A stretch of DNA of 64,000 nt from an uncultured delta proteobacterium (GTDB lineage Bacteria > Desulfobacterota > Desulfobacteria > Desulfobacterales > Desulfosarcinaceae), in NCBI GenBank assembly GCA_963705475.1, contig CAVPJS010000030.1, positions 147,684 to 211,683 of the forward strand, in the 5' to 3' direction. The notes under the pieces were generated by a model, which was not told the DNA's origin, made no database searches, and was given only the letters and a program-made list of their open reading frames with translations. A program made the translations under genes and the position numbers. Below, piece by piece: positions 1-64,000 of this stretch. Every line of letters begins with the position of its first letter. Positions within the stretch are counted from its first letter, which is position 1.

Positions 1-149
1 CTTACCCCGAGGACACCGCCGTCGACAATGGAAACGGTGTCGGGGAAGGAATAGCGGCGCTCCAGCTCCTCAACGACCCTGACACCGAAGCCCTCATCGG
101 AGAATAGAAGATTACCGACACCCAGGATCATGATATGGTCATTCGCCAT
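1..149 (-). CDS. [NiFe] hydrogenase maturation endopeptidase (HybD/HyaD family), N-terminal fragment; gene runs off the left edge of the window
   Basis: Reverse translation from ATG at 149-147 gives MANDHIMILGVGNLLFSDEGFGVRVVEELERRYSFPDTVSIVDGGVLGV. This is the typical GxGN..xDEGxG N-terminus of hydrogenase maturation proteases. It is absent from the ORF track because it is truncated. Confidence 0.7.
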   Translation of the reverse strand, partial: MANDHIMILGVGNLLFSDEGFGVRVVEELERRYSFPDTVSIVDGGVLGV

Positions 150-299
150 TGCTTCAACTCTTTTGATATTATTAGATGCTTAGCCTTTTCAATGACCCCA
201 GACGGTAATCGCCCGGAACAAATGCCCGGTCATCGGGAATGCAGCAAGAAGATGTGGTAGCATGGATTGATAAACGGTTCAAGGCATGATCCGCCAATG

Positions 300-327
300 A
301 AAAAAAGGACATCCGGCGGCGCCGGTC
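300..327 (-). terminator. Candidate intrinsic terminator after the exported-protein gene
   Basis: On the minus strand, a short GC-rich hairpin (GACCGGCGCCGCCGGATGTCC) is followed directly by T7. Confidence 0.5.
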
Positions 328-340
328 TTTCTCCTCCGGA

Positions 341-847
341 TCAGCGCCGGCGATTTTTAGGCAGGACCAGATTCTCCTCGTCGAGGCTCACCACGCCGAT
401 CCGCCCCGGGATCACGGTCACCGGTTCCTGCCAGGCGACCTTGTATCCGTCGATCAGGGCTGGAAATTTCACCAGCACAAAGTGGGCGCCGGGGGGCGCG
501 TTCAGAAAGGCGAAATTGCCGGTTGCCGAGGTTACGGTCTGGTCGATGAGATAGCCCGTTTGCTGCTGCTTTTGCTGAAAACGCTTGTAAAAATCGAGAT
601 GGCAGTTGTTGATGCAGTCCACTTTTCGTTGGTGGTTGGTTTCTTCGATACATTTTTTTGCCGATACGGGGATGGCATCGCTCACCAAAAACACGGACAG
701 GCGCTCGCCATACTCGGTTTGGCCGGCATCGTTTCTAATGGAAATGGAGCCCACAATCCAATTGCCGGCGAGGGCTTGGCCAATGTCTGCAGAACCGCCA
801 ACGGCCAGCACCACGGTTATGACGGTGATCATGTTCTTAAGCATCAT
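341..847 (-). CDS. Exported hypothetical protein with a C-terminal carboxypeptidase-regulatory-like beta fold suspected
   Basis: ORF 341..925 trimmed to ATGATG at 847, which is preceded by AGGAGG. The N-terminus MMLKNMITVITVVLAVGGSA looks like a signal peptide. There is a TGNFAFLNAPPGAHFVLV-type motif. Confidence 0.6.
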   Translation of the reverse strand: MMLKNMITVITVVLAVGGSADIGQALAGNWIVGSISIRNDAGQTEYGERLSVFLVSDAIPVSAKKCIEETNHQRKVDCINNCHLDFYKRFQQKQQQTGYLIDQTVTSATGNFAFLNAPPGAHFVLVKFPALIDGYKVAWQEPVTVIPGRIGVVSLDEENLVLPKNRRR

Positions 848-969
848 GCCTCCTTCATTGCCAACAGGATAGGTATTGAAACTATACTCAAAACATGAAA
901 TAGTAAAGGGGTTCTTCTGCCGCATCCTGAAAAATCATCTCTTTCGATCCGCTTTGCCTGGGGGGTTCG

Positions 970-2928
970 ATGAACCGTTCTTACATGGGAAAGGTACTGT
1001 GGGTTGACCTGACCACCGGTCGCATCACCATCGAAACCATCCCCGATGACCTGTACGATCGTTTTTTATCCGGCACGGGTTTGGCCGCATGGCTGCTTTA
1101 CCGGCGGATTCCGGCCGGAACGGATCCCCTGGGGCCGGACAATATCCTGGGTTTCGTGTCCGGAATTTTGACCGCCAGCGGCTCCCTGTTCACCGGCCGG
1201 TGGATGGTGGTTGGCAAAAGCCCGCTCACCGGCACCTGGGGCGATGCCAACTGCGGGGGCAACCTGGCACCGGCCATCAAAGGGTGCGGGGTCGACGGCA
1301 TTTTTTTCACCGGCCAGAGCAACCGGCCGGTTTACCTGTATGCCGACACCAAAGGGGCCGAATTGCGTGATGCCTCCCGCCTGTGGGGCCGGGATGCCGT
1401 CGACACAGAACGTCTGCTGGTGGAGGAACACGGCAGCAGACAGCGGGTCCGGGTTGCCTGCATCGGCATGGCCGGGGAGCGTCGTTCGCTGATATCCGGC
1501 ATCGTGAACCACGGCGGCCGGCTGGCCGCCCGCAGCGGGTTGGGGGCCGTCATGGGAGCCAAGCGGCTCAAGGCCGTTGTCCTGTGCGGCGCCCATCGCG
1601 TCCAGGTTCACGACCGCAAGGCCATGAAAACCCTGAGCCTGGAATGCAACAACCATGTGGCCTTTCAGCCGCCCTTTTTGAACGGTACCATGACCGCTTA
1701 CCTGGGCGCGCTCATGCGTGTGCTGCCCGCCCAGATGGAGCTCGACGGCATGCTCTACAAGATCATGTTGCGCAAATGGGGCACCGTCAACCAGAACCAG
1801 ATGGCCATCGAAATGGGCGATGCCCCGGTGATGAACTGGAAAGGTTCCAACCGGGATTTCGGATTGGACAAATCCAAGCTCATCGATCCCGACGAATTCA
1901 CCAAACCGGTGGTGGCCAAATACTTCTGCTACGCCTGTCCACTGGGCTGCGGCGGCATCAGCCTGGCACCGGACGGCAAGACCGAGGTGCACCGGCCCGA
2001 ATATGAATCGACCATCGCGCTTGGCGGACTGTGCCTCAACGAAGATGCCGACAGCATTTACTATCTCAACGAACTGCTGAACCGCGCCGGCATGGACACG
2101 ATCTCCGTGGGCGGCACGGTGGCCTTTGCCATCGAGTGCTTTGAAAAGGGGCTGTTGACCGCCACCGACACGGACGGATTGAAGTTGACCTGGGGCAACA
2201 CCGAGGCCATCGTCCACCTGGTTGAAAAGATGGTCGAACGGGAGGGCATCGGCGACCTGCTGGCCGATGGCGCCCACCGCGCGGCCCAGAAAATCGGCCG
2301 CGGTGCCGAAACCATGGCCATCCACGCAGGCGGGCAGGAACTGGGCATGCATGACGGCCGCTACGATCCCGGGTTCGCCCTCCACAACGTGGTCGAACCC
2401 ACCCCTGGCCGCCACACCATCGGGGCCTATATGTATTACGAAATGTTCCAGCTCTGGCAGGTCATACCGGATTTACCCGATCCCTCCCTGTTTTACCCGA
2501 AGCGCAGCAAGTACCGGGCAAACCGGGAAAAGGCCCTCATGGGGACCGCCTGCAGCCAGTACATGAACGTGGTCAACGGTGCCGGCTGCTGCCTATTCGG
2601 CGCCTTCATGGGAGCCCATCGGATTCCGCTGTTTGACTGGCTCAATGCCGCCACCGGCTGGGATCAATCGCCGGAAGCCTACCTGGTCGTCGGCCATCGG
2701 ATTCAGGCCGTCAAACAATTATTCAACATCAAACAGGGTGTCAACCCCACCGATATCCGCCTCAGCCGACGGGTCATCGGCGACCCGCCCCAGTCGGAAG
2801 GGGCCAATAAAGGCGCGACGGTCCCTTTGGAGAAACTGCGACGATACTACTGGTCTGCCATGGGCTTCGACCCGGAAACCGGCGTACCGACGCCGGAATG
2901 TCTGGCCCGTTTGAATTTGAAGATATGA
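970..2928 (+). CDS. aor: Tungsten-containing aldehyde:ferredoxin oxidoreductase (AOR family)
   Basis: 652 aa. The N-terminus MGKVLWVDLTTGRI...GTGLAAWLLY...GPDNILGFVSGILT...GKSPLTG and the overall length are typical of the AOR family. Confidence 0.9.
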   Translation: MNRSYMGKVLWVDLTTGRITIETIPDDLYDRFLSGTGLAAWLLYRRIPAGTDPLGPDNILGFVSGILTASGSLFTGRWMVVGKSPLTGTWGDANCGGNLAPAIKGCGVDGIFFTGQSNRPVYLYADTKGAELRDASRLWGRDAVDTERLLVEEHGSRQRVRVACIGMAGERRSLISGIVNHGGRLAARSGLGAVMGAKRLKAVVLCGAHRVQVHDRKAMKTLSLECNNHVAFQPPFLNGTMTAYLGALMRVLPAQMELDGMLYKIMLRKWGTVNQNQMAIEMGDAPVMNWKGSNRDFGLDKSKLIDPDEFTKPVVAKYFCYACPLGCGGISLAPDGKTEVHRPEYESTIALGGLCLNEDADSIYYLNELLNRAGMDTISVGGTVAFAIECFEKGLLTATDTDGLKLTWGNTEAIVHLVEKMVEREGIGDLLADGAHRAAQKIGRGAETMAIHAGGQELGMHDGRYDPGFALHNVVEPTPGRHTIGAYMYYEMFQLWQVIPDLPDPSLFYPKRSKYRANREKALMGTACSQYMNVVNGAGCCLFGAFMGAHRIPLFDWLNAATGWDQSPEAYLVVGHRIQAVKQLFNIKQGVNPTDIRLSRRVIGDPPQSEGANKGATVPLEKLRRYYWSAMGFDPETGVPTPECLARLNLKI

Positions 2929-2976
2929 TTGACCGGCACGCCCGCAAGGGCGCGGCCAACACGCCGAGGTTATCCC

Positions 2977-3438
2977 ATGGCTTACGCGATTACCCATGAA
3001 TGTGTCGGATGCAGTGTATGCATGCGTGTCTGCCCGGTGGATGCCATCGTGGGCAAGCCCAGGGAGCGCCATCGCATTATCCCTGACATCTGCATTGACT
3101 GCGGGGCCTGCGGCCGGATTTGCCCCTACACCAGCGTCAAGGACCCGGAGGGTCGGCTGTGCGAGCGGATCCGCATCCGCTCACGCTGGCCCAGGCCGGG
3201 GTTCGACGAAAAGCGCTGTTTGGGGTGCACCATCTGTGTAGAGGCCTGCCCCACGGGCTGCATCGATTTGAAAGCGGATCGGGGGTCCCGGGAAACCGTG
3301 CGTTATCCGGTGTTAAAAAAAGTGCGCAATTGTATCGGATGCGCCTTTTGTATGCAGGAGTGTCCGGTGGACGCGGTGAGGATGGAAGCAGCCGACGGGC
3401 TAGCTGGCATGGGCAAGCCCCTTCCCGGATCCAATTGA
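2977..3438 (+). CDS. Polyferredoxin with four CxxCxxCxxxCP 4Fe-4S motifs
   Basis: ORF 2929..3438 trimmed to MAYAITHECVGCSVCMRVCP. Four Cys clusters are present. It lies directly downstream of aor. Confidence 0.8.
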   Translation: MAYAITHECVGCSVCMRVCPVDAIVGKPRERHRIIPDICIDCGACGRICPYTSVKDPEGRLCERIRIRSRWPRPGFDEKRCLGCTICVEACPTGCIDLKADRGSRETVRYPVLKKVRNCIGCAFCMQECPVDAVRMEAADGLAGMGKPLPGSN

Positions 3439-3450
3439 TCCGGGAAGGGG
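3418..3450. terminator. Perfect 14-bp stem hairpin between convergent genes (no U-tract)
   Basis: CCCCTTCCCGGATC-caatt-GATCCGGGAAGGGG. It overlaps the ferredoxin stop codon and lies 12 nt from the hydrogenase large-subunit stop. Confidence 0.5.
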
Positions 3451-3461
3451 GCAGTTAGCGA

Positions 3462-5111
3462 CTAAATCACCTTGAATTTGTAAACCTGATTGGAATCCGG
3501 GTCGATCACGTGGACGCCGCAGGCCACGCACGGGTCGAAGGAGTGGACGGTGCGCAGCACTTCCAGGGGCTGTTTGGCATCGGCCACCGGGGTACCGATG
3601 AGCGCCTCTTCCACCGGACCGAGTTTGCCCTTGTCGTCACGCGGACCGAAGTTCCAGGTTGACGGCACCACATACTGGTAGTTTTTAATCTTGCCGCCTT
3701 CGATGTTAATCCAGTGTCCCAATGATCCACGGGGTACGTCGTTGAGACCCAGGCCCATCGCTTCGTCGGGCATTTCCCAGGGTGTGTAGGTCTGGGTGTC
3801 GCCGCCCTTGATGTTTTCCAGCAATTCCATGATCCAGCCGGGCATGGCCTGGCCGATGGCGATGGTCTCCAGTCCTCTGGCCGCGGTCCGGCCGAGGGTG
3901 GAAAACAGCGCAGCGGCGGGGATGTCCAGCTTCTGGAGCGTGGCGTCCACCAGCGGTTTGATTTCCTTGTGGCCTTTGCCGTAAGCGACCAGCACACGCG
4001 CCAATGGGCCCACTTCGCACGGCTCGCCTTCATATCTGGGCGCCTTGAACCAGGAGTATTTCCCGGCGTCAGGGCGGTACTTGGGATCTTCCTGAAGGGG
4101 CTTGGTCTCGCCCTTGTAGGGATGCAGGGCGGCGCCGTCCTCATACCAGGCGCGGGACACATTCTCGGCCACCTTCTCCTGAATGGCCATGGGGATATTG
4201 GCCAAGTCCCGTTTGCTGATCAGGCCGCGAGGCATGAACAGGCTTTCCGGCTCATTCTCCCCTTCGGGGAACTCGCCCCAGGCCAGGAAATTGGTGGTGC
4301 CACCGATGGCGCCCCAATCCTTGTAGAAGGAGGCAACGGCCACCAGGTCCGGAATGTAGACGTTATCGATGAACTCTTGGGTCTCCTTCTGCAGGTAGAG
4401 GAACTCGGCGATGCGGTCCGGATTGAGGTCGGCCACGCTGGTAATGCCGCCCACCACCAAAAACTGCGGGTGGGGGTTTTTGCCGCCGAAGACGGCGTGC
4501 ATGCGGGCAGCTCTGGCCTGCATCCGGAGGGCTTCGATATAGTGGGCACAGGCCATCAGGTTGGCTTCCGGTGGCAGCTTGTAGGCCGGGTGGCCCCAGT
4601 AGGCGTTGGAAAAGGGTCCCAGCTGGCCGCTGTCCACGAAAGTCTGGATACGCTGCTGGACCTGCTTGTAATAGGGTGTGCCGCCCACTTTGGCGTTGCT
4701 GACGTTATCCGCGAGCGCAGCGGTTTTCTTGGGATCGGCCTTCAGGGCGCTGACAATGTCCACCCAGTCCAGCGCGTGGAGGTGATAAAAGTGGACCAGA
4801 TGGTCGTGTTGGAACTGGGCGGCATGCATCATGTTCCGGATCAGTCTGGCATTTTTGGGAATCTGGACATTCACGGCGGCTTCGACTGCCCTCACCGAGG
4901 ACAGAGCATGGGTGTACGTTCAGACGCCGCAGGATCGGGCGACGAAATGATGTGCATCGCGCGGGTCGCGCCCCTGAAGAATCAGCTCGATGCCGCGGAA
5001 CAATTGGCCTGAACTCCACGCGTTGACGACTTTTCCCCCGGCCACTTCCACTTCGATGCGGAGGTGACCCTCGATTCTGGTAATTGGATCCACTACGACT
5101 CGTTTACCCAT
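3462..5111 (-). CDS. Periplasmic [NiFe] hydrogenase large subunit with one in-frame TGA (4922..4920) at the second Cys of the RxCGxC motif; probable selenocysteine readthrough
   Basis: ORFs 4920..5111 and 3462..4895 are in the same frame (1650 nt = 550 codons). Joined sequence: [23 protein letters not shown]...ARSCGV[TGA][13 protein letters not shown]...[27 protein letters not shown]. It is collinear with Desulfovibrio-type large subunits. Confidence 0.85.
4886..4904 (-). other. Candidate bacterial SECIS-like hairpin downstream of the in-frame TGA
   Basis: Minus strand: CUGUCCUC-GGU-GAGGGCAG, an 8-bp stem including one G-U pair. The stem starts 15 nt after the UGA. The apical loop contains GGU. 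Confidence 0.45.
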
Positions 5112-5144
5112 ATTTAGAACCTCCCTTTATTTTGAAATTGGCGC

Positions 5145-6086
5145 TTACATCTCTTCATAGAATGGGGTCATGGTGTCCCAAAAATTGGGCTGGCTGCAAC
5201 CGATGCACGGATGGCCCGCCTCCACCGGCCAGCTGGTGCCGTCATTGAACTTGGCCGTGGGGCAGTTGTTGTAAGTCTCCGGACCGCGGCAGCCCATTTT
5301 GTAGAGGCAGTAGCCCAGTGCGGCCTCTTGACTGCCGAACTCCTCCACGAATTCTTCGTTCTCGAAATGGGAGCGCCGCGGGCATTTGTCGTGGATGGTG
5401 CTGCCGAAGGCGAACATTGGCCGGCCCATGTCGTCCAGTTCGGGCAGTTTGCCAAGCATCAGATAGTTGACCACGGTGCCCACCAGATTGATCGGGTTGG
5501 GCGGGCATCCGGGGATTTGCAGGGGTTTGATGCCAATGGCTTCGCCAACCCCCTTATAGCCGCCTGGATTGGGCGCTGCGGCTTGAATGCCGCCGAACGT
5601 CGCACAGGTGCCGTAGGCGATGACGGCCGCGGCCTTGGGACAGACATCCTTGGCTATCTCCAAGAAGGAGCGGCCACCCACCTTGCCGTAACCGCCGTTG
5701 AATTTGGTCGCCACGCCGCCTTCGACGACACAGATGAACTTGCCTTCATACTTTTTTATCGCATTGTGCAGCTGCTCTTCGGCCTGATGACCGGCGGCGG
5801 CCATGATGGTCTCGTGGTATTCCACCGAAAGCACCTCGAGAACCAATTCGTCGACATAGGGATATTGGGATCGCAACAGGGATTCGGAGCATCCGGTGCA
5901 CTCGGCGAAATGCAGCCAGACCACCGGCGGGCGCTGCGCCGGTGCGGCAAACACCTCGGCCACCTTGGGAACAAAAGATGATGACAGTCCCATGGTTGCC
6001 GTCAACGCAGTGCAATACTTCATAAAATCTCTTCGTGAGACTCCTTTTTCCTTCAACCGCTGGTAAAATGATCGTTCCTTTTCCAT
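5145..6086 (-). CDS. Periplasmic [NiFe] hydrogenase small subunit with Tat signal
   Basis: ORF trimmed to the ATG at 6086, which is preceded by AGGAGG. It starts [25 protein letters not shown] (twin-arginine motif). CTGCSES and the C-terminal Cys clusters are present. Confidence 0.9.
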
Positions 6087-6515
6087 TGGCACCTCCTGAT
6101 GCTGATTATGGATGATTATGAAGCAAAAAAAAGAGAACCAGTCGTCCATGCGGCAATCCTAACGGCGCGGTCATGGTCGCACGGGTCCCACTTGTCTGTT
6201 CAACGGCGTTGGAACGTTTTAAGTTGGAAAGCATCAATGAACTTTGCGGACCATTCAGTTATCAGACCCAGTAGTCGGTAGTCGCTGTAGACTTGCAGGC
6301 GTGCACCGCTCCATGAGGAGGCTGCACGCGCTTTGTATTTCGGTGATTCTGAATTGATTTCGATGCAACGCGATGAAAAAATAAACGGCGTCTGGAACTA
6401 TTAGTGGAAGACCCAGGGCAAGTCAAGTTAAAAAGGGCGCTTTGGCTGTTGTTCAGGCTGGTTGGGGATCCCCGGCAGGTCACTGATTCGCGGGGCGGAG
6501 ATCAAAAGGAAGACA

Positions 6516-6553
6516 CCCAAAAGCGTCCGCTTGCCGGTGCAGACGCTTTTGGG
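6516..6553 (-). terminator. Candidate terminator after the acidic-protein gene
   Basis: 12-bp stem CCCAAAAGCGTC / GACGCTTTTGGG, followed on the minus strand by U-rich UGUCUUCCUUUU. Confidence 0.5.
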
Positions 6554-6574
6554 TTCATTGGCGTACCGTCGGGG

Positions 6575-7051
6575 TCAGGCATCGTCGATGCGAGCGTCCT
6601 CATCGGAGATCTTAATGGATTTTTTCAGGTCTTTGATAATCCCTTTCTCCTCGAAATCATCATCGATGTCATCATCGAGAAGATCATCCACCTCGATCCC
6701 GTTGTCCTCATCGTCATCGTCATCAGGCTCGCTGACGACCGACGCGACCACCGGTTCGAACATATCCCGCTCTTCGAAAAAGAGTTCGGCGGAAGCGTTG
6801 GCGCCAGGCTGAAACATCTCGACAATCGCATCGGCAATCCGTTCCGTGTAGGTCCCCGGTGGATACATATTGTGCGTACGAAGCGCCTGGATCAGGGCGT
6901 TGCGATCTTTTTCCATGGCCGCTTTGATCGCTGCGGCATCGTAAGTTTCTTCACACAGCAGGGAGAGCATCTCCTTGTCCAGTTCAGCATATTCCTGAAT
7001 GGCCAGTTTCCCGGCTTCACTGTCCAATAGAACCAAATACTTTTGTTTCAT
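6575..7051 (-). CDS. Hypothetical protein with a strongly acidic C-terminal tail
   Basis: ORF trimmed to MKQKYLVLLDS, preceded by GGAGGAAG. The C-terminus is SEPDDDDDEDNGIEVDDLLDDDIDDDFEE. Confidence 0.6.
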   Translation of the reverse strand: MKQKYLVLLDSEAGKLAIQEYAELDKEMLSLLCEETYDAAAIKAAMEKDRNALIQALRTHNMYPPGTYTERIADAIVEMFQPGANASAELFFEERDMFEPVVASVVSEPDDDDDEDNGIEVDDLLDDDIDDDFEEKGIIKDLKKSIKISDEDARIDDA

Positions 7052-7435
7052 ACACGTCTTCCTCCAGGGGCGATAGGGTGCTATTTTTTTTTGTGCACGG
7101 AGGAACATCACAAAACATCTTTGATGTCAACCATCATTTAAGGAATCTGTGAGTAACTGCTTTTGACGACATCCAACCTCGATGCCGCAGCCAAAAACCA
7201 AAATCAGGTGAGACAGCGATTGGGTATTATCCGCAAATGATGCAGGCAGCGGCAATAGGTTTGCTTAAAACGCACCACGGATGATCTTTAGTGGCATGGT
7301 ATTTGTTTTTCATGGCTCCGGCTTTCGATATAGGCAACCGAAAAGGGGGCCAGCCCTGGACCGATTCCGGGCTAACTGGGGATAAAAGGATTGACGCTGA
7401 TGGTCCGAAATGGTAAGGAGGCGACTTATTTCAGT

Positions 7436-7521
7436 GGAGGGATGGCCGAGTGGTTTAAGGCGGCGGTCTTGAAAACCGTTGAGCGAAAGCTCCGTGGGTT
7501 CGAATCCTACTCCCTCCGCCA
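7436..7521 (+). tRNA. tRNA-Ser (anticodon UGA)
   Basis: Acceptor GGAGGGA/TCCCTCC, anticodon loop CUUGAAA, long variable arm, T-loop GGTTCGAATCC, encoded CCA. Confidence 0.9.
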
Positions 7522-7541
7522 GACCCGAAAAGCTTGACCCT

Positions 7542-7634
7542 GGAGAGATGGCCGAGCCGGCTGAAGGCGCTCGCCTGCTAAGCGAGTGTGTGGTGAAAGC
7601 TGCACCGAGGGTTCGAATCCCTCTCTCTCCGCCA
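7542..7634 (+). tRNA. tRNA-Ser (anticodon GCU)
   Basis: Acceptor GGAGAGA/TCTCTCC, anticodon loop CUGCUAA, long variable arm, T-loop GGTTCGAATCC, encoded CCA. Confidence 0.9.
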
Positions 7635-7747
7635 ATTGATACCATTGCCCGATAGCCCGCTGATTCTGGGGGCTATCGTTGTTTTGACCGGGAGGATAGC
7701 ACCGCCTCTGTTCGATGGGTGGTGCCATTTCCCCATAGTCAGTCGGT

Positions 7748-9514
7748 ATGCAGATAACATCAAGAGATATGGCGCCGGCGGCAAGATTAACCATGTGCCT
7801 GCTGGTCACCGGTTTTCTGGCATGTGCCCTTTTCGGGCCCGAGTCGAATGCCCGCGCCGCCGATTCCATGGTCGACCGGGTGCAGACCGTCATCCGGTCC
7901 CGGCTGGAGGGAGACCCGGCCGCGATCTCCCTTTCCTGCCGGGGGGAAATGATCTGCGGCATCCAGATGCTGCCACAGGCCTACCGCGACCGAAAACATC
8001 TGCCCATGTGGATGGACGCTTCACTTCGCCTGGAAAAGGCGGAAGCGCTGGCCGAAGCCATCGATCGTGCCGGTGAAGATGGACTTCTGCCGCTTGATTA
8101 TCACCAGGAAACCATTCATGAACTGCTGGCCGAGATAGGTGAGCAGTCCTCTGCGGCAAACCCGGAGGCGGTCCCCGCCGACGTGTGGGCGGACCTGGAC
8201 CTGATTCTCACCGATGCCTACCTTTTATTTGCTTCCCATCTGGCTGGCGGGCGGGTAAGCCCCGAAACCCTGCACACTGACTGGAAGGTCAAGACCGGCC
8301 CGGTGGACCTGTCAGCCTCCCTTGCCAGCGCGGCCTCAACCGGCGATATCGAGGCTGCGTTGAACCCATTGCGGCCGGCGCACATCGGATATACGACCCT
8401 TCGCCGTGTATTGGCCCAGCTTCGCGGCCTCGCTGCGGCCAACGGTTGGCCGGTACTGGATGTCAGCAATACCCTCAGGCCCGGCGACAGCAGTTCTTCC
8501 GTTGGCGAGCTTCGCCGCCGGCTTGCCGTAAGCGGGGACGTTGGCCCAATGGGTGTTGATGAGGATTCACACGTCTTCGATGCCGCGCTCACCTCCGCAG
8601 TCAGGCGGTTTCAGCAGCGCAACGGATTGCAGGCGGATGGCATCGCCGGGCCAAACACGATCGGCATGTTAAATGTTCCCGTCGAACAGCGCATCCGCCA
8701 GGTTGTCGTCAACCTCGAACGCTGGCGGTGGCTGCCCCATGATCTGGGCGCCAGATACATCATTGTCAACACGGCCGATTTTAATCTCAAAGCAGTTGAG
8801 AACGGCGATGTGGCGTTTCAGATGCGGGTGGTGGTCGGGCGACCGGCCAGGCGGTCACCGGTGTTCAGCGCCGCCATGACCTATTTGGTGGTCAATCCCT
8901 ATTGGAATGTGCCCACCTCCATCGCCGTTGAAGACATCCTGCCCGCGCTTCAAAAAAATGTTGCCTACCTGGCCCAGCGGGGTATCCGTGTGTTTCAAAA
9001 CTGGGCGTTGGACGCACCGGAGATCGATCCCACCACGGTTGACTGGCATGCCTACCATGCCAATCACTTCCCTTTCAGGCTTCGCCAGGATCCCGGACCG
9101 TATAACGCCCTGGGCCGCATCAAATTCATGTTTCCCAACCAGTTTGCGGTTTACCTGCATGATACGCCCAACCGCTCCCTTTTCAAACGGGTTCAGCGGG
9201 ATTTCAGTTCCGGCTGTATCCGCGTGGAAGCACCTCTTGTTCTGGCTGATTTTGTGCTGACGGGTGATCAGCGGTGGACACCGAATGCGTTGACCCAAGC
9301 CATTGAAGAAGGAAAAACCCGAATCATCCGGCTGAACCATCCGGTTCCGGTCCACTTGCTTTACATGACTGCCTGGGCGGACGAAACGGATGTGATTCAG
9401 TTTCGCAGCGACATTTACGACAGGGATCGTGATCTCGATCGCGCGCTAAGCCGTCGAAGACCCGACCCAGCGCCTGCATTCATCGACTGGCCAAAAGACC
9501 GGCTGCGCCGGTAA
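7748..9514 (+). CDS. L,D-transpeptidase (YcbB/LdtD-like) with a peptidoglycan-binding domain
   Basis: 588 aa. It has a PG-binding-like segment (VGELRRRLAVSGD...AVRRFQQRNGLQADGIAGPNT) and a YkuD catalytic motif (YLHDTPNRSLFKRVQRDFSSGCIRV). Confidence 0.85.
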   Translation: MQITSRDMAPAARLTMCLLVTGFLACALFGPESNARAADSMVDRVQTVIRSRLEGDPAAISLSCRGEMICGIQMLPQAYRDRKHLPMWMDASLRLEKAEALAEAIDRAGEDGLLPLDYHQETIHELLAEIGEQSSAANPEAVPADVWADLDLILTDAYLLFASHLAGGRVSPETLHTDWKVKTGPVDLSASLASAASTGDIEAALNPLRPAHIGYTTLRRVLAQLRGLAAANGWPVLDVSNTLRPGDSSSSVGELRRRLAVSGDVGPMGVDEDSHVFDAALTSAVRRFQQRNGLQADGIAGPNTIGMLNVPVEQRIRQVVVNLERWRWLPHDLGARYIIVNTADFNLKAVENGDVAFQMRVVVGRPARRSPVFSAAMTYLVVNPYWNVPTSIAVEDILPALQKNVAYLAQRGIRVFQNWALDAPEIDPTTVDWHAYHANHFPFRLRQDPGPYNALGRIKFMFPNQFAVYLHDTPNRSLFKRVQRDFSSGCIRVEAPLVLADFVLTGDQRWTPNALTQAIEEGKTRIIRLNHPVPVHLLYMTAWADETDVIQFRSDIYDRDRDLDRALSRRRPDPAPAFIDWPKDRLRR

Positions 9515-9528
9515 ACACAGAACGAAAG

Positions 9529-9578
9529 AGGCCACCATGAAGAGGAAAACCATCCATCGTGGCCTTTCCATTTTTTTT
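9529..9578 (+). terminator. Candidate terminator between convergent ldt-like and ycbK-like genes
   Basis: AGGCCAC...GTGGCCT stem, then TTCCATTTTTTTT. The loop is long, so confidence is modest. Confidence 0.4.
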
Positions 9579-9600
9579 CAACGCGCATGCCGTTGGCCGG

Positions 9601-10155
9601 CTATCCGTTCCAAGTACGAAACGCCCCGGTATCCACGTGGACGAAATCGGATCGGGGATAGTAGCCAACACCGCCGGATGCCAACTCCAGGCAGGCTTGC
9701 CGAAGCTTGTGGGTATCGCACCCGGGTAGGCGTATATCGACGGCGCGCCCCAACATGTGATAGCTGAACTTGGCGACACCGGTGGTTTGTTTGCGCAGCC
9801 GGGCATTGGTCTGGGGGGAGCGGTAACCGGAAATGATGTGAAAGGGGGAGCAGGCGCCCAAGCGTTGGCTCACGGTATAGAGCAGGTCCATCAACCGGGC
9901 ATCCATGTTCTCAATGTCACCGGTGCGGTGATCCCTGAGGATCCGATTGATCTGCCCCATGGCACCGGGGCAATAGGCGCCGTTTTTATAGTAGCAGACA
10001 CCGAGGCGTTCGCCGGTGTGCGTGTTGTAGAAGGCGAGGGAACGGCGCGTGCTGTCCGGCAGCAGGGCGGACCATCCCGTTGCCGGCACCAGGCAGGTGG
10101 CCAGGAACCCCGTACCGATTTTCTTAATAAAGTGGCGTCGACCGCAACTACCCAT
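9601..10155 (-). CDS. DUF882 / YcbK-like peptidase M15A family protein with Tat signal
   Basis: N-terminus CGRRHFIKKIGTG. It also has SGYRSPQTN...SYHMLGRAVDIRL...YYPRSDFVHVDTG, the zinc D,D-/L,D-peptidase-type motifs. Confidence 0.85.
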   Translation of the reverse strand: MGSCGRRHFIKKIGTGFLATCLVPATGWSALLPDSTRRSLAFYNTHTGERLGVCYYKNGAYCPGAMGQINRILRDHRTGDIENMDARLMDLLYTVSQRLGACSPFHIISGYRSPQTNARLRKQTTGVAKFSYHMLGRAVDIRLPGCDTHKLRQACLELASGGVGYYPRSDFVHVDTGAFRTWNG

Positions 10156-10415
10156 GTTTTTCTCCGCATTTCAGCATATCGAACGTGAATCGGTCGTTAA
10201 TCCAAATTGTCGGATACATGAGCAAAAATCATACCTTAATGTTGCAGTGGCCTGAAAATTCGTAAGCCTATCCACTAAAAACTTTCAACTATCCTGAATT
10301 CCAATGTATATTGTCGTTGTGGATTCTCCTTTCCGCCATATCACGATTGATCCACAGCGTTCACTTGCCGCTGCGGTGAACAGATATTGTCAACAGGTTG
10401 ACGAAAAACGGGGCA

Positions 10416-12284
10416 TCAAACGATTCGCTGGAAATGCTTTTCCAGATCTTTAACGCGCCATTGGATCCAAATGGGTCTGCCGTGGGGACAGTGCGACGGG
10501 TTGTCGCAGGCATCCAGCTGTTCCATCATGACCTTGATCTGCGTCTCGGTGAGTCGGTGGTGGGCACGGATCGCATTGTGGCAGGCCATGACCATGAGGC
10601 ATGCATCCAAAATGGTTTCCATCTCAGCACCCACACCGATTTCTGCTGTTTTTTCTACGAGTTGGGTAACCAGCCCAGAAATAGCAGCGTGGTCAAGCAA
10701 AGTGGGCACCGCTTTGACCACGAAGGTGTTCCCGCCAAAATGCTCGATCTCAAACCCGAATCGGTCCAGTTCCGGAGCCAGCTTTTCCAGGATTTGAGTT
10801 TCGCGGAATCCCAGGTCGATGGTTTCGGGCAGCAGCAGGCGCTGGGCGGCGGGTCGGCGGAATTTGGATTGGCGCTTCAGCTGTTCGAAAACGATTCGTT
10901 CGTGGGCCGCGTGCTGATCGATGAGCATCAAGCCGTCGTCGGATTCACAGATGATGTAAGTGCCCTTGTACTGGCCGATGACGGTCAGGTCGGCAAAAAA
11001 CCGCCGTTTCCACAGCGGTGCCTGGTGGGCTGGTTTACCGTTGCGGGCGGGTGGGTCGATCGGCGGCGCCGGGGTATTGACGGGATCTGCAGGCGGCGAC
11101 GGGACATGCCTGCTGTCTGCCCCGGCCGCGTGGGTCGTTGAAGCCGCTGTATGGTCCACCGCGTCGCCCACCTGGACGGCCGGATGGTCATGGGTGTAAG
11201 GCACCGTGTATTCGGCTTTCGGCTCGGACACGGTTGCCGGCCCTTGCGCCGATTCGGTGATCCCGGGGTCCTTCGCTCGCCACCGGGTGGGATCGGATTG
11301 ACGGAGGGCGTCGGCCACGGCGTCCCGCACCGTGTCGTGCACCCTTTTCTGACGTACAAAACGAATCTCGTGCTTGGTGGGGTGAACGTTGACGTCCACC
11401 TGGTCGAAGGGGACTCGCAAAAACAGCACCGACACCGGGTACTGGCCCTTCATCAGCCGCCCGGAATAACCGGCGAACAGGGCGTGCTGAATCACCCGGT
11501 CCCTGACCCAGCGACCGTTGACGAACAGATACACGCCACGGGCGGTGGAGCGGTTCATGCGCGGGGCGGCGATCCACCCGCTGATTTCGATATCCTCGAT
11601 GACCCGATCAACCGGGTACAGCTCCTTCTGGACGGCCGCCCCAAGGACATCGGCCACCCGATCCAAGGGTTCTGCGGCCGGGGCCCAGCTTTTCACGATC
11701 CGGTTGTTGTGTGACAGCCTGAATTGAACGGCCGGCCGACAAAGCGCCATGCTGGCAATGGTGTCTGCAATGTGGCCCATCTCCGTGTCGATGCTTTTCA
11801 AAAACTTGCGCCGGGCCGGGGTGTTATAGAAGAGGCCGGCCACGGTGACCAGGGTGCCGGGGGGGGCGCCGGCGTCGGCGACGCGATTGATCCGCCCCCC
11901 AGCCACCTCAATCTGAGTACCCACATCGGCGTTGGCTTCCCGCGTAACGAGGGTGAACCGGGAGACCGAGGCAATGCTGGGTAGCGCCTCGCCACGGAAT
12001 CCCAGGGTGCTTATGGCAAACAGATCCGGATCGGTCGCGATCTTACTGGTCGCATATCGCTCGAGACAGAGCAGGGCATCGTCTCGGCCCATGCCCTGTC
12101 CATTGTCCGACACACGGATGAGTTTTCGCCCGCCCTGTTCGATTTCCACGATGATCCGAGTGCTGCCGGCATCGATGGAATTTTCGACCAGCTCCTTAAC
12201 CACCGAAGCCGGACGCGCCACCACCTCTCCGGCAGCAATTTTATTGGACAGGATTTCCGGAAGGATTCTGATTCGGGTCATCAT
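10416..12284 (-). CDS. mutL: DNA mismatch repair protein MutL
   Basis: ORF trimmed to MMTRIRILPEILSNKIAAGEVVARPASVVKELVENSIDAG. The C-terminal dimerisation/endonuclease region contains QHAAHERI and CPHGRP. Confidence 0.9.
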   Translation of the reverse strand: MMTRIRILPEILSNKIAAGEVVARPASVVKELVENSIDAGSTRIIVEIEQGGRKLIRVSDNGQGMGRDDALLCLERYATSKIATDPDLFAISTLGFRGEALPSIASVSRFTLVTREANADVGTQIEVAGGRINRVADAGAPPGTLVTVAGLFYNTPARRKFLKSIDTEMGHIADTIASMALCRPAVQFRLSHNNRIVKSWAPAAEPLDRVADVLGAAVQKELYPVDRVIEDIEISGWIAAPRMNRSTARGVYLFVNGRWVRDRVIQHALFAGYSGRLMKGQYPVSVLFLRVPFDQVDVNVHPTKHEIRFVRQKRVHDTVRDAVADALRQSDPTRWRAKDPGITESAQGPATVSEPKAEYTVPYTHDHPAVQVGDAVDHTAASTTHAAGADSRHVPSPPADPVNTPAPPIDPPARNGKPAHQAPLWKRRFFADLTVIGQYKGTYIICESDDGLMLIDQHAAHERIVFEQLKRQSKFRRPAAQRLLLPETIDLGFRETQILEKLAPELDRFGFEIEHFGGNTFVVKAVPTLLDHAAISGLVTQLVEKTAEIGVGAEMETILDACLMVMACHNAIRAHHRLTETQIKVMMEQLDACDNPSHCPHGRPIWIQWRVKDLEKHFQRIV

Positions 12285-12469
12285 GTTGACGACGGGACAA
12301 TCTCTTTGAAGCTGCGCGCTAAATACTCCGCCTCCATGGGGGTCAGGTTGAATTTCAGGCAGGCCGCCTCGATGAGCTGCTGTCGACTGTTGGGTGACCC
12401 CGCCTTTTTTTCTTCCGATATCCACTGGACTGCTTTTCTGAGGCTTTCGCCTTCGGGCTGAATGCTCAT
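12281..12469 (-). CDS. Small hypothetical protein (62 aa), translationally coupled to mutL
   Basis: The ATG at 12469 is preceded by GAGGAAAGG. Its TGA overlaps the mutL ATGATG start (ATGA overlap). I recognise no family. Confidence 0.5.
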   Translation of the reverse strand: MSIQPEGESLRKAVQWISEEKKAGSPNSRQQLIEAACLKFNLTPMEAEYLARSFKEIVPSST

Positions 12470-12524
12470 GGGAACCTTTCCTCAACCATCCGTTACATTT
12501 CTCTATTCCCGTCGCGGTCATCGA

Positions 12525-13985
12525 TCACAAGGGCGGCTTTTTATCCTTGATGTTCGCCGCCTTTTCGAACGCTCGGGCGATCTTAAAAAGCATCGGCTCG
12601 TTAAAATGGCGGCCCATGATCTGCAGACCGATGGGCAGACCGTCGTCGGAGAATCCGCAGGGGACCGAAATCCCCGGGATGCCGGCCAGGTTGGCCGACA
12701 AGGTGTAAATGTCCGACAGGTACATGGTCAGCGGATCGTCAAGGGTTTCGCCGATGAGGTAGGCCGGTGTGGGTGCCACCGGGGAGACGATCGCATCACA
12801 GGATGCAAAGGCGGTTTGAAAATCATTCATGATCAGCGTGCGAACCTGGGAAGCCTTACCATAATAGGCATCGTAGTAACCAGCGGACAGGGCATAGGTG
12901 CCCAGAATAATGCGACGCTGAACTTCCGGACCGAATCCTTGTGACCGGGTGCTGCGGTACATCTGAAGCAGATCGGCCTGCGACTTGTCGCGGAAACCGT
13001 ATTTCACACCGTCGTAGCGGGCCAAATTGGAACTGGCTTCACTGGGGGCGATCACGTAGTAGGCGGCCACGGCATGATCGGTGTGTGGTAAAGCGATGTC
13101 GACGCATCTGGCACCCAGGGATTCGATCGTTTTTACCGCCCGCGCCACCGCCGCAGCGACTTGGGGATCCAACCCTTGGGCGGCACTGTATGCACCGGGG
13201 ATGCCCACCACGACATCTGCAAGACCGTCATCGGTGATCGCCGAAAAAGCCGGCACCGGTTCGGGGACGGAGGTGGAGTCTTTGGGGTCGTGACCGGCAA
13301 TGGCGTCGAGCAGGATGGCGCAGTCAGTCACCGTTTTGCCCAACGGACCGATCTGATCCAACGAAGAGGCAAAGGCCACCAGCCCGAAACGGGATACGCG
13401 GCCGTAGGTCGGCTTGATCCCCACCACGCCACAGTGGGAGGCTGGCTGGCGGATGGAGCCGCCGGTGTCCGAACCCAGGGCACCCAGGCACATGTCCGCC
13501 GCCACAGCCGCGGCCGACCCGCCGCTGGAGCCGCCGGGTATGCGATCCAGGTTCCAGGGGTTGCGGGTGGTCTGAAATCCAGAGTGCTCGGTGGTAGACC
13601 CCATGGCAAACTCGTCCATGTTGAGCTTGCCCACGATCACTGCGCCGGCCTTTCTCAATCTGGAAATGACCGTGGCGTCGTATGGCGGAATGAAGTTTTC
13701 AAGCATCTTCGACGCACATGTCGTGCGAAGCCCCTGGGTGCAGATCAGGTCCTTGATGCCCAATGGGATGCCGGTCAGGGGTGCCGTGTCACCCGTGGCC
13801 AGGCGATGGTCCGCCGCTTCGGCCTGGGCCATGGCACCGTCGGCATCGACGGTCAGGAAGGCGCCGACCTTGCCGTCTACCGCCTCGATACGGTCGAGGA
13901 CCGCCCGGGTCAGTTCAACCGAAGCAAATTGTTTATTTTTCAGCAGGCCGCTGGCCTGCTCAATGGTCAGTTCATGCAGTTTCAT
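12525..13985 (-). CDS. gatA: Glu-tRNA(Gln)/Asp-tRNA(Asn) amidotransferase subunit A
   Basis: 486 aa with the amidase signature GGSSGGSAAAVAA and the typical GatA N-terminus MKLHELTIEQASGLL. Confidence 0.95.
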   Translation of the reverse strand: MKLHELTIEQASGLLKNKQFASVELTRAVLDRIEAVDGKVGAFLTVDADGAMAQAEAADHRLATGDTAPLTGIPLGIKDLICTQGLRTTCASKMLENFIPPYDATVISRLRKAGAVIVGKLNMDEFAMGSTTEHSGFQTTRNPWNLDRIPGGSSGGSAAAVAADMCLGALGSDTGGSIRQPASHCGVVGIKPTYGRVSRFGLVAFASSLDQIGPLGKTVTDCAILLDAIAGHDPKDSTSVPEPVPAFSAITDDGLADVVVGIPGAYSAAQGLDPQVAAAVARAVKTIESLGARCVDIALPHTDHAVAAYYVIAPSEASSNLARYDGVKYGFRDKSQADLLQMYRSTRSQGFGPEVQRRIILGTYALSAGYYDAYYGKASQVRTLIMNDFQTAFASCDAIVSPVAPTPAYLIGETLDDPLTMYLSDIYTLSANLAGIPGISVPCGFSDDGLPIGLQIMGRHFNEPMLFKIARAFEKAANIKDKKPPL

Positions 13986-14046
13986 GCCATCCCTTCCTCG
14001 CGGAATGACCGCCTTGAAAAGCGACGGCCAATTCGTCAGTGCTGCC

Positions 14047-14331
14047 TCAAATCACCTTGGGCACCACAAAGGCGCCGTCTTCCTTCTCCGGGGCATTGGC
14101 CAGAGAATCCTGCGGGTCCAGATGGTCCTGCGCGTCGTCCTCCCTGAATGCATTGGTCAGGGTGATGGCATGGGAGGTGGCAGGGACCCCGGTGGTGTCC
14201 ACCCGATTCAAGGTATCCACATAATCGAGAATGGTGCCGATCTGACCGGCCAGCCGATCGATATCCGCTTCAGCGATATCCAGTCGAGCCAGGTGGGCAA
14301 CATGCAGGACTTCCTTTTGGGATATTTTCAT
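14047..14331 (-). CDS. gatC: Glu-tRNA(Gln)/Asp-tRNA(Asn) amidotransferase subunit C
   Basis: Trimmed to MKISQKEVLHVAHLARLDIAEADIDRLAGQ. It lies immediately upstream of gatA. Confidence 0.9.
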   Translation of the reverse strand: MKISQKEVLHVAHLARLDIAEADIDRLAGQIGTILDYVDTLNRVDTTGVPATSHAITLTNAFREDDAQDHLDPQDSLANAPEKEDGAFVVPKVI

Positions 14332-14373
14332 TGTTTCTATCTCGGCATCCATACAAGTTGGATGCGGTTTGGG

Positions 14374-15069
14374 TTATCGTTCAACCAGGATGGGTTTTTT
14401 CCGACTTCGGGTCAGCCGCTCCATGTCTGCCGCTGCCTGTTCACGGTCCGAGTAGCGGCCCACCCGAACCCGAAACCAGAGCCCTTTGCCGGGAATGACA
14501 ATTCTCGACACGTAGGCAGGATACCCCTCCTTTTTCAGATTGGCAACGATTCGCTCGGCGGCTGCCCCATCCTTCATGGAGGCCACCTGAATGGTCAACG
14601 CGCCCATGATTTCAACAGCTGCCGGAGGGGACGACGACGATTTCCCGGGCGTTGGCTTGTTCGGCACCTTGGATTTCTTGACCATGGCGACGGTACGCGA
14701 CTTGTGCGGCGGTTGAACCGATTCGACGGTTTCTGCGCGGGATGAGGGATCATCCAACGACACCGCGGGCGTGGGAATCTGAACGGCGGTGTCCAAGCCG
14801 TCCTTTTTCAGGGCTTCGTAAAACTCCAAGGGCGCTTTTTCATCTTCTCCCCGGAGGGCTTTTTCCACCGCTTCCCGCTCCTTTTTCATCATGGCGTCCC
14901 GCAGGGCGGCCAGCTCTTCTTGGAGCGCCTGGGTGTCGAAATGGACCGGGGCCGTTCCCCGGCCCACCAGCACGCCAAGGACGAACATCCATGCCGCAAC
15001 GAAAAAGACCAGCAGGTATCGCCCCCAGGCGATCCGGCGTTTTGACGCCGTGGCCTTGCCCTCTGTCAC
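14374..15069 (-). CDS. SPOR-domain membrane protein (cell-division-associated peptidoglycan binding)
   Basis: N-terminal transmembrane segment LLVFFVAAWMFVLGVLVG. C-terminal SPOR-like LTIQVASMKDGAAAERIVANLKKEGYPAYVSRI...WFRVRVGRYSDREQA. GTG start assumed. Confidence 0.7.
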   Translation of the reverse strand: MTEGKATASKRRIAWGRYLLVFFVAAWMFVLGVLVGRGTAPVHFDTQALQEELAALRDAMMKKEREAVEKALRGEDEKAPLEFYEALKKDGLDTAVQIPTPAVSLDDPSSRAETVESVQPPHKSRTVAMVKKSKVPNKPTPGKSSSSPPAAVEIMGALTIQVASMKDGAAAERIVANLKKEGYPAYVSRIVIPGKGLWFRVRVGRYSDREQAAADMERLTRSRKKPILVER

Positions 15070-15300
15070 AGGTTTGTTCCGTAATCGTTCACAGGTTCAA
15101 CGTTCACCGTTCTGGGTTTGCTTTCATTCGTTGATCTTGCTCGTAGACGATCGTCTTTAAGATGAAACCTACGAATCGCAGCGTGAGTACTTCCGGCATG
15201 TAATCATTCACCGGATCGCGTTTATTGTAAAGGGTCACTCGGGTTGAGGTTTTTGGTGCACGTTGAACCCTGAACCCTTGATGAACCCTTGACCCTGTGA
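15065..15300. repeat. About 236-bp intergenic element bounded by imperfect inverted repeats rich in GGTTCA units
   Basis: GTCACAGG (15065-72) is mirrored by CCTGTGAC (15293-300). CAGGTTCAACGTTCACC (about 15100-15117) is mirrored by GGTGCACGTTGAACCCTG (about 15256-15273). The right arm carries tandem GGGTTCA-like heptamers. Confidence 0.45.
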
Positions 15301-15303
15301 CGC

Positions 15304-16971
15304 CTACATGGCCTCCGGCGCCGACACGCCCAGCAGCGCCAGTCCGTTACGGATCACCTTCTGAACGGCCGAGACCAGATAGAGCCTGGCTCGGGTCATC
15401 TTCAGATCGTCTTCACACAACACCCGGTGCCGGTTGTAATAGGTATGAAAGGCAGCGGCCAGGGTCATCAGGTAGTAGGTGATGCGATGAGGCTCCATGA
15501 GCGCCCCGGCGGTTTCGACGGTTTCCGGATAGCGGGCCAGGGCCTTGATCAGGGAAATGTCCTCCGGTGTTTCAAGGGCTGACAGATCCGATGGCGCAAA
15601 TCCGCTGACATCCAGCCTGTCGTGCTCAGCCTTGCGATGGATGCTGGAGATGCGGGCATGGACATATTGGACGTAATACACAGGGTTGTCGTTGGTCTTC
15701 TGTTTGGCCAGTTCGAGATCAAAATCCAGTGAGCTTTCATAGTGGCGGGTCAGAAAGATAAACCGGGCTGCATCCCGGCCAACCTCCTTGATCACGTCGG
15801 CCAGGGTAACAAACTCACCGGCCCGGGTGGACATGGCCACGGGCTGTCCGGCCCGCAGCAGGTTGACCAGTTGCACCAACAGGACCTCGAACTGGTCGCG
15901 ATCGTATCCGGAGGCCTCCACGGCGGCTTTCATCCGCGGGATGTAGCCGTGGTGGTCTGCCCCCCACACGTCAATCACCTTTTGAAACCCGCGCTCAAAC
16001 TTGTCCTTGTGATAGGTGATGTCCGACGCGAAATACGTGGTCTGGCCGTTCTGGCGAACCACCACGCGGTCCTTTTCGTCGCCGTAGTCGCTGGTCCTGA
16101 ACCACAGGGCGCCGTCTTTCTCGTAGATCAGTCCCTTCTCCTTGAAATCGCGGATATCCCCCGCCACCTTGCCCGAATCATAGAGGCTCTGCTCCGAGAA
16201 CCATTGGTCGAAGGTCACCCCGAAATCCACCAGGTCGGCCCGCATGCCCTCGGTAATTTTCTCCGCCGCAAACCGGGCGCAAGGCATAATGGCCTCCGCC
16301 GCGCTTTTTTCAAACAGTTCCCGACCCTCCCGTTCCAGCAGTTCCCCGGCCAGGTCCCGAATATATTCACCTTGGTAGCAGGTGTCGGGAAAAGCGACGG
16401 TTTCGCCCAGCAGTTCTTTCCCCCGCAGATAGACAGACGTGCCCAGCGTCTGAATCTGTCGGCCGGAATCGTTGATGTAATACTCTTTTTGTACATCAAA
16501 ACCGCAAAAAGAGAGGATGTTGGCCGCGCTGTCCCCCACGGCACCGCCCCGGCCGTGGCCCACGTGAAGGGGACCGGTGGGATTGGAACTGACGAATTCG
16601 ATCTGGATGCGCATCCCCTTGCCCAGGTCGCAGCGGCCATACTGGTCGTCCTGTTCGTGAATGGCGGTCAGCACCGGATACCACGCGGATGGATGGATGA
16701 AGAAATTGATAAACCCCGGTCCGGCGATTTCCGTACGCGCGATGACGCCCTTTGGGTCATCCAGATGATCGATGAGCGTTTCGGCGATCTGTCGCGGTGA
16801 CATGCGCTGGGCTCTGGCCATCTGCATGGCCAGGTTGGTTGACAGGTCGCCGTGGCTGTCGGCCTTGGGTTCTTCCAGCACCACCTCGCAAAAATCAGAA
16901 GAAGGAAAAATGCCTTTTTCGTAGGCGGCCATTGCCGCCGCCAAAATAATTTCCTTGAGTGCGTTCTTCAT
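15304..16971 (-). CDS. argS: Arginine--tRNA ligase
   Basis: Trimmed to [17 protein letters not shown]. It has the HIGH-type motif [15 protein letters not shown], a C-terminal anticodon-binding region, and ends in M as is typical for ArgS. Confidence 0.95.
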
Positions 16972-17370
16972 GAATGGATTCCTGACGGCTGATAGATTTG
17001 AACGGGTCAGCCGATGCGGTATGGTCAGGTTGATGGTTGCCGTCATCCGGCAATGACGAATGCCGTCGGGCACACGCCATTTTCGATAAAGTCCAGTTCA
17101 TAAAGAGTTTTCCGATCCAAGTCAAGAAGGTTCCCCCCGGGCTGAAGGATGCTCGTGTGGGGTGTTTTTTCAAGCCAAAACCCATGGCGATGTCCCATGG
17201 TGGATCCGGGCAGTGTTGAGACGGCATCCTGTCCGCCGTTTGATGGCGGCCGTGCCGGATTTGGCCTTTTCCCTTGCATATCCATAATTTCCAACGTATT
17301 TAATTGACCTGCTGAACACGGCAACACAATCGGTTGGGTTCCGGAACGACCAAAAAGGCTTGTCATCATT

Positions 17371-18414
17371 ATGAATGTGAGTATCTGCAAGCAGCGGCAG
17401 AAGCTTGCCGTTGATGTTGATGCGGTGTGCCGTCTCATCGCTGACACCCAGCTTCCCTCCGGTGAAATCCCCTGGTCTGCGGGAGGCAAGACCGACCCCT
17501 GGGATCATGTGGAGGCGGCCATGGGGCTGACGGTGGGGGGATATCTGGAGGAGGCCCGCAAGGCGTTTTCTTGGCTTTGCAGCATGCAACTGGCCGACGG
17601 CAGCTGGTTCGCCGCCTATCGCCGGGGCGTTCCCGAGGACCGGACCCGCGAAACCAACATGAGCGCATACATCGCCGTGGGGGTATTGCATTACTGGCTG
17701 ATCACCGGTGACCGCCATTTTCTCGAGTCCATGTGGGACACCGTCAGGCGAGCCATTGACTTTGCCGTCCGCCATCAGCGTGCCAACGGAGAGATCTGCT
17801 GGGCGATCAGCCCCCAGGGCAAGGTGGACCCCATGGCCCTGCTCACTGGATCCAGCTCCATCTACATGAGTCTGAAATGCGCCATGGCCATTGCCGACGA
17901 ACTGGGCTTGGCCGTCATCCCCTGGGCCGCTGCATATCGGCGTCTCGGTGAGGCGATCTGCCATCGACCATACCTGTTCAACATGACCAAATCCCGTTTT
18001 TCCATGGATTGGTTCTACCCGGTGCTGTGCGGTGCCGTTACCGGAGAAATGGCCGGTGGACGCATCAAGCGACAGTGGAAGAAATACGTGGTGGAAGGCC
18101 TGGGGGTTCGCTGCGTCTCCGACCAACCCTGGGTGACGGTCGCCGAAAGTTCCGAATTGGTACTGACCCTGTCGGCCATGGGAGATGCGGAAAAAGCGCT
18201 CATCATCTTCAATTGGCTGTCGGAACACGTATTTGATGACGGCTCCTTCTGGTGCGGATTCACCTTTCCGGACATGACCCGGTGGCCCGAAGAAAAAATC
18301 ACCTGGACCAATGCGGTGGTGCTGTTGGCTGCCGATGCGCTGTTCAACCTTACCCCCGGCGGACGGTTGTTCAGCCATGCCTGGTGGGCCGACGAAGCCG
18401 GACGCCCCGGTTGA
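17371..18414 (+). CDS. Hypothetical protein, possibly a prenyltransferase/squalene-cyclase-like alpha/alpha-toroid repeat protein
   Basis: 347 aa. It has repeated motifs such as QLPSGEIPWS, QLADGSWF and DDGSFW. Coding-like codon usage. Family assignment is tentative. Confidence 0.55.
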   Translation: MNVSICKQRQKLAVDVDAVCRLIADTQLPSGEIPWSAGGKTDPWDHVEAAMGLTVGGYLEEARKAFSWLCSMQLADGSWFAAYRRGVPEDRTRETNMSAYIAVGVLHYWLITGDRHFLESMWDTVRRAIDFAVRHQRANGEICWAISPQGKVDPMALLTGSSSIYMSLKCAMAIADELGLAVIPWAAAYRRLGEAICHRPYLFNMTKSRFSMDWFYPVLCGAVTGEMAGGRIKRQWKKYVVEGLGVRCVSDQPWVTVAESSELVLTLSAMGDAEKALIIFNWLSEHVFDDGSFWCGFTFPDMTRWPEEKITWTNAVVLLAADALFNLTPGGRLFSHAWWADEAGRPG

Positions 18415-18455
18415 CGGCCAGTTGCTCGGCACATGTATTGGGTTACGGATCCATC

Positions 18456-19175
18456 ATGATTAACGATCATCGCCCCTACGTAGTCAAAAAAGCATACCTG
18501 AAATTTCAGAGATTCTATGCCCGCCATTTTCTGGCCCCGCAACTCGAGCACCTGGGAAGAGGGTTCACCTTCATGCGGCCCTGGCATGTAGAACTGTTCG
18601 GTGCGCCGATCGCCATCGGACGATTCGCCACGGTCATCGCCACTCCGGACAAAAAAATCCGTCTGTCCGTATGGCCGGACCAAGCGGGCAAGGGCCACAT
18701 CACCATCGGCAACTACTGTCTGGTCTGCCCCGGCGTCAGGATCAGCAGCGCCGCCGGCATCACCATCGCCGACAACTGCATGATCGCCAACGGCGCCTAC
18801 CTAACCGATTCAGACTGGCACGGGATCTACGACCGCATCTCCTTTGGCAACGCCATGCCGGTGACCATCGAAAAAAATGCCTGGATCGGGGACAGTGCCA
18901 TCATTTGCAAAGGCGTGACCATCGGCGAGAACAGTATCGTGGGCGCCGGGGCCATCGTGGTGGACCCGGTTCCCGCCAACTGCGTGGCCGCCGGCAACCC
19001 GGCCCGCGTGGTCAAACAGCTGGACCCGGAAGAGTCCTTCACCACCCGCGCCGAATTTTACTCCGACCCCGCCAAACTCTCCCGGGAATTCATGGCCTGG
19101 GAGCAGGCCATGCTCAACGGCAACACCCTGTTTGGCTGGCTGCGCCACCTGCTGTTTCCCGCCAAAGGGGATTGA
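18456..19175 (+). CDS. Hexapeptide-repeat (left-handed beta-helix) acetyltransferase
   Basis: Trimmed to MINDHRPYVV. It has the hexapeptide region IGNYCLVCPGVRISSAAGITIADNCMIANGAYL...IGDSAIICKGVTIGENSIVGAGAIVV...AGNPARVV. Confidence 0.8.
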   Translation: MINDHRPYVVKKAYLKFQRFYARHFLAPQLEHLGRGFTFMRPWHVELFGAPIAIGRFATVIATPDKKIRLSVWPDQAGKGHITIGNYCLVCPGVRISSAAGITIADNCMIANGAYLTDSDWHGIYDRISFGNAMPVTIEKNAWIGDSAIICKGVTIGENSIVGAGAIVVDPVPANCVAAGNPARVVKQLDPEESFTTRAEFYSDPAKLSREFMAWEQAMLNGNTLFGWLRHLLFPAKGD

Positions 19176-19212
19176 AGCCAAATCGACTGACCGCCGACTT
19201 ATCTCATCCCGC

Positions 19213-19407
19213 TCAGGATGGCCCCCTGGGCACACCGGCAATGTGCGATCCCAATCCGGGACCGGCCATGAAGCCCTCCCGGTTGGTTTTCACCTCGATA
19301 TCCTTCCCCCTGCACCGGGGGCAGACAGGCGGAATGTCATCGCCTTTGAATGTCAGATGCGAAAATGGGTGGCCGCATGCGTTGCACCGGCACGCTGCTG
19401 TGGGCAT
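19213..19407 (-). CDS. Small zinc-ribbon protein (CxxC...CPxC)
   Basis: MPTAACRCNACGHPF...PPVCPRCRGKDIEV. It lies 22 nt downstream of the DsrE-like gene. Confidence 0.5.
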   Translation of the reverse strand: MPTAACRCNACGHPFSHLTFKGDDIPPVCPRCRGKDIEVKTNREGFMAGPGLGSHIAGVPRGPS

Positions 19408-19429
19408 GGTGATCGTCTCCGTTAATGGT

Positions 19430-19789
19430 CTACAGGCTGATAACCGCCGCGTCGCACGACATGTGGATCAGCTCGGCGGCCGTGGCCATTCGGGCACCGT
19501 CGATGAGCTCCTTCTCGTCGATATGGCGGGCTTTGGCGCAGGGTGTGCAGACCAGAATCGGTACCTCGTGAGCCTGAAGATAGGCGATGAGGTCGTCGGC
19601 CACATCCCCCGTCGCCGCCCGCAGGTGATCCGCAAGCCCTTGCTTGGCGATGTATACCCCTTCATCGAGCAGAAACAGTGTGGTTTGTTTGCCTTCCTTG
19701 TGGGCGATGGTGGCCAGATGGATCGCCCGGGTGGACCGGTTGGGGTTGTCGGTGCCGCAGGACAGGACAATGACGACGTGCGTTTTCAT
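19430..19789 (-). CDS. DsrE/DsrF-like sulfur-relay family protein
   Basis: Trimmed to MKTHVVIVLSCGTDNPNRSTRAIHLA, preceded by GGAG. Rossmann-like DsrE fold pattern with Cys in VCTPCAKAR. Confidence 0.7.
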   Translation of the reverse strand: MKTHVVIVLSCGTDNPNRSTRAIHLATIAHKEGKQTTLFLLDEGVYIAKQGLADHLRAATGDVADDLIAYLQAHEVPILVCTPCAKARHIDEKELIDGARMATAAELIHMSCDAAVISL

Positions 19790-19859
19790 GGTCGCTCCTT
19801 TTCTTTTTTGAGTGTGGACGTTGTTTGGTAAAGCCCCCGTGGCCGGCACTGGCGGAACC

Positions 19860-21014
19860 TCAACCCCCGGGTACCGATTTGTTGCGGGACGCGAAGGAGT
19901 GAAATCCGGCGAACAGCGATCCTCCCGCCAGCGCTACACCGGCGCTGAACAGGAAAAGGGGTGCGGTGCTGCCTGCGTCATAGAGGGCGCCGCTGATAAA
20001 AAAACCCACGGTGAGTCCGGCGCCATAGGTCACGGCATTGTTCAACGCCTGGCCCAGGGTTTTCTCCGATGCCGGCGCGAGCTGATCCACATAAAGAATA
20101 CCGGCCATGTGAAAGGCACCGTATGTGATTGCGTGGAGCAGCTGGCTGGCCAAAATCAGCATCGCCGACTGGGCGACGTACAACAGGCCCCAGCGCAACA
20201 CCGCCGCCGCAAAGGATACCGCCAAAATCCGTTTGAAGGAAAAACGGGCAAACAGCCGGGGTGAGTTGATCATCACCACCACTTCCGCCATGGACGCCAG
20301 GGCCCAACAGGCACCGATGAAGCTACCGCCGTGACCAAGCCGGGCCAGATGAATGGAAAAAAATCCATAGTAGGCCCCATGGCTCACCAGCATGAGAAAC
20401 GCACACAGCAGGAATATCAGGGTGTGGCCCGAGAACAGCCGGGCGGCATCATGGGGCTGCGCCTGCCGCTGTTTACGGATTCGGGGCATGCCGGTGGCTG
20501 TCATGGCCTGGGCGGTTGAAATGGACAGGGCCAGCGCAATGACGATACTCACGGTATACCGGTCGATCATCTTTCCTGAAACAAGCACCACGGCAATAAA
20601 GGCGATCGATCCCCAGACCCGGGTGCGGCCGTAGCGGTGTTTGGTCTTGCCCAGCACGTCCATGGCAAAGGCTTCGAGAAACGAGATAATCGGCGCGTAA
20701 AAGGCACCGTAGACAATGGTGAGGACCAGCATGAATCGAAAATCGGTGGTGAAGAGAAACAAAGCCCACAGGGCGGTACTGGCAAAACTGCACAGGATGT
20801 ATAGGGGACGGCGGATGGCCTTTCGATCCGCCAGGATGCCCCAGAAAATGGAAAACAGAATCAGCACGGCTGAACGAACGGCACTCAGGCTGCCGATCTG
20901 AAAACCGGTGAAGCCGAGGTTCAGGCAATAGAGGTTGAAGTAGGGCAGAAACACACCCATGGCTCCGAAATAAAGAAAATATTGGATTCTGATGGCGTTT
21001 TTTGCGCTGATCAT
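19860..21014 (-). CDS. MFS transporter (MFS_1_like / HcaT-like type)
   Basis: Trimmed to MISAKNAIRIQYFLYFGAMGVFLPYFNLY. About 12 hydrophobic segments. Confidence 0.8.
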   Translation of the reverse strand: MISAKNAIRIQYFLYFGAMGVFLPYFNLYCLNLGFTGFQIGSLSAVRSAVLILFSIFWGILADRKAIRRPLYILCSFASTALWALFLFTTDFRFMLVLTIVYGAFYAPIISFLEAFAMDVLGKTKHRYGRTRVWGSIAFIAVVLVSGKMIDRYTVSIVIALALSISTAQAMTATGMPRIRKQRQAQPHDAARLFSGHTLIFLLCAFLMLVSHGAYYGFFSIHLARLGHGGSFIGACWALASMAEVVVMINSPRLFARFSFKRILAVSFAAAVLRWGLLYVAQSAMLILASQLLHAITYGAFHMAGILYVDQLAPASEKTLGQALNNAVTYGAGLTVGFFISGALYDAGSTAPLFLFSAGVALAGGSLFAGFHSFASRNKSVPGG

Positions 21015-21252
21015 GGGCAAACCGCAAACATAGAAAATGACGTTATCGATGGCTCCGGCATCATATCCGTTTTGGTGGGAAAGGCAACGCCTTTCACCAT
21101 TAGCATGACCGAGAGAAAATGACCTGGCATACTGAAATGTTGACATAAATCGAAAATATGCGCATCATGTCACGTCATTGATGGTTGCCTGCCATCGTCC
21201 GGCCCCAAACAAGCAGATCCACCAAAAAATCGTTGCCGCCAAGGAGGAACAA

Positions 21253-22809
21253 ATGAAGCCTAAACCTAGAAATCCGATTTGGATTTCCCTGGTGATTCTC
21301 GGTCTCGCCTTGACCGGATGTGTTCAGTCCCAGATGGCTGGCTCCGCGGTTGCCCTCAATCCGAACAAGGCCATGATGGACAATCCGGTGGAGCTGGTCA
21401 ACCAGCTCAGCAGCGATATTTCCGAAGCACGCATGGCCCAGCTCAACATCCTCTCCCCCGAGGGATTCAAGCGGGCGGAGAAGGCTTTTTTCAGCGCCCA
21501 GGAGGATCTAGAAAAAGGCAATGAGATCGCCGAGATCCGCAAGGCCGTCATGGAATCGCGCGACTACCTTCAGAAAGCCGAGGAGATTGCCACGATTTCG
21601 CGAACGACCCTGGCCGAAACCCTCAAGGCACGTGAAATGGCCCGAAGTGCAGGGGCTGCCAAGTTCGAAAATGAATACCGTCGGGTGGAAAACGACTTTC
21701 TGGACCTGACCCGGGCCATTGAAAGGGATAATCTCAGCTATGCCCAGAACAACCGAAACAAGGTGATCGAGCGCTACCGGGAATTGGAAGTTCGCGCCAT
21801 CAAAGAGGATACCATCGGCGAAGTCCGTGCGCTCATCGCCCGGGCCGAGGCGGCCGATGCCCGGAAGATCGCGCCCCTCTCCTACGGCCTGGCCGTGGAT
21901 CAGATCAACGCGACCGACGCGTTCATCTCGGCCAATCCCTATGCCAAGGAAGAGATGCACGCCATGGCCCGGGAAGCCCTGTTTAAGGCCAACCGGCTGG
22001 TGGTGGTGACCGAGCAGAGCAACCGGATCAAGACCATGAAGCCGGAGGAGATCGTCCTGCTGGTGGAAAATTACCTGCACACCATATCTACCGCACTCGG
22101 AGCCCAGGATATGCGCGACCAGGCATACCAGACCCAACTGGACAATATCATCGGGTCGGTGAATTCCCTGAAAAGCGACCGCACGTTCATGTCCGAGAGG
22201 AATCAGGCGCTGCTGACGGAGATGGAAACTCTCAAGGCCGACGACCAGGCCCAGATCGACGCCCTCAATGTGCGCGTGGCCACGCTGGAAGGCAAGACCC
22301 GGGAAGACCAAATGGCCAAGGAGCGCATGGCCAGGGAACGCATGGCCGCAGAGCAGCGCCTGGCCGCGGAGAGGAAGTTCAGCCAGCTCTACGTGGCTGT
22401 CCAGGATTATTTCGACAAGAATGAAGCCGAGGTCTACAAACAGGAAAACCAGCTGGTGCTCAGGCTCAAGGCCATGCGTTTCCCCGTGGGAAAAAGCATC
22501 ATCATGCCGGAGAACTACGCCCTGTTGAGCAAGGTGCAAAAGGCCATCCGAACCTTCGATGATCCGCGGGTGATCGTAGAAGGGCACACGGACACCACCG
22601 GTTCCGATGAAGTCAACATGCTGCTTTCCCAGCAGCGGGCCGACGCCGTCCGCGAATACATGATCGCCAATCAGACGCTGCCTCCGGCCAACGTTTCCGC
22701 CGTGGGCTACGGCTCCGAGCGCCCCCTGGCCTCCAATGCCACGTCTGCGGGCCGGGCCATCAATCGCCGTATCGACATCCTGATCATCCCTGAGGCAAAA
22801 CCCATATGA
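21253..22809 (+). CDS. OmpA-family lipoprotein with a long coiled-coil region
   Basis: AAGGAGG RBS. Lipobox LALTGC. The C-terminal OmpA_C-like region is VEGHTDTTGSDEVNMLLSQQRADAVREYM...NRRIDILI. Confidence 0.85.
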   Translation: MKPKPRNPIWISLVILGLALTGCVQSQMAGSAVALNPNKAMMDNPVELVNQLSSDISEARMAQLNILSPEGFKRAEKAFFSAQEDLEKGNEIAEIRKAVMESRDYLQKAEEIATISRTTLAETLKAREMARSAGAAKFENEYRRVENDFLDLTRAIERDNLSYAQNNRNKVIERYRELEVRAIKEDTIGEVRALIARAEAADARKIAPLSYGLAVDQINATDAFISANPYAKEEMHAMAREALFKANRLVVVTEQSNRIKTMKPEEIVLLVENYLHTISTALGAQDMRDQAYQTQLDNIIGSVNSLKSDRTFMSERNQALLTEMETLKADDQAQIDALNVRVATLEGKTREDQMAKERMARERMAAEQRLAAERKFSQLYVAVQDYFDKNEAEVYKQENQLVLRLKAMRFPVGKSIIMPENYALLSKVQKAIRTFDDPRVIVEGHTDTTGSDEVNMLLSQQRADAVREYMIANQTLPPANVSAVGYGSERPLASNATSAGRAINRRIDILIIPEAKPI

Positions 22810-22863
22810 TCGGCCGATGTATGAATTCACCAGATCACCAATCCACCAACCCAAGGAGGTTTC

Positions 22864-23310
22864 ATGAAAAAAGTACTGATCGCCTATGTCAGCCGGACGG
22901 GCAAGACCGAAGCCATGGCCAACTATATCGCCGAGGGTCTCCGAATCTGCGGACAGGAAGTCGACGTCAAGAAGATCGCAGCCATTGAAAATGAAAACGG
23001 CGTCGTCGGTTACGACGGCTATGTGTTCGGCTGCCCCACCTATCACAAGGACATCACCAGTGGAATGAAACAGTTCCTCTTCAAGGCCGAAAAAGCCAAC
23101 CTGACGGGCAAGATCGGCGGTGCTTTCGGTTCCCACACCCACAGCGGTGAGAGTGCACCCATGATCTTCGACACCATGCAGCACGTATTCAAGATGGACA
23201 TGACCGACCTGGGGCCCCTGAACCTCACGGAAGCCATGGTTGGCAGCGGCCAAGGATTGAAGGCCTGCCAGGATTACGGCAAGGCGCTGGGCGAAAAACT
23301 CGGCGCATAA
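22864..23310 (+). CDS. Flavodoxin
   Basis: 148 aa starting MKKVLIAYVSRTGKTEAMA (FMN phosphate-binding T/S-x-T-G-x-T). AAGGAGG RBS. Confidence 0.85.
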   Translation: MKKVLIAYVSRTGKTEAMANYIAEGLRICGQEVDVKKIAAIENENGVVGYDGYVFGCPTYHKDITSGMKQFLFKAEKANLTGKIGGAFGSHTHSGESAPMIFDTMQHVFKMDMTDLGPLNLTEAMVGSGQGLKACQDYGKALGEKLGA

Positions 23311-23397
23311 ACCGGTCGACCGCAGCAGCGGCCGGTCGCCGGTTGATGCCGTGACCGGCCGCTTGGGCGTGGGAAAACGATTTTAGGAGGACGCCGG

Positions 23398-25377
23398 GTG
23401 AAGGATCGGATTGGCGTATTCATCTGCGAGTGCGGACCGAATATCCAGAATGCCATGGACATCCCGCAGCTGGTGCGCTTTGCCGGACAGTTGGAGGCCG
23501 TCGTGCTTGCCGAGCCGGTCGGAATGCTGTGCACGACGGATGGTCGAAAACGAACGGCCGACACCATACGACACAGCCACATCACCCATGTCGTGTTCGC
23601 CGGCTGCTCACCCCGTGAACACGAACAGACCTTTCGGCGCGTGCTCGAAGACGCCGGATGCAACCCGTTCATGATGCAGGCCGTCAACCTGCGGGAGCAG
23701 TGCGCCTGGGTGATCCATGACCGCGATCAGGCCACCCGCAAGGCCAAAGGGCTGATTCGCGCAGCGGTGCAGCGCGTAAGACATCACACCCCGATCACGA
23801 TCAGAGAGATCGACTGCCGGCCCGATGTTCTCGTGATTGGCGCCGGTGTAGCCGGCATCAGTGCGGCGCGCACCCTCAGTCAGCACGGCCGGCGGGTATT
23901 TTTGGTGGAGCGTTCCACATGCGTTGGCGGCATGGCAGCCCTGTATGAAGACCTCTACCCGGATTTCACCTGCGCCGCCTGTCTGATCGAGCCGGATCTT
24001 GACGACCTCCTTCATGACGAGCGGATCGAGGTGATGACCGCGAGCGAGGTGCTGTCGGTTCGTGGCATCCCCGGCAACTTCACGATCACGGTGAAACAGG
24101 CGGCCCGCCATGTCGATCCCCACCGGTGCATCGGCTGCGCGGCCTGCATCGAGGCTTGCCCGGTCACGGTCCCCAATGCGTTCAATGCCCGCATGGACAC
24201 CCGGCATGCGGTCTACATTCCCTACCCTGGCGCCCTGCCGCATGTAGCAGCAATCGACAAATCGAACTGCCTGCACTTCAAGGGGGAAACGTGCCGGGCG
24301 TGCAAGGACGCCTGCCCGTTTGACGCCGTCGACTATGCGGCCGTCGAGACCGTGCGCAACCTTGAGGTGGGGGCAGTGGTGGTCGCCACCGGTTTTAAGG
24401 GGTTCGATCCCAGCCGCAGCGCCCGGTACGGCTTCGGCGCGGCGGATGGCGTCATCACCGCATTCGCCTTTGAGCGGCTGGTGAATACCACCGGTCCCAC
24501 CGGCGGTAAAATCATGACGACCGGCGGCCAAGCACCGGATACGGTGGCGTTCGTGCACTGCGTCGGCTCACGCACCGGGGCGTTCAACCGATTCTGTTCC
24601 GGTGTCTGCTGCCTGTATGCATTCAAGCAGGCCCAACAGGTCAGAAAACAACTGCCCGAGGCCGCCATTCATCATTTCTATGCCGATCTCTGTCTACCCG
24701 GCAAGAACGCCCAGCGTTTTTTCGACCAGGTCCGCGCAATGGCCGGTGTGAGCCTGCACCGGATCGCTCACCCCGACGCCATTCAAATCGGTACCGAAAA
24801 CGGCCGGACAATCGTTCGGGGCACCGATGCGTCGGGGGCCGTTCAGCAGGTTGACGCCCAGTTGGTTGTCCTGGCCACGGCCATGGAAGCCCCCGCAGAC
24901 ACGCCGCAGATGGATCGGGTCCTCGAGATCGGGTTAGACGATGACGGCTTTTTCAAAGAAGCCCACGCCGTTGTTGATTCGGTGGCTGCGGCCCGGGAGG
25001 GATTTTACCTCGCCGGCTGCTGCCAGGGGCCCAAAGACATCGCCGCCTCCGTGGGCCAGGGCCAGGCGGCCGCCGGCAGGATTTTGCAGAAATTGATTCC
25101 CGGCGGGAAAATTGCCTTGAACCCCATCGTTGCCCGGGTGGATCCGGATCTTTGCTCCGGGTGCCGGACCTGCGAGGCCCTCTGCCCCTTCGGGGCCCTG
25201 GCCAGGAATGAAAGAGATGCCTGCATGACCATCGAAGAGACATTGTGCCGTGGCTGCGGGATCTGTGCCGCCGCCTGTCCTAGCAGTGCCATACGTGTAT
25301 CGCATTATTCCGCTGACGCCGTTTACGCGGAGATCGACGGCCTGTTGAAACCCAATGCGGAAATTGACAGGCCATGA
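23398..25377 (+). CDS. hdrA: Heterodisulfide reductase subunit A-like flavoprotein (HdrA)
   Basis: GTG start 7 nt after AGGAGG. FAD motif VLVIGAGVAGISAA. Also VHCVGSR, plus two CxxCxxCxxxCP ferredoxin motifs and N-terminal Cys. Confidence 0.9.
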   Translation: MKDRIGVFICECGPNIQNAMDIPQLVRFAGQLEAVVLAEPVGMLCTTDGRKRTADTIRHSHITHVVFAGCSPREHEQTFRRVLEDAGCNPFMMQAVNLREQCAWVIHDRDQATRKAKGLIRAAVQRVRHHTPITIREIDCRPDVLVIGAGVAGISAARTLSQHGRRVFLVERSTCVGGMAALYEDLYPDFTCAACLIEPDLDDLLHDERIEVMTASEVLSVRGIPGNFTITVKQAARHVDPHRCIGCAACIEACPVTVPNAFNARMDTRHAVYIPYPGALPHVAAIDKSNCLHFKGETCRACKDACPFDAVDYAAVETVRNLEVGAVVVATGFKGFDPSRSARYGFGAADGVITAFAFERLVNTTGPTGGKIMTTGGQAPDTVAFVHCVGSRTGAFNRFCSGVCCLYAFKQAQQVRKQLPEAAIHHFYADLCLPGKNAQRFFDQVRAMAGVSLHRIAHPDAIQIGTENGRTIVRGTDASGAVQQVDAQLVVLATAMEAPADTPQMDRVLEIGLDDDGFFKEAHAVVDSVAAAREGFYLAGCCQGPKDIAASVGQGQAAAGRILQKLIPGGKIALNPIVARVDPDLCSGCRTCEALCPFGALARNERDACMTIEETLCRGCGICAAACPSSAIRVSHYSADAVYAEIDGLLKPNAEIDRP

Positions 25378-25799
25378 CCGCCTTTGAGCCCAAGATCCTT
25401 GCCCTGCTGTGCAACTGGTGCGCTTACGATGGTGCCGATGCGGCCGGCAGGGCCCGGCTTGCGCTGCCGACGCAGGTTCGCGAAGTCCGCGTCATGTGCA
25501 GCGGCCAGGTCAGCCCCGCTATGGTCCTCAAGGCCTATGAAACCGGGGCGGACGGCGTGATCGTGATGGGCTGCCAACCCGGGGATTGCCACTACAAGGA
25601 AGGCAACTTCCACGCCCTGAAACGCATCGTGCTGCTGCGTTCGGTGCTCAAGACCACGGCAATCCACCCGCAGCGGCTGCAGGTGAACTGGGTTTCCGCC
25701 GGGCAGGGACACCGCTATGCCCGGGTGGTCAATGACATGGTAAGAACGATCCGGGCACTGGGGCCATTAGCCGCCGGCCATTCCCCGGACGGATGCTGA
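25374..25799 (+). CDS. mvhD: Methyl-viologen-reducing hydrogenase delta subunit (MvhD/FlpD)
   Basis: KILALLCNWCAYDGADAAG...VMCSGQVSP...GADGVIVMGCQPGDCHY. ATGA overlap with hdrA. Confidence 0.9.
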   Translation: MTAFEPKILALLCNWCAYDGADAAGRARLALPTQVREVRVMCSGQVSPAMVLKAYETGADGVIVMGCQPGDCHYKEGNFHALKRIVLLRSVLKTTAIHPQRLQVNWVSAGQGHRYARVVNDMVRTIRALGPLAAGHSPDGC

Positions 25800-26756
25800 A
25801 TGGAAAATAGACCGAAAATCGCCCTGTATTGGTGCGCGGGTTGCGGTGGCTGTGAAGAGTCGGTCATCGACCTGGCCGAAGAACTGCTGGCCGTTGCTGA
25901 AAAAGCGGAGATCGTCTTCTGGCCCGTTGCCCTGGATGCCCGTTATCGCGATGTGGCAGCCATGGCTGATGCTGAAATTGACGTGACGTTCATCAACGGC
26001 GCCATTCGCCTGGACGACCATGTTCGCATGGTGCGGCTGCTGCGCAGGAAATCCAAGCGCCTCATCGCCCACGGCAGCTGTGCTCACATGGGCGGGGTGA
26101 TCGGCCTGGCCAACCGCTTCACCGCCCGGCAACTGCTGGAATGCGCCTACCGGCAGGCACCCAGTATGGCGGACTCCTCAGGGGCGCTTCCCGGTGGCGC
26201 TGAAGTAGAGCCCCCATTGCCAGAACTGCTGCCGTCGGTGAGGGCCCTCGATCAGGTGGTAAAAGTGGATGCGATCATTCCGGGGTGCCCGCCGCCACCG
26301 GCGACCATGGCACGGGTGATCGATGCGGCCATCCACGGGCGGCTGCCGGCGGAGAAAACCGTCTTTGCCCATCGCAAGACCCTTTGCCATGAGTGCCCGC
26401 GCCTGGATTCCAGACCGGAAAAAATCGAAATTACCCGCTTCAAGCGGCTTCACCAAACCCGTTGGGATCCGGATGTATGCTTTTTACCCCAGGGGCTGAT
26501 CTGCCTGGGACCGGTTACGCGGGGCGGCTGTGAATCCCGGTGCATCGGCGCCAACATGCCCTGCCGGGGCTGTTTTGGCCCCACGGAGCGGGTGGATGAC
26601 TTCGGCGCCGCTGCCGTTGCCTGTATTGCCGCCATGCTGGGTGGAGCGGACGAAGCTGCGCTGGCGCAAGTGGTGGACAGCATCGCCGATCCCGCCGGCT
26701 TGTTCTACCGATATTGCCTGGCCACATCGGTTCTCGGCAAAGGGCGGACCCCATGA
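25800..26756 (+). CDS. mvhG: F420-non-reducing [NiFe] hydrogenase small subunit (MvhG-like)
   Basis: IALYWCAGCGGCEESVIDL at the N-terminus and C-terminal Cys clusters. No Tat signal. Confidence 0.85.
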   Translation: MENRPKIALYWCAGCGGCEESVIDLAEELLAVAEKAEIVFWPVALDARYRDVAAMADAEIDVTFINGAIRLDDHVRMVRLLRRKSKRLIAHGSCAHMGGVIGLANRFTARQLLECAYRQAPSMADSSGALPGGAEVEPPLPELLPSVRALDQVVKVDAIIPGCPPPPATMARVIDAAIHGRLPAEKTVFAHRKTLCHECPRLDSRPEKIEITRFKRLHQTRWDPDVCFLPQGLICLGPVTRGGCESRCIGANMPCRGCFGPTERVDDFGAAAVACIAAMLGGADEAALAQVVDSIADPAGLFYRYCLATSVLGKGRTP

Positions 26757-28138
26757 CCCGCCGCATCCTCATCGATCCGATAACCCGATTGGAAGGGCAC
26801 GGCCGCATCGATATTCGTCTGGATGATGCCGGCAATGTCGCACGTGCTTTTTTCCAGGTGCCTGACTTCAAGGGGTTTGAGAAGTTCTGCGAGGGGCGTG
26901 CCGCAGAAGAGTTGCCGACACTGACACAAAAGATCTGCGGGGTATGCCCCACGGCGCATCACATCGCCTCCGCCAAGGCGCTGGACGACCTGTTCGGCGT
27001 GTCACCCCCGCCGGCGGCCCTGATAATCCGTGAACTGATGCACACGGCATTCGTCCTCGAGGACCACCTGCTGCATTTTTTCTATCTTGGCGGGCCCGAC
27101 ATCCTGGTGGACGGTGACGTTCACAACGCCAGGCACGATGTATTCGGCGTCCTGCAGGTGCTGGGAGGGGCGCTTGGCAGGCGTGCGATCCAGATTCGCA
27201 AAAAAGTCCGGGCGCTGAATGGCCTGGTGAGCGGCAGCGCCCTGTACCCGGTCAACGGGCTTCCCGGCGGGGTGTCAAAGCCGGTCGCCGAAAGGGCCCG
27301 AACGACCATCGCCGAGACCGCAGCGGAAGCACTGGTGTTCGCCCGTCAGGTGTTGGCCCTGTTCCACCAGAAGGTACTGAAGCAGAAAAGATTCACCGAC
27401 ATGGCCCGAAGCGGGATCTTCTCTTTACGAACTTACTACATGGGCCTTGTTGACAAGGATTGCCGGGTCAATTTTTATGATGGCAAGCTCCGGATCGTCA
27501 CCCCTCAGGGCGGCACCTTCGCCCACTTTTCCGCCGATGCCTATTTGGACCACTTGCAGGAGCGGACAGCCCGGCGCAGTTATATGAAAATTCTCTACCT
27601 GAAGACCGTGGGGTGGAAGGGCTATGCGGCGGGCATGGACAACGGGTTATACCGGGTGGGCCCGCTGGCACGGCTCAATGCCGCGCTCGGCATGGCGACC
27701 CCCCTGGCCCAGCGCGAATATGAACGGTTGTATGATGCCGTCGGCCAAAAACCGGCCCACAACACCATGCTCTATCACTGGGCCCGCTTAATTGAGGTGC
27801 TCTACGCCGCCGAACGCATGGTGGAACTGGCCCACAGCCGCGAGCTCACCGACGCGCATGTGCGCAATTTACCCACCCGGCCCCCCACTTCTGGCGTCGG
27901 GGTCTGTGAAGCCCCCCGCGGAACCCTGATCCACCACTACCAGACCGATGCCCAGGCCATCGTGAAACGGCTCAATCTGCTGGTGGCCACCCAGAACAAT
28001 GCGGGCGCCATTTGTCTTTCCGTGGAAAAAGCGGCCCGCGCACTTATTAAAAGGGGTCACGTAACCGATAATCAATTGCACCAGGTGGAAATGGCCTACC
28101 GGGCCTACGACCCATGCCTGGCCTGTGCCACCCACTGA
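26753..28138 (+). CDS. mvhA: F420-non-reducing [NiFe] hydrogenase large subunit (MvhA-like); ends at the His of DPCxxCxxH
   Basis: Trimmed to MTRRILIDPITRLEGHGRI (ATGA overlap with mvhG). N-terminal QKICGVCPTAHH. C-terminal YDPCLACATH followed directly by the stop. Confidence 0.9.
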   Translation: MTRRILIDPITRLEGHGRIDIRLDDAGNVARAFFQVPDFKGFEKFCEGRAAEELPTLTQKICGVCPTAHHIASAKALDDLFGVSPPPAALIIRELMHTAFVLEDHLLHFFYLGGPDILVDGDVHNARHDVFGVLQVLGGALGRRAIQIRKKVRALNGLVSGSALYPVNGLPGGVSKPVAERARTTIAETAAEALVFARQVLALFHQKVLKQKRFTDMARSGIFSLRTYYMGLVDKDCRVNFYDGKLRIVTPQGGTFAHFSADAYLDHLQERTARRSYMKILYLKTVGWKGYAAGMDNGLYRVGPLARLNAALGMATPLAQREYERLYDAVGQKPAHNTMLYHWARLIEVLYAAERMVELAHSRELTDAHVRNLPTRPPTSGVGVCEAPRGTLIHHYQTDAQAIVKRLNLLVATQNNAGAICLSVEKAARALIKRGHVTDNQLHQVEMAYRAYDPCLACATH

Positions 28139-28245
28139 GGCCCGATCATCAGCGGGTCGCGGACTGGATCAAATGGATGTGGTGCGTCATTTGTCTGGGG
28201 GTTGACGGGTTATGATGGCCCGTGGATGCAAAAGGAGAGCGAATC

Positions 28246-28473
28246 ATGGGGGTAGAGATTTTGGATATGGTGGGCATGAAATGCCCGCAGCCGGTGCTGA
28301 AAATCGCCGTCAAAGCACCCGAAATGAGTCCCGGCGACATACTTGAGGTGGTCGGGGACTGTCCCACGTTCGAACGGGATGTGCGGGTATGGTGTCAGCG
28401 GCTGAAGAAAACCTTTCTCTCCATCATGGATGAAGGGGCCGGCAAGAAGCGAATCCAGATCCTGTTTGAATGA
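28246..28473 (+). CDS. TusA/SirA-like sulfurtransferase
   Basis: AAGGAG RBS. MGVEILDMVGMKCPQPVLK has the CPxP active-site motif. Confidence 0.8.
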   Translation: MGVEILDMVGMKCPQPVLKIAVKAPEMSPGDILEVVGDCPTFERDVRVWCQRLKKTFLSIMDEGAGKKRIQILFE

Positions 28474-28584
28474 ACGCAAGCAGGTGACTTTTTTGGCGAT
28501 GAGATTCATGCGTGCGAACCAGGGTCATCGTCACCGGGTGATCCAAGGCGCCCGTCACCATCGTTACAAACGAGAACCGGATCA

Positions 28585-31174
28585 ATGAACGACAAAATCA
28601 AGTGCGACCTTTTTTTTAACTGCAGGGAAGCTGGTTGTCCGGCCTACGAATCGGAAGAAACGCGATGCTGGCTGATTGACGACACCCGTTGCCGGGGTGC
28701 CGTACAGGACAATTTTCTGACCAAAGTGGACCTGTGCCTCAAGTGCCCGGTGTTCAAGAACAATATGGACCCGGACGCCATGGAGGCCTCCTGCGCCATG
28801 ATATCCCGCCAATTCACGGAAGCTCGCAAGGCACTGGATGCGCGGGACCGGCAACTGGAGTCGGTCAGCATGGAGATGGCCATCGGCCTCTCCGAAACCT
28901 TCGATGCCCTGAAAAAAATTGCCGCCGGTGATCCCCTGGTGCAGCTCGATGAACGCTCCAGTCTCGAATTGATCGTCAAACTCAAACAGATGGTCAACCG
29001 GACCGCCAGGCATATGGGTGATATGGTTGATATGACTCATGAATTTGCCATAGGATTGGCCGAGCATTTCGATGTTCTGCACCGGGTCGGCGCCGGTGAT
29101 CTGGATGCCCGCGTCCACGGGGAATCGGCGGTCGAGCTGCTGGAATCCCTCAAGACCATCACCAACCGGATGATCGTCAGCGTAAAGGAGGAGATCGATC
29201 ACCGCCATCGGGTCACGCAGGACCTCAAGACCAGCGAGGAGTGCTTTCGTACCTTCGCGGAAAACGCACCCATCGGCATTACCATCATGAACCCCGACCT
29301 TACCTTCTCTTATATCAATCCAACGTTTACCGACATGTTCGGATACACGCTCGCAGACATTCCGGACAAACCGACCTGGTTCAATAAGGCCTACCCGGAC
29401 CCGGCCTACCGGAAGCGGATGGTTGCAATATGGGAATCCTATGGAAGCGAGGCCGGCAGGATCGGCGAAGTCAGGCCGATCACCTTAGAGGTGCGCTGCA
29501 AGAACGGATTGAGTAAAGTCATCAGCTTCCGGACCGTGATCATGGAAAATGGCAGGCATTTCGTCACCTATGCGGACATCACCCGCCAGGCTCGGGCGCA
29601 GGAGGTCCTCAAGGAATCAGAGGAGAAGTACCGCACGCTCATCGACAACATCCAAGATGGTGTGATCCTCATCGAGGAGGACCGATTTCTTTTTGTCAAT
29701 GAGGCCATGGCACGAATAACCGGCTATACTGTCGCCGAGTTGATCGGCATTGAATTTCAGCGTGGTCATTGCCCCGGAAGATGTTCAAATGGTTGTCGAT
29801 CGCTATCGCCGGCACCGGACGGGAGAGGACGTGAAGCGCAGCTACGAATGTCGCCTGCTGCACAAGGATGGGAAAACCCGCCTGATCGCCAGCATCCACG
29901 TCGGAATCATCAACTACCAGAACCGGGTGGTGACCATCGGCACCGTCAAGGACATCACGGACCGAAAAATAGCCGCAGAGGAACGGCGCAAAATGGCCGA
30001 GCGGCTGCAGCGGTCAAAAAAAATGGAAGCCATCGGCGCCCTGGCCGGTGGTGTCGCCCACGATCTGAACAACATCCTTTCCGGCATCGTGAGTTATCCG
30101 GAGCTGCTGCTCATGGATCTGCCTGACGACAGCCCGCTGAAGGAACCCATTTTAACGATCCAAAAATCCGGAGAACGGGCGGCGGCCATCGTCAATGATC
30201 TGCTGACCCTCGCTCGACGCGGAGTGGCCAATATGGTGGCCGTCGATTTCAATCAAACCGTGACCGACTATCTGGAAAGTCCAGAATTCTCAAAACTGGC
30301 CTCCTTTCATCCCCGAATGACCGTTGAGCGCCGACTTTCCGAGGACCTGCTCTATGTCCTTGGGTCGCCGGTCCATCTGTCCAAAACAATAATGAACCTG
30401 GTTTCCAACGCCGCCGAAGCCATGCCGGAAGGCGGACAGATAACCATATCCACGGAGAACCGGTATGTGGAACGGCGCCTCAAAGGGTATGATGAAGTCA
30501 TTGAAGGCGAGTACGCCACCCTGACGGTGGCAGATACCGGCGTGGGAATGTCGCCCAGCGACATCGAACAGATCTTCGAGCCCTTTTATACCAAAAAAGT
30601 CATGGGCAGAAGCGGCACGGGTCTGGGAATGGCCGTGGTGTGGGGTACGGTCAAGGATCACAAGGGTTACATCGACTTGAAAAGCGCCGAAGGGAGGGGA
30701 ACCTCGGTAACGCTTTACTTCCCAATTACCAGGAAGCATTTGCCTGAACGCGCTGAAACGTCTTCCATCGACGCCATCCTGGGCGACGGCCAAACGATTC
30801 TGGTGGTGGACGACATGCCGGAACAGCGCAGGATTGTCTCCGCCATGCTGAACCGGTTGGGGTATACCGTTGCCGCTGTTCCCAGCGGGGAGGCCGCGGT
30901 GGACTATCTCAAAAACCATCCAGTGGATCTCATGGTCCTTGACATGATCATGGCCCCGGGCATGGACGGCCTGGAAACGTACCAGAGGGTATCGACGTTC
31001 AAGCCAGGGCAGAGAGCCATTGTTGCCAGCGGCTTCTCTGAAAACGATCGGGTGAAATCCCTGCAGCGGCTGGGGGTCGACGAATATCTGAAGAAACCGT
31101 ACACGCTAGAAAAAATCGGCTTGGCGATCAAGAGAACCCTCGCCGACATCCGGCCCGCTTCTAACGTGCGCTGA
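28585..31174 (+). pseudogene. Cytoplasmic hybrid sensor histidine kinase (Cys-rich N-domain, two HAMP-like repeats, two PAS, HisKA-HATPase, receiver), frame broken by a 1-nt indel at about 29746-29752
   Basis: ORF 28585..30126 loses homology after ...TGYTVAELIG. ORF 29750..31174 continues the same PAS domain in the +1 frame (LNFSVVIAPEDVQMVVDRYRRHRTGEDV...). One extra base (A at 29749) separates the frames. Confidence 0.8.
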
Positions 31175-31290
31175 GAAATCATCATAAAGCGATACGATCA
31201 TATGCCTGAGGCGCATCGATCGGCATGGTGCGCCGATCGAGATCGCACGGCCAAAGCACGCACCGACGCTTGGCCACGGCCATGTCGCGG

Positions 31291-33609
31291 CTAAATCAGA
31301 TGTTTCGTGGCCTTGTAAAGCACCGGGCTGGTGCAAACTTCGTAATACTTACGGTGAGTCACATTCTTCTGACTGAGGTCCTTGGGGTTGACCGCGGGCA
31401 CGTCGGCTTCGCGCAGCACCAGGCGTTGGTATCGGCCGGACTTGGTGGGAAATTTGCCCGTGAAGAGACGGACCTTGTCGAGCTGAAGGGCGGGAATGTT
31501 TCCGTAAAACTGCTTCAGGTCGATCTCCTGAGCCAGCTTGCGGAATCCGGCCTCGTTCAACTCAATGCCGTTGACGTTGTATCGCAGTAAAAGGTCGTCC
31601 GCCGTCTGCTGCATTTCCGCATCCGTAGCCCCCTGAAAGACAAACAGGTTGAAGGGGCTGGTGTTCTTGCGGATGATCCGCCGCACGGATTTGTGGCATC
31701 CGGAAAGGCGGTCGGCCTGGTTGATGGCCGGGGATATCATGATGCGGTTGTCCCCGTCGAAAAGAAAGGTGGGCGCGTCCGCCCGATGGCAGATGCCGAT
31801 GCCCAGTTCAAGGATCGGCAGCTGGTATTCCTGACTCTTCTTGTTGTAGCGGTTGATAATCATCAGCACGTTGATGGCCATGCCGCAGGACCGGGCCACG
31901 CTGTACCAGCCGCTGGGCGTATCCTCTCGCTCGAAGATGGATAGGATGATGGCATCGCCTTCGATGAACACCTTATGGGCGTCATATTCCGCAAGGATGT
32001 CGGAAATGGGGTCGAAAAAATTGAAACTGAAGTAGGAGGCCGGGTTGAGTCCGCGTTCGTTCATTTGATGGGTAATATCCGTCGATCCGCGCAGATCGGC
32101 CTTGATGATGGTGTGGTTCATGATCGGTTTTTCACCCATTTCCTGCTCATGGGGCAACAGAAATTCATACAGGGTGCGGTTGGCCTTGGATAGCGCCAGG
32201 ATTTTTTTGTCGGTGACGAGATTGATCCGCTCCGCCGCATCACGATAAATCGTGAAACAGCAAAAATCGCGATGATAGCGGGAGAAGGCCCGGAGAAATC
32301 GAACCAGGTATTGCTTTTTCCGTCGGCTGCCCATTCGCTCCATCTGAACCACCTTGCGGTTGAGCGGCCACATGCGGAATGTCTTTCCATACAGCTGTTT
32401 CAGACGATTGAGCCGGTTTTTCACCAGCTTTCGACTCCTGGGGTTGATCAGGTACTGCAGCACTTGTTGAGGGACAAGGGGGGGGCAGTAGTCGCGATAA
32501 AGCGGCTGCATTTCGTATGAAGCCGTAATCCGCTCCATGAGGCCGGTTCGGGAAAACTGACGAAAAAAATAGCCCATCAACAAACGCTGGTTTTTCATCC
32601 TCAACCGGTGGGATCGGCGGGTCTCCTTGTCTGCTTTGGCTCGCTTTAAGGCTTTGTATTGTTTCTTGGCCAGATCCCGGTTTAACAGCAGATCGATGTT
32701 TTCCGGACGTTTGATCCACTGATCCAGACGCTGCAGCTGAAATCTTTTGGCTTCATCATCGCCCGGCAGTTCGGCAGCGGATATCTCACGGCGTCGCCGG
32801 TCCAGCGTCCAGCTGATCGCAGCGGTTTCCTCCAGGTCGAGGAAACCGAAAATGCTGCGCATGAGACTGAGCATCATTTCGTAGCGGTCCGGATCTTCGA
32901 CACGACGCCCCAGACAGAGGTCATACTCTTCGATCATGAAGTGGTCGTTGAACGGATTGTCCATGTGAACGATGGGATTGGTGAGCAGATCGAAAAGAAA
33001 TGGCAGATCCTGGCCGAACACCGCTTCGCGCATTTCCCGAATGTCGGTTTCCCGAATCTCCCTGAAAGATCCACAAAGCGCCAGCCCCACCTTCTGCTGC
33101 ACCGATTCACGGCGCTGAAGGACATGGGCCAGGTTCTCCTTGAGTTTGAGTGCCTTCTTTTGATCCTCGTGGTGGGCCAGGTCCGACCGGCGGATGGCGC
33201 TTTTACAATGGCCGATCAAAATGTCGTACTGTTTGCGGATTTCGTCGTGGACCATGGAGAGAATGGCGATCTGGGCCAGAAAATCAACCTGCATCTCTTT
33301 GGCTGCCCTGGCTTTGTTGACCGCATCACTCATGATCTGGCCGTAGAGTTGACGGTAGCCTTCCTGCTCTCTGGCGAGCACACTCATCCGCTTTTTTTCA
33401 GAAGTGGTCCAGATTCCGGTTTCACGCTCGATGAGAAGGGCGGCCAGCTTGGCCGTGGCGCTGCAGAACGAAGGACTCAAGCGCACGTCGCAGCGGATGT
33501 TGTCCACTCCCAGAACCAAACGATCCAGTGAAAAGTCGGTGGCGTAGGACTCCATGGGGAAATCTTTGAGCCCGGGCAGTCTGGGTTGGAATTTTAAAAA
33601 ATCGAACAT
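31291..33609 (-). CDS. Large hypothetical protein with a C-terminal class III nucleotidyl-cyclase-like domain
   Basis: 772 aa. About aa 498-640: IIKADLRGSTDIT...VFIEGDAIILSIF...LELGIGICHR...ISPAINQADRL, which matches the D-x-x-G-x-T / GDA / N-x-A-x-R pattern of cyclase homology domains. I do not recognise the N-terminal ~500 aa. Confidence 0.65.
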   Translation of the reverse strand: MFDFLKFQPRLPGLKDFPMESYATDFSLDRLVLGVDNIRCDVRLSPSFCSATAKLAALLIERETGIWTTSEKKRMSVLAREQEGYRQLYGQIMSDAVNKARAAKEMQVDFLAQIAILSMVHDEIRKQYDILIGHCKSAIRRSDLAHHEDQKKALKLKENLAHVLQRRESVQQKVGLALCGSFREIRETDIREMREAVFGQDLPFLFDLLTNPIVHMDNPFNDHFMIEEYDLCLGRRVEDPDRYEMMLSLMRSIFGFLDLEETAAISWTLDRRRREISAAELPGDDEAKRFQLQRLDQWIKRPENIDLLLNRDLAKKQYKALKRAKADKETRRSHRLRMKNQRLLMGYFFRQFSRTGLMERITASYEMQPLYRDYCPPLVPQQVLQYLINPRSRKLVKNRLNRLKQLYGKTFRMWPLNRKVVQMERMGSRRKKQYLVRFLRAFSRYHRDFCCFTIYRDAAERINLVTDKKILALSKANRTLYEFLLPHEQEMGEKPIMNHTIIKADLRGSTDITHQMNERGLNPASYFSFNFFDPISDILAEYDAHKVFIEGDAIILSIFEREDTPSGWYSVARSCGMAINVLMIINRYNKKSQEYQLPILELGIGICHRADAPTFLFDGDNRIMISPAINQADRLSGCHKSVRRIIRKNTSPFNLFVFQGATDAEMQQTADDLLLRYNVNGIELNEAGFRKLAQEIDLKQFYGNIPALQLDKVRLFTGKFPTKSGRYQRLVLREADVPAVNPKDLSQKNVTHRKYYEVCTSPVLYKATKHLI

Positions 33610-33911
33610 CCCTGCGCGTTCCGTCCGCTGTTTGAGAAAGGAAAAGACCTGATCAACCCTTTGTTACCTTTACCATTTGGCACTTGTGGTGTCCATATAA
33701 TTAACCCGGCAACCAAAGCCATAAACATGGCCCGGCAATGGGAACAAAGGATTTACACAGGCCTCGACCACGCCTATCGGGAAGGATGGCCGCCCGGCAA
33801 TAGCTGCCGCCGCCACGGTCAGGTCTGGACAAGCAGACGGTCACCCGCTAAATTAGGTTTCGCAACACTTGTCACAATCTTGACCCTACCCCATCGTGAA
33901 AGGGAGCATCC

Positions 33912-35246
33912 ATGGCATCCATGCTTATCACAAATGCATTGACGGTAAATGAAGGTCGATCGACCCATCAGGACCTGCTGATTCGTGACGGCCGCATTGA
34001 CGCGATCGGCGGGGATCTGTCCGGCAGAAACGCAGGCCGGGTCATCGATGCCGACGGCCGGGCGCTGTTTCCGGGGATGATCGACGATCAGGTTCATTTC
34101 CGTGAGCCGGGCCTGACCCACAAGGGGGATATCCGTTCGGAATCCCGCGCGGCGGTAGCCGGCGGGATCACCAGCTATATGGAAATGCCCAACACATCGC
34201 CGCCCACCACCACCATCGACCGGCTGGAGGAGAAGCACCGCATTGCCCGGAACAGCTCGTTTGCCAACTACAGTTTCTACCTGGGAGGCGCCAATGACAA
34301 CATCGAGGCCGTCAAGCGGCTCGACCCTAAACAGGCCTGCGGTGTGAAGGTGTTCATGGGCGCCTCAACCGGAAACATGCTGGTGGACGACCCCGTTGCC
34401 CTGGAACAGATCTTTACCCACAGCCCGACCATCGTGGCCACCCACTGCGAGGACAGCCCCACCATCGATGAAAACACCCGGCGGTTTCTGGCCATCCACG
34501 GCGAAGACATCCCCATCGCGCTTCACCCGGCCATCCGCAGCGAAGCGGCCTGCTACCGGTCAACGACCCTGGCTGTGGAACTGGCCCGCCGGTGCAACAC
34601 CCGGCTGCACGTTCTGCACCTGAGCACGGCCAAGGAGTTGGCACTTCTCTCTTCAATGCCGTTGGAAGAAAAACGGATCACCGCCGAGGTCTGTGTCCAT
34701 CATCTGCTCTTCTCGGGAACCGACTACAGAGACAAAGGCAACCTGATCAAATGCAACCCGGCGATCAAAACAGAGGCAGACCGCCAAAAATTGCTGGCGG
34801 CATTGCAGGCGGGAACGATCGACGTGGTGGGAACGGACCACGCGCCACACACCCTGGCGGAAAAACAGCGGTCCTACATCAAGGCGCCCTCGGGCCTGCC
34901 ATTGGTGCAGCATGCCTTGGTCAGCCTGTTGGAGCATGTTCATGATCGGGCCCTCTCCTTGGAACAGGTGCCGGAAAAGACGGCCCATAACCCGGCGCGC
35001 CTATTTGCGGTAAAGGAGCGGGGGTATCTTCGAGAAGGTTACTGGGCGGATCTGGTGCTGGTCGACTTGAAACGACCCACTGTCGTAGACGACCAGCCGG
35101 TGCACTACCATTGCGGATGGACACCCTTTGCCGGACGCACCTTCCGGTCGAGCGTCGCAGCAACCTTTGTTTCCGGACATCTTGCCTATTTCGATGGAAA
35201 AATCGATGCAAGGCATGCAGGCATGCGCCTGGAATTCGAGCGGTAG
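33912..35246 (+). CDS. pyrC: Dihydroorotase
   Basis: 444 aa. GMIDDQVHFREPG (HxH metal site), GGITSYMEMPNT, GTDHAPH. Confidence 0.9.
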   Translation: MASMLITNALTVNEGRSTHQDLLIRDGRIDAIGGDLSGRNAGRVIDADGRALFPGMIDDQVHFREPGLTHKGDIRSESRAAVAGGITSYMEMPNTSPPTTTIDRLEEKHRIARNSSFANYSFYLGGANDNIEAVKRLDPKQACGVKVFMGASTGNMLVDDPVALEQIFTHSPTIVATHCEDSPTIDENTRRFLAIHGEDIPIALHPAIRSEAACYRSTTLAVELARRCNTRLHVLHLSTAKELALLSSMPLEEKRITAEVCVHHLLFSGTDYRDKGNLIKCNPAIKTEADRQKLLAALQAGTIDVVGTDHAPHTLAEKQRSYIKAPSGLPLVQHALVSLLEHVHDRALSLEQVPEKTAHNPARLFAVKERGYLREGYWADLVLVDLKRPTVVDDQPVHYHCGWTPFAGRTFRSSVAATFVSGHLAYFDGKIDARHAGMRLEFER

Positions 35247-35254
35247 GCCGTCGA

Positions 35255-35830
35255 TTAAAAAAGAAACGCCAGCGCACGATGGTCTCTTAAGATATTTACG
35301 CCAATCGCCAGAAGGACGACTCCCCCCATCATTTCCGCCCAGCGGCTCAGCTGCGCCATGTCACCGATCACCTTTCCCAGGTGCACACCGACCGTGGTGA
35401 AAACACCGGCCACCAATCCGATGATCAGCGCCGGCGTCCAGATGGAGACATTGATCATGGAAAGGCTCAGGCCCACGGCCAGGGCGTCGATACTGGTGGC
35501 CACGGACAGCATTACCATCGTCATGCCTTTGGTGGGGTCCTTGGCGTCTGCCGCCACCGATTCCCCCTTGAATGCGGATCGAAGCATTCCCTGGGCCACG
35601 AAAACGAGCAGGGCGAAGGCGACCCAGTGGTCGTAGGCCTCGATGCGGCTTCGGATGGTGAATCCGGCACTCCAGCCGATGACGGGCATCATGGCCTGAA
35701 AAAGGCCGAAGTGCCAGGCCAACCGAAAGGTCTGGCGCGCGCTGACGGTCCTGAGGGAAACCCCCGAGGCGATGGAGACGGCAAAGGCATCCATGGCCAG
35801 CGCCACGGCAAGGGCCAGTGTGTTGATCAT
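35255..35830 (-). CDS. mntP: Manganese efflux pump MntP
   Basis: MINTLALAVALAMDAFAVSIASG and a second DALAVGLS repeat. About 6 transmembrane segments. The ORF could alternatively start at the GTG at 35836. Confidence 0.9.
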   Translation of the reverse strand: MINTLALAVALAMDAFAVSIASGVSLRTVSARQTFRLAWHFGLFQAMMPVIGWSAGFTIRSRIEAYDHWVAFALLVFVAQGMLRSAFKGESVAADAKDPTKGMTMVMLSVATSIDALAVGLSLSMINVSIWTPALIIGLVAGVFTTVGVHLGKVIGDMAQLSRWAEMMGGVVLLAIGVNILRDHRALAFLF

Positions 35831-35896
35831 TTCCACTAATCGATGTCCTGATGTCGGTAGTTGCGGCCCCGTTGGTTACGACCGGCCGGGCGCACA

Positions 35897-35932
35897 AATA
35901 AAAAAGGGCCCGGTGGGTGCGACCTGGGCCCC
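35897..35932 (-). terminator. Intrinsic terminator after the 107-aa ORF
   Basis: Minus strand: GGGCCCAGGT-cgcaccc-ACCGGGCCC followed by TTTTTTATTT. Confidence 0.7.
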
Positions 35933-36005
35933 AAGTATTAAACACCGGTCCGGCATGAAAACGGTTGAGCGGAACAAGGCCGAACCGGTTTGCGGTTGGT
36001 AAAAA

Positions 36006-36329
36006 CTACCGTTGGGCAGAACGGGGTGCCTTACCCGCCAGCGGGTTGTAAAGCTTCATGATGGCGAATTTCATGACATCCAGGGTTTTCGTCTCGGCGA
36101 TGATCCCAAGCAGCTTGTCTTCGGCCTCGGCGGGCAGCGTACAGGCCTTGTCAACGTCACAGGCCAGGCCCGTAAACCCTTTGGTGAGTTTCTTGTACTC
36201 CTTGGCGGTCATCTCCACCTGAATGGCCTCTTTTCCGCCGATGGTGACGATCTTGTCTGACAAACCGGCAGCATCGATCGTGGCCTTCTTCGCGTCATCC
36301 AGAATCACGTTAATGTAATAGTCAGCCAT
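36006..36329 (-). CDS. Hypothetical protein (107 aa), apparently monocistronic
   Basis: AAGGAGAGG RBS, its own terminator, coding-like composition. No family recognised. Confidence 0.6.
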   Translation of the reverse strand: MADYYINVILDDAKKATIDAAGLSDKIVTIGGKEAIQVEMTAKEYKKLTKGFTGLACDVDKACTLPAEAEDKLLGIIAETKTLDVMKFAIMKLYNPLAGKAPRSAQR

Positions 36330-36449
36330 CTTGTCGCCTCTCCTTGTTGAAATGAATGTGGGTGATAAAAAATCTCCGGGTGGGGGCTTTTTTACAAAAT
36401 ATCACCTCGCCGGTCAAGAATGGATTTGATCGATTGCCACAGCAAAGCA

Positions 36450-37278
36450 TTACCAGCACTTTTCCGCTTTTGGGTAGCTCCCCAGCAGCTTGACAAACAG
36501 GGCGTGCAGGGTCAGTTCACCGATGGCCGATTTGACCTCGTCCGCGTCGATGCCCGGCTTCGAATGCCGCATAGAAAACATACTCCCATGGATTTTCCGG
36601 TATGGGCCGCGACTCCAGCTTGGTGAGGTTGAGGCTGTATTTTTGAAAAATCTTCAGACAGTCCACCAGGGCGCCGGGATAGTGGCGGGTTTTGAATGCC
36701 ACGGTGGTTTTGCCCGTTTTATGGCCAACCGGCACGTTCTCCTTGTTGGCAATGACGAAAAACCGGGTGGTGTTGGAGCTGTTGGTCTGAATGTCCCGCT
36801 CCAGGATCTCCATATCGTAAATCTCGGCGCACAGCGCCGAGGCGATGGCGGCACAGTCCAGGCGATCGCCGGCGGCCACGGCCTGGGCTGCACCGGCGGT
36901 ATCATAAGCGGGCACCATTTTAATGTTTTTCGATTTCAGGAACGCCTTGCACTGCTTGAGTGCGTGGGGGTGGGAAAGCGCCTCTTTGATCTCATCCAGG
37001 CGGGCGCCTTTTTTGGCCAGCAGGGTATGGCGGATGGGCAGATACACCTCGGCGATAACGAATATGTCATTGGCAAACAAAAGATCATAATTCTCTACCA
37101 CGGTGCCGGCGATGGAGTTTTCCACCGGAATGAATCCGTAGGTCGCCGCCCCGCTTTCCACCACATCGAACACGTCGTCGAAGGCATCGCAGCCGACAGT
37201 CTCCACCGCTTTTCCAAAATGTTCGTGGACGGCCATCTCACTGTAGGCGCCCCGGATTCCCTGAAATGCAACTTTCAT
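36450..37278 (-). pseudogene. Monofunctional prephenate dehydratase (PDT plus ACT), frame broken by one extra base in the GGG run at 36553-36555
   Basis: MKVAFQGIRGAYSEMA...ESRPIPENPWEYVFYAAFEAG, then an out-of-frame tail HRRGRGQIGHR*. The -1 frame continues as IDADEVKSAIGELTLHALFVKLLGSYPKAEKCW* (stop at 36452-36450), the expected ACT-domain end. 829 nt = 3n+1. Confidence 0.8.
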
Positions 37279-38006
37279 TGGCTGAGCCTTTCGTGTATGT
37301 CGGTCATGGCGTCGATAAACGCCTGGCGTTTTTGCTTGGCATAGGGGTTGTAGGTATGCATGTCCTCGAAAAGTTGCCATGTGTCGTGGCTGACCACCCC
37401 CAATATGTGCATGAGCCGCTTGTACCCCTCGGTGTCGATGTCCAGATCCCGGGCGCCGAAGGCCGACAGGGACCGGCCGATAAAATGGGTCAGGGAGAGG
37501 CTTACGGCAATCTTCTCGTCATGCTCCTGAGCCGAAGCCGTGATGACCACCAATCCCTGGCGCTCCAACCAGGTCCTGATTTTCTCATATCGACCACTCT
37601 CGATGCGATCCGGACAAAGGACGATTTTGCGGCCGGCCAGTGAGTTGGCCGCACTGTCCGGGCCGAACATGGGATGGGTGGGCAGGATGGAAACACTTGC
37701 CGGAAGCAGTTTGTGCATCCACTGCACCGGATAGACTTTTACCGAGCATACATCCACCACCAGGGCGTCTTCTCTGAGCAGCGGTGCCACGAGCCGCAGG
37801 GTGTCCTGCATGGCGGAAATGGGCATGCACAGGATCACGATCCCTTGACGGCAGGCCGATTCAAAGGCTACCGGCCGGGCGCCGCAGGCCCTGATGGCCT
37901 CATCCTTGTCGCTGCGGGTAAATACGGCGACGGAGAAATCTTTGGACAGGTACTGGGCGGCAAGCTTGCCGAAGCGACCGAAACCGATGATACCGATACT
38001 GCTCAT
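37275..38006 (-). CDS. tyrA: Prephenate (or arogenate) dehydrogenase
   Basis: IGIIGFGRFGKLAA NAD motif, THPMFGP, and ATGA overlap with the downstream PDT gene. Confidence 0.8.
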   Translation of the reverse strand: MSSIGIIGFGRFGKLAAQYLSKDFSVAVFTRSDKDEAIRACGARPVAFESACRQGIVILCMPISAMQDTLRLVAPLLREDALVVDVCSVKVYPVQWMHKLLPASVSILPTHPMFGPDSAANSLAGRKIVLCPDRIESGRYEKIRTWLERQGLVVITASAQEHDEKIAVSLSLTHFIGRSLSAFGARDLDIDTEGYKRLMHILGVVSHDTWQLFEDMHTYNPYAKQKRQAFIDAMTDIHERLSQ

Positions 38007-39133
38007 AGCGCCTCGCGAATTCGTTTGAAAGCCTCCAGCAACTGATCGCCTGGGGCGGCAAAACAGATGCGCACATGACCGTCCGTGCCGAAATCCTCAC
38101 CGGGTACGATGGCGACACCGGTTTTTTCCAGGATCCGGGTGGCGAACGCCCCCGACGTCTCCCCCCGCTGCAGGTGGCCGGAGATGTCCGGAAAGAGGTA
38201 AAAAGCACCCTGCGGACGGATGCAGGGGAACATGGCCGAAACCTGTTCGAAGGCCAGGTCCCGCTTGCGCTGCAGGTCGGACCGGCGCCGGACCAGCAGA
38301 CCCTCTTCCATTGCCAGGGCAGCCACGGCACCGTGCTGGGCAAAGGTGCAGACGTTACCGGTCAGATGGCTTTGGAGCCGCACCATGGCCGCCGCCACGT
38401 TTTTCGGGGCAACGGCATAACCTACGCGGAAACCGGTCATGGCATAGTGCTTGGAAAAACTGCGGGTGAGGATGAGGCGCGCTCGCACCGCTTCCAGGTC
38501 GTATAGAGAGAAATGCGGCAGGTCGTCGTATATGAAAAAATCATAGGCCTCGTCGGCAATCACAAATAGATCATGGTCGACAGCCAGGCGGGCGATCCGT
38601 TCCAGGGCCGGCCGGGGATAGACGGCGCCGGTGGGGTTATTGGGAGAATTGATCAGAATGGCCTTCGTTTTTGCGGTAACGGCGGCCGCCATGCCGTCGA
38701 GGTCCAACTGGTGGTCCTGGGTGCGCACGAAAACCGGGTCTCCGCCGGCCAGCTTCACCTGTTCGGCAAAGCTCACCCAACAGGGCACCGGAATGATGAC
38801 CTGGTCCCCGGGATCGCAGATGCACTGAAAGATGGTGTAAAGCGCCTGTTTGGACCCGTTGAAAACCACGATGTTTTCAGGATCGCAGCCATCAAACCGA
38901 TCGGCAAGGGCGGCTCTTAAGGCCATCAGACCGGCCATGTCCCCGTAGCGGGTCTCCTGGCAATCCAGGGCCCGCTTGGTGGCCTCGATCACCGGCGCCG
39001 GCGTATCGTCGGCCGGTTCGCCGATGGCCAGGCTGATCAACGGCCGCCCCTGCCGCTTCAATGCATCCAGCAGCGGAATAAACCGGGCCGTCTTGGAACC
39101 CTCGACCGTTTGAATTCGCTTAGACAGTTTCAA
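38003..39133 (-). CDS. Class I/II pyridoxal-phosphate aminotransferase (aspartate/aromatic type)
   Basis: 376 aa. LSKRIQTVEGSKT...ISLAIGEPADDTP...SFSKHYAMTGFRVGY (PLP Lys). TTG start, because TGA lies immediately upstream in frame. Confidence 0.85.
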   Translation of the reverse strand: MKLSKRIQTVEGSKTARFIPLLDALKRQGRPLISLAIGEPADDTPAPVIEATKRALDCQETRYGDMAGLMALRAALADRFDGCDPENIVVFNGSKQALYTIFQCICDPGDQVIIPVPCWVSFAEQVKLAGGDPVFVRTQDHQLDLDGMAAAVTAKTKAILINSPNNPTGAVYPRPALERIARLAVDHDLFVIADEAYDFFIYDDLPHFSLYDLEAVRARLILTRSFSKHYAMTGFRVGYAVAPKNVAAAMVRLQSHLTGNVCTFAQHGAVAALAMEEGLLVRRRSDLQRKRDLAFEQVSAMFPCIRPQGAFYLFPDISGHLQRGETSGAFATRILEKTGVAIVPGEDFGTDGHVRICFAAPGDQLLEAFKRIREAL

Positions 39134-39160
39134 TCAATAGATCTCCACTTCCCTATTGTG

Positions 39161-39194
39161 GGAATTCTAAATTTAGCTATTGTGATTTATTTGT
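39161..39194. repeat. AT-rich 34-nt motif, copy A (30/34 identical to 62757..62790)
   Basis: GGAATTCTAAATTTAGCTATTGTGATTTATTTGT versus GGAATTTTGAATTTGGCTATTGTGATTGATTTGT. Confidence 0.6.
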
Positions 39195-40297
39195 TAATTG
39201 ATTTTTGGTGGCTGTGGAATTTCTCTTGTTTTCTGCCGCAGGGCAAAATCCCCCAATACCAGCGCCGCCATGGCCTCAACAATGGGCACGGCCCTCGGAA
39301 CCACACAGGGGTCGTGGCGGCCTTTGGCCGCAAGGGTCACCGGGTTGCCGTCGAAATCCACCGTCTGCTGCGCAAGGCCGATGGTGGCAGGCGGCTTGAA
39401 CGCCACCCGAAAGAGAATCGGCTCACCGTTGGATATGCCGCCCTGAATTCCCCCGCTGTTATTGGTAACCGTCCCCAGACGTCCGTCGGCAGTTGTGAAG
39501 GGGTCGTTGTGGACCGATCCTTTGAGCCGGGTGCCGGCAAAGCCCGAGCCGATTTCAAACCCTTTGGTCGCAGGAATGGAGAGCATGGCCTGGGCCAATT
39601 TGGCCTCCAGCTTGTCGAATACCGGCTCGCCCCAGCCGGCGGGCACATGGCGGCAGACGCAGGTGACAATGCCGCCGACGCTGTCCTTGTCATCCTTGAC
39701 CCGGGCCACCAGTGCCTCCATCCGAGTGGCGGCAGCGCTGTCGGGACAACGGACCAGGTTGCCGTCAACGGCCTGACGGGTGATGGTATGCACATCCACA
39801 TCCATGGCCGAGATGTCGCTGACCGCACTGACCCAGGCGACAATTTCCACCCCGTAGGCTTCTTTGAGCATCTTTTCGGCCACCGCTCCGGCGGCCACCC
39901 GGCCGATGGTCTCCCGGGCACTGGACCGTCCGCCCCCTGAAGATGCGCGGATGCCGTATTTCATCTGGTAGGTAAAGTCCGCGTGGGAAGGCCGGGGAAT
40001 CCGGCTCATCTGGCGGTAGTCACCGGGCCGCTGATCCTTGTTGGGCACAAACAAACCGATGGGCGTCCCTAAGGTGACGCCGTTTTCCACACCGGAAAAG
40101 ATGGTCACCGGATCCGCCTCCTGACGGTCGGTGGTTAGCTTGCTCTGGCCCGGCCGACGCCGATCCAGCTGAGGCTGGATGTCGGCCTCGCCAAGCTGCA
40201 TGCCTGGCGGGCATCCATCCAGAACAGCGCCGACTCCCTTACAATGGGATTCGCCGAACGTGGAGACTTTTAAAAGCGTTCCAAACGTACTGGACAT
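39194..40297 (-). CDS. aroC: Chorismate synthase
   Basis: 367 aa. [19 protein letters not shown]...RRPGQS...[13 protein letters not shown]. Confidence 0.95.
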
Positions 40298-40362
40298 GGT
40301 GCCTGTTCCTGTTTAAGAGGTTGATTTCATGTTGAACCCAAAACCAGCGCCGTCGTCCACGG

Positions 40363-40914
40363 TCATCGGGCCGCTGGCCGGTGACCACTGGCCTCCTTCT
40401 GCAGTCCTATCGCATCTAAAATCCGTTCACATATGACGGCAACCGTTCTCCGGTCCGTAGCGATAATCCGGTCGGCCGCTTTTTCATAAAGCGGCCTTCT
40501 TTCCGCCAGCACCGCGGCGATCTCGGCAGTCAAGCCCTGACGGGTCAGCGATGGCCGGCTTTCAGATGTGGCCGAATCGCCGCGCATACGGGTCAGGATG
40601 GTCCTCTCGTCAGCGGTAAGCCAGACGATCCTGCCGGATTGCTTCATGGCGCTGACATTGCGTTCATCGAGAATGATGCCTCCACCGGTGGCCACCACCT
40701 GGCGGTGGCCGGTAGACACGGAAACCAACGCCTGTCGCTCCTGTTCCCGGAAAAACGGCCAGCCGTGGTCGGCCACCATCCGGGCGATGCTGACACCACC
40801 TGTATCGACCACCATCCGGTCGGTATCCACGAAGCGCCAGCCGAGCTGCTGCGCCAGGACTTCTCCCACGCTCGTCTTGCCCGTGCAGCGATATCCGATG
40901 AGAAACAGGTTCAT
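40363..40914 (-). CDS. aroK: Shikimate kinase
   Basis: Trimmed to MNLFLIGYRCTGKTSVG (P-loop). Confidence 0.9.
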   Translation of the reverse strand: MNLFLIGYRCTGKTSVGEVLAQQLGWRFVDTDRMVVDTGGVSIARMVADHGWPFFREQERQALVSVSTGHRQVVATGGGIILDERNVSAMKQSGRIVWLTADERTILTRMRGDSATSESRPSLTRQGLTAEIAAVLAERRPLYEKAADRIIATDRRTVAVICERILDAIGLQKEASGHRPAAR

Positions 40915-40922
40915 GGTGCGCG

Positions 40923-42185
40923 TCAGCATGCGTAAAGGGTCTCCCAGACCTCCCAGAAGTTGGGGAAGGATTTCTCCACGCAGCGCGGTTCTAAAATCCG
41001 CACGCCGGGGGCCACTAGCCCGGCCATGGCAAAACTCATGGCAATGCGGTGGTCATCGTGGGTTTCGATCGATGCGCCGTGGGGCACGCCTCCCGTCACC
41101 AAGAGACGGTCATTTTCAGCAACGGCGGCAATGCCCATCTTCTTCAATTCGGTGCAGGTGGCGTGGAGGCGGTCGCTCTCTTTGGCCTTGAGGTGAGCGA
41201 CATTTTCAATCACCGTCGTACCATCGGCAAATGCCGCTACCACCGCCAGGGTGGGCACCATATCGGGCATGTCGGCCATATCCACCGTAACGGCCCGGAG
41301 GTCGCCGCCGGTCACCGTAATGCCCGCTGATCCGCGGTCCACCCGGCAGCCCATCTGCTCTAAGACCCGGGCCAATCCGACATCCCCCTGGGTGGAATCA
41401 ACCGACACCCCGTTAACCGTGACGCTGCCGCCGGTGATGGCGGCCGCCCCCCAAAAGTATCCCGCCTGGGAGGCATCCGGCGCCACCGTATAGTCGCCGG
41501 CGCGATAGGCCTGGTCGCCACTTACATCGAAACGGGTGTATCCGTGGCGCTCAATCTGGATGCCGAACCGCTTTACAATTTCCACGGTCATGTCCACGTA
41601 CGGCCGGGACACCGGGCCGTGGGAAACCGTGATGAACATGCCCCGTGAGGTGCACGGCGCCATGAGCAGCAGGGATGAAAGAAACTGGCTGCTCACGCTG
41701 CAGTTGATGGCCACCGAACCGCCCGTCGCCTGACCGCCTGGTATCTCTACCGGCGGACAGCCATCGCCGTTCAAGGCCCGGGCACCGATGCCAAGGTCGT
41801 TCAGCGCCGTTAGAAGATGGGCAATCGGCCGATGGTACATGCGCGGGGTGCCCGTTAAGGTATAGGTCCCCTTTCCAAGGGCCGCCACACCGGCCAGCAG
41901 CCGCATGGAGGTGCCGGAGTTCCCCAGGTAAATGGGTTCCGGGCAGGCGTTGAAGGCACCATTCAAACCCTGAATTTCAATGCCGTGGTCGCGCTGTGCA
42001 ATCACCGCACCCATCTTTTCCAATGCGGCCAGGGTCAGCAGCGTATCCTGAGAGCGCAGCGGGTTGCGAACCACACAGCGCCCGTTGGAAAGCGCCGCCG
42101 CAATGAGCGTCCGGTGGGTGTAGCTCTTGGATCCTGGGACGCTCACCTGGCAATGACCGATGCGATGGGGTTTGATTTCAATCAT
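40923..42185 (-). CDS. aroA: 3-phosphoshikimate 1-carboxyvinyltransferase (EPSP synthase)
   Basis: Trimmed to MIEIKPHRIGHCQVSVPGSKSYTHR...LGNSGTSMRLL...DHRIAMSFA. Confidence 0.95.
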   Translation of the reverse strand: MIEIKPHRIGHCQVSVPGSKSYTHRTLIAAALSNGRCVVRNPLRSQDTLLTLAALEKMGAVIAQRDHGIEIQGLNGAFNACPEPIYLGNSGTSMRLLAGVAALGKGTYTLTGTPRMYHRPIAHLLTALNDLGIGARALNGDGCPPVEIPGGQATGGSVAINCSVSSQFLSSLLLMAPCTSRGMFITVSHGPVSRPYVDMTVEIVKRFGIQIERHGYTRFDVSGDQAYRAGDYTVAPDASQAGYFWGAAAITGGSVTVNGVSVDSTQGDVGLARVLEQMGCRVDRGSAGITVTGGDLRAVTVDMADMPDMVPTLAVVAAFADGTTVIENVAHLKAKESDRLHATCTELKKMGIAAVAENDRLLVTGGVPHGASIETHDDHRIAMSFAMAGLVAPGVRILEPRCVEKSFPNFWEVWETLYAC

Positions 42186-42192
42186 GACGCGC

Positions 42193-43047
42193 TTATTCCC
42201 TCTCACCGGCTCGGTTTGCCAAAACCTCGAGGACCGCTCTCTTCATTAGTTGAACCGGTGCCCGGTTACCGGTCCATCGCTCGAACTGGAAGGCGCCCTG
42301 ATGAACGAACATGGCGACGCCGTCCACCACCGTGCAGCCGGCATCCCGCGCCGCACTGAGCAGCCGGGTCTCCAGCGGATTATAGACAATATCCATCACC
42401 GTCATGCCGGGCCGCAGAGAGGCATGGGCAACCGGCATCTGATCCGGGTGCGGGACCATGCCCACAGAGGTGGCGTTGATCAGGATGTCGCAGCCGACAC
42501 CCGAAAAATCCACCAGCGGACAGAAGTCGCACTGCATTTCGCCGGCCAGGCGGCGCCCTTTGTCCTCGCTTCGGTTGACGATGGTCAGCTGTCCGCCATG
42601 TTCAACAATCCCATGCGCCAGGGCTCTGGCGGCACCACCGGCACCGATTACGGCCACCCGCCTGAGGGCAACCGGGGTTTTTTCCAGCAGGGCGGCCATG
42701 GCACCGGGACAGTCGGAATTGAAACCGCAAAGCCGACCCGCTTCGTTGACGATGGTGTTGACGGCGCCGATTCTCCGCGCCACAGGGTCTACGTGATCCA
42801 GCAGATCCATGACCGCGACCTTGTGGGGAATGGTCACACTGCAGCCGCGAATACCCAGCGCACGGATCCCGGCGACCGCTCCAGGCAGGTCCGTGACGTG
42901 CAAGGCCACGTAAACCCCGTTGTGGCCCGTCTGGCGAAAGGCCGCATTGTGCATGACCGGGCTGAGGCTGTGGCTGACAGGGTTTCCCATGACCGCGAAG
43001 AGCCGGGTGTTCGAATCGATGCACGGCACATCGGTTTTAGGAACCAT
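42193..43047 (-). CDS. aroE: Shikimate dehydrogenase
   Basis: LFAVMGNPVSHSLSPVMHNAAF...VIGAGGAARA... Confidence 0.9.
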   Translation of the reverse strand: MVPKTDVPCIDSNTRLFAVMGNPVSHSLSPVMHNAAFRQTGHNGVYVALHVTDLPGAVAGIRALGIRGCSVTIPHKVAVMDLLDHVDPVARRIGAVNTIVNEAGRLCGFNSDCPGAMAALLEKTPVALRRVAVIGAGGAARALAHGIVEHGGQLTIVNRSEDKGRRLAGEMQCDFCPLVDFSGVGCDILINATSVGMVPHPDQMPVAHASLRPGMTVMDIVYNPLETRLLSAARDAGCTVVDGVAMFVHQGAFQFERWTGNRAPVQLMKRAVLEVLANRAGERE

Positions 43048-43050
43048 GGC

Positions 43051-44163
43051 CTACACCCCGACACCAACCATGGGATAGGATCCCAGGTTTTTCAGATAGA
43101 GGGCCTGCGGCTGAATCAGCTCGATGGCCTTTTGGATGCTGCCGTCTTCGAGGTGCCCTTCCAGGTCGACGAAAAAGAAATGACTCCAACTCTCGTGTCG
43201 CGTGGGGCGGGACTCGATCTTGACCAGGTTGATGCCGGCTTCGGTGATGGGCGCCAGGGCGCCGGCCAGGGCACCGGGTACATGGGCCAGGGCGAACATC
43301 AGGGAGGTTTTGTCCCTGCCCGACGGCCGCACCCGCTCCTTCCCGATCACAAGGAAACGCGTGGGCGGACGGGAAAAATCCTCGATCTTGGAAGCCGCCG
43401 CTTCCAACCCGAAAATCGCCGCCGCACCGCCGCCGGCAATGGCTGCCACCCCCTGTTCCGCCGCCGCCCGCCCAACGGCGAAGGCGCTGGAACTGCACTC
43501 TTTCAATTCTGCGCCGGGAAGGTACTGGTTGAGCCAGATGCGGCATTGGTTCAAGGCCTGGGAGTGCGCGTAAACGACCTTGATCCCGCCCAGGCTGATC
43601 TCCTGGGCCAACAGATCATAGGAGACCTGCTGGTAGCGCTCGGCACAGATACACAGGTCCGATTCGAAAAAAAGATCCAGGGTGTGGCGCACCGAGCCCT
43701 CCACGGAATTTTCCACCGGCACCACCCCGTAGTCGCAGGCACCTTTTTCCACCTCGCTGAATATCTCCCGGATGCTGGGCTGGGGAACGTAGGTGACCGA
43801 GTAGCCGAAGTGGCTCGTGGCCGCCAGATGGGTGAACGTGGCCTCGGGGCCCAGGTAGGCCACCCGTTGGGAGGCCTGGATGGCGCGCGCGGCTGCAATG
43901 ATGTCGATGAATATGTGGTGCAGGACGTTGGGATTTAGGGGCCCCTTGTTCAGGTCGGTCAAACGCCTGAGAATTTCGCTTTCCCGTGTGCTGTCCACCA
44001 CCCGGTTGCCGCTGTTTTTTTTCAGATCCCCGATCCGCTTGGCCAGGTTGAGCCGGCGGTTGATCAACTCCAGGATGGTATCGTCGATCCTGTCGATCTG
44101 GTTACGGATATCGCAGATGTCGGCAGCCATCCTACAGTCCGGTGTGTTCTGACTTTTTTCCAT
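43051..44163 (-). CDS. pheA: Bifunctional chorismate mutase / prephenate dehydratase (P-protein)
   Basis: CM region IRNQIDRIDDTILELINRRLNLAKRIGDLK. PDT region VAYLGPEATFTH...VPVENSVEGSV. ACT region IESRPTRHESWSHFFFVDLEGH. Start assigned to the ATG at 44163. Confidence 0.9.
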   Translation of the reverse strand: MEKSQNTPDCRMAADICDIRNQIDRIDDTILELINRRLNLAKRIGDLKKNSGNRVVDSTRESEILRRLTDLNKGPLNPNVLHHIFIDIIAAARAIQASQRVAYLGPEATFTHLAATSHFGYSVTYVPQPSIREIFSEVEKGACDYGVVPVENSVEGSVRHTLDLFFESDLCICAERYQQVSYDLLAQEISLGGIKVVYAHSQALNQCRIWLNQYLPGAELKECSSSAFAVGRAAAEQGVAAIAGGGAAAIFGLEAAASKIEDFSRPPTRFLVIGKERVRPSGRDKTSLMFALAHVPGALAGALAPITEAGINLVKIESRPTRHESWSHFFFVDLEGHLEDGSIQKAIELIQPQALYLKNLGSYPMVGVGV

Positions 44164-44240
44164 GGTGTGAGCGGTCTCTTTCTTGGCTGCAGGCCTTGTC
44201 CACAAACAAAAGGCCGGGGAGATAGTCTCCACGGCCCGGA

Positions 44241-44273
44241 TAAAAAAACCGTGGGTTTCTGGTCTACCCACGG
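44241..44273 (-). terminator. Leader (attenuator) terminator upstream of pheA
   Basis: Minus strand: CCGTGGGT-agaccagaa-ACCCACGG followed by TTTTTTTA. It lies 77 nt upstream of the pheA ATG and 31 nt downstream of the leader-peptide stop. Confidence 0.7.
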
Positions 44274-44325
44274 CTTGGTTTGTCTGTTTGAAATCTCAGG
44301 ACACTCAGCGCGCAGCGGGCAGACC
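44261..44325 (-). promoter_or_regulatory. Proposed antiterminator pairing of the aromatic-operon leader
   Basis: GGUCUGCCCGC (leader codons G19-L20-P21-A22, 44325..44315) can pair with GUGGGUAGACC (44271..44261). The latter contains most of the terminator 5' arm. 11 bp including two G-U pairs. Confidence 0.5.
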
Positions 44326-44379
44326 CTCGCTAAAAAAGAAATAAAAGCAAAAAAATCTGCCATTGTAAACGCGGAGCAT
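44305..44379 (-). CDS. Phe/Tyr-rich leader peptide, 24 aa: MLRVYNGRFFCFYFFFSEGLPAAR
   Basis: ATG at 44379, 9 nt after AAAGGAA. Codons 9-16 are TTT TTT TGC TTT TAT TTC TTT TTT. TGA at 44307-44305. It lies between a sigma-70-like promoter and the terminator. Confidence 0.65.
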   Translation of the reverse strand: MLRVYNGRFFCFYFFFSEGLPAAR

Positions 44380-44413
44380 CGTGTTGATTCCTTTCAAACG
44401 CAAAAGATAGAAA

Positions 44414-44442
44414 AAAATACAAGCTTGCCTTTCCCCTGTCAA
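44414..44442 (-). promoter_or_regulatory. Sigma-70-type promoter candidate for the leader and aromatic operon
   Basis: Minus strand: TTGACA (44442-44437), 17-nt spacer, TATTTT (44419-44414). Confidence 0.5.
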
Positions 44443-44619
44443 GCTTTTTTCGGGAAAGGCGTTGCGTCTCGGAATGGCCGTCGACAGATGAGATGCGCCG
44501 TCCGACCACTAATGGCCATGGTCATGCCCGCTGTGCCATTATTTTGATATCGGCCCGTCCGATCACCTTGCGTGGGTAGGCGCGAACCTATCGCAATGGA
44601 GCGATTTTCCGAAGCCTTG

Positions 44620-46146
44620 CTATTTTTCCGTCCCGGCCGTTGGTGGAGGCAGGAACAGGCCGAAAACCAGACAAATCATTGCAGCGATCAGCGCCAACCA
44701 AAAGACGTCGACCACGCAGCTGCCGATGGCCTGGTGCAATGCCGTTTGGACGTCCGGCAGCAGTTGTTGCTGGACATCCGGGCGAAAGAAATTTTCGAAG
44801 TTCTGCCGGATCTGTTCCATCACTGCAGGCCTTATGCTTCCGTGCAACGCCGATTCATTGAGCGTGTCGGCCACCTGGGCGAATCGGGCGGTGACCAGGC
44901 TGCCGCAGATGCCGATGCCCACCGTCCCCCCGAGGGTGCGGGTGAACTGGTGGGATGACGTGGCAACGCCTAAATCGGTCTTTTGAACGCTGTTCTGGAC
45001 GACCAGCAGGGTGGCAATGGAAGTGAACCCCATGCCCACCCCGGCCAGACCCATGGCCACCGCACAGGTCCATAGGCGGGTGGCCGCCGAGAAACGCACG
45101 GCCATCACGCAGCCGACGATCAAGATGATGCCGCCGGCCAGAGAAAAGGGCTTTTCTCCCCAGCGGTTGGACCGTCGCCCGCAATAGAGGGCACCGGCCG
45201 ACCAGCCGAAGCTGAGAAACATCATGACCATACCCAGCTGAAAGGGCGACTGGCCCAGGGCCCCCTGAATAAACAGGGGGCTGAAGGCGGAAAGCGAAAA
45301 AATCGACACACTGCTGAAAAATACCAGGCCGTTGCCGGTGGAAAACCCCCTCAAGCGGAAAAAATCGAAGCAGAGGATGGGTTCGTTGCTGCGTTTTTCG
45401 GCAACGTAGAAGCATATGGCGGACACGAAGAACAGGGCGAACAGACTTAGGATCGGCAGCGATATCCAGTCGTACTCCCGTCCACCCAGCAAGAAGGCGG
45501 TTAGCAAAGAGAGAATCGCCACGACCAGGGTAATGATGCCGGCATAGTCGATCTCGATCACCTCATGCTTGTCCCGGGTTTCCTTGAGAAAAAACCAGAT
45601 GCCGACCAGGGAAAGCAGGCCGATGGGCACGTTGATGTAGAAAATCCAGCGCCAGGAGACCCAGTTGACGATAAAACCACCCAAGGACGGTCCCAGCACA
45701 CTGGCCAACCCCCAGACGAAACTGGCATAGGACATCATCCTGCCGCGGTTTTCCGGCTCGGAAATATCCGCCAGCACGATGTATACCAGGGCGAAGTTGC
45801 CGCCGGCCCCGATACCCTGAATGGCCCGGAAAGCGGTCAGCGCCATCATGCTCCGGGCCAGGCCGGCCAGCACGGATCCAACCAAAAAGATCAGAATGGA
45901 TACCAGGTAAAGGGTGCGGTTGGGAAAGAGGTCCGCCAGTTTGCCGAACACCGGCAGGGCGACCGCCCGGCTGAGCAGATAGGTCGAAAAAACCCAGCTG
46001 TAGAGGTGCAGCCCCCCCAAATCGGCAACGATGGTAGGCATGACCGCGCTCATGATCAACGTGTCCAGGGCGGCCAGAAACAAGGCCAGCAGGGTGGCCA
46101 GAATCAAGAGCAGTCGGCGATTGGGGGAAAGATGGTCGGGGGGCAT
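44620..46146 (-). CDS. MFS transporter, 14-TMS drug:H+ antiporter (DHA2/EmrB-like) type
   Basis: 508 aa. LATLLALFLAALDTLIMSAVMPTI and GKLADLFPNRTLY motifs. About 14 hydrophobic segments. Confidence 0.85.
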   Translation of the reverse strand: MPPDHLSPNRRLLLILATLLALFLAALDTLIMSAVMPTIVADLGGLHLYSWVFSTYLLSRAVALPVFGKLADLFPNRTLYLVSILIFLVGSVLAGLARSMMALTAFRAIQGIGAGGNFALVYIVLADISEPENRGRMMSYASFVWGLASVLGPSLGGFIVNWVSWRWIFYINVPIGLLSLVGIWFFLKETRDKHEVIEIDYAGIITLVVAILSLLTAFLLGGREYDWISLPILSLFALFFVSAICFYVAEKRSNEPILCFDFFRLRGFSTGNGLVFFSSVSIFSLSAFSPLFIQGALGQSPFQLGMVMMFLSFGWSAGALYCGRRSNRWGEKPFSLAGGIILIVGCVMAVRFSAATRLWTCAVAMGLAGVGMGFTSIATLLVVQNSVQKTDLGVATSSHQFTRTLGGTVGIGICGSLVTARFAQVADTLNESALHGSIRPAVMEQIRQNFENFFRPDVQQQLLPDVQTALHQAIGSCVVDVFWLALIAAMICLVFGLFLPPPTAGTEK

Positions 46147-46408
46147 CGGGTCCTTTTTGGCCTGTTTCCATTGTTTGATCGATGATTCCCCGCGGCGGGC
46201 CGTCGTGAATGTGCGCGATATCGCGGTTCAGAATCGATTCACGATACCCTGACAGCGAGGCCAATTCAAGAGCCTTCCAAACGCATCGAGGGTGTGCGGT
46301 GGATAAAACAAATCAAATTTGTTAAGAACGGGTCGGTCGCACCCGCTTCTGTTGGGACAGACCCCACACCAACCATCAACCACGGCCACCGATGCACGGG
46401 TTGGAACC

Positions 46409-47017
46409 ATGACCGTCCTGTCTGCCGGAACCGCTTTTTCCAGAATCTGCTCCTGGCTCGCCCCTATCGCCGGGTACCTGTCAGTGGGAAAACTGCTGCA
46501 CGCCGTCACCGTCACCGAACTGTTTACAATCACCGCCGTGGCCACCTGTATCGGCGACCATCCTCTGGCGTATCCAACCCTTTTATCGCTGAGCCTGTTT
46601 CCCCTTTTCACCCAGTTGGATGCCCGTTCCCGATTCCAGGAATACAAGCGCGTCAGGGATCAACTGACCCGCTATGGCCCACACCGGAGAATTTTCATGT
46701 CGGTCGCCGGCTCGCGATGCCAGCGCGACGCCGCCGTGGCCGCCGCCAGGCAGCTGGGCTATGCGTCGCACTGCACGGCCTGCTTCTGCGCTGCCGGCTA
46801 CCGATGGTATCACCTGCTGCCCGACGCCGTGAAGCGTCATCCCCGCCTTCTCGTCTCTCCCGTATTCTGGCGCACAACATTTTTCATGCCGACCTACCCA
46901 ACCAGAAAACGGCTGGTTCCTGACTTCAAAAGCAGCCGCGCTGAGGTCCTGATTGGTTCCTGCCCGTCATTCGGCGACGTGCAAAAAGAACCCAGGGTGC
47001 TTGACCCGGTGGGATGA
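46409..47017 (+). CDS. Hypothetical membrane protein
   Basis: ORF 46319..47017 trimmed to MTVLSAGTAF. Hydrophobic N-terminal half and coding-like third-position GC. No family recognised. Confidence 0.45.
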   Translation: MTVLSAGTAFSRICSWLAPIAGYLSVGKLLHAVTVTELFTITAVATCIGDHPLAYPTLLSLSLFPLFTQLDARSRFQEYKRVRDQLTRYGPHRRIFMSVAGSRCQRDAAVAAARQLGYASHCTACFCAAGYRWYHLLPDAVKRHPRLLVSPVFWRTTFFMPTYPTRKRLVPDFKSSRAEVLIGSCPSFGDVQKEPRVLDPVG

Positions 47018-47066
47018 TGGTGTAGATTAAGATCAACCCTGTTGCCGATTGACTGGATGCATCACC

Positions 47067-47711
47067 ATGCGCCTTGGCCGGAAAAGATGGTTGCTGTGGC
47101 TTGTCACCCTATTTGTCAGGGCCCCATGGGCCATGGCATACGAAGAGGTCGAGGATCTGGTGGACATCTTTGCCACGGACAGTGCCTTCATCGCCGTGGT
47201 AGATGGAAAACGCAATTTTTCAGAAGCCAAAAGTTCGGGTGAAACGATTCTCTGGCAAGGCGCCAAAGGGGAAATCGGCGCCTTTCTGACCAGTGATCGG
47301 CTGTTGGCCGTTTCGACCCGATCGGGGCAGTGGAACGTTCGCCCATTAAAGATCAATGAAAAAAAAGAGCCGCCCGACATGCTGATCGCTGCCCACCTGC
47401 TGCTCATGCTGACCGGTGAGCGCATCGTCACCTTCGGCACCCATACCGGCGGCTTTGTTAAGACCCCCATGCCCATCGGCGAGCCGGTCGTCGCAAAATC
47501 ATCGGAGGGGCGCGTGGCCGCCGTGGTCACCCCAGCCCGGGCATTCGGGTTCTCCTGCTATCGCAGAGGTGTTGCCGAAATCCGTTTTCGACTCAAGGAA
47601 ACGGTTCTTTCACTGAAAACCACCTACACCAAAATCACCCTGCAAACATCCCAGCGGCTGATTACCTTGAAAGCCGAAGAGGCCGTGTGGCGACAGTTCG
47701 ACCTGAAGTAA
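47067..47711 (+). CDS. Hypothetical exported protein
   Basis: Trimmed to MRLGRKRWLLWLVTLFVRAPWAMA (signal-peptide-like). No family recognised. Confidence 0.5.
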   Translation: MRLGRKRWLLWLVTLFVRAPWAMAYEEVEDLVDIFATDSAFIAVVDGKRNFSEAKSSGETILWQGAKGEIGAFLTSDRLLAVSTRSGQWNVRPLKINEKKEPPDMLIAAHLLLMLTGERIVTFGTHTGGFVKTPMPIGEPVVAKSSEGRVAAVVTPARAFGFSCYRRGVAEIRFRLKETVLSLKTTYTKITLQTSQRLITLKAEEAVWRQFDLK

Positions 47712-48203
47712 TCGGTGATGGTCGGCGCAGCGAACGGGATTTTCGAATCACGGCGGCGGTGGATGCCATCTTTTGAAATATCTTGAAGCATGGACTGGCT
47801 TGAATAAACGCAGGGTATCGGATTTCGCGTGAACGACTGTGGCCGCGCGATCCGTGTGCTTGATGGGCATTCATTTTCCCTGAAGCGCACGGACGGGGGC
47901 ATCGAGGTCGAGATTGCAGGGGCACCGCAAATGCACGACGTCATGCAGCTGCTCGATGGCAACGGTCTGGAATGCGAGATCGCCGACATTGCCGAGGAAA
48001 TCTATCAGGGGTGATAGGATTGGCAGCGGTCCGCCGTGAGCGGATCATCATGGCCGGATAATTGCCGCGATGCACCGCCAAATGACTGCGCCTGGAATAA
48101 ACACGTTTCGGTGGCAGTGGAAAAAGGGGTGCTGGCCTCACGACGGTGCTTTCCCTGAACCTGAAACCCTCGACGCCGTCGTCACAACCAATCCGGTATC
48201 GGT

Positions 48204-48632
48204 TCATCTGCCGGCCGTTTCTATTTTCTCCTTCAACTTGGCGTCGAATTTGGCCTTGTCGATGACAAAGCGCTCGTGACGGCCGCTGGCAATCCGATCT
48301 GCGCCATCGTGGGCTTCGATTTCAAAAACCAGGCGGCGCCTGTCCACCTCAATCAACTTCACGTTGACGGTAACTTCAAATCCGGGCGGTGTGGCCGCCG
48401 TGTGGCTGACATCGATGTGGGTCCCCACCGTCTGTTCGCTGGGCCAGTCCAAGTGCGGGATGGTCAGTTGAATGCATGTCCACTCAAACAACCCCACCAT
48501 GAAACCGGTGGCAAAGACGGTCGGCATAATCTGAAATTCACTGGCCTCCGGGTAAAGCGCCGGTACGGTTTTGGCATCGGTGACCGGATAGCGGAATTCA
48601 TGCTCGATTCCGGGCCTTAAGGATTCTTTCAT
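48204..48632 (-). CDS. Hotdog-fold thioesterase (fluoroacetyl-CoA-thioesterase-like family)
   Basis: AGGAGG RBS. MKESLRPGIEHEFRYPVTDAKTVPALYPE...VFATGFMVGLFEWTC...GTHIDVSHTAATPPG. Confidence 0.75.
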   Translation of the reverse strand: MKESLRPGIEHEFRYPVTDAKTVPALYPEASEFQIMPTVFATGFMVGLFEWTCIQLTIPHLDWPSEQTVGTHIDVSHTAATPPGFEVTVNVKLIEVDRRRLVFEIEAHDGADRIASGRHERFVIDKAKFDAKLKEKIETAGR

Positions 48633-48705
48633 TGACTCCTCCTTTTCTGTAACTGCCTGCATTGGCGGAGGCGGTGGCAGGGTCAGCCTCCTGAAGGGAA
48701 ACCCA

Positions 48706-48743
48706 GTGAACCCTCCCCGCGGCTTGCCGCGGGGAGGGTTCAC
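48706..48743. repeat. Perfect 17-bp-stem hairpin with a 4-nt loop in the thioesterase 5' region
   Basis: GTGAACCCTCCCCGCGG-cttg-CCGCGGGGAGGGTTCAC. No adjacent U-tract on either strand. Confidence 0.6.
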
Positions 48744-48987
48744 TGTATGAATGAAAATCAATCTGTCGTTCTCGGTTCAAGGGCATTGATAATCAAAATT
48801 TATTCGATAAATACCATTCAAATTTTGCGGTTTCAATATTAGATAAAATATACTACGATGAATTCATTGTCGTGTTTTGGGTAAATCCAGACACCCCTTG
48901 AACAGGGGGCATACCGGTCAATCCCAGCGGAAGTCAGACACGGGGGCAATCTCGTGGAGATGATTCGCTTCAGACAGGAGGTGCGCG

Positions 48988-49194
48988 ATGGGGGCAATTT
49001 TGGAACAGGACGTAAAAAGGATCGAAGAAAGCGTGGTCCGTTTTTTTTCGCCCAATGGATTGGCAACAGTCGTTATCCTGATCGTGCTGAGCGTTATGTT
49101 ATTCAGTGGCAGCGGCATCGAAAACCGCACCACGGATGATCCGGGCACCGGCAATCAACGGGCGGTGGCATCTCCGATTCTTCATACCCCCTGA
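48988..49194 (+). CDS. Small single-TM hypothetical protein (68 aa)
   Basis: ATG 6 nt after AGGAGG. Hydrophobic segment LATVVILIVLSVMLF. Followed by the terminator at 49246..49286. Confidence 0.55.
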   Translation: MGAILEQDVKRIEESVVRFFSPNGLATVVILIVLSVMLFSGSGIENRTTDDPGTGNQRAVASPILHTP

Positions 49195-49245
49195 AAGGCG
49201 GCACGCGACCAGCCGTCGCAGCGCAATGCGCTGCAACCCAAAGGC

Positions 49246-49286
49246 AAAAGCCTCCTTGTGGTAACCCACGAGGAGGCTTTTTTATT
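49246..49286. terminator. Bidirectional intrinsic terminator (small ORF on +, prpE on -)
   Basis: AGCCTCCT-14 nt-AGGAGGCT with TTTTTTATT on the + strand and TTTTG on the - strand. Confidence 0.7.
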
Positions 49287-49300
49287 CGTCCGTTGGTCGA

Positions 49301-51208
49301 TCAGGCTTTTCTTGAACCGGCGTACCCGATGCCTTTGAGGGCAGTTTCCATTTCACCGAGAATGGTCGGGTCATCGATGGTGGCCGGCACGTTATATTCC
49401 ACGTTGTCGGCAATCTTCTGGATGGTACCGCGCAGGATCTTGCCCGAACGGGTTTTGGGCAGCCGGTTGACCACGGTGGCGGTCTTGAAGGCCGCCACCG
49501 GCCCGATGCGCTCACGGACCATCTTGACGACCTCGGCGGTAATTTCACCGTGGTCCCGGTCAACACCGGCATTCAGCACCAGGAACCCGACGGGAATCTG
49601 CCCCTTGAGCTTGTCGGCAACGCCCAGAACGGCGCATTCGGCCACATCTGGATGATCAGCCAGAACCTCTTCCATGGCACCGGTTGATAGGCGATGCCCG
49701 GCCACGTTGATGATATCGTCGGTGCGGGCCATGACGTAGGCGTAGCCCTCTTCGTCGATATAGCCGGCATCGGCGGTCTTGTAACAGCCCGGAAATTCTT
49801 CCAGATAAGATTCGATGAAACGCGCATCGTTCTTGTACAGGGTGGGCAGCGTTCCCGGAGGCAGCGGCAGCTTGACCACCAGCGCGCCGATGGTACCCGG
49901 GGCCACCGGCTCGTTGTCGTCGTTCACCACCTGCAGATTCCAACCGGGGACGGCCTTGGTGGGTGAGCCATACTTGACGGGAAACCGATGCAGGCCCATG
50001 CAGTTGGCCGCAATGGCCCAACCGGTTTCGGTCTGCCACCAGTGATCGATGACGGGAACCTTGAGGTTGTTTTCCGACCATTGAATGGTGTCCGGGTCGG
50101 AGCGTTCCCCGGCCAGGAAAAGAATCTTGAAACAGGAAATGTCGTATTGCTTGATCAGCTCCCCTATGGGATCATCGCGTTTGATGGCCCGAAAGGCCGT
50201 GGGTGCCGTAAACAGACACTTGACCTGGTGCTGGGAAATGATTCGCCAGAAAACACCGGCATCGGGAGTGCCAACCGGTTTTCCTTCAAACAGGATCGTG
50301 GTGGCGCCTTTGAACAGCGGCGCGTAGACGATGTAGGAGTGTCCGACGACCCAACCCACATCGGATGCCGCCCACCAGACGTCACCGGCATCAATGTCGT
50401 AAACATTCTTCATGGTCCATTTCAGGGCCACCAGGTGGCCGCCGTTGTCCCGGACGACACCCTTGGGCTGACCGGTGGTACCTGAAGTATAGAGGATGTA
50501 TAGCGGATCGGTGGCCGCCACCGGCACACAGCCCGCCGGTTTGGCAGACATCATGGCTTGGGTCCAGTCCACATCGCGTCCGTCGATCATCTCGGCGCTT
50601 TCCATGGAGCGCTGAAGGATAATGCAGCATTGCGGCTTGTGGTCAGCCATCTCGATGGCACCGTCGAGCAGGGGTTTGTACTTGATCACCTTTTTGACCT
50701 CGATGCCGCATGAGGCCGAAACGATGGCTTTGGGTTTGGCGTCATTGATGCGCGTGGCCAGTTCTTTGGCCGCGAACCCACCGAAAACCACCGAGTGGAT
50801 GGCACCGATGCGCGCACAGGCAAGCATGGCGATAGCCGCCTCGGCAATCATGGGCATATAGATCAGGACACGGTCGCCCTTGACCACGCCCTGGGCCGCC
50901 AGTACACCGGCAAATCTAGCGGTCTCGTCGCGCAATTCGCGGTAAGTATAGGTTTTGATAGTATCGGTTACGGGGCTGTCATAAATCAATGCCGCCTGAT
51001 CGGCCCGACCATTTTCTACGTGAAAATCCAATGCATTGTAGCAGGTGTTCATTTCACCGCCGGTAAACCACCGGTAAAATGGCGGGTTGCTGTCATCCAA
51101 GACTTTGTCCCATCGTTTGGTCCAGTGGCAATCTTCCGCCGCTTTACCCCAGAAACTGTCCGGATCGTTGATCGATTCCGCAAATGCCGCTTCGTATGGG
51201 TTGGTCAT
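49301..51208 (-). CDS. prpE: Propionate--CoA ligase / acetyl-CoA-synthetase-family AMP-forming ligase
   Basis: 635 aa. N-terminus FWGKAAEDCHWTKRWDKVLDDSNPPFYRWFTGGEMNTCYNALDFHV is typical of PrpE. AMP motif YTSGTTGQPKGV. Confidence 0.8.
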   Translation of the reverse strand: MTNPYEAAFAESINDPDSFWGKAAEDCHWTKRWDKVLDDSNPPFYRWFTGGEMNTCYNALDFHVENGRADQAALIYDSPVTDTIKTYTYRELRDETARFAGVLAAQGVVKGDRVLIYMPMIAEAAIAMLACARIGAIHSVVFGGFAAKELATRINDAKPKAIVSASCGIEVKKVIKYKPLLDGAIEMADHKPQCCIILQRSMESAEMIDGRDVDWTQAMMSAKPAGCVPVAATDPLYILYTSGTTGQPKGVVRDNGGHLVALKWTMKNVYDIDAGDVWWAASDVGWVVGHSYIVYAPLFKGATTILFEGKPVGTPDAGVFWRIISQHQVKCLFTAPTAFRAIKRDDPIGELIKQYDISCFKILFLAGERSDPDTIQWSENNLKVPVIDHWWQTETGWAIAANCMGLHRFPVKYGSPTKAVPGWNLQVVNDDNEPVAPGTIGALVVKLPLPPGTLPTLYKNDARFIESYLEEFPGCYKTADAGYIDEEGYAYVMARTDDIINVAGHRLSTGAMEEVLADHPDVAECAVLGVADKLKGQIPVGFLVLNAGVDRDHGEITAEVVKMVRERIGPVAAFKTATVVNRLPKTRSGKILRGTIQKIADNVEYNVPATIDDPTILGEMETALKGIGYAGSRKA

Positions 51209-51232
51209 GCATCCGTCCTTTCTTGTGCCGTG

Positions 51233-51838
51233 TCAGGCAGCTTCTTTGGCCAGGTTGCCAACCGGTGCGGGAGAGGGATCGATCCACGGTTTTCCAAGGG
51301 GCAGGATCTCCTTGCCAAAAACCTGGGCGTAAATGGCGGCCGCCATCATGTACCAGGCGTTCAGTGCACACAGAATCAGGATGACGGCGGTGGGCTTGGT
51401 CAGTGCGGGAAATCCGAAATGGGCCAGATCCAGACCGATAAAACCAATCAGCAGCAAGGTGAACGTGGAGGCCATGGCGCCGTGGATGCGCATGGCGCCA
51501 ACCCACAAAATAGCGGTGTAGAGGGTCCACACGATCAGGAAGAAACCGACATCCGTGCCACTGAGGGTATAAATTTTAAAGTGGTTCAACATCCAGATAA
51601 CCCCCAGTGCGATCCAGAAGGCACCATAGGAGACAAAGGCACTGTATCCAAAATTGTTGCCGCATTTGAACTCCTGAAACCCAGCGATCAGCTGGGCCAG
51701 GCCGCCGAACGTAAAGGCGAGGGCCAGGACCGGACCGATACCGCACCATCCCAGGTTGTGAAACTGAAGGATCAACGTGGTTAAACCGAAACCGGCCAGA
51801 CCGACGACTGCTGGATTTCCTTGACCTTCTGCTGCCAT
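51233..51838 (-). CDS. satP: GPR1/FUN34/YaaH-family acetate/succinate-type carboxylate channel
   Basis: AGGAGG RBS. NPAVVGLAGFGLTTLILQ signature. Six hydrophobic segments. Confidence 0.85.
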   Translation of the reverse strand: MAAEGQGNPAVVGLAGFGLTTLILQFHNLGWCGIGPVLALAFTFGGLAQLIAGFQEFKCGNNFGYSAFVSYGAFWIALGVIWMLNHFKIYTLSGTDVGFFLIVWTLYTAILWVGAMRIHGAMASTFTLLLIGFIGLDLAHFGFPALTKPTAVILILCALNAWYMMAAAIYAQVFGKEILPLGKPWIDPSPAPVGNLAKEAA

Positions 51839-51903
51839 TAAGACCTCCTCTGAATAGTTGTTGGCAAATTGGAACCCGTCACAAGCAATGCAAATCGTGG
51901 CCA

Positions 51904-51918
51904 GCAAGTGTCGTGCCA
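51904..51918 (-). promoter_or_regulatory. Sigma-54 (-24/-12) promoter
   Basis: Minus strand: TGGCAC-gacac-TTGC, an exact match to the TGGCAC-N5-TTGC core. It lies 66 nt upstream of the satP ATG and next to a sigma-54 activator gene. Confidence 0.75.
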
Positions 51919-52013
51919 GCATGTAACGATAGATTTTAATGGTACCAAATCAAATAATTAAACAGTTCGGGCAGGCTTATCGATAGAATCGCAAGAGGAT
52001 GGGTGAATGAGTC

Positions 52014-52030
52014 ACAATAGTCCCAAATGG
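52014..52030. promoter_or_regulatory. Candidate enhancer (UAS) motif copy 1
   Basis: ACAATAGTCCCAAATGG shares AAT-W-GTCCCAA-W-T with the copy at 52084..52100. It lies about 100 nt upstream of the sigma-54 promoter. Confidence 0.3.
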
Positions 52031-52083
52031 TAGCTGGTTAAAATAAAATCATTTGATATAATTGGTAAATAATAAAATGAGGC

Positions 52084-52100
52084 GTAATTGTCCCAATTAG
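52084..52100. promoter_or_regulatory. Candidate enhancer (UAS) motif copy 2
   Basis: GTAATTGTCCCAATTAG. TCCCAATTAGGGA (52091..52103) is itself an inverted repeat. It is separated from copy 1 by an AT-rich tract. Confidence 0.3.
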
Positions 52101-52106
52101 GGATTT

Positions 52107-54014
52107 TTAAATCCCGTACATTTTGATTTTACGGAAGAGGGTGCGCCGGTCGATGCCCAATAATTGGGCCACCCGTGAACGATGCCATTGGTTTTCGTTT
52201 AGCAGGTGCTGGATGTATTCTTTTTCGAAAGCCGCCACGGCATCATTCAGGGGTTGATCTCCCGGCGCCGGATGAAAGGGGCGTCCGGCAAGGAGCGGTG
52301 GCGAGGGCGTGCCTTCATCCGGCGCCGGGAGATCCAGAAAATCGATCTCTCCCAAGGTGATGTAGCGATGAACGCTGTTCTGCAGCTCGCGAATGTTGCC
52401 CGGCCAGTCATATTCCTGCATGGCCGCGATGATGCGCTGAGGCACCACGGGAAGCTTGTCGCCGTGGTGAACGTCGCTGACGAAATGGTTTACCAGAAGT
52501 GGTATATCCTCTTTTCTTGATTTCAAGGGAGGCAGGTAAATGGGCAGAATATGAATTCGATAGTAAAAATCCTTGCGAAAACGACCCGCTTCCAGACGGC
52601 TGCGCAAGTTGCGATTGGTCGCAGCCACGATGCGGATGTCGGCCTGCTGCAACGCGCTGCTGCCGATGGGGGTGTAGCCCCCGCCCTCGATCGCCCGCAG
52701 CAATTTGACCTGCAAGGTCTGGCTCAACTCACCCACTTCGTCCATGAACAGGGTCCCGCCGTCGGCCGCATCCAGATAGCCGGGCCTGTCCTGATCCGCT
52801 CCGGTAAACGCCCCTTTGCGGTAGCCGAAGAATTCACTTTCGATGAGGTTGTCTGGAATGGCTCCGCAGTGGACCGTTACGAATTGCTTGCTGCCGCGGT
52901 CGGACAGGTCGTGGATCGTCTTGGCCACCAGCTCCTTGCCGGTGCCGGATTCGCCATAAATGACGACATGGGCGTTGGACTCCGCAGCTTTCAGGATGTT
53001 CTCGTAAACCTCCTGCATGGGGCGGCTCTTGCCGATAATATGGCCGAAGCGGCTGGCCGTCCGCATGGAGGACTTCAGGCGCCGGTTTTTTTCCGAAAGC
53101 TGAGCCTCCCGCTGGCGCAGCCAGTCTTCGGTGGCTTTGCGTTCGGTGATATCCAGCACCACGGCCTGCAGGCTTCTAACCTGTCCTTCATTGCCGAACA
53201 TCGGTGATTGAACGGCATCATACCAGCGGCCGTCTTTTTCGTTATAAAATTCAGTGTGTGCGGTCTGCCCCGCGAATACGTCCGTGTATCGGCACCACGG
53301 GCACGGCCGGTCCAGGCCGTAAAGGACGAAATGACAGCGCTTGCCGGCCACATCTTCGCCCACATGATCGGCCAGCTTGCGATTGACGAAATCCAGGCAG
53401 AAGTCCGCATCACAGGTATAGATAAACCCCTCGAAGATGGAAACGACTTCCGCCAGCCGCGCTTCGCTCTGTCGCAGGGCGGCAGCAGTCTTTTCACGGA
53501 TGGCCATTTCTTTTTTCAATTCGGCATTGGCCACCAGAAGCTGTTCACTACGCCAGATCAGGTCCTGCGTCCGGGCACGGATTTCATCCTCCAGATGGGA
53601 CTGATAACGCCGATTCTCCTCCCGCAGGCGGGTACGTTCCAACGCCCGATTGACGGCGTGCGCCAACACCGCCATGTCGACAATGGGTTTGGTGACGAAA
53701 TCGAAGGCCCCCAGGCGCAGGGCCGCCACGGCATCCTGGAGTACACCGGCCCCGGTGACCACGATCACGGGAACCAGGTCCAATTCTCCTGCAATCGACG
53801 CCAGCACCTCAAGCCCGTCCATGTGTGGCATGCGCAGATCTAGCACCACCACATGGGGATCGACCCGCCGAAATCGGTCGAGCCCCTCTTTGCCATCTTT
53901 GGCCTGGTGTACGGCAAATCCGCTGTCTTCAAGATAGGTGGATATGCTGACGCGCACAATTTCTTCGTCATCGATGACGAGAACACGCTTTGGTTGTACA
54001 ATTTCAGCTGACAT
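52107..54014 (-). CDS. Sigma-54-dependent response regulator (receiver-PAS-AAA+-HTH)
   Basis: Receiver VLVIDDEEIV...LDLRMPHMDG. Walker A GESGTGKE. GAFTGA motif. C-terminal HTH SRVAQLLGIDRRTLFRKIK. Confidence 0.9.
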   Translation of the reverse strand: MSAEIVQPKRVLVIDDEEIVRVSISTYLEDSGFAVHQAKDGKEGLDRFRRVDPHVVVLDLRMPHMDGLEVLASIAGELDLVPVIVVTGAGVLQDAVAALRLGAFDFVTKPIVDMAVLAHAVNRALERTRLREENRRYQSHLEDEIRARTQDLIWRSEQLLVANAELKKEMAIREKTAAALRQSEARLAEVVSIFEGFIYTCDADFCLDFVNRKLADHVGEDVAGKRCHFVLYGLDRPCPWCRYTDVFAGQTAHTEFYNEKDGRWYDAVQSPMFGNEGQVRSLQAVVLDITERKATEDWLRQREAQLSEKNRRLKSSMRTASRFGHIIGKSRPMQEVYENILKAAESNAHVVIYGESGTGKELVAKTIHDLSDRGSKQFVTVHCGAIPDNLIESEFFGYRKGAFTGADQDRPGYLDAADGGTLFMDEVGELSQTLQVKLLRAIEGGGYTPIGSSALQQADIRIVAATNRNLRSRLEAGRFRKDFYYRIHILPIYLPPLKSRKEDIPLLVNHFVSDVHHGDKLPVVPQRIIAAMQEYDWPGNIRELQNSVHRYITLGEIDFLDLPAPDEGTPSPPLLAGRPFHPAPGDQPLNDAVAAFEKEYIQHLLNENQWHRSRVAQLLGIDRRTLFRKIKMYGI

Positions 54015-56439
54015 TTAAAGGCTCCGTCGAGTCGGTGCCGGTGCAGTCGCCGGGTGGGCTGGCGCTTCCCAACTCAGAATCGGCCAATGGCAGCCGGATG
54101 ATAAAACTGGCACCTTTGCCCGGTGATGCATCAGCGAACATGGAACCGTTGTGGTTGTTGGTGATGATAAAATAGGAGACCGATAATCCCAAACCCGTTC
54201 CCACACCGACTTCCTTGGTGGTAAAAAATGGCTCGAATATGCGTTTGAGCTGCTGTGCATCCATCCCCGGCCCATTGTCAGACAGTTCAATGACCGCAGA
54301 ATCACCCTCCCGGCGCAGACTCAGCGTAATGCACGGCGGATGTAGCGGGTGCTTGTTTTCACCCATGGCCTGGGCCGCATTCCGCAGCAGGTTGAGAACC
54401 ACCTGCTCGATTTCGGTGGCGGCACAGGGGACCGGCCCCATGGTCGGTTCATATTGCCGAATGATCCGGATATGTCTGAAATCATATTTCTTTTTCAGAT
54501 CATAATCGTGGGCCGCCAACTCGATGGCCTTGTCCAACAACAGAGAGAGGTTTACCGGCATTTTTTTCGATTCGCTGCGTCGACTGAAACTGAGCATGTT
54601 TTCAACGATGTGCGCTGCACGTTCGCCGGAGACCCGGATATTTTCAATGAACCGGAAGATTTCTCTTTTTTCCAGATAACAGCGGATGGCCTCCAATCGG
54701 GTGCCGCAGGCCAACGCTTCCGTTTCATTGGCCGGCAATCCCGGAGACAGGCGCCGAACGACGTTTTGAAGACTTTGCAGCATCCCCCCCAGCGGATTGT
54801 TGATTTCGTGGGCCATGCCGGCGGCCAATCCTCCCACGCTCATCATTTTTTCGGTCTGCACCATCATGCTTTCCAATTTACGGGATTCCGTGATGTCGGT
54901 GCCGATGCACAGGTATTCCTTGACAGCGCCGGAACGGTCATGGGTGGCTCGGCTGGTCCAGGCAATCCACACCCGATTCCCGTTGCGCAGCAAGTTTGCA
55001 TATTCCTGCCCCCCACGGGCGTTGGATGGTCGGATCAACATGTTGATGCCGTCGGGGGCATTCTCAGGCACGATGGTGCCAACGACATGCTTTCCCGTAA
55101 TTTCTATTTCGGTGTATCCAAAAAACCGCTGTGCGAATTCATTGAAAAAAGTGATTATCCCCTGTGGCGTCATCCGCAGGATGATACTGTTTGCATTTTC
55201 AACCAGCTCCCTGTACTTTGCTTCGCTTTTGCGAATGGCCGCCTCCGCTTTTTTCCGATCGGCGATTTCGGTCCTCAAGCTTTCGCTATAAACCTCCAGC
55301 CGTTCCATAAACGCGTTAAAATAGTTGGCCAACATTCCCACCTCGTCACGGCTTTGCCGCTGCATGCGCACTGAGATGTCCCCCTTGGCACCCGATGCGA
55401 ATCGATTCATCAACTCTTGAAGCGGGTTGGCAATGGATGCGCTGATCCGCAAGGTAATCGGCAGGACCAAAATGAATGCAATCACCACGGTGGCCAGGAT
55501 CAGGTGCCCGATGGTTTTAAGGGGGGCGTAGAACTCCTCAAGGTAGCTGGAAGAGGCGACAATCCACTCATACTCGGGAATGTAGTTGAATATGACCAGT
55601 TTTTCGCGAGCCACCGGCTCATTGGGGAGTTCCCAGGAATAGATGATTTTGCCATTTTTCCGTTCGCAGATTTCCCGGATGAATTGACGCCCATTGAGAT
55701 CGATCGCTTCGAAATAATTACCCTTCAGGGAGGGGTGTATGATCAGATTACCCTCGATGTCCATTAAATAGGAATAACCCGTCTGGCCGAATACGATGGA
55801 CAGAATGCTGTCCCGAAAATCGTCCACATTGACCAGTTCCCTGAATTCATTCCGGTAGGAGGAGACCGAGATGATCCAGTCCCAGGGTTCGAAATGAGTC
55901 ATGTATAATGCCTTGGGTCGTGGATGGGTCTCGCCCGGATTCTTCCAGTTGTATTCCAGATAACCGACTTTTCGGATCTTCTGCTCGGCAATGAAGGCAT
56001 AGTCGGAGAGGTCCTCGTGGACCAGTTCAGGTTGCGGATGAATCAGAATAACACCGTGGCTGTCGATGCAGTAGATGTATCCGGTTTTTCCGATCGTCTG
56101 GCTCAGCATCACCTCTTGGGCTCGGCTTTTGGCCGCCTCCATGCTGTAGGCGCCGGCCAATGCCTGTTGATAAAAATGCTGAGTGATCTCCTTGTTTTTC
56201 TCGGCAACGGCGCGAAGGTGGTTTTTGATGGAAACACCGGCGGAAGACCGTACCATATTCAAAATGGTTTGGGTGGTATGGGTCAGCTCGCTTTCGATGT
56301 TGGTTTCGATAGCTTCCTTGACGAAGGCGTATATGATTCCGCTGCCAATCGAGAACGAGAGTACAAATACGGCTGAATAGCTGATGAGCAACTTGTAGCG
56401 GATACGAAGATCAGCAAATCGACGAGACAGGTTAAGCAT
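54004..56439 (-). CDS. Sensor histidine kinase with periplasmic Cache-like domain, HAMP, PAS, HisKA and HATPase
   Basis: Trimmed to MLNLSRRF, 6 nt after AGGAG. Two transmembrane segments flank a ~280-aa extracytoplasmic region. It has the AHEINNPL H-box and the G-box GTGLGLS. It overlaps the regulator gene by 11 nt. Confidence 0.9.
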   Translation of the reverse strand: MLNLSRRFADLRIRYKLLISYSAVFVLSFSIGSGIIYAFVKEAIETNIESELTHTTQTILNMVRSSAGVSIKNHLRAVAEKNKEITQHFYQQALAGAYSMEAAKSRAQEVMLSQTIGKTGYIYCIDSHGVILIHPQPELVHEDLSDYAFIAEQKIRKVGYLEYNWKNPGETHPRPKALYMTHFEPWDWIISVSSYRNEFRELVNVDDFRDSILSIVFGQTGYSYLMDIEGNLIIHPSLKGNYFEAIDLNGRQFIREICERKNGKIIYSWELPNEPVAREKLVIFNYIPEYEWIVASSSYLEEFYAPLKTIGHLILATVVIAFILVLPITLRISASIANPLQELMNRFASGAKGDISVRMQRQSRDEVGMLANYFNAFMERLEVYSESLRTEIADRKKAEAAIRKSEAKYRELVENANSIILRMTPQGIITFFNEFAQRFFGYTEIEITGKHVVGTIVPENAPDGINMLIRPSNARGGQEYANLLRNGNRVWIAWTSRATHDRSGAVKEYLCIGTDITESRKLESMMVQTEKMMSVGGLAAGMAHEINNPLGGMLQSLQNVVRRLSPGLPANETEALACGTRLEAIRCYLEKREIFRFIENIRVSGERAAHIVENMLSFSRRSESKKMPVNLSLLLDKAIELAAHDYDLKKKYDFRHIRIIRQYEPTMGPVPCAATEIEQVVLNLLRNAAQAMGENKHPLHPPCITLSLRREGDSAVIELSDNGPGMDAQQLKRIFEPFFTTKEVGVGTGLGLSVSYFIITNNHNGSMFADASPGKGASFIIRLPLADSELGSASPPGDCTGTDSTEPLNVS

Positions 56440-56667
56440 TCGCATCTCCTGTGACACGACGCGCCTCGGCCTGCAAAACGCGCGTGAGCAATTAAGGCGT
56501 CGTTCAGCCTAAAGAAGGGCGATGGGTCATGTCAACAGGTAAAAACGGAGGGACGGAACGTGATCGACCAGCCTCGACGGATGGACGCATGACAAGGGGC
56601 CGAAACCGAGAAAGGGGGCATGGCAGGGAAAATGGCGGAGAATATTACTGCGGCGCTGGAGAACGAA

Positions 56668-56886
56668 TCAGGCCGATTCAACCGATTTGATTTCGGGAAT
56701 TTGCTGCTTGAGTGCCCGCTCGATGCCGTTTTTCAGCGTCATCTGGGACATGGGGCAGCCGGCACAGGCGCCCTGGAGCCGAACCTTGACGATGCCGTTT
56801 TCCACACTGACGAGTTCCACATCACCACCGTCGGCCTGGAGCATGGGCCGGATCTTGTCGATGGCCGCTTGTACTTTTTCTTTCAT
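56668..56886 (-). CDS. NifU C-terminal-domain (Nfu-type) Fe-S scaffold protein
   Basis: Trimmed to [47 protein letters not shown] (CxxC motif). Confidence 0.85.
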
Positions 56887-56944
56887 TGCATCTCCCCTTT
56901 CCCATTGTTGCCCAACCGCTGTTTGAATCGTGTCGAACGTCTGA

Positions 56945-58096
<1,152 letters not shown>

Positions 58097-58199
58097 TTAT
58101 GCTGACGTCCACGGTTCACCTTGGTCCTTTGGCCTGTTTTCCCGATTTAACCGATCACTCAACGAACCTGTTGAACCCGGAACTCAGAACGCTGAACCG

Positions 58200-59261
58200 T
58201 TAGTCAATCAACATCGCATCCCCATAACTGAAAAAACGGTACGTATTTTCCACCGCCGTTTGGTAGGCGCGCAAAATGGTTTCCCTGTCGGCGAAGGCGG
58301 ACACCAGCATGAGCAGGGTGGATCGAGGCAGATGAAAATTGGTGATGATGGCGTCCACGCACTTAAATGGGTAGCCGGGATAGATGAACAGATTGCACCG
58401 GCCGCCTCCCGGTTGGACCACGCCGTCCGATCCGGTGGCAAACTCCAACGTGCGCACGCTGGTGGTGCCCACGGCCACCACCCGGCAGCCGTCTGCCTTG
58501 GCCTGGTTGACGATCCGGGCCGTCTCTTCCGGAATCGCGTACCACTCCTCGTGCATGCGGTGATCCCGGATATCATCCACACGCACCGGTACGAACGTGC
58601 CGTAGCCGACGTGAAGGGTGACGGCCGTCACCCTGACGCCTTTTTCGCTGAGCTGCGACAATACCGCATCGGTAAAATGCAGACCTGCGGTAGGCGCGGC
58701 AATGGCGCCCTGCTCACGGGCATAAACGGTCTGATAACGCATCCGGTCCGCTTCATCCGGCTGCGTCTCGTCCCTTCTGATGTAGGGTGGCAAAGGCATC
58801 CGCCCGATCCGGTGGAGCAGGCCGTCAAAGGGCTCCGGTGCCGAAAAGGCGACCGTATAGATGCCGTCTGAAAAATCCAGGACCTCGGCGACCAGTCCTT
58901 CGTCGAAATAAATCCGCATACCGGCACCAGCCTGCTTGGAGGCCTTGATCAGACAGCGATAGACCCGTTGGCGGTCATCGCGGCCGCGGCCATCCGTTTC
59001 GCCATAGTCAAGAATCAGCAGTTCGGCTTTGCCGCCGGTGGCCTTGCGGCCATGCAAGCGTCCCGGAACGACGCGGGTGTTGTTCACCACCAGGACGTCC
59101 GACGGGCGCAGCAAGCTGACGATATCAGTGAAATGCCGGTGTGAAAGAGCGCCACTGCCGCGGTTCAGGTGAAGCAGCCTGGATCCGTCCCTTTCGGTTG
59201 ACGGGATCTGGGCGATCAGCGCCTCCGGCAGGTGATAGTCGTAATCGTCTAGGGTATACAT
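58200..59261 (-). CDS. queA: S-adenosylmethionine:tRNA ribosyltransferase-isomerase
   Basis: Trimmed to MYTLDDYDYHLPEALIAQIPSTERDGSRLL. C-terminus FFSYGDAMLI. Confidence 0.95.
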   Translation of the reverse strand: MYTLDDYDYHLPEALIAQIPSTERDGSRLLHLNRGSGALSHRHFTDIVSLLRPSDVLVVNNTRVVPGRLHGRKATGGKAELLILDYGETDGRGRDDRQRVYRCLIKASKQAGAGMRIYFDEGLVAEVLDFSDGIYTVAFSAPEPFDGLLHRIGRMPLPPYIRRDETQPDEADRMRYQTVYAREQGAIAAPTAGLHFTDAVLSQLSEKGVRVTAVTLHVGYGTFVPVRVDDIRDHRMHEEWYAIPEETARIVNQAKADGCRVVAVGTTSVRTLEFATGSDGVVQPGGGRCNLFIYPGYPFKCVDAIITNFHLPRSTLLMLVSAFADRETILRAYQTAVENTYRFFSYGDAMLID

Positions 59262-59618
59262 TTGTTGCGGCCAGCCCGAGCGGCCATTTCCTTTCCAGAA
59301 TAGTGGACAAAAGGGTCCGTGGCGTCGCCACCCCACTTCCCACCTTGATTGTATTTAGCAGTGACCATTCAGAAATGGTAGTTTTTTTGTCGCGGCCGAG
59401 GCCACATGCAAGGGTCGACCGATGCCCTTGCCGGACTGAAATGATTAGGTTCCCGCACGCTATTTGTCCTCCGGTTCGGGATCAAGCGTTGGGTTGGGCG
59501 GTCGGTTATTGCCGGCAAGACAAAGGCGCCCATAAAAATATAAACACAGTTCATTTAATGATTAAAATTTATAATATTTTTCTTGACAGAGGATTGGCTC
59601 GCGTTCTAACCTGCTTTG

Positions 59619-59636
59619 CCATAACAATGTTACACC
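59619..59636. promoter_or_regulatory. Candidate TetR operator, copy 1 (contains the perfect palindrome TAACAATGTTA)
   Basis: CCATAACAATGTTACACC, repeated at 59830..59848. It lies just downstream of a possible TTGACA-N18-TAACCT promoter. Confidence 0.35.
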
Positions 59637-59829
59637 ATCGACTCATAAAAATACCTTAAAAACATTTTTTTACATATATTTCAAATATATACTGATATTC
59701 TAAAAAAGAAACATCATTATTCAAATAATTATAATAAAAAGAAAACAAACAATAAATAAATTTTTATGTATTAAATACAGCATGTTAAAATATGACCAGA
59801 GATCGAACTCGCCTTTACGATCGGACAAA

Positions 59830-59848
59830 CCATAACAATGTTCACACC
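59830..59848. promoter_or_regulatory. Candidate TetR operator, copy 2, overlapping the tetR start codon
   Basis: CCATAACAATGTTCACACC. The embedded ATG (59838) is the start of the TetR gene. Confidence 0.35.
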
Positions 59849-60452
59849 TCTTAAACCCGAAGTATACCAACGCCTGGAAGAGGCTGTTTTGGACATTTTT
59901 TCCCACTCCGATTTTCACAAGGCCAATATCCGCGACGTGGCCAACCGGGCGGGGGTGAGTTTTTCCACCATTTACAAACATTACGGATCGAAGGAGCGGC
60001 TGGTATTCGCCTTTGTGGACATCTGGCTGGGCAAACTGACCGAACGAATCTACGACCACCTCCAGGGCATCGAAGATCTGAAGGAAAAAATGCGCAAAGT
60101 CCTCTGGCTCCAATTGGATTACTACGAGCGCAATCCGGGACTGGCCAGAATCATTTTCATGACCCTGCCCATGAAAACCTGGATGACCGACGAAACGTTC
60201 AAGCAGAAAAAGATGATCCACCTCTATCTGGAGGTCATGAGAAACGGCCAGAAAGCGGGGCACCTGAATCCGCATGTGCGCGCCGGCGTATTGTTGGATT
60301 TCATGTTGGGGACGGTGCAGCGGGCATTTACCATGTGGATCTCCAGGGGGCAGCAGGGCCGGCTGACCGACCAGGCCGGCATGCTTTTCGAAATGGTCTG
60401 GCGAGCCATTTCCAATCCGGGTAACGATCGGAATGGACACACCGGCCGTTGA
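59838..60452 (+). CDS. TetR-family transcriptional regulator
   Basis: 204 aa. N-terminal HTH FHKANIRDVANRAGVSFSTIYKHYGSKERL. Confidence 0.9.
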   Translation: MFTPLKPEVYQRLEEAVLDIFSHSDFHKANIRDVANRAGVSFSTIYKHYGSKERLVFAFVDIWLGKLTERIYDHLQGIEDLKEKMRKVLWLQLDYYERNPGLARIIFMTLPMKTWMTDETFKQKKMIHLYLEVMRNGQKAGHLNPHVRAGVLLDFMLGTVQRAFTMWISRGQQGRLTDQAGMLFEMVWRAISNPGNDRNGHTGR

Positions 60453-60551
60453 CGGCCGCGTCCGCATTGCAATGCTGATAAAATGGCGCGTATGGGAAGA
60501 GCGGTAACGCCTTTGGATTTCGATCAACCGTCTTTTACAAAGGAGCACACC

Positions 60552-62684
60552 ATGTCAGAACATCCCGATTTTCAAAAATGGAAGGATTTGTCCGCCAAGC
60601 AGCTCAGGGGAAAGACCCTGGAAGACCTTGAATGGGACACCCCGGAAGGAATCCGGGTCAAGCCGTTGTATACGGCCCAGGACCTGGAAGGGATGCCCCA
60701 CGTCAACACCCTGCCCGGCTTCGCCCCCTATGTCCGCGGCCCCATGGCCACCATGTATGCCGGTCGCCCCTGGACCATCCGCCAGTACGCCGGCTTCTCG
60801 ACGGCCAAGGACTCCAACGCCTTTTACCGCCGCAACCTGGCCGCGGGCCAAAAGGGACTCTCGGTGGCCTTTGACCTGGCCACCCACCGCGGTTATGATT
60901 CGGACCATCCCCGGGTGATGGGCGATGTGGGCAAGGCTGGGGTGGCCATCGACTCGGTGGAAGACATGAAGGTGCTCTTCGACCAGATCCCCCTCGACAA
61001 AATGAGCGTCTCCATGACCATGAACGGGGCGGTGCTGCCCATCATGGCGGGCTATATCGTTGCCGCTGAAGAGCAGGGCGTCAACCAAGGTCAACTTTCC
61101 GGCACCATCCAGAACGACATCCTGAAGGAGTACCTGACCCGCAACACCTACATCTACCCGCCCGCGCCCTCCATGCGCATCGTTTCGGACATCATCGCCT
61201 ACTGCTCCGAAAACATGCCCAAATTCAACACGGTCAGCATCAGCGGCTACCACATGATGGAAGCCGGCGCCAACAGCGTGCTCCAGACGGCCTTCACCCT
61301 GGCGGACGGTCTGGAATACGTGCGCGCCGCCATCGCCGCCGGACTGGACATCGACGCATTTGCCCCCCGGCTCAGCTTTTTCTTCGGCGTGGGCATGAAC
61401 TTTTTCATGGAGATCGCCATGCTGCGGGCAGCCCGCTACCTGTGGCATGACATGCTCAAGCCCTTCAACCCGAAAAATCCCAAGTCCTCCATGCTGCGGA
61501 CCCACGTCCAAACCTCGGGCTGGAGCCTCACCCAGCAGGACCCCTACAACAATATTATCCGCACCACCTTAGAAGCCCTGGCCGCTGTGCTGGGCGGCAC
61601 CCAGAGCCTGCACACCAACTCCTTTGATGAGGCCGTGGGATTGCCGACGGACTTTTCGGCCCGCATCGCCCGCAACACCCAGATCATTATTCAGGAAGAG
61701 TCCCAGGTCTGCCATACCGTCGATCCCTTGGGCGGTTCATACTATATCGAATCGCTCACCGACGGTATCATCAAGGAAGCCCGCAAGATCATCGACGAGG
61801 TCGAGCAGCTGGGCGGCATGGCCAAGGCCATCGAAACCGGGATGCCCAAATTGCGCGTCGAAGAGTCGGCGGCCCGCAAGCAGGCGCGCATCGACCAGGG
61901 ACTGGATGTCATCGTCGGCGTCAACAAATACAAGCTCGCCGAAGACACCCCCATGGACGTGCTGGAAGTCTCGGAACAGGTGCGCGAAGATCAGATCCGC
62001 ATGATCAACCAACTCAAGGCCGAGCGAGACGACGCGGCCGTGCGCAGTGCCCTCAACGGTGTCACCCAGGCCGCCGAAAGCGGCGGCAACCTGCTGGCGG
62101 CCAGCATCGCGGCCATCCGCGCCCGGGCCACCGTGGGCGAGGTGTCCGACGCCATGGAAAAGGTCTTCGGTCGGTTCGTGGCCACCACCCAATGCATCTC
62201 CGGGGTTTACGCGTCGGAATATTCGGACGGCGCGGTCATCGACGCCATTCGCAAGCGCACCGCCAAATTTATGGAAAACGAGGGCCGTCGCCCGCGTATT
62301 CTGCTCACCAAAATGGGCCAGGACGGGCATGACCGCGGCGTCAAGGTGGTGGCGACCGCCTTTGCCGATCTGGGCTTTGACGTGGACATCAGCCCCATGT
62401 TCCAGACGCCCGAGGAAGCGGCCAAAATGGCTGTGGAGAACGACGTTCACCTGGTGGGCGCCTCCAGCCTGGCCGCCGGCCACAAGGCGTTGGTGCCCCA
62501 ACTCATCAACGCCCTGAAAAAAGCCGGCGGCGAAGACATTCTGGTCATCGTCGGGGGTGTGATTCCACCCGGGGACTACGACTTTCTGTATCAAGCCGGC
62601 GCAGCAGGCGTCTTCGGCCCCGGCACGGCCATTACTGAATCGGCCAACAAGGTGCTCAACGCGCTGGATGAGCGCAAGGCATAA
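60552..62684 (+). CDS. Methylmalonyl-CoA mutase (single-chain, catalytic plus B12-binding domains)
   Basis: [40 protein letters not shown]...C-terminal [15 protein letters not shown] (DxHxxG B12 motif). Confidence 0.95.
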
Positions 62685-62756
62685 TCAGTTGATGGCCATT
62701 ATGATTTCTCCAATGATTGATGATTCGAATATCCCTTCTTCAAGATCATTTGGTTT

Positions 62757-62790
62757 GGAATTTTGAATTTGGCTATTGTGATTGATTTGT
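62757..62790. repeat. AT-rich 34-nt motif, copy B (30/34 identical to 39161..39194)
   Basis: GGAATTTTGAATTTGGCTATTGTGATTGATTTGT, within the 213-nt mutase-meaB spacer. Confidence 0.6.
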
Positions 62791-62897
62791 CATTTGGGTG
62801 TTGGTTCTTTTTATTGGGCTTTTGTTTGCTGACATAAAAAAGACGAATTTCAAGTTTAAGATACTAAAAACAGTATAGTCAGGAACTATATTTTCCA

Positions 62898-63884
62898 ATG
62901 GGTGAAAGCGACCCTGAATTTTACATCGACGGCGTCCGCGCCGGCAACCGCCGCATCCTGGCCAAGACCATCACCCTGATCGAAAGTGCACACCCCGCGC
63001 ACCGGCAATTGGGACGCACCGTGGTGGACCGGCTGCTTCCTGAAACAGGAAAGGCCGTGCGTTTAGGCATCACCGGCGTTCCCGGTGTCGGAAAAAGCAC
63101 CTTCATCGAAAGCTTCGGCATGATGCTGGTGGAAAAGAGGCTTCAGGTGGCGGTGCTGGCCGTCGACCCTTCCAGCACCCGCAGCGGCGGCAGCATCATG
63201 GCCGACAAAACCCGAATGGAACGGCTCTCCGTTGCGCCGGGTGCGTTCATCCGCCCGTCACCCTCCGGCGGCACCCTGGGCGGCGTGGCCCGCATGACCC
63301 GGGAGACCCTGCTGGTATGTGAAGCTGCCGGGTTCGATGTGGTGATAGTGGAAACGGTGGGCGTGGGACAGTCGGAAACCACGGTGGCCTCCATGGTCGA
63401 TTTCTTCCTGGTGCTCATGCTGGCCGGCGCCGGAGACGAGCTTCAAGGCATCAAAAAAGGGGTCCTGGAGCTGGCCGACGCCGTGGCCATCAACAAAGCC
63501 GACGGCGATAACATCGAAAAGGCAGAGAAAGCCCGACGCGCCTATGAGATGGCCCTGCACCTGCTCAACCCGGCATCGCCTTCCTGGTCGCCGCCGGTGC
63601 TGGCCTGCAGTGCCTTGACATTGGCTGGTGTGGACACGTTATGGGAAACCATCCTGGAGTACCGCAGGCGGCTGACCGCCACCGGCGAACTCGCGGAAAA
63701 ACGTCGCCGCCAGGCGCTGGCCTGGATGTGGTCGCGCATCGAAGACGGACTCAAGGAGCGGTTCTTCGGCAACCATGCGGTCAAGGCCCGGCTGCGGGAT
63801 ATTGAAGCATCAGTGGAACGGGGCGATCTTTCCCCCACCGCAGGCGCTGATAGGCTTCTTTTTTTGCTTGACAACGATCGCTGA
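62898..63884 (+). CDS. meaB: Methylmalonyl-CoA mutase-associated G-protein chaperone (MeaB/ArgK)
   Basis: P-loop GVPGVGKSTFIE, ETVGVGQSE, NKADG motifs. Confidence 0.95.
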   Translation: MGESDPEFYIDGVRAGNRRILAKTITLIESAHPAHRQLGRTVVDRLLPETGKAVRLGITGVPGVGKSTFIESFGMMLVEKRLQVAVLAVDPSSTRSGGSIMADKTRMERLSVAPGAFIRPSPSGGTLGGVARMTRETLLVCEAAGFDVVIVETVGVGQSETTVASMVDFFLVLMLAGAGDELQGIKKGVLELADAVAINKADGDNIEKAEKARRAYEMALHLLNPASPSWSPPVLACSALTLAGVDTLWETILEYRRRLTATGELAEKRRRQALAWMWSRIEDGLKERFFGNHAVKARLRDIEASVERGDLSPTAGADRLLFLLDNDR

Positions 63885-64000
63885 TTCTATAAGGGTTAAA
63901 GTTTAAATTCCGGTGTGCATTCCATTTTTATAAATTGTTCAATCACTTATTATTTCAACAGATATTCAATTTGCGGACGGCTGACGGATGACCTTCATGA

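Follow-up and report, generated by a model that had tools for sequence, protein, structure and literature searches.

Gene content of the locus and position of the TGA codon

We analyzed a 64-kb stretch of DNA (the window) from an uncultured member of the Desulfosarcinaceae. Close to its left edge, on the minus strand, it carries the genes for the two subunits of a hydrogenase, and the large-subunit gene is interrupted by a TGA codon (Table 1).

Table 1. Features of the hydrogenase locus (positions in the window; a dot marks a feature without strand)
Feature	Position	Strand	Remarks
Hydrogenase maturation endopeptidase, first 49 codons (MANDHIMILGVGNLLFSDEGFG...)	3..149	-	runs off the left window edge
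GC-rich inverted repeat CCCCTTCCCGGATC-AATT-GATCCGGGAAGGGG	3419..3450	.	separates the convergent hydrogenase and ferredoxin genes
Hydrogenase large subunit, periplasmic, Group 1b-like [NiFe(Se)]	3462..5111	-	549 residues + stop, read through one UGA
15-residue C-terminal extension after His534	3465..3509	-	presumed to be removed by the maturation endopeptidase, by analogy
C-terminal active-site motif D-P-C528-V-A-C531-G-V-H534	3510..3536	-	all-Cys
SECIS-like hairpin CUGUCCUC-GGU-GAGGGCAG	4886..4904	-	8-bp stem, 3-nt apical loop (fold)
N-terminal active-site motif R-S-C61-G-V-U64-T-Y-T-H	4908..4937	-	
UGA, predicted selenocysteine codon, residue 64	4920..4922	-	second ligand of the N-terminal RxCGxC, Ni-Fe bridging position
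Hydrogenase small subunit, 334 aa	5145..6149	-	twin-arginine signal SRRDFMK, no C-terminal membrane anchor; Oxidored_q6 + NiFe_hyd_SSU_C

The frame of the large subunit, as read from the sequence, comprises 550 codons from 5111 to 3462 with the TGA as the sole internal stop, and a ribosome binding site (AGGGAGG) is located 8 nt 5′ of its ATG. When the pieces on both sides of the TGA were compared with Pfam, the 63-aa upstream piece matched the NiFeSe_Hases profile (PF00374) at profile positions 1–25 (E=6.5e-8) and the 485-aa downstream piece matched it at positions 27–508 (E=1.7e-200), therefore only a single profile position is absent and it lies at the TGA. Aligned without gaps to the D. vulgaris Miyazaki F enzyme (1H2A/4U9H), the TGA stands in the column of Cys84, the second Cys of RTCGVCTYTHAL. 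The equivalent residue of E. coli Hyd-1 is C79, and by this homology the position is that of a ligand bridging Ni and Fe. Looking at all four ligands of the pattern RxCGxC...DPCxxCxxH, we found Cys at three of them and the UGA in the Cys column at the fourth; the position that is occupied by selenocysteine (Sec) in classical [NiFeSe] hydrogenases is a Cys in the C-terminal motif of the window gene. The mature chains 4U9H_L and 1UBH_L stop at the residue aligned with His534 and the precursor-length chain 1H2A_L runs on, and we infer by analogy that a maturation endopeptidase would cleave off the C-terminal extension. The small subunit aligns to the 1H2A_S precursor with 415 bits, and the alignment reaches within 2 residues of the C-terminus. 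All of this agrees with the initial annotation, which had described a single frame interrupted by one TGA at the second Cys of RxCGxC, an all-Cys C-terminal motif, an intact downstream part and an intact small subunit.

The initial annotation had also listed the protease as intact, of which the window covers the first 49 codons. In the syntenic place of this endopeptidase gene, a related locus (L001) contains a full 178-aa HycI-family gene (10941-11477; PF01750 HycI, E=3.5e-32). The inverted repeat downstream of the large-subunit gene is probably a bidirectional terminator, judging from its sequence. Further inside the window we observed a flavodoxin-HdrA-MvhD-MvhG-MvhA cluster (22864-28138) that is all-Cys, and a PAS/histidine kinase gene at about 29.75-30.13 kb that is apparently frameshifted. 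Scanning the window for open reading frames with TGA read-through yielded, beyond the hydrogenase, alternative-frame artefacts only and no other selenoprotein.

The TGA/Cys column in related genomes

For comparison we used 80 loci from related species-level genomes (GTDB species representatives). The assemblies behind them were made from long reads, with MEGAHIT, with SPAdes or by JGI, and one is a single-cell genome. The codon of the bridging ligand is TGA in 71 of these loci and TGT or TGC in the remaining 9, and all 80 genes are otherwise intact with 63+1+485 codons, give or take a few. Thus the column holds TGA or a Cys codon across the orthologues, a check that the initial annotation had proposed, and the truncation or decay that it had named as speaking against recoding is not seen. 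The same residue is Cys in 29 of 29 full-length database homologues. The TGA loci all belong to uncultured organisms, one of them being the Olavius Delta-1 symbiont, and the cultured Desulfosarcina species carry Cys; in the tree we observed repeated simple reversions from TGA to TGY. A random nonsense mutation would hit the codon of a ligand Cys, of which there are four, with a chance of ~4/549, and the occurrence of the same TGA in 71 of the 80 related genomes is much stronger evidence than this figure.

These data also bear on the concern, raised with the initial annotation, that a true TGC or TGT was turned into TGA during sequencing or assembly. As at least one gene of the window (the PAS/histidine kinase gene) is apparently frameshifted, the assembly is not error-free. 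However, an identical TGA in 71 independent genomes, obtained with several sequencing and assembly pipelines, together with a hairpin in the window that is specific to the TGA genes and that the Cys genes lack (see below), refutes this concern, and we attach next to no probability to an error. A reading of the UGA by a near-cognate tRNA (e.g. Trp or Arg) or by an altered genetic code is equally far-fetched, and nothing specific speaks in its favour: TGA serves as ordinary stop in 20 of the 36 annotated genes of the window, and Trp or Arg at a residue that is always Cys in the homologues and an obligatory metal ligand would abolish the active site. From the use of TGA at the end of these 20 genes it follows that the recoding is site-specific.

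A further possibility is that the TGA is a true stop, either in a pseudogene or in a split gene that gives a 63-aa peptide and a separately initiated protein of ~477 aa. Such a split would match the output of gene callers, which give products of 472-478 aa in 91 of the best 120 homologue clusters, and a GTG that could serve for a restart is present at codon +9. This GTG is located within the hairpin without an upstream Shine-Dalgarno sequence, however, and the restarts chosen by the callers vary by lineage (472, 474, 477, 478 and 485 aa). In the upstream codons -20 to -1 the amino acids are kept while the third positions vary by 0.6-1.9 bits, therefore translation and selection extend over the 63-codon N-terminal part. 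Purifying selection acts on both sides of the TGA, and both parts are intact in 71 species. Nor is the 63-aa part dispensable, as Cys61, the first Ni ligand, and the conserved Glu of RIEGH lie in it. A true stop would moreover leave the constraint on the hairpin unexplained, and we regard it as very improbable.

A SECIS-like hairpin specific to the TGA genes

Downstream of the UGA we found a hairpin that spans codons +6 to +12 (L-S-S-V-R-A-V). Its stem begins 15 nt and its loop 23 nt past the UGA; the spacing window used by bSECISearch is 16-37 nt. The apical loop GGU has G in positions 1 and 2, and a G at one of these positions is the criterion for bacterial SECIS elements (PMC13582414). All 8 stem pairs are formed in 70 of the 71 TGA genes, the GGU loop is likewise present in 70 of 71, and at one stem position a compatible change from C-G to U-G occurs in 10 genes. 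In the Cys genes, only 1-5 of the 8 pairs can form. We next compared the variability of the third codon positions: for codons +6 to +11 the entropy is 0.00 bits in the TGA set vs 0.76-1.84 bits in the Cys set, and flanking four-fold sites show 1.2-1.9 bits. Arg+10, for example, is encoded by AGG in 71 of 71 TGA genes and by CGN in most Cys genes. The peptide is the same in the Cys genes, but its codons vary freely there and the hairpin is missing. A hairpin combined with a synonymous freeze in the TGA genes only is, at the nucleotide level, the classic signature of a bacterial SECIS element.

As the stem is almost invariant, two-sided compensatory covariation is absent and the support comes from the contrast between Sec and Cys genes at synonymous sites. 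Two further results count against the recoding: the single-sequence fold of the hairpin gives a z-score of only -2.46, and no Rfam family matches it at gathering or permissive thresholds. The lone Rfam match, an actinobacterial sRNA with E=9.9, was rejected as noise.

Enzyme class, decoding and significance

We ranked both subunits by their similarity to hydrogenases of solved structure, and on this basis the enzyme would be Group 1b-like and not a classical Group 1a [NiFeSe] hydrogenase. For the large subunit we obtained 676-728 bits with Group 1b, 641 with Group 1e (3MYR), 496-588 with Group 1d, 483-507 with Group 1c and about 324-337 with Group 1a, where the match consists of two partial stretches. 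The small subunit gave 340-415 bits with Group 1b enzymes and 180-207 with Group 1a. The best solved relatives of both subunits are thus the Group 1b enzymes of Desulfovibrio (D. vulgaris Miyazaki F 1H2A/4U9H, D. gigas 2FRV, D. fructosovorans 1YQW), with which the window enzyme shares the architecture, a small subunit with Tat signal and without anchor, RxCGxC, DPCxxCxxH, the C-terminal extension and the conserved Glu of RIEGH, Asp of HDH and Arg of PRG; unlike them, the window gene encodes the second N-terminal Cys by UGA, followed by a SECIS-like hairpin. The classical [NiFeSe] hydrogenases (Desulfomicrobium baculatum 1CC1, D. vulgaris Hildenborough 2WPN/5JSH) are likewise periplasmic enzymes of sulfate reducers with one Sec as Ni ligand, encoded by UGA and a SECIS element. 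In them, however, Sec stands first in the C-terminal DPUxxC and is a terminal Ni ligand, whereas the predicted Sec of the window enzyme occupies the N-terminal bridging position. Neither the Sec of a C-terminal DPUxxCxxH nor a Group 1a affiliation was found, and all marks of the N-terminal CXXU type are present, namely UGA at the second N-terminal ligand, a SECIS-like hairpin downstream of it and an all-Cys C-terminus.

We also considered whether T67, L70, F100 and G532 represent an adaptation of the active site to Sec. Although these residues track the Sec state within the clade, we rejected the idea, as T, L and G also occur there in the Cys enzyme of D. vulgaris Miyazaki F and several Cys homologues from the databases share the residues; for L70, moreover, the codon is part of the SECIS stem.

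The initial annotation had regarded a Sec at this position as undescribed, and this part did not hold: N-terminal CXXU motifs have been reported from sequence, according to PMC13582414 by Baltazar et al. (2011), who are cited there for three sequences, two of Group 1 and one of Group 3, with a predicted Ni-Fe bridge. Where PMC8020662 cites the Baltazar review the substituted residue is given as 'C579', so that the secondary sources disagree on which bridging Cys is concerned. An even earlier report of an N-terminal CxxU may be the hydrogenase alpha subunit of Olavius symbionts from 2007 (PMC1976440), and Evans et al. (2021, PMC8020662) mention 'purported examples' of a substituted bridging Cys. 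More recently, 27 CXXU-type Group 4 sequences were described (PMC13582414, 2026). The N-terminal CXXU variants known from sequence have the Sec in the same position as predicted here, deduced from UGA read-through and a SECIS element with a loop G, and show the same mosaic of Sec and Cys; those of Group 4 are membrane-bound energy-converting complexes and thus of a different group. Desulfobacterium autotrophicum HRM2 contains HysAB, annotated as a soluble periplasmic [Ni/Fe/Se] hydrogenase (PMC2702500, 2009), next to HyaD2, ferredoxin, an Fe/S protein, Aor5 (a tungsten aldehyde oxidoreductase), a histidine kinase and hdrA-mvhDGA, and the same set occurs in the window. From this synteny HRM2 HysA would be an orthologue of the window gene with the same Sec position. 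HdrA1 and MvhA2/MvhD of HRM2 are selenoproteins as well, whereas their counterparts in the window are all-Cys.

The chemistry of the position has been addressed with an engineered enzyme. The C79U variant of E. coli Hyd-1 assembles and oxidises H2 at 13% of the native activity, being the best of four Cys-to-Sec variants, and its KM for H2 is lower than that of the native enzyme (Evans et al. 2021, PMC8020662). Therefore Se is chemically viable at the bridging position. Both its activity and its O2 tolerance are below those of native Hyd-1 (PMC8020662) and so do not account for a selective advantage, which we counted against a bridging Sec. It resembles the window enzyme in having Se for S at the homologous bridging position of a Group 1 enzyme. 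Unlike the window enzyme, which appears to be of Group 1b and whose predicted Sec is kept across many species, it belongs to the O2-tolerant Group 1d, was made by artificial UAG/EF-Tu insertion and has no adapted protein environment.

Taken together, we consider it highly likely that selenocysteine is encoded by the TGA at 4922..4920 and that SelB and Sec-tRNA(Sec) read this codon via the hairpin, giving a full-length CxxU hydrogenase of the Group 1b type. Of the initial interpretation, the recoding of the bridging Cys to Sec therefore stands, and it is strongly supported by the TGA/Cys column, the hairpin confined to TGA genes, the purifying selection and the use of TGA as stop elsewhere. While the column, the hairpin with its Sec-specific nucleotide constraint, the integrity of the gene and the homology mapping to the bridging Cys were established directly, the following steps are proposed. 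The hairpin at 4904..4886, 15 nt 3′ of the UGA, would recruit SelB and Sec-tRNA(Sec), and selenium would be incorporated at residue 64. The predicted product is a full-length large subunit of 549 residues, belonging to a hydrogenase of the Group 1b type that would be soluble and periplasmic. Its N-terminal bridging ligand would be a selenolate instead of a thiolate, whereas the remaining three ligands, with the classical [NiFeSe] position among them, are Cys. The protein would mature with Se bridging Ni and Fe, and the enzyme may serve in periplasmic H2 oxidation, partnered by a soluble cytochrome c.

As regards the machinery for this decoding, selA, selB and selD were not found among ~50 annotated ORFs, and neither these genes nor a tRNA-Sec turned up within the 64 kb of the window or in the DNA flanking 60 related loci, which counts against our proposal. 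In its favour, the Olavius Delta-1 symbiont is documented as a heavy Sec user with SelD (PMC1976440), and Db. autotrophicum HRM2 has selABCD and tRNA-Sec (PMC2702500). One alternative keeps the UGA and the SECIS element but reads them as cysteine: a Cys-charged tRNA-ReC (SelC*-type) would be delivered by SelB, giving an all-Cys [NiFe] hydrogenase. According to the account in PMC13582414 (citing Vargas-Rodriguez 2018), tRNA-ReC-like tRNAs decode UGA as Cys when a SECIS element is present. Such tRNAs occur in some Desulfobacterota genomes with N-terminal Sec-type hydrogenases, although mainly together with UXXU genes and in about 2.3% of the other Sec-type genomes (PMC13582414). Insertion of Sec and of Cys are indistinguishable from the sequence data used here. 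However, no tRNA-ReC was found in the window or the flanks of the loci, and keeping a costly UGA/SECIS pair in about 70 species for Cys alone is hard to square with the repeated reversions from TGA to TGY. We therefore judge this alternative improbable and retain Sec as the predicted residue at position 64.

The locus and its ~70 orthologues provide, at the level of comparative genomics, strong evidence that bridging-Sec enzymes are real, are expressed in full length and are widespread in environmentally important sulfate reducers, and the nested natural Cys revertants serve as controls. The novelty may lie in how common the Sec form is: it is dominant in uncultured Desulfosarcinaceae, the cultured isolates have Cys, and public databases hold the Sec forms in shortened versions. 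As gene callers split the Sec genes, surveys and metaproteomic databases carry only N-terminally shortened entries of 472-478 aa, which miss half of the active site. To our knowledge, what is understood of the mechanism of selenium in hydrogenases derives entirely from enzymes with a terminal, C-terminal Sec, and a natural one in which Se bridges Ni and Fe has never been purified. The terminal Sec has been linked to O2 tolerance and H2 production. We tentatively suggest, as a wider reading that is possible but far from assured, that uncultured marine and sediment Desulfosarcinaceae, symbionts of gutless worms among them, have the bridging-Se enzyme as their standard uptake hydrogenase in the periplasm. 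In this scenario the enzyme would have a single origin, because all Sec clades share an identical SECIS element, followed by several reversions to Cys, notably in the lineage that contains all cultured Desulfosarcina, and would be systematically shortened in the databases. The bridging selenolate would also confer a distinct catalytic property. If this is true, that property of a natural bridging selenolate, of which Hyd-1 C79U offers a mere hint, would differ from the effect of a terminal Sec and might for example be a higher affinity at nanomolar H2.

The TGA codon and its place in the active site

Translation confirmed that the hydrogenase large-subunit gene is, as the initial annotation had it, a single reading frame of 550 codons with one internal TGA (4922..4920); a Shine-Dalgarno sequence (AGGGAGG) stands in front of the ATG at 5111. 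Against the Pfam nickel-dependent hydrogenase model, the 63 residues ahead of the TGA align to profile positions 1-25 and the 485 residues behind it to positions 27-508; exactly one profile position is thus absent, at the TGA. The top solved relatives are periplasmic [NiFe] hydrogenases of Desulfovibrio (728 bits for D. vulgaris Miyazaki F, 676-705 bits for D. gigas and D. fructosovorans). By sequence comparison the enzyme is classed as Group 1b-like; membership of Group 1a was rejected, as alignments to the classical [NiFeSe] enzymes 1CC1, 2WPN and 5JSH are partial and score only about 325-337 bits. The alignment to 1H2A_L is free of gaps over query residues 5-108, and residue 64 therefore corresponds to residue 84, the second Cys in RTCGVCTYTHAL, which bears out the earlier placement of the TGA on the second N-terminal Cys, a bridging thiolate. 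As is well established for the structures of these enzymes, Ni and Fe are bridged in the Miyazaki F enzyme by Cys84 and Cys549 (in the E. coli hydrogenase Hyd-1, C79 and C579), with Cys81 and Cys546 as terminal Ni ligands. The Hyd-1 arrangement of bridging and terminal Cys is given alike in PMC8020662.

Gene neighbourhood and other features of the window

The small subunit has SRRDFMK as its twin-arginine motif and lacks a C-terminal anchor. Small subunit and protease had both been described as intact, which holds for the former; the protease runs out of the window, and in the closest related locus the syntenic place is taken by a complete HycI-family gene (178 aa).

Features of the window
Feature	Position	Strand	Remarks
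Maturation protease	149..3	-	first 49 codons only; rest outside window
Aldehyde:ferredoxin oxidoreductase, tungsten-type	970-2928	+	convergent to hydrogenase
Poly-ferredoxin	2929-3438	+	convergent to hydrogenase
Large subunit	5111..3462	-	sole internal stop is the TGA
SECIS-like hairpin	4904..4886	-	begins 15 nt after UGA
Small subunit	5145..6149	-	directly upstream of large subunit; two expected Pfam domains
tRNA-Ser(UGA)/tRNA-Ser(GCU) pair	7436-7634	+	~1.3-2.5 kb upstream of small-subunit gene
Putative gene	17170-18432	-	420 aa
Putative gene	18671-19831	+	386 aa
Flavodoxin	22864-23310	+	cytoplasmic hydrogenase cluster
HdrA-like	23398-25377	+	cytoplasmic hydrogenase cluster
MvhD	25374-25799	+	cytoplasmic hydrogenase cluster
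MvhG-like small subunit	25800-26756	+	cytoplasmic hydrogenase cluster
Mvh-type large subunit	26714-28138	+	cytoplasmic hydrogenase cluster
PAS/histidine-kinase/receiver protein	28585-31174	+	overlapping ORFs 28585-30126 and 29750-31174, different frames
Putative gene	31291-33609	-	772 aa
Aromatic amino-acid biosynthesis cluster	36517-44271	-	near-complete

The oxidoreductase and poly-ferredoxin lie between hydrogenase and protease; the same arrangement is found in the related locus L001 (7708-10233) and is described for the HysAB locus of Db. autotrophicum HRM2 (Aor5, ferredoxin). The tRNA-Ser pair is kept in about 45 of 60 related loci, Cys-type Desulfosarcina isolates included; this is synteny only, neither being tRNA-Sec. 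Two related loci on one long-read contig, L003 and L007 (both CAVQUU010000028.1), share 95-96% identity, and each holds the complete Sec-type hydrogenase locus with the tRNA-Ser pair; they are arranged head-to-head ~14.6 kb apart, as a result either of a true inverted duplication or of two strains having been joined in a chimeric assembly.

A caveat had been raised about assembly errors in the window, and the split PAS/histidine kinase agrees with it: the tail of its first ORF resembles out-of-frame sequence, and the split probably stems from a 1-nt indel near 29.75-30.1 kb. The aromatic cluster comprises prephenate dehydratase, prephenate dehydrogenase, aminotransferase, aroC, aroK/L, aroA, aroE and chorismate mutase/prephenate dehydratase; its ORFs 36517-37380 and 37275-38006 overlap by ~100 nt, possibly from another indel or an over-extended start. 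The three putative genes are long ORFs with no Pfam or NCBIfam match.

Conservation of the TGA column and the hairpin

With each GTDB species represented by a single genome, a scan gave 397 relatives, of which the best 80 loci (78-97% identity) were used; all belong to Desulfosarcina, Desulfosarcinaceae or other Desulfobacterales. As anticipated, these best 80 orthologues carry either TGA (71) or TGT/TGC (9) at the same column. A sequencing error was rejected, since the TGA recurs in 71 of 80 loci, and these 71 derive from assemblies of several kinds (long-read, MEGAHIT, SPAdes, JGI) as well as from one single-cell genome. All complete genes are free of other interruptions, with 62-64 codons ahead of the column and 483-487 behind. 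In the TGA set the amino acids of codons -20 to -1 (counted from the TGA) are kept while third positions vary (0.6-1.9 bits), and downstream codons outside the hairpin follow the same pattern; both parts are thus under purifying selection as protein, which together with the otherwise uninterrupted genes of the relatives argues against a pseudogene. A reassigned codon was rejected because TGA is the usual stop in 20 of the 36 annotated genes of the window.

The hairpin, CUGUCCUC-GGU-GAGGGCAG, covers codons +6 to +12 (L-S-S-V-R-A-V). Of the 71 TGA genes, 70 form all eight pairs and 70 have a GGU loop; the sole common stem change is that of the basal pair from C-G to U-G (10 genes). In this set the third positions of codons +6 to +11 have an entropy of 0.00 bits, compared to 1.2-1.9 bits at flanking four-fold sites, and Arg+10 is AGG in all 71. 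In the nine Cys genes the S-S-V-R-A-V peptide is essentially unchanged, but its codons are chosen freely (0.76-1.84 bits, with CGN for Arg in most), and just 1-5 of the eight pairs form. At the level of sequence, this nucleotide constraint confined to the Sec genes is the signature expected of a bacterial SECIS, for which G at apical-loop position 1 or 2 is the criterion cited in PMC13582414; the GGU loop has it. Two-sided compensatory covariation was absent from the stem, which hardly varies among the 71 TGA genes, the single-sequence fold z-score is only -2.46, and an Rfam search with the hairpin returned no matching family.

Decoding, distribution and precedents

Neither selA, selB, selD, tRNA-Sec nor a second selenoprotein gene was found within the 64-kb window, nor was Sec machinery found in the flanks of 60 related loci. 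Indirect support for Sec decoding comes from the host of locus L042, the Olavius Delta-1 symbiont, a heavy Sec user with SelD (PMC1976440), and from HRM2, which has full Sec machinery (PMC2702500) and synteny with the window. Its annotated soluble periplasmic [Ni/Fe/Se] HysAB, whose Sec position is unstated in PMC2702500, stands among strikingly similar neighbours (protease, ferredoxin, Aor, histidine kinase, hdrA-mvhDGA). HdrA1 and MvhA2/MvhD beside HysAB are selenoproteins in HRM2 (PMC2702500), whereas their counterparts in the second, cytoplasmic hydrogenase cluster of the window (22864-28138) have Cys at all usual Sec positions (ICGVCPTAHH, DPCLACATH). On sequence alone, a real rival to Sec insertion is that UGA with the SECIS may be decoded as Cys by tRNA-ReC, as is known in some Desulfobacterota (PMC13582414). 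Taken together, we consider it very probable that the TGA is a genuine conserved Sec site with a SECIS in a Group 1b-type periplasmic hydrogenase, with Se at a Ni-Fe bridging position.

In a neighbour-joining tree without bootstrap, which is indicative only, Cys forms are nested among Sec clades at three separate positions: cultured Desulfosarcina (D. widdelii, D. variabilis, D. cetonica and relatives) as sister to the window's Sec clade, the pair of locus L037 and Desulfatitalea, and a basal Desulfatirhabdium sequence. Because the hairpin sequence is identical in all Sec clades, the simplest reading would be that Sec arose a single time, with later reversions to Cys. The 71 TGA loci come without exception from uncultured organisms (MAGs or the single-cell genome), and the cultured isolates of the set (L012, L013 and L018, the three named Desulfosarcina species) all have Cys. 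To our knowledge, no such bridging-Sec enzyme has been purified so far, which may be explained by the Sec forms of the set being confined to uncultured organisms.

Of the 120 best clusters in a collection of 5.8 billion proteins, 91 have gene calls of 455-485 aa (mainly 472-478 aa); the short calls of Sec-type orthologues begin just beyond the TGA, at differing GTG, ATG or TTG codons, and so miss the first Ni-binding motif. The 29 full-length entries among these 120 all have Cys at residue 64 and none has U or X, so the Sec forms are systematically mis-annotated.

The bridging Sec position had been thought undescribed, which proved incorrect: according to PMC13582414 (2026), N-terminal CXXU hydrogenases were already reported from sequence by Baltazar et al. 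2011 (two Group 1 and one Group 3 sequence, CXXU being the predicted Ni-Fe bridge), and 27 CXXU-type Group 4 sequences are added there. 'Purported examples' in which a bridging Cys is substituted are noted in PMC8020662 (2021), where the residue is named as C579, at odds with the N-terminal CXXU of PMC13582414. A new CxxU Sec position in a hydrogenase alpha subunit of the Olavius symbionts, a possible orthologue of the gene described here, appears in PMC1976440 (2007); in the accessible portion of a 2026 review, the table of prokaryotic selenoprotein families gives hydrogenase alpha subunits only as UxxC. The engineered Cys-to-Sec variant C79U of Hyd-1 oxidises H2 with 13% of native activity; its KM for H2 is lower, and it tolerates prolonged O2 exposure less well (PMC8020662). 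The site thus belongs to a kind already predicted from sequence, and the kind itself is not new. What may be new and useful is that Sec is the majority state in the clade, that the clade offers clean natural Sec/Cys contrasts, and that databases systematically truncate the Sec forms.

Follow-up and report, generated by a model that had tools for sequence, protein, structure and literature searches.

The attenuator of the enterobacterial pheL-pheA system was reportedly described by Zurawski et al. in 1978. The his leader of Salmonella and E. coli is said, after work by Johnston et al. in 1980, to consist of six segments in which the pairings A:B, C:D and E:F alternate with B:C and D:E, and leader-peptide attenuators of alpha- and gammaproteobacteria, Bacteroidetes and others were reportedly treated by Vitreschak et al. 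in 2004. The enterobacterial attenuators arose independently at each operon. To our knowledge, very little is known about how amino acid biosynthesis is regulated in the sulfate reducers and syntrophs of the Desulfobacterota. Desulfosarcina is an environmentally important genus, whose members degrade hydrocarbons or act as partners in the anaerobic oxidation of methane.

Leader-peptide attenuators of Actinobacteria have been described by Seliverstov et al. (2005; PMC1262725). A possible pheL in Desulfobacterium autotrophicum and in Bacteroides is raised in one sentence of the available part of Gurvich et al. (2011; PMC3082878). A preliminary description of the DNA analyzed here had called the lineage notable for leader-peptide attenuators, a point that this earlier one-line mention weakens. 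Aromatic attenuators of deltaproteobacteria are not described by Rodionov et al. (2004; PMC545781), and PMC4833913 contains nothing on the Desulfosarcina lineage.

The leader considered here precedes pheA in a 64-kb stretch of Desulfosarcina DNA, referred to below as the window. It is very probably a ribosome-mediated transcription attenuator; its sequence and modelled folding point to read-through into the operon that would be set by how much charged tRNA-Phe and tRNA-Tyr is available.

The leader ORF and the downstream operon

44414..44442, minus strand: sigma-70-like promoter, TTGACA, 17 nt, TATTTT (sequence and pattern in relatives)
44388..44394, minus strand: Shine-Dalgarno sequence AAAGGAA, 8 nt 5' of the leader ATG (sequence; alignment A1)
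44305..44379, minus strand: leader ORF of 24 codons plus TGA, peptide MLRVYNGRFFCFYFFFSEGLPAAR (sequence; alignment A1)
44332..44355, minus strand: putative regulatory codons 9-16, F F C F Y F F F (TTT TTT TGC TTT TAT TTC TTT TTT; sequence)
36517..44163, minus strand: putatively regulated operon of eight genes (NCBIfam matches; tight or overlapping gene spacing)

The promoter, AAAGGAA, the 24-codon ORF, the FFCFYFFF run, the terminator with U7 and pheA are all present on the minus strand in the order given by the preliminary description. The -35 element (44442-44437) and the -10 element (44419-44414), with their 17-nt spacer, form the sole promoter-like match within 43000-46000 (10/12 matches), and the pattern CTTGACAG...TGTAyTTT recurs in 24 of 25 Desulfosarcina loci, the exception being L012. 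An MFS transporter gene upstream on the same strand (44620-46146) is separated from the leader ORF by this conserved promoter. The ORF extends from the ATG at 44379 to the TGA at 44307-44305, and in the six frames of the window no 8-codon stretch other than FFCFYFFF reaches seven Phe or Tyr codons; no similar stretch arose in 100 block shuffles. In the runs of the 26 Desulfosarcina-type leaders (window included), TTT occurs 107 times versus 8 for TTC, and TAT 43 times versus 17 for TAC, unlike the genes neighbouring the leader, which favour TTC and TAC.

The eight-gene operon proposed at the outset was recovered in full, with NCBIfam matches to CM/PDT (pheA), AroE, AroA, AroK/L, AroC, an aminotransferase, prephenate dehydrogenase (tyrA) and a second PDT. 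Both pheA and tyrA are encoded in it, and the Phe/Tyr codon cluster corresponds to the end products of the pathway. The ATG of pheA (44163, minus strand) lies downstream of the terminator as described, at a distance from the first U-tract of 78 nt and not 77.

Alternative RNA pairings and ribosome position

The preliminary description mentioned neither the antiterminator nor the pairing of segments 1 and 2 nor the second hairpin, T2. The RNA elements are as follows.

44354..44361, minus strand: segment 1, GGCAGAUU, codons 7-9, partner of segment 2 without a ribosome (MFE structure, -15.0 kcal/mol)
44305..44326, minus strand: segment 2, GGGUCUGCCC and GCUGCGCGCUGA, codons G-L-P to stop, forming the 5' side of the predicted antiterminator (RNAalifold columns 86-104)
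44261..44325, minus strand: predicted antiterminator (2:3), GGUCUGCCC : GGGUAGACC (RNAalifold consensus, pair counts and folding; -27.0 kcal/mol)
44242..44276, minus strand: predicted terminator T1 (3:4), stem AGCCGUGGGU / ACCCACGGUU, 9-nt loop, U7 (folding, -15.8 kcal/mol; relatives)
44203..44237, minus strand: hairpin T2 (5:6), GGGCCG(U)GGAGA / UCUCC(C)CGGCCU, then UUUUGUUUG (sequence; folding, -18.0 kcal/mol; relatives)

The T1 hairpin (CCGUGGGU / 9 nt / ACCCACGG, 44273-44249) has a 10-bp stem of -15.8 kcal/mol (RNAfold), is followed by U7 at 44248-44242, and lies between the leader ORF and pheA. It starts 31 nt past the leader stop codon, the distance originally claimed. Across relatives, 97.7% of the cells in its stem are paired, with compensatory changes at two pairs. 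A terminator scan with a loop limit of 8 nt listed neither T1 nor T2. T1 was missed because its 9-nt loop exceeds that limit, and the omission of both hairpins was put down to the limits of the scan and does not count against them.

The antiterminator was predicted by RNAalifold without prior input on it. Its strand GGUCUGCCC lies within the leader ORF, and the partner GGGUAGACC belongs to the T1 loop and 5' arm; the antiterminator and T1 are mutually exclusive. Pairing of GCG/GCU with AGC/CGU and an inner helix (UGUC:GACA) extend the antiterminator, and the leader UGA falls inside its stem. Pair counts for segment 2 in the antiterminator are 97-99%. Segment 1, GGCAGA, pairs with the same CUGCC that the antiterminator uses; this 1:2 pairing, GGCAGAUU : GGUCUGCC, is present in the ribosome-free MFE structure, and most members of the family carry GGCAG on the 5' side of the aromatic run. 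Paired cells amount to 93.5% for the terminator state and 98.2% for the antiterminator state, versus 32-63% for slid controls, and cognate duplexes outscore non-cognate ones for 1:2, 2:3 and 3:4 (0 of 2000 permutations each). Double-sided changes are few within Desulfosarcina, and covariation there is thin. The 1:2 pairing was scored by an anchor-based comparison of cognate and non-cognate duplexes in place of column-wise counts, because the MAFFT alignment A2 (51 diverse leaders) shifted segment 1 by one codon between clades.

In the ribosome-free fold of the window leader, P(T1) is 0.99. When everything 5' of the ribosome is masked, an A site at any of codons 4-15 gives P(antiterminator) of at least 0.97, and one at codons 17 to stop gives P(T1) of at least 0.90; at codon 16, P(antiterminator) is 0.63. 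If only a 30-nt footprint is masked, the equilibrium fold reverts to T1 once the A site is beyond codon 10, because the 5' leader comes free behind the ribosome and can pair again; a clean switch in the folding model requires all RNA 5' of the ribosome to be unavailable. Applied to 94 leaders, the equilibrium stall model works for most Desulfosarcina and fails for most Trp- and Phe-type leaders because T1 is too stable. In several relatives and in most of these Trp/Phe-type sisters T1 wins at equilibrium despite a stalled ribosome, so that regulation there would have to be kinetic, and the model is not used as evidence for the Trp-type and Phe-type classes.

From these elements we infer the following sequence of events. 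Transcription would begin near 44407, and the 24-codon leader would be translated. When Phe- or Tyr-tRNA is scarce, the ribosome would stall in FFCFYFFF, covering segment 1 (GGCAGA) and freeing segment 2 (GGUCUGCCC...GCUGA), which could then pair with segment 3 (GCCGUGGGUAGACC) as the antiterminator; the 5' arm of T1 would thereby be unavailable and RNA polymerase would read on. With Phe and Tyr in good supply, the ribosome would reach the UGA within the antiterminator stem and occlude segment 2, segments 3 and 4 would fold as T1 with its U7, and transcription would end. Without translation, segment 1 would pair with segment 2, and T1 would form as well. The architecture of leader-peptide attenuation suggested at first is borne out in that all its defining sequence-level features are present and conserved, and in the model the antiterminator responds as required, whether the ribosome sits on the Phe/Tyr codons or has reached the stop codon.

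The second hairpin may add a further step. T2 itself occupies 44237-44211, followed by UUUUGUUUG, and its 5' arm GCCGUGG is complementary to the T1 3' arm (CCACGG). Counting the window, it occurs in all 26 Desulfosarcina-type leaders; the figure is 30 of 43 for the remaining F/Y(W) leaders, 13 of 14 for the Phe type and 1 of 13 for the Trp type. GCCGUGG, with at most one mismatch, is found in the T2 5' arm of 62 of the 70 T2-bearing leaders, from very diverged classes, and since it complements the T1 3' arm a 4:5 pairing is always available. This pairing is possible in 100% of cells in the window and the 25 Desulfosarcina loci, with a duplex of -13.6 kcal/mol; T2 still wins at equilibrium (P = 0.97 in every modelled state), and because it always forms, equilibrium folding is unable to support a 4:5 relay. 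A covariation signal for 4:5 was absent from the comparison of cognate and non-cognate duplexes (381 of 2000 permutations). It may be that T2 is a back-up terminator, relieved when the freed T1 3' arm CCACGG pairs with the T2 5' arm GCCGUGG. Such hypothetical control of T2 would make the leader a six-segment relay like the Salmonella his leader, and is proposed more tentatively than the switch at T1. If T2 were efficient and unregulated, read-through at T1 alone would not express the operon. T2 is missing from L028, L031 and 12 of 13 Trp-type leaders, where T1 alone would suffice; L027 has a poor U-tract after T1 (UUCAUUAU) and U7 after T2.

Relatives, sister leaders and competing explanations

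Alignment A1 comprises 26 sequences, the window and 25 Desulfosarcina loci (one per species retrieved), among which pheA is 82-96% identical across the 25 species. The cultured D. variabilis, D. alkanivorans and D. widdelii are represented by L018, L001 and L015. All 25 species keep the Shine-Dalgarno sequence, the ATG, the in-frame F/Y run, the stop codon and both hairpins, and the flanking non-coding DNA diverges. A purine-rich AAGGA-like block fills the Shine-Dalgarno columns. The ORF is in frame in 26 of 26 sequences, and the only three indels in the Phe/Tyr run are each of 3 nt. Within the run, changes are limited to TTY, TAY and TGY, so that F, Y and C interchange; the N-terminus of the peptide is variable, and the stop codon occupies the same column throughout (TGA in 25, TAA in one). 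From the end of the run to T1, nucleotide conservation is above the level expected from codon constraint alone, an excess accounted for by the two partners with which every segment can pair.

The leader also persists beyond Desulfosarcina, in more distant Desulfobacterales, where it heads the operon regardless of which gene comes first.

L028-L031, distant Desulfobacterales: leader before pheA
L027 and L032, distant Desulfobacterales: leader before DeoC/aroA'-DHQS/aroB'-pheA
L034, Desulfococcus contig: leader before DAHP synthase-aroB-pheA

The genes upstream of the leader vary among relatives and include, for example, glnA or asparagine synthase. The Phe run and hairpin thus recur near pheA in 25 of 25 Desulfosarcina species and in distant Desulfobacterales, and loss of the Phe-rich ORF from relatives that keep the operon, which the preliminary description had named as grounds for doubt, was not observed. 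A locus in Desulfonema ishimotonii (L033), with a 98-nt gap and a 12-codon F/Y mini-ORF without a terminator, was not counted as a member.

A metagenome scan with the RNA core yielded sister leaders. The core consists of segment 1 (GGCAG), the codon run, segment 2 (GUCUGCC), segment 3 (GCCGYGGGCAG), segment 4 (CCRCGGC) and often segments 5/6 (GGCCGUGG...). Leaders with Trp runs and the same core precede iorA or the TrpB2-like gene trpB2, those with Phe-only runs precede a gene for an ABC-transporter binding protein (Peripla_BP_6), and those with F/Y/W mixes precede DAHP synthase, aroA', aroK or pheA. The amino acid of the run changes with the downstream pathway, and the RNA core stays constant. 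In the 64-kb window, the pheA leader is the only copy found. All these leaders may belong to one Desulfobacterota-wide family, in which a single switch core would be reused before different operons with only the codon run re-coded, many members would carry two serial terminators linked by a six-segment relay, and spread would be "plug-and-play", by duplication and re-coding; we regard this proposal as evenly balanced.

Rfam holds no model for this Desulfobacterota leader element. A cmscan of 43900-44800 with E up to 10 gave just three unrelated sub-threshold matches and no Phe_leader, neither the whole window nor any of 14 related loci gave a relevant family at the gathering score, and the T-box (RF00230; specifier loop, T-box sequence) had no match in the Rfam searches of the region and the window. 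Because no relevant family matched, homology to Phe_leader or to the T-box is ruled out.

Conservation beyond codon constraint between the run and T1 would also be expected of a riboswitch-like or protein-binding (TRAP- or PyrR-like) RNA that senses Phe or Tyr directly, with the ORF incidental. However, the two alternative partners of each segment account for that conservation, no Rfam family matches, and an incidental ORF would not explain the conserved ATG and Shine-Dalgarno sequence, the 3-nt indels that keep the frame, the confinement of changes to TTY/TAY/TGY, the stop codon fixed in the antiterminator stem, or the switching of the encoded amino acid with the downstream pathway over an unchanged core; direct sensing is highly improbable. 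It is likewise extremely improbable that the product of the mini-ORF is a functional hydrophobic micro-protein, or that the ORF arose by chance in a U-rich spacer, with the hairpin terminating an upstream transcript. The peptide is indeed hydrophobic and the MFS gene lies upstream on the same strand, but the conserved promoter separates the two, the F/Y run is unique in six frames of 64 kb and absent from shuffles, the N-terminus varies, F, Y and C interchange, and the same leader stands before different first genes and beside different upstream neighbours (glnA, asparagine synthase).

The second hairpin gives rise to another alternative, in which T1 and T2 act in tandem as constitutive or leaky terminators and do no more than damp a strong promoter, or T2 is the sole effective terminator under control other than by a leader peptide, so that the leader regulates less. 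The formation of T2 in all modelled states, the 4:5 pairing without covariation support and relatives such as L027, in which the U-tract of T1 is poor and that of T2 good, are consistent with this model. Nevertheless, GCCGUGG in 62 of 70 T2-bearing leaders keeps 4:5 available, L028, L031 and 12 of 13 Trp-type leaders lack T2 altogether, and the 1:2, 2:3, 3:4 switch is supported independently of T2, which makes this alternative improbable.

Significance and comparison with known systems

Ribosome-mediated attenuation thus remains the preferred reading: the pheA leader is, we are rather confident, a real classical attenuator whose mechanism is of an already known type. It would provide a concrete regulatory signal for the whole aromatic-pathway operon in Desulfosarcina, and makes it possible to annotate small ORFs and premature terminators across hundreds of genomes and MAGs. 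The codon runs of the sister leaders suggest that indolepyruvate:ferredoxin oxidoreductase may respond to Trp supply and the LivJ-like binding protein to Phe supply, a functional clue for iorA and the LivJ-like binding protein genes. Reuse of the core with exchanged codon runs, if true, would be a neat case of modular attenuator evolution.

The attenuators of Actinobacteria, alpha- and gammaproteobacteria and Bacteroidetes are similarly lineage-specific, independently evolved and found by comparative genomics, with different sequences and taxa. We know of none described as one RNA core common to Trp-, Phe- and Phe/Tyr-specific leaders. A predicted attenuator before the aromatic supraoperon of a then-called deltaproteobacterium, likened by description only, is similar in that the aroA'-aroB'-pheA order matches L027 and L032, but no leader peptide is described for it, and its host comes from another order. 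The putative pheL of D. autotrophicum, from the same order (Desulfobacterales), is likewise put forward as a Phe-codon ORF and a terminator before pheA; this too is a likeness by description only, as the available part of PMC3082878 gives no sequence, structure or comparative analysis.

In the his leader, as in the scheme proposed for the Desulfosarcina leader, ribosome position is relayed via alternative helices, in the latter 1:2, 3:4 and 5:6 versus 2:3 and 4:5. Only the last helix of the his leader is a terminator, whereas U-tracts follow both 3:4 and 5:6 in the Desulfosarcina leader, and the 4:5 link of the latter differs in having no covariation support. One of the two pheL groups (enterobacteria and one Shewanella) ends in CCC_UGA, according to the available part of PMC3082878; the window peptide ends in Arg-stop instead. 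With enterobacterial pheL-pheA the leader shares a short Phe-rich ORF before pheA, a mutually exclusive antiterminator and terminator, and a stop codon placed to block the antiterminator. It has no Rfam Phe_leader match even at E = 10, and hence no sequence or structure homology; and, unlike pheL, which precedes pheA alone, it mixes Phe and Tyr in its run, carries a second terminator-like hairpin and stands before eight genes that include pheA, tyrA and genes of the common pathway.

The leader and its operon

The pheA operon of the window is preceded, on sequence reading, by these elements:

44442-44414, minus: sigma-70-like promoter (-35 TTGACA, 44442-44437; 17-nt spacer; -10 TATTTT, 44419-44414)
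44394-44388, minus: Shine-Dalgarno sequence AAAGGAA
44379 (ATG) to 44307-44305 (TGA), minus: 24-codon leader ORF, peptide MLRVYNGRFFCFYFFFSEGLPAAR
44361-44356, minus: GGCAGA (segment 1), codons 7-8, 5' of the Phe/Tyr run, complementary to the same CUGCC that the T1-arm pairing uses
44325-44317, minus: Gly-Leu-Pro codons GGUCUGCCC (segment 2), directly after the run, complementary to GGGUAGACC
44273-44249, minus: first terminator hairpin T1 (segments 3 and 4), CCGUGGGU, 9 nt, ACCCACGG, beginning 31 nt 3' of the leader stop
44269-44261, minus: GGGUAGACC, top of the T1 5' arm plus T1 loop, complementary to GGUCUGCCC
44248-44242, minus: U7, the T1 U-tract
44237-44211 (to 44203 with tail), minus: second terminator-like hairpin T2 (segments 5 and 6), GGGCCG(U)GGAGA-CUA-UCUCC(C)CGGCCU then UUUUGUUUG, G+C-rich, between T1 and pheA
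44163, minus: pheA ATG, 78 nt after U7

A preliminary description from sequence alone had named the promoter, AAAGGAA, the 24-codon ORF, the hairpin 31 nt after its stop and U7, each of which was found on reading the minus strand from 44000 to 44700; the pheA ATG is also present downstream, at a spacing of 78 rather than 77 nt. The antiterminator, the segment 1 pairing and T2 were absent from that description.

The promoter is the sole promoter-like site within 43000-46000 (10/12 matches, promoter scan). T1 has a 10-bp stem (-15.8 kcal/mol, RNAfold) and is not listed by the terminator scan because the loop limit of that scan is 8 nt. In the six frames of the 64-kb window, no 8-codon stretch other than the run FFCFYFFF has seven or more Phe/Tyr, and none such occurred in 100 block shuffles. 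The only other site with at least six Phe/Tyr per eight codons is FFYIYFKY at 59665 (plus).

The eight ORFs after the leader are tightly spaced or overlapping, and their NCBIfam matches agree with the pheA/aro/tyrA operon originally proposed: chorismate mutase/prephenate dehydratase, AroE, AroA, AroK/L, AroC, an aspartate/aromatic-type aminotransferase, prephenate dehydrogenase and a second prephenate dehydratase. The last (36517-37380, minus) lacks a chorismate-mutase domain, and its true start is probably further downstream than that of the longest ORF, since the latter overlaps tyrA by ~100 nt. DAHP synthase, aroB and aroD are absent from the window operon.

Conservation among relatives

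A protein-guided scan, with one genome per species, assigned the window to Desulfosarcina and gathered 25 loci of that genus, whose pheA is 82-96% identical. The Shine-Dalgarno sequence, ATG, in-frame Phe/Tyr (and Cys) run, stop codon, T1 and T2 are kept in all 25, while the 5' UTR, hairpin loops, T1-T2 spacer and T2-pheA spacer diverge. Among the 26 aligned sequences (window included), one has TAA as its stop and the other 25 have TGA, and the promoter pattern CTTGACAG...TGTAyTTT recurs in 24/25 loci (exception L012). Because the run contains just three indels, independent and each of 3 nt (L008, L014, L016), and its substitutions are confined to TTY, TAY and TGY, the pattern fits a translated ORF under selection on amino-acid composition rather than sequence. 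Codon use in the run (window 44332-44355 plus the 25 leaders) is 107 TTT vs 8 TTC and 43 TAT vs 17 TAC, opposite to nine neighbouring genes, which favour TTC and TAC; this bias could stem from wobble codons being decoded more slowly, or from a U-rich loop that has to stay unstructured.

The architecture is also present, clearly diverged, in contigs of pheA homologues at 57-77% identity, so that the conservation of run and hairpin upstream of pheA, proposed earlier as a check, extends beyond the genus:

L027: MSSLTGRYFSYFWYYFFSTGLPDVH, in front of DeoC/aroA'-DHQS/aroB'-pheA
L028: MRIFSGSGDYYWVYLFDGTDLPDVR, in front of pheA, without T2
L029: ...CSYYYLKSRLPGMR, in front of pheA
L030: MHLFSGSFYVYFSRYFYPSGLPGVH, in front of pheA
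L031: ...NSFYFRHYYTNTNFSAVC, in front of pheA, without T2
L032: MNKFTGSFSGFYYYYFSTGLPVVR, in front of DeoC/aroA'-DHQS/aroB'-pheA
L034 (Desulfococcus sp.): ...VYYFSYYFYFTARLPGVR, in front of DAHP synthase-aroB-pheA

In all seven, the leader stands at the start of the aromatic operon, and the first gene varies. Since the element follows the operon start and not any particular gene, this is strong comparative evidence that it is functional, and the absence of T2 from L028 and L031 marks T1 as the core terminator. Where the operon starts with DeoC-type aroA' and type II DHQS aroB' (L027:501-2476, L032:995-2798), an alternative route to dehydroquinate, the leader stands in front of these genes. In Desulfonema ishimotonii (L033:2950-2988), a mini-ORF of 12 codons, MYGYFYFTKLSY, stops just ~12 nt short of pheA and is not followed by a terminator; it could be due to chance or be a translational-coupling variant.

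Alternative pairings and the second hairpin

RNAalifold, run on the 26-sequence alignment without a hint of the antiterminator, returned the antiterminator (2:3) as consensus, columns 86-94 with 145-153. An extension (GCG/GCU with AGC/CGU) takes in the U and G of the UGA stop, and there is an inner UGUC:GACA helix besides. The termination conformer (T1 plus T2) is paired in 93.5% of cells (32-63% in slid controls) and the antitermination conformer (2:3 plus 4:5) in 98.2% (33-40%), with double-sided changes in few pairs only. Because divergence within the genus is low, an anchor-based test was added, in which cognate and non-cognate segment duplex energies were compared over ~85 distinct leaders from all sources with 2000 permutations. 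Cognate duplexes were better for 1:2, 2:3 and 3:4 (0/2000 each). Covariation in 1:2 is seen in L032 (CACAGGCAG:CUGCCUGUG), L028 (UCAGGCAG:CUGCCUGA), L027 (CAGGCCG:CGGCCUG), L069 (CGGCAG:CUGCCG) and Desulfosarcina (CCGG-CAGA:UCUGCCCGG).

The window transcript, cut after the T1 stem, was also folded, both ribosome-free and with everything masked up to the ribosome leading edge (A-site codon plus 11 nt). Without a ribosome, 1:2 forms with T1 (P(T1) = 0.99). The antiterminator has P of at least 0.97 with the A site at codons 4-15 and 0.63 at codon 16, and T1 has P of at least 0.90 from codon 17 to the stop, so that codons 9-16, the run, are the last stall positions permitting antitermination. The leader stop codon lies inside the antiterminator stem. 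As modelled, this placement of run and stop is the classical attenuator design. With a footprint-only mask (30 nt), the 5' leader pairs again as it emerges behind the ribosome, and the fold reverts to T1 from codon 10 onward. As T1 often wins at equilibrium across the wider family, control must be kinetic; textbook attenuation systems are kinetically controlled. Conservation, alternative pairings and ribosome-mask folding all support the leader-peptide reading first put forward, and ribosome-mediated attenuation by Phe/Tyr before the pheA operon is very probable.

The second hairpin, T2 (-18.0 kcal/mol on folding), occurs in 26/26 Desulfosarcina-type leaders (window included), 30/43 other F/Y(W) leaders, 13/14 Phe-type and 1/13 Trp-type leaders. 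In 62 of the 70 leaders with T2, its 5' arm contains GCCGUGG (up to one mismatch), a heptamer that it shares with the T1 5' arm and that is hence complementary to the T1 3' arm. Segment 4, once freed by 2:3, could therefore pair with segment 5, which would block T2, giving a relay of 1:2, 3:4 and 5:6 versus 2:3 and 4:5, similar to the Salmonella his leader. In the 26-sequence alignment, 100% of cells allow 4:5 to pair, and the duplex energy is -13.6 kcal/mol. The U of GCCGUGG faces C or U in T2 and A in 4:5 in 25/26 Desulfosarcina-type sequences and L034, which makes T2 the weaker of the two relative to a fully paired stem; L029, L030 and L032 instead have a U:A pair at this place within T2. 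Two results speak against the relay: T2 forms in every equilibrium state modelled, and 4:5 lacks a covariation signal (cognate duplexes not better over the ~85 leaders, 381/2000). T2 may instead be an unregulated back-up terminator. Regulation of T2 through the 4:5 relay is thus a tentative proposal, somewhat less likely than not to hold.

A shared core and known systems

Metagenome contigs were scanned for TCUGCC-N30-60-GCCGYGGGCAG-N3-20-CCRCGGC, giving at least 120 stretches; among the 120 listed, 65 have an aromatic-rich mini-ORF through UCUGCC. Three classes occur:

F/Y/W mix: e.g. MTQNFSGRIFWYFWYYFYNTALPVVR; core frame mostly Gly-Leu-Pro, as in the window; downstream DAHP synthase, DeoC/aroA', aroK, pheA
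Trp run: e.g. MGKKQSTFWGWWWWNNQGGGVCP-stop; core frame Val-Cys-Pro-stop; downstream indolepyruvate:ferredoxin oxidoreductase alpha, TrpB2-like PLP enzyme or 3-hydroxyacyl-CoA dehydrogenase
Phe only: e.g. ...GSFFAFFSFFGFFREVCP-stop; core frame Val-Cys-Pro-stop or Val-Cys plus four codons; downstream Peripla_BP_6 ABC substrate-binding protein

Trp-run leaders (metagenome loci L040, L041, L043, L053, L087, L097, L101, L110, L126, L137, L138, L141 and L153), such as FWGWWWWN.KGG.VCP, end in Pro-stop, and close homologues of their downstream proteins are named (NCBI) as from Syntrophaceae, Thermodesulfobacteriota and 'Deltaproteobacteria' MAGs. Phe-only leaders (L056, L059, L094, L096, L100, L104, L116, L118, L125, L135, L136, L139, L143, L149 and L150), with runs such as FFAFFSFFGFF.., usually have a strong T2. 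Their downstream ORF is a LivJ-like (Peripla_BP_6) ABC binding protein where scanned (L056), or of the same ~400-aa size, which suggests a Phe-regulated transporter; for the L149 protein, NCBI names homologues from Syntrophales and Smithellaceae MAGs.

One switch core is thus common to two or more Desulfobacterota classes, and its codon run corresponds to the pathway under control. Such a correspondence on a common core is evidence for sensing through translation and also points to a modular attenuator family. Both the possible phylum-wide extent of this family and the possible T2 relay merit follow-up.

The lineage, described at first as notable for such an element, is only partly new in this respect, since a passage in Gurvich et al. 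(PMC3082878) points to a possible pheL in Desulfobacterium autotrophicum and Song et al. 2005 (PMC1173090) give an attenuator, predicted in a database, upstream of the aromatic supraoperon in Desulfovibrio vulgaris. Aromatic attenuators are not treated by Rodionov et al. 2004 (PMC545781). For the antiterminator, 1:2 helix, tandem hairpins, Phe+Tyr specificity and shared core, no literature description was found. The sister-leader loci from the scan match no Rfam family, and the only Rfam matches in the window at gathering score are two adjoining tRNA-Ser genes (7436-7634, plus; anticodons TGA and GCT). An Rfam search of the leader region found no homology to the enterobacterial Phe leader. The two are not homologous but share a type of function, that of pheL-pheA, trp and his attenuation.
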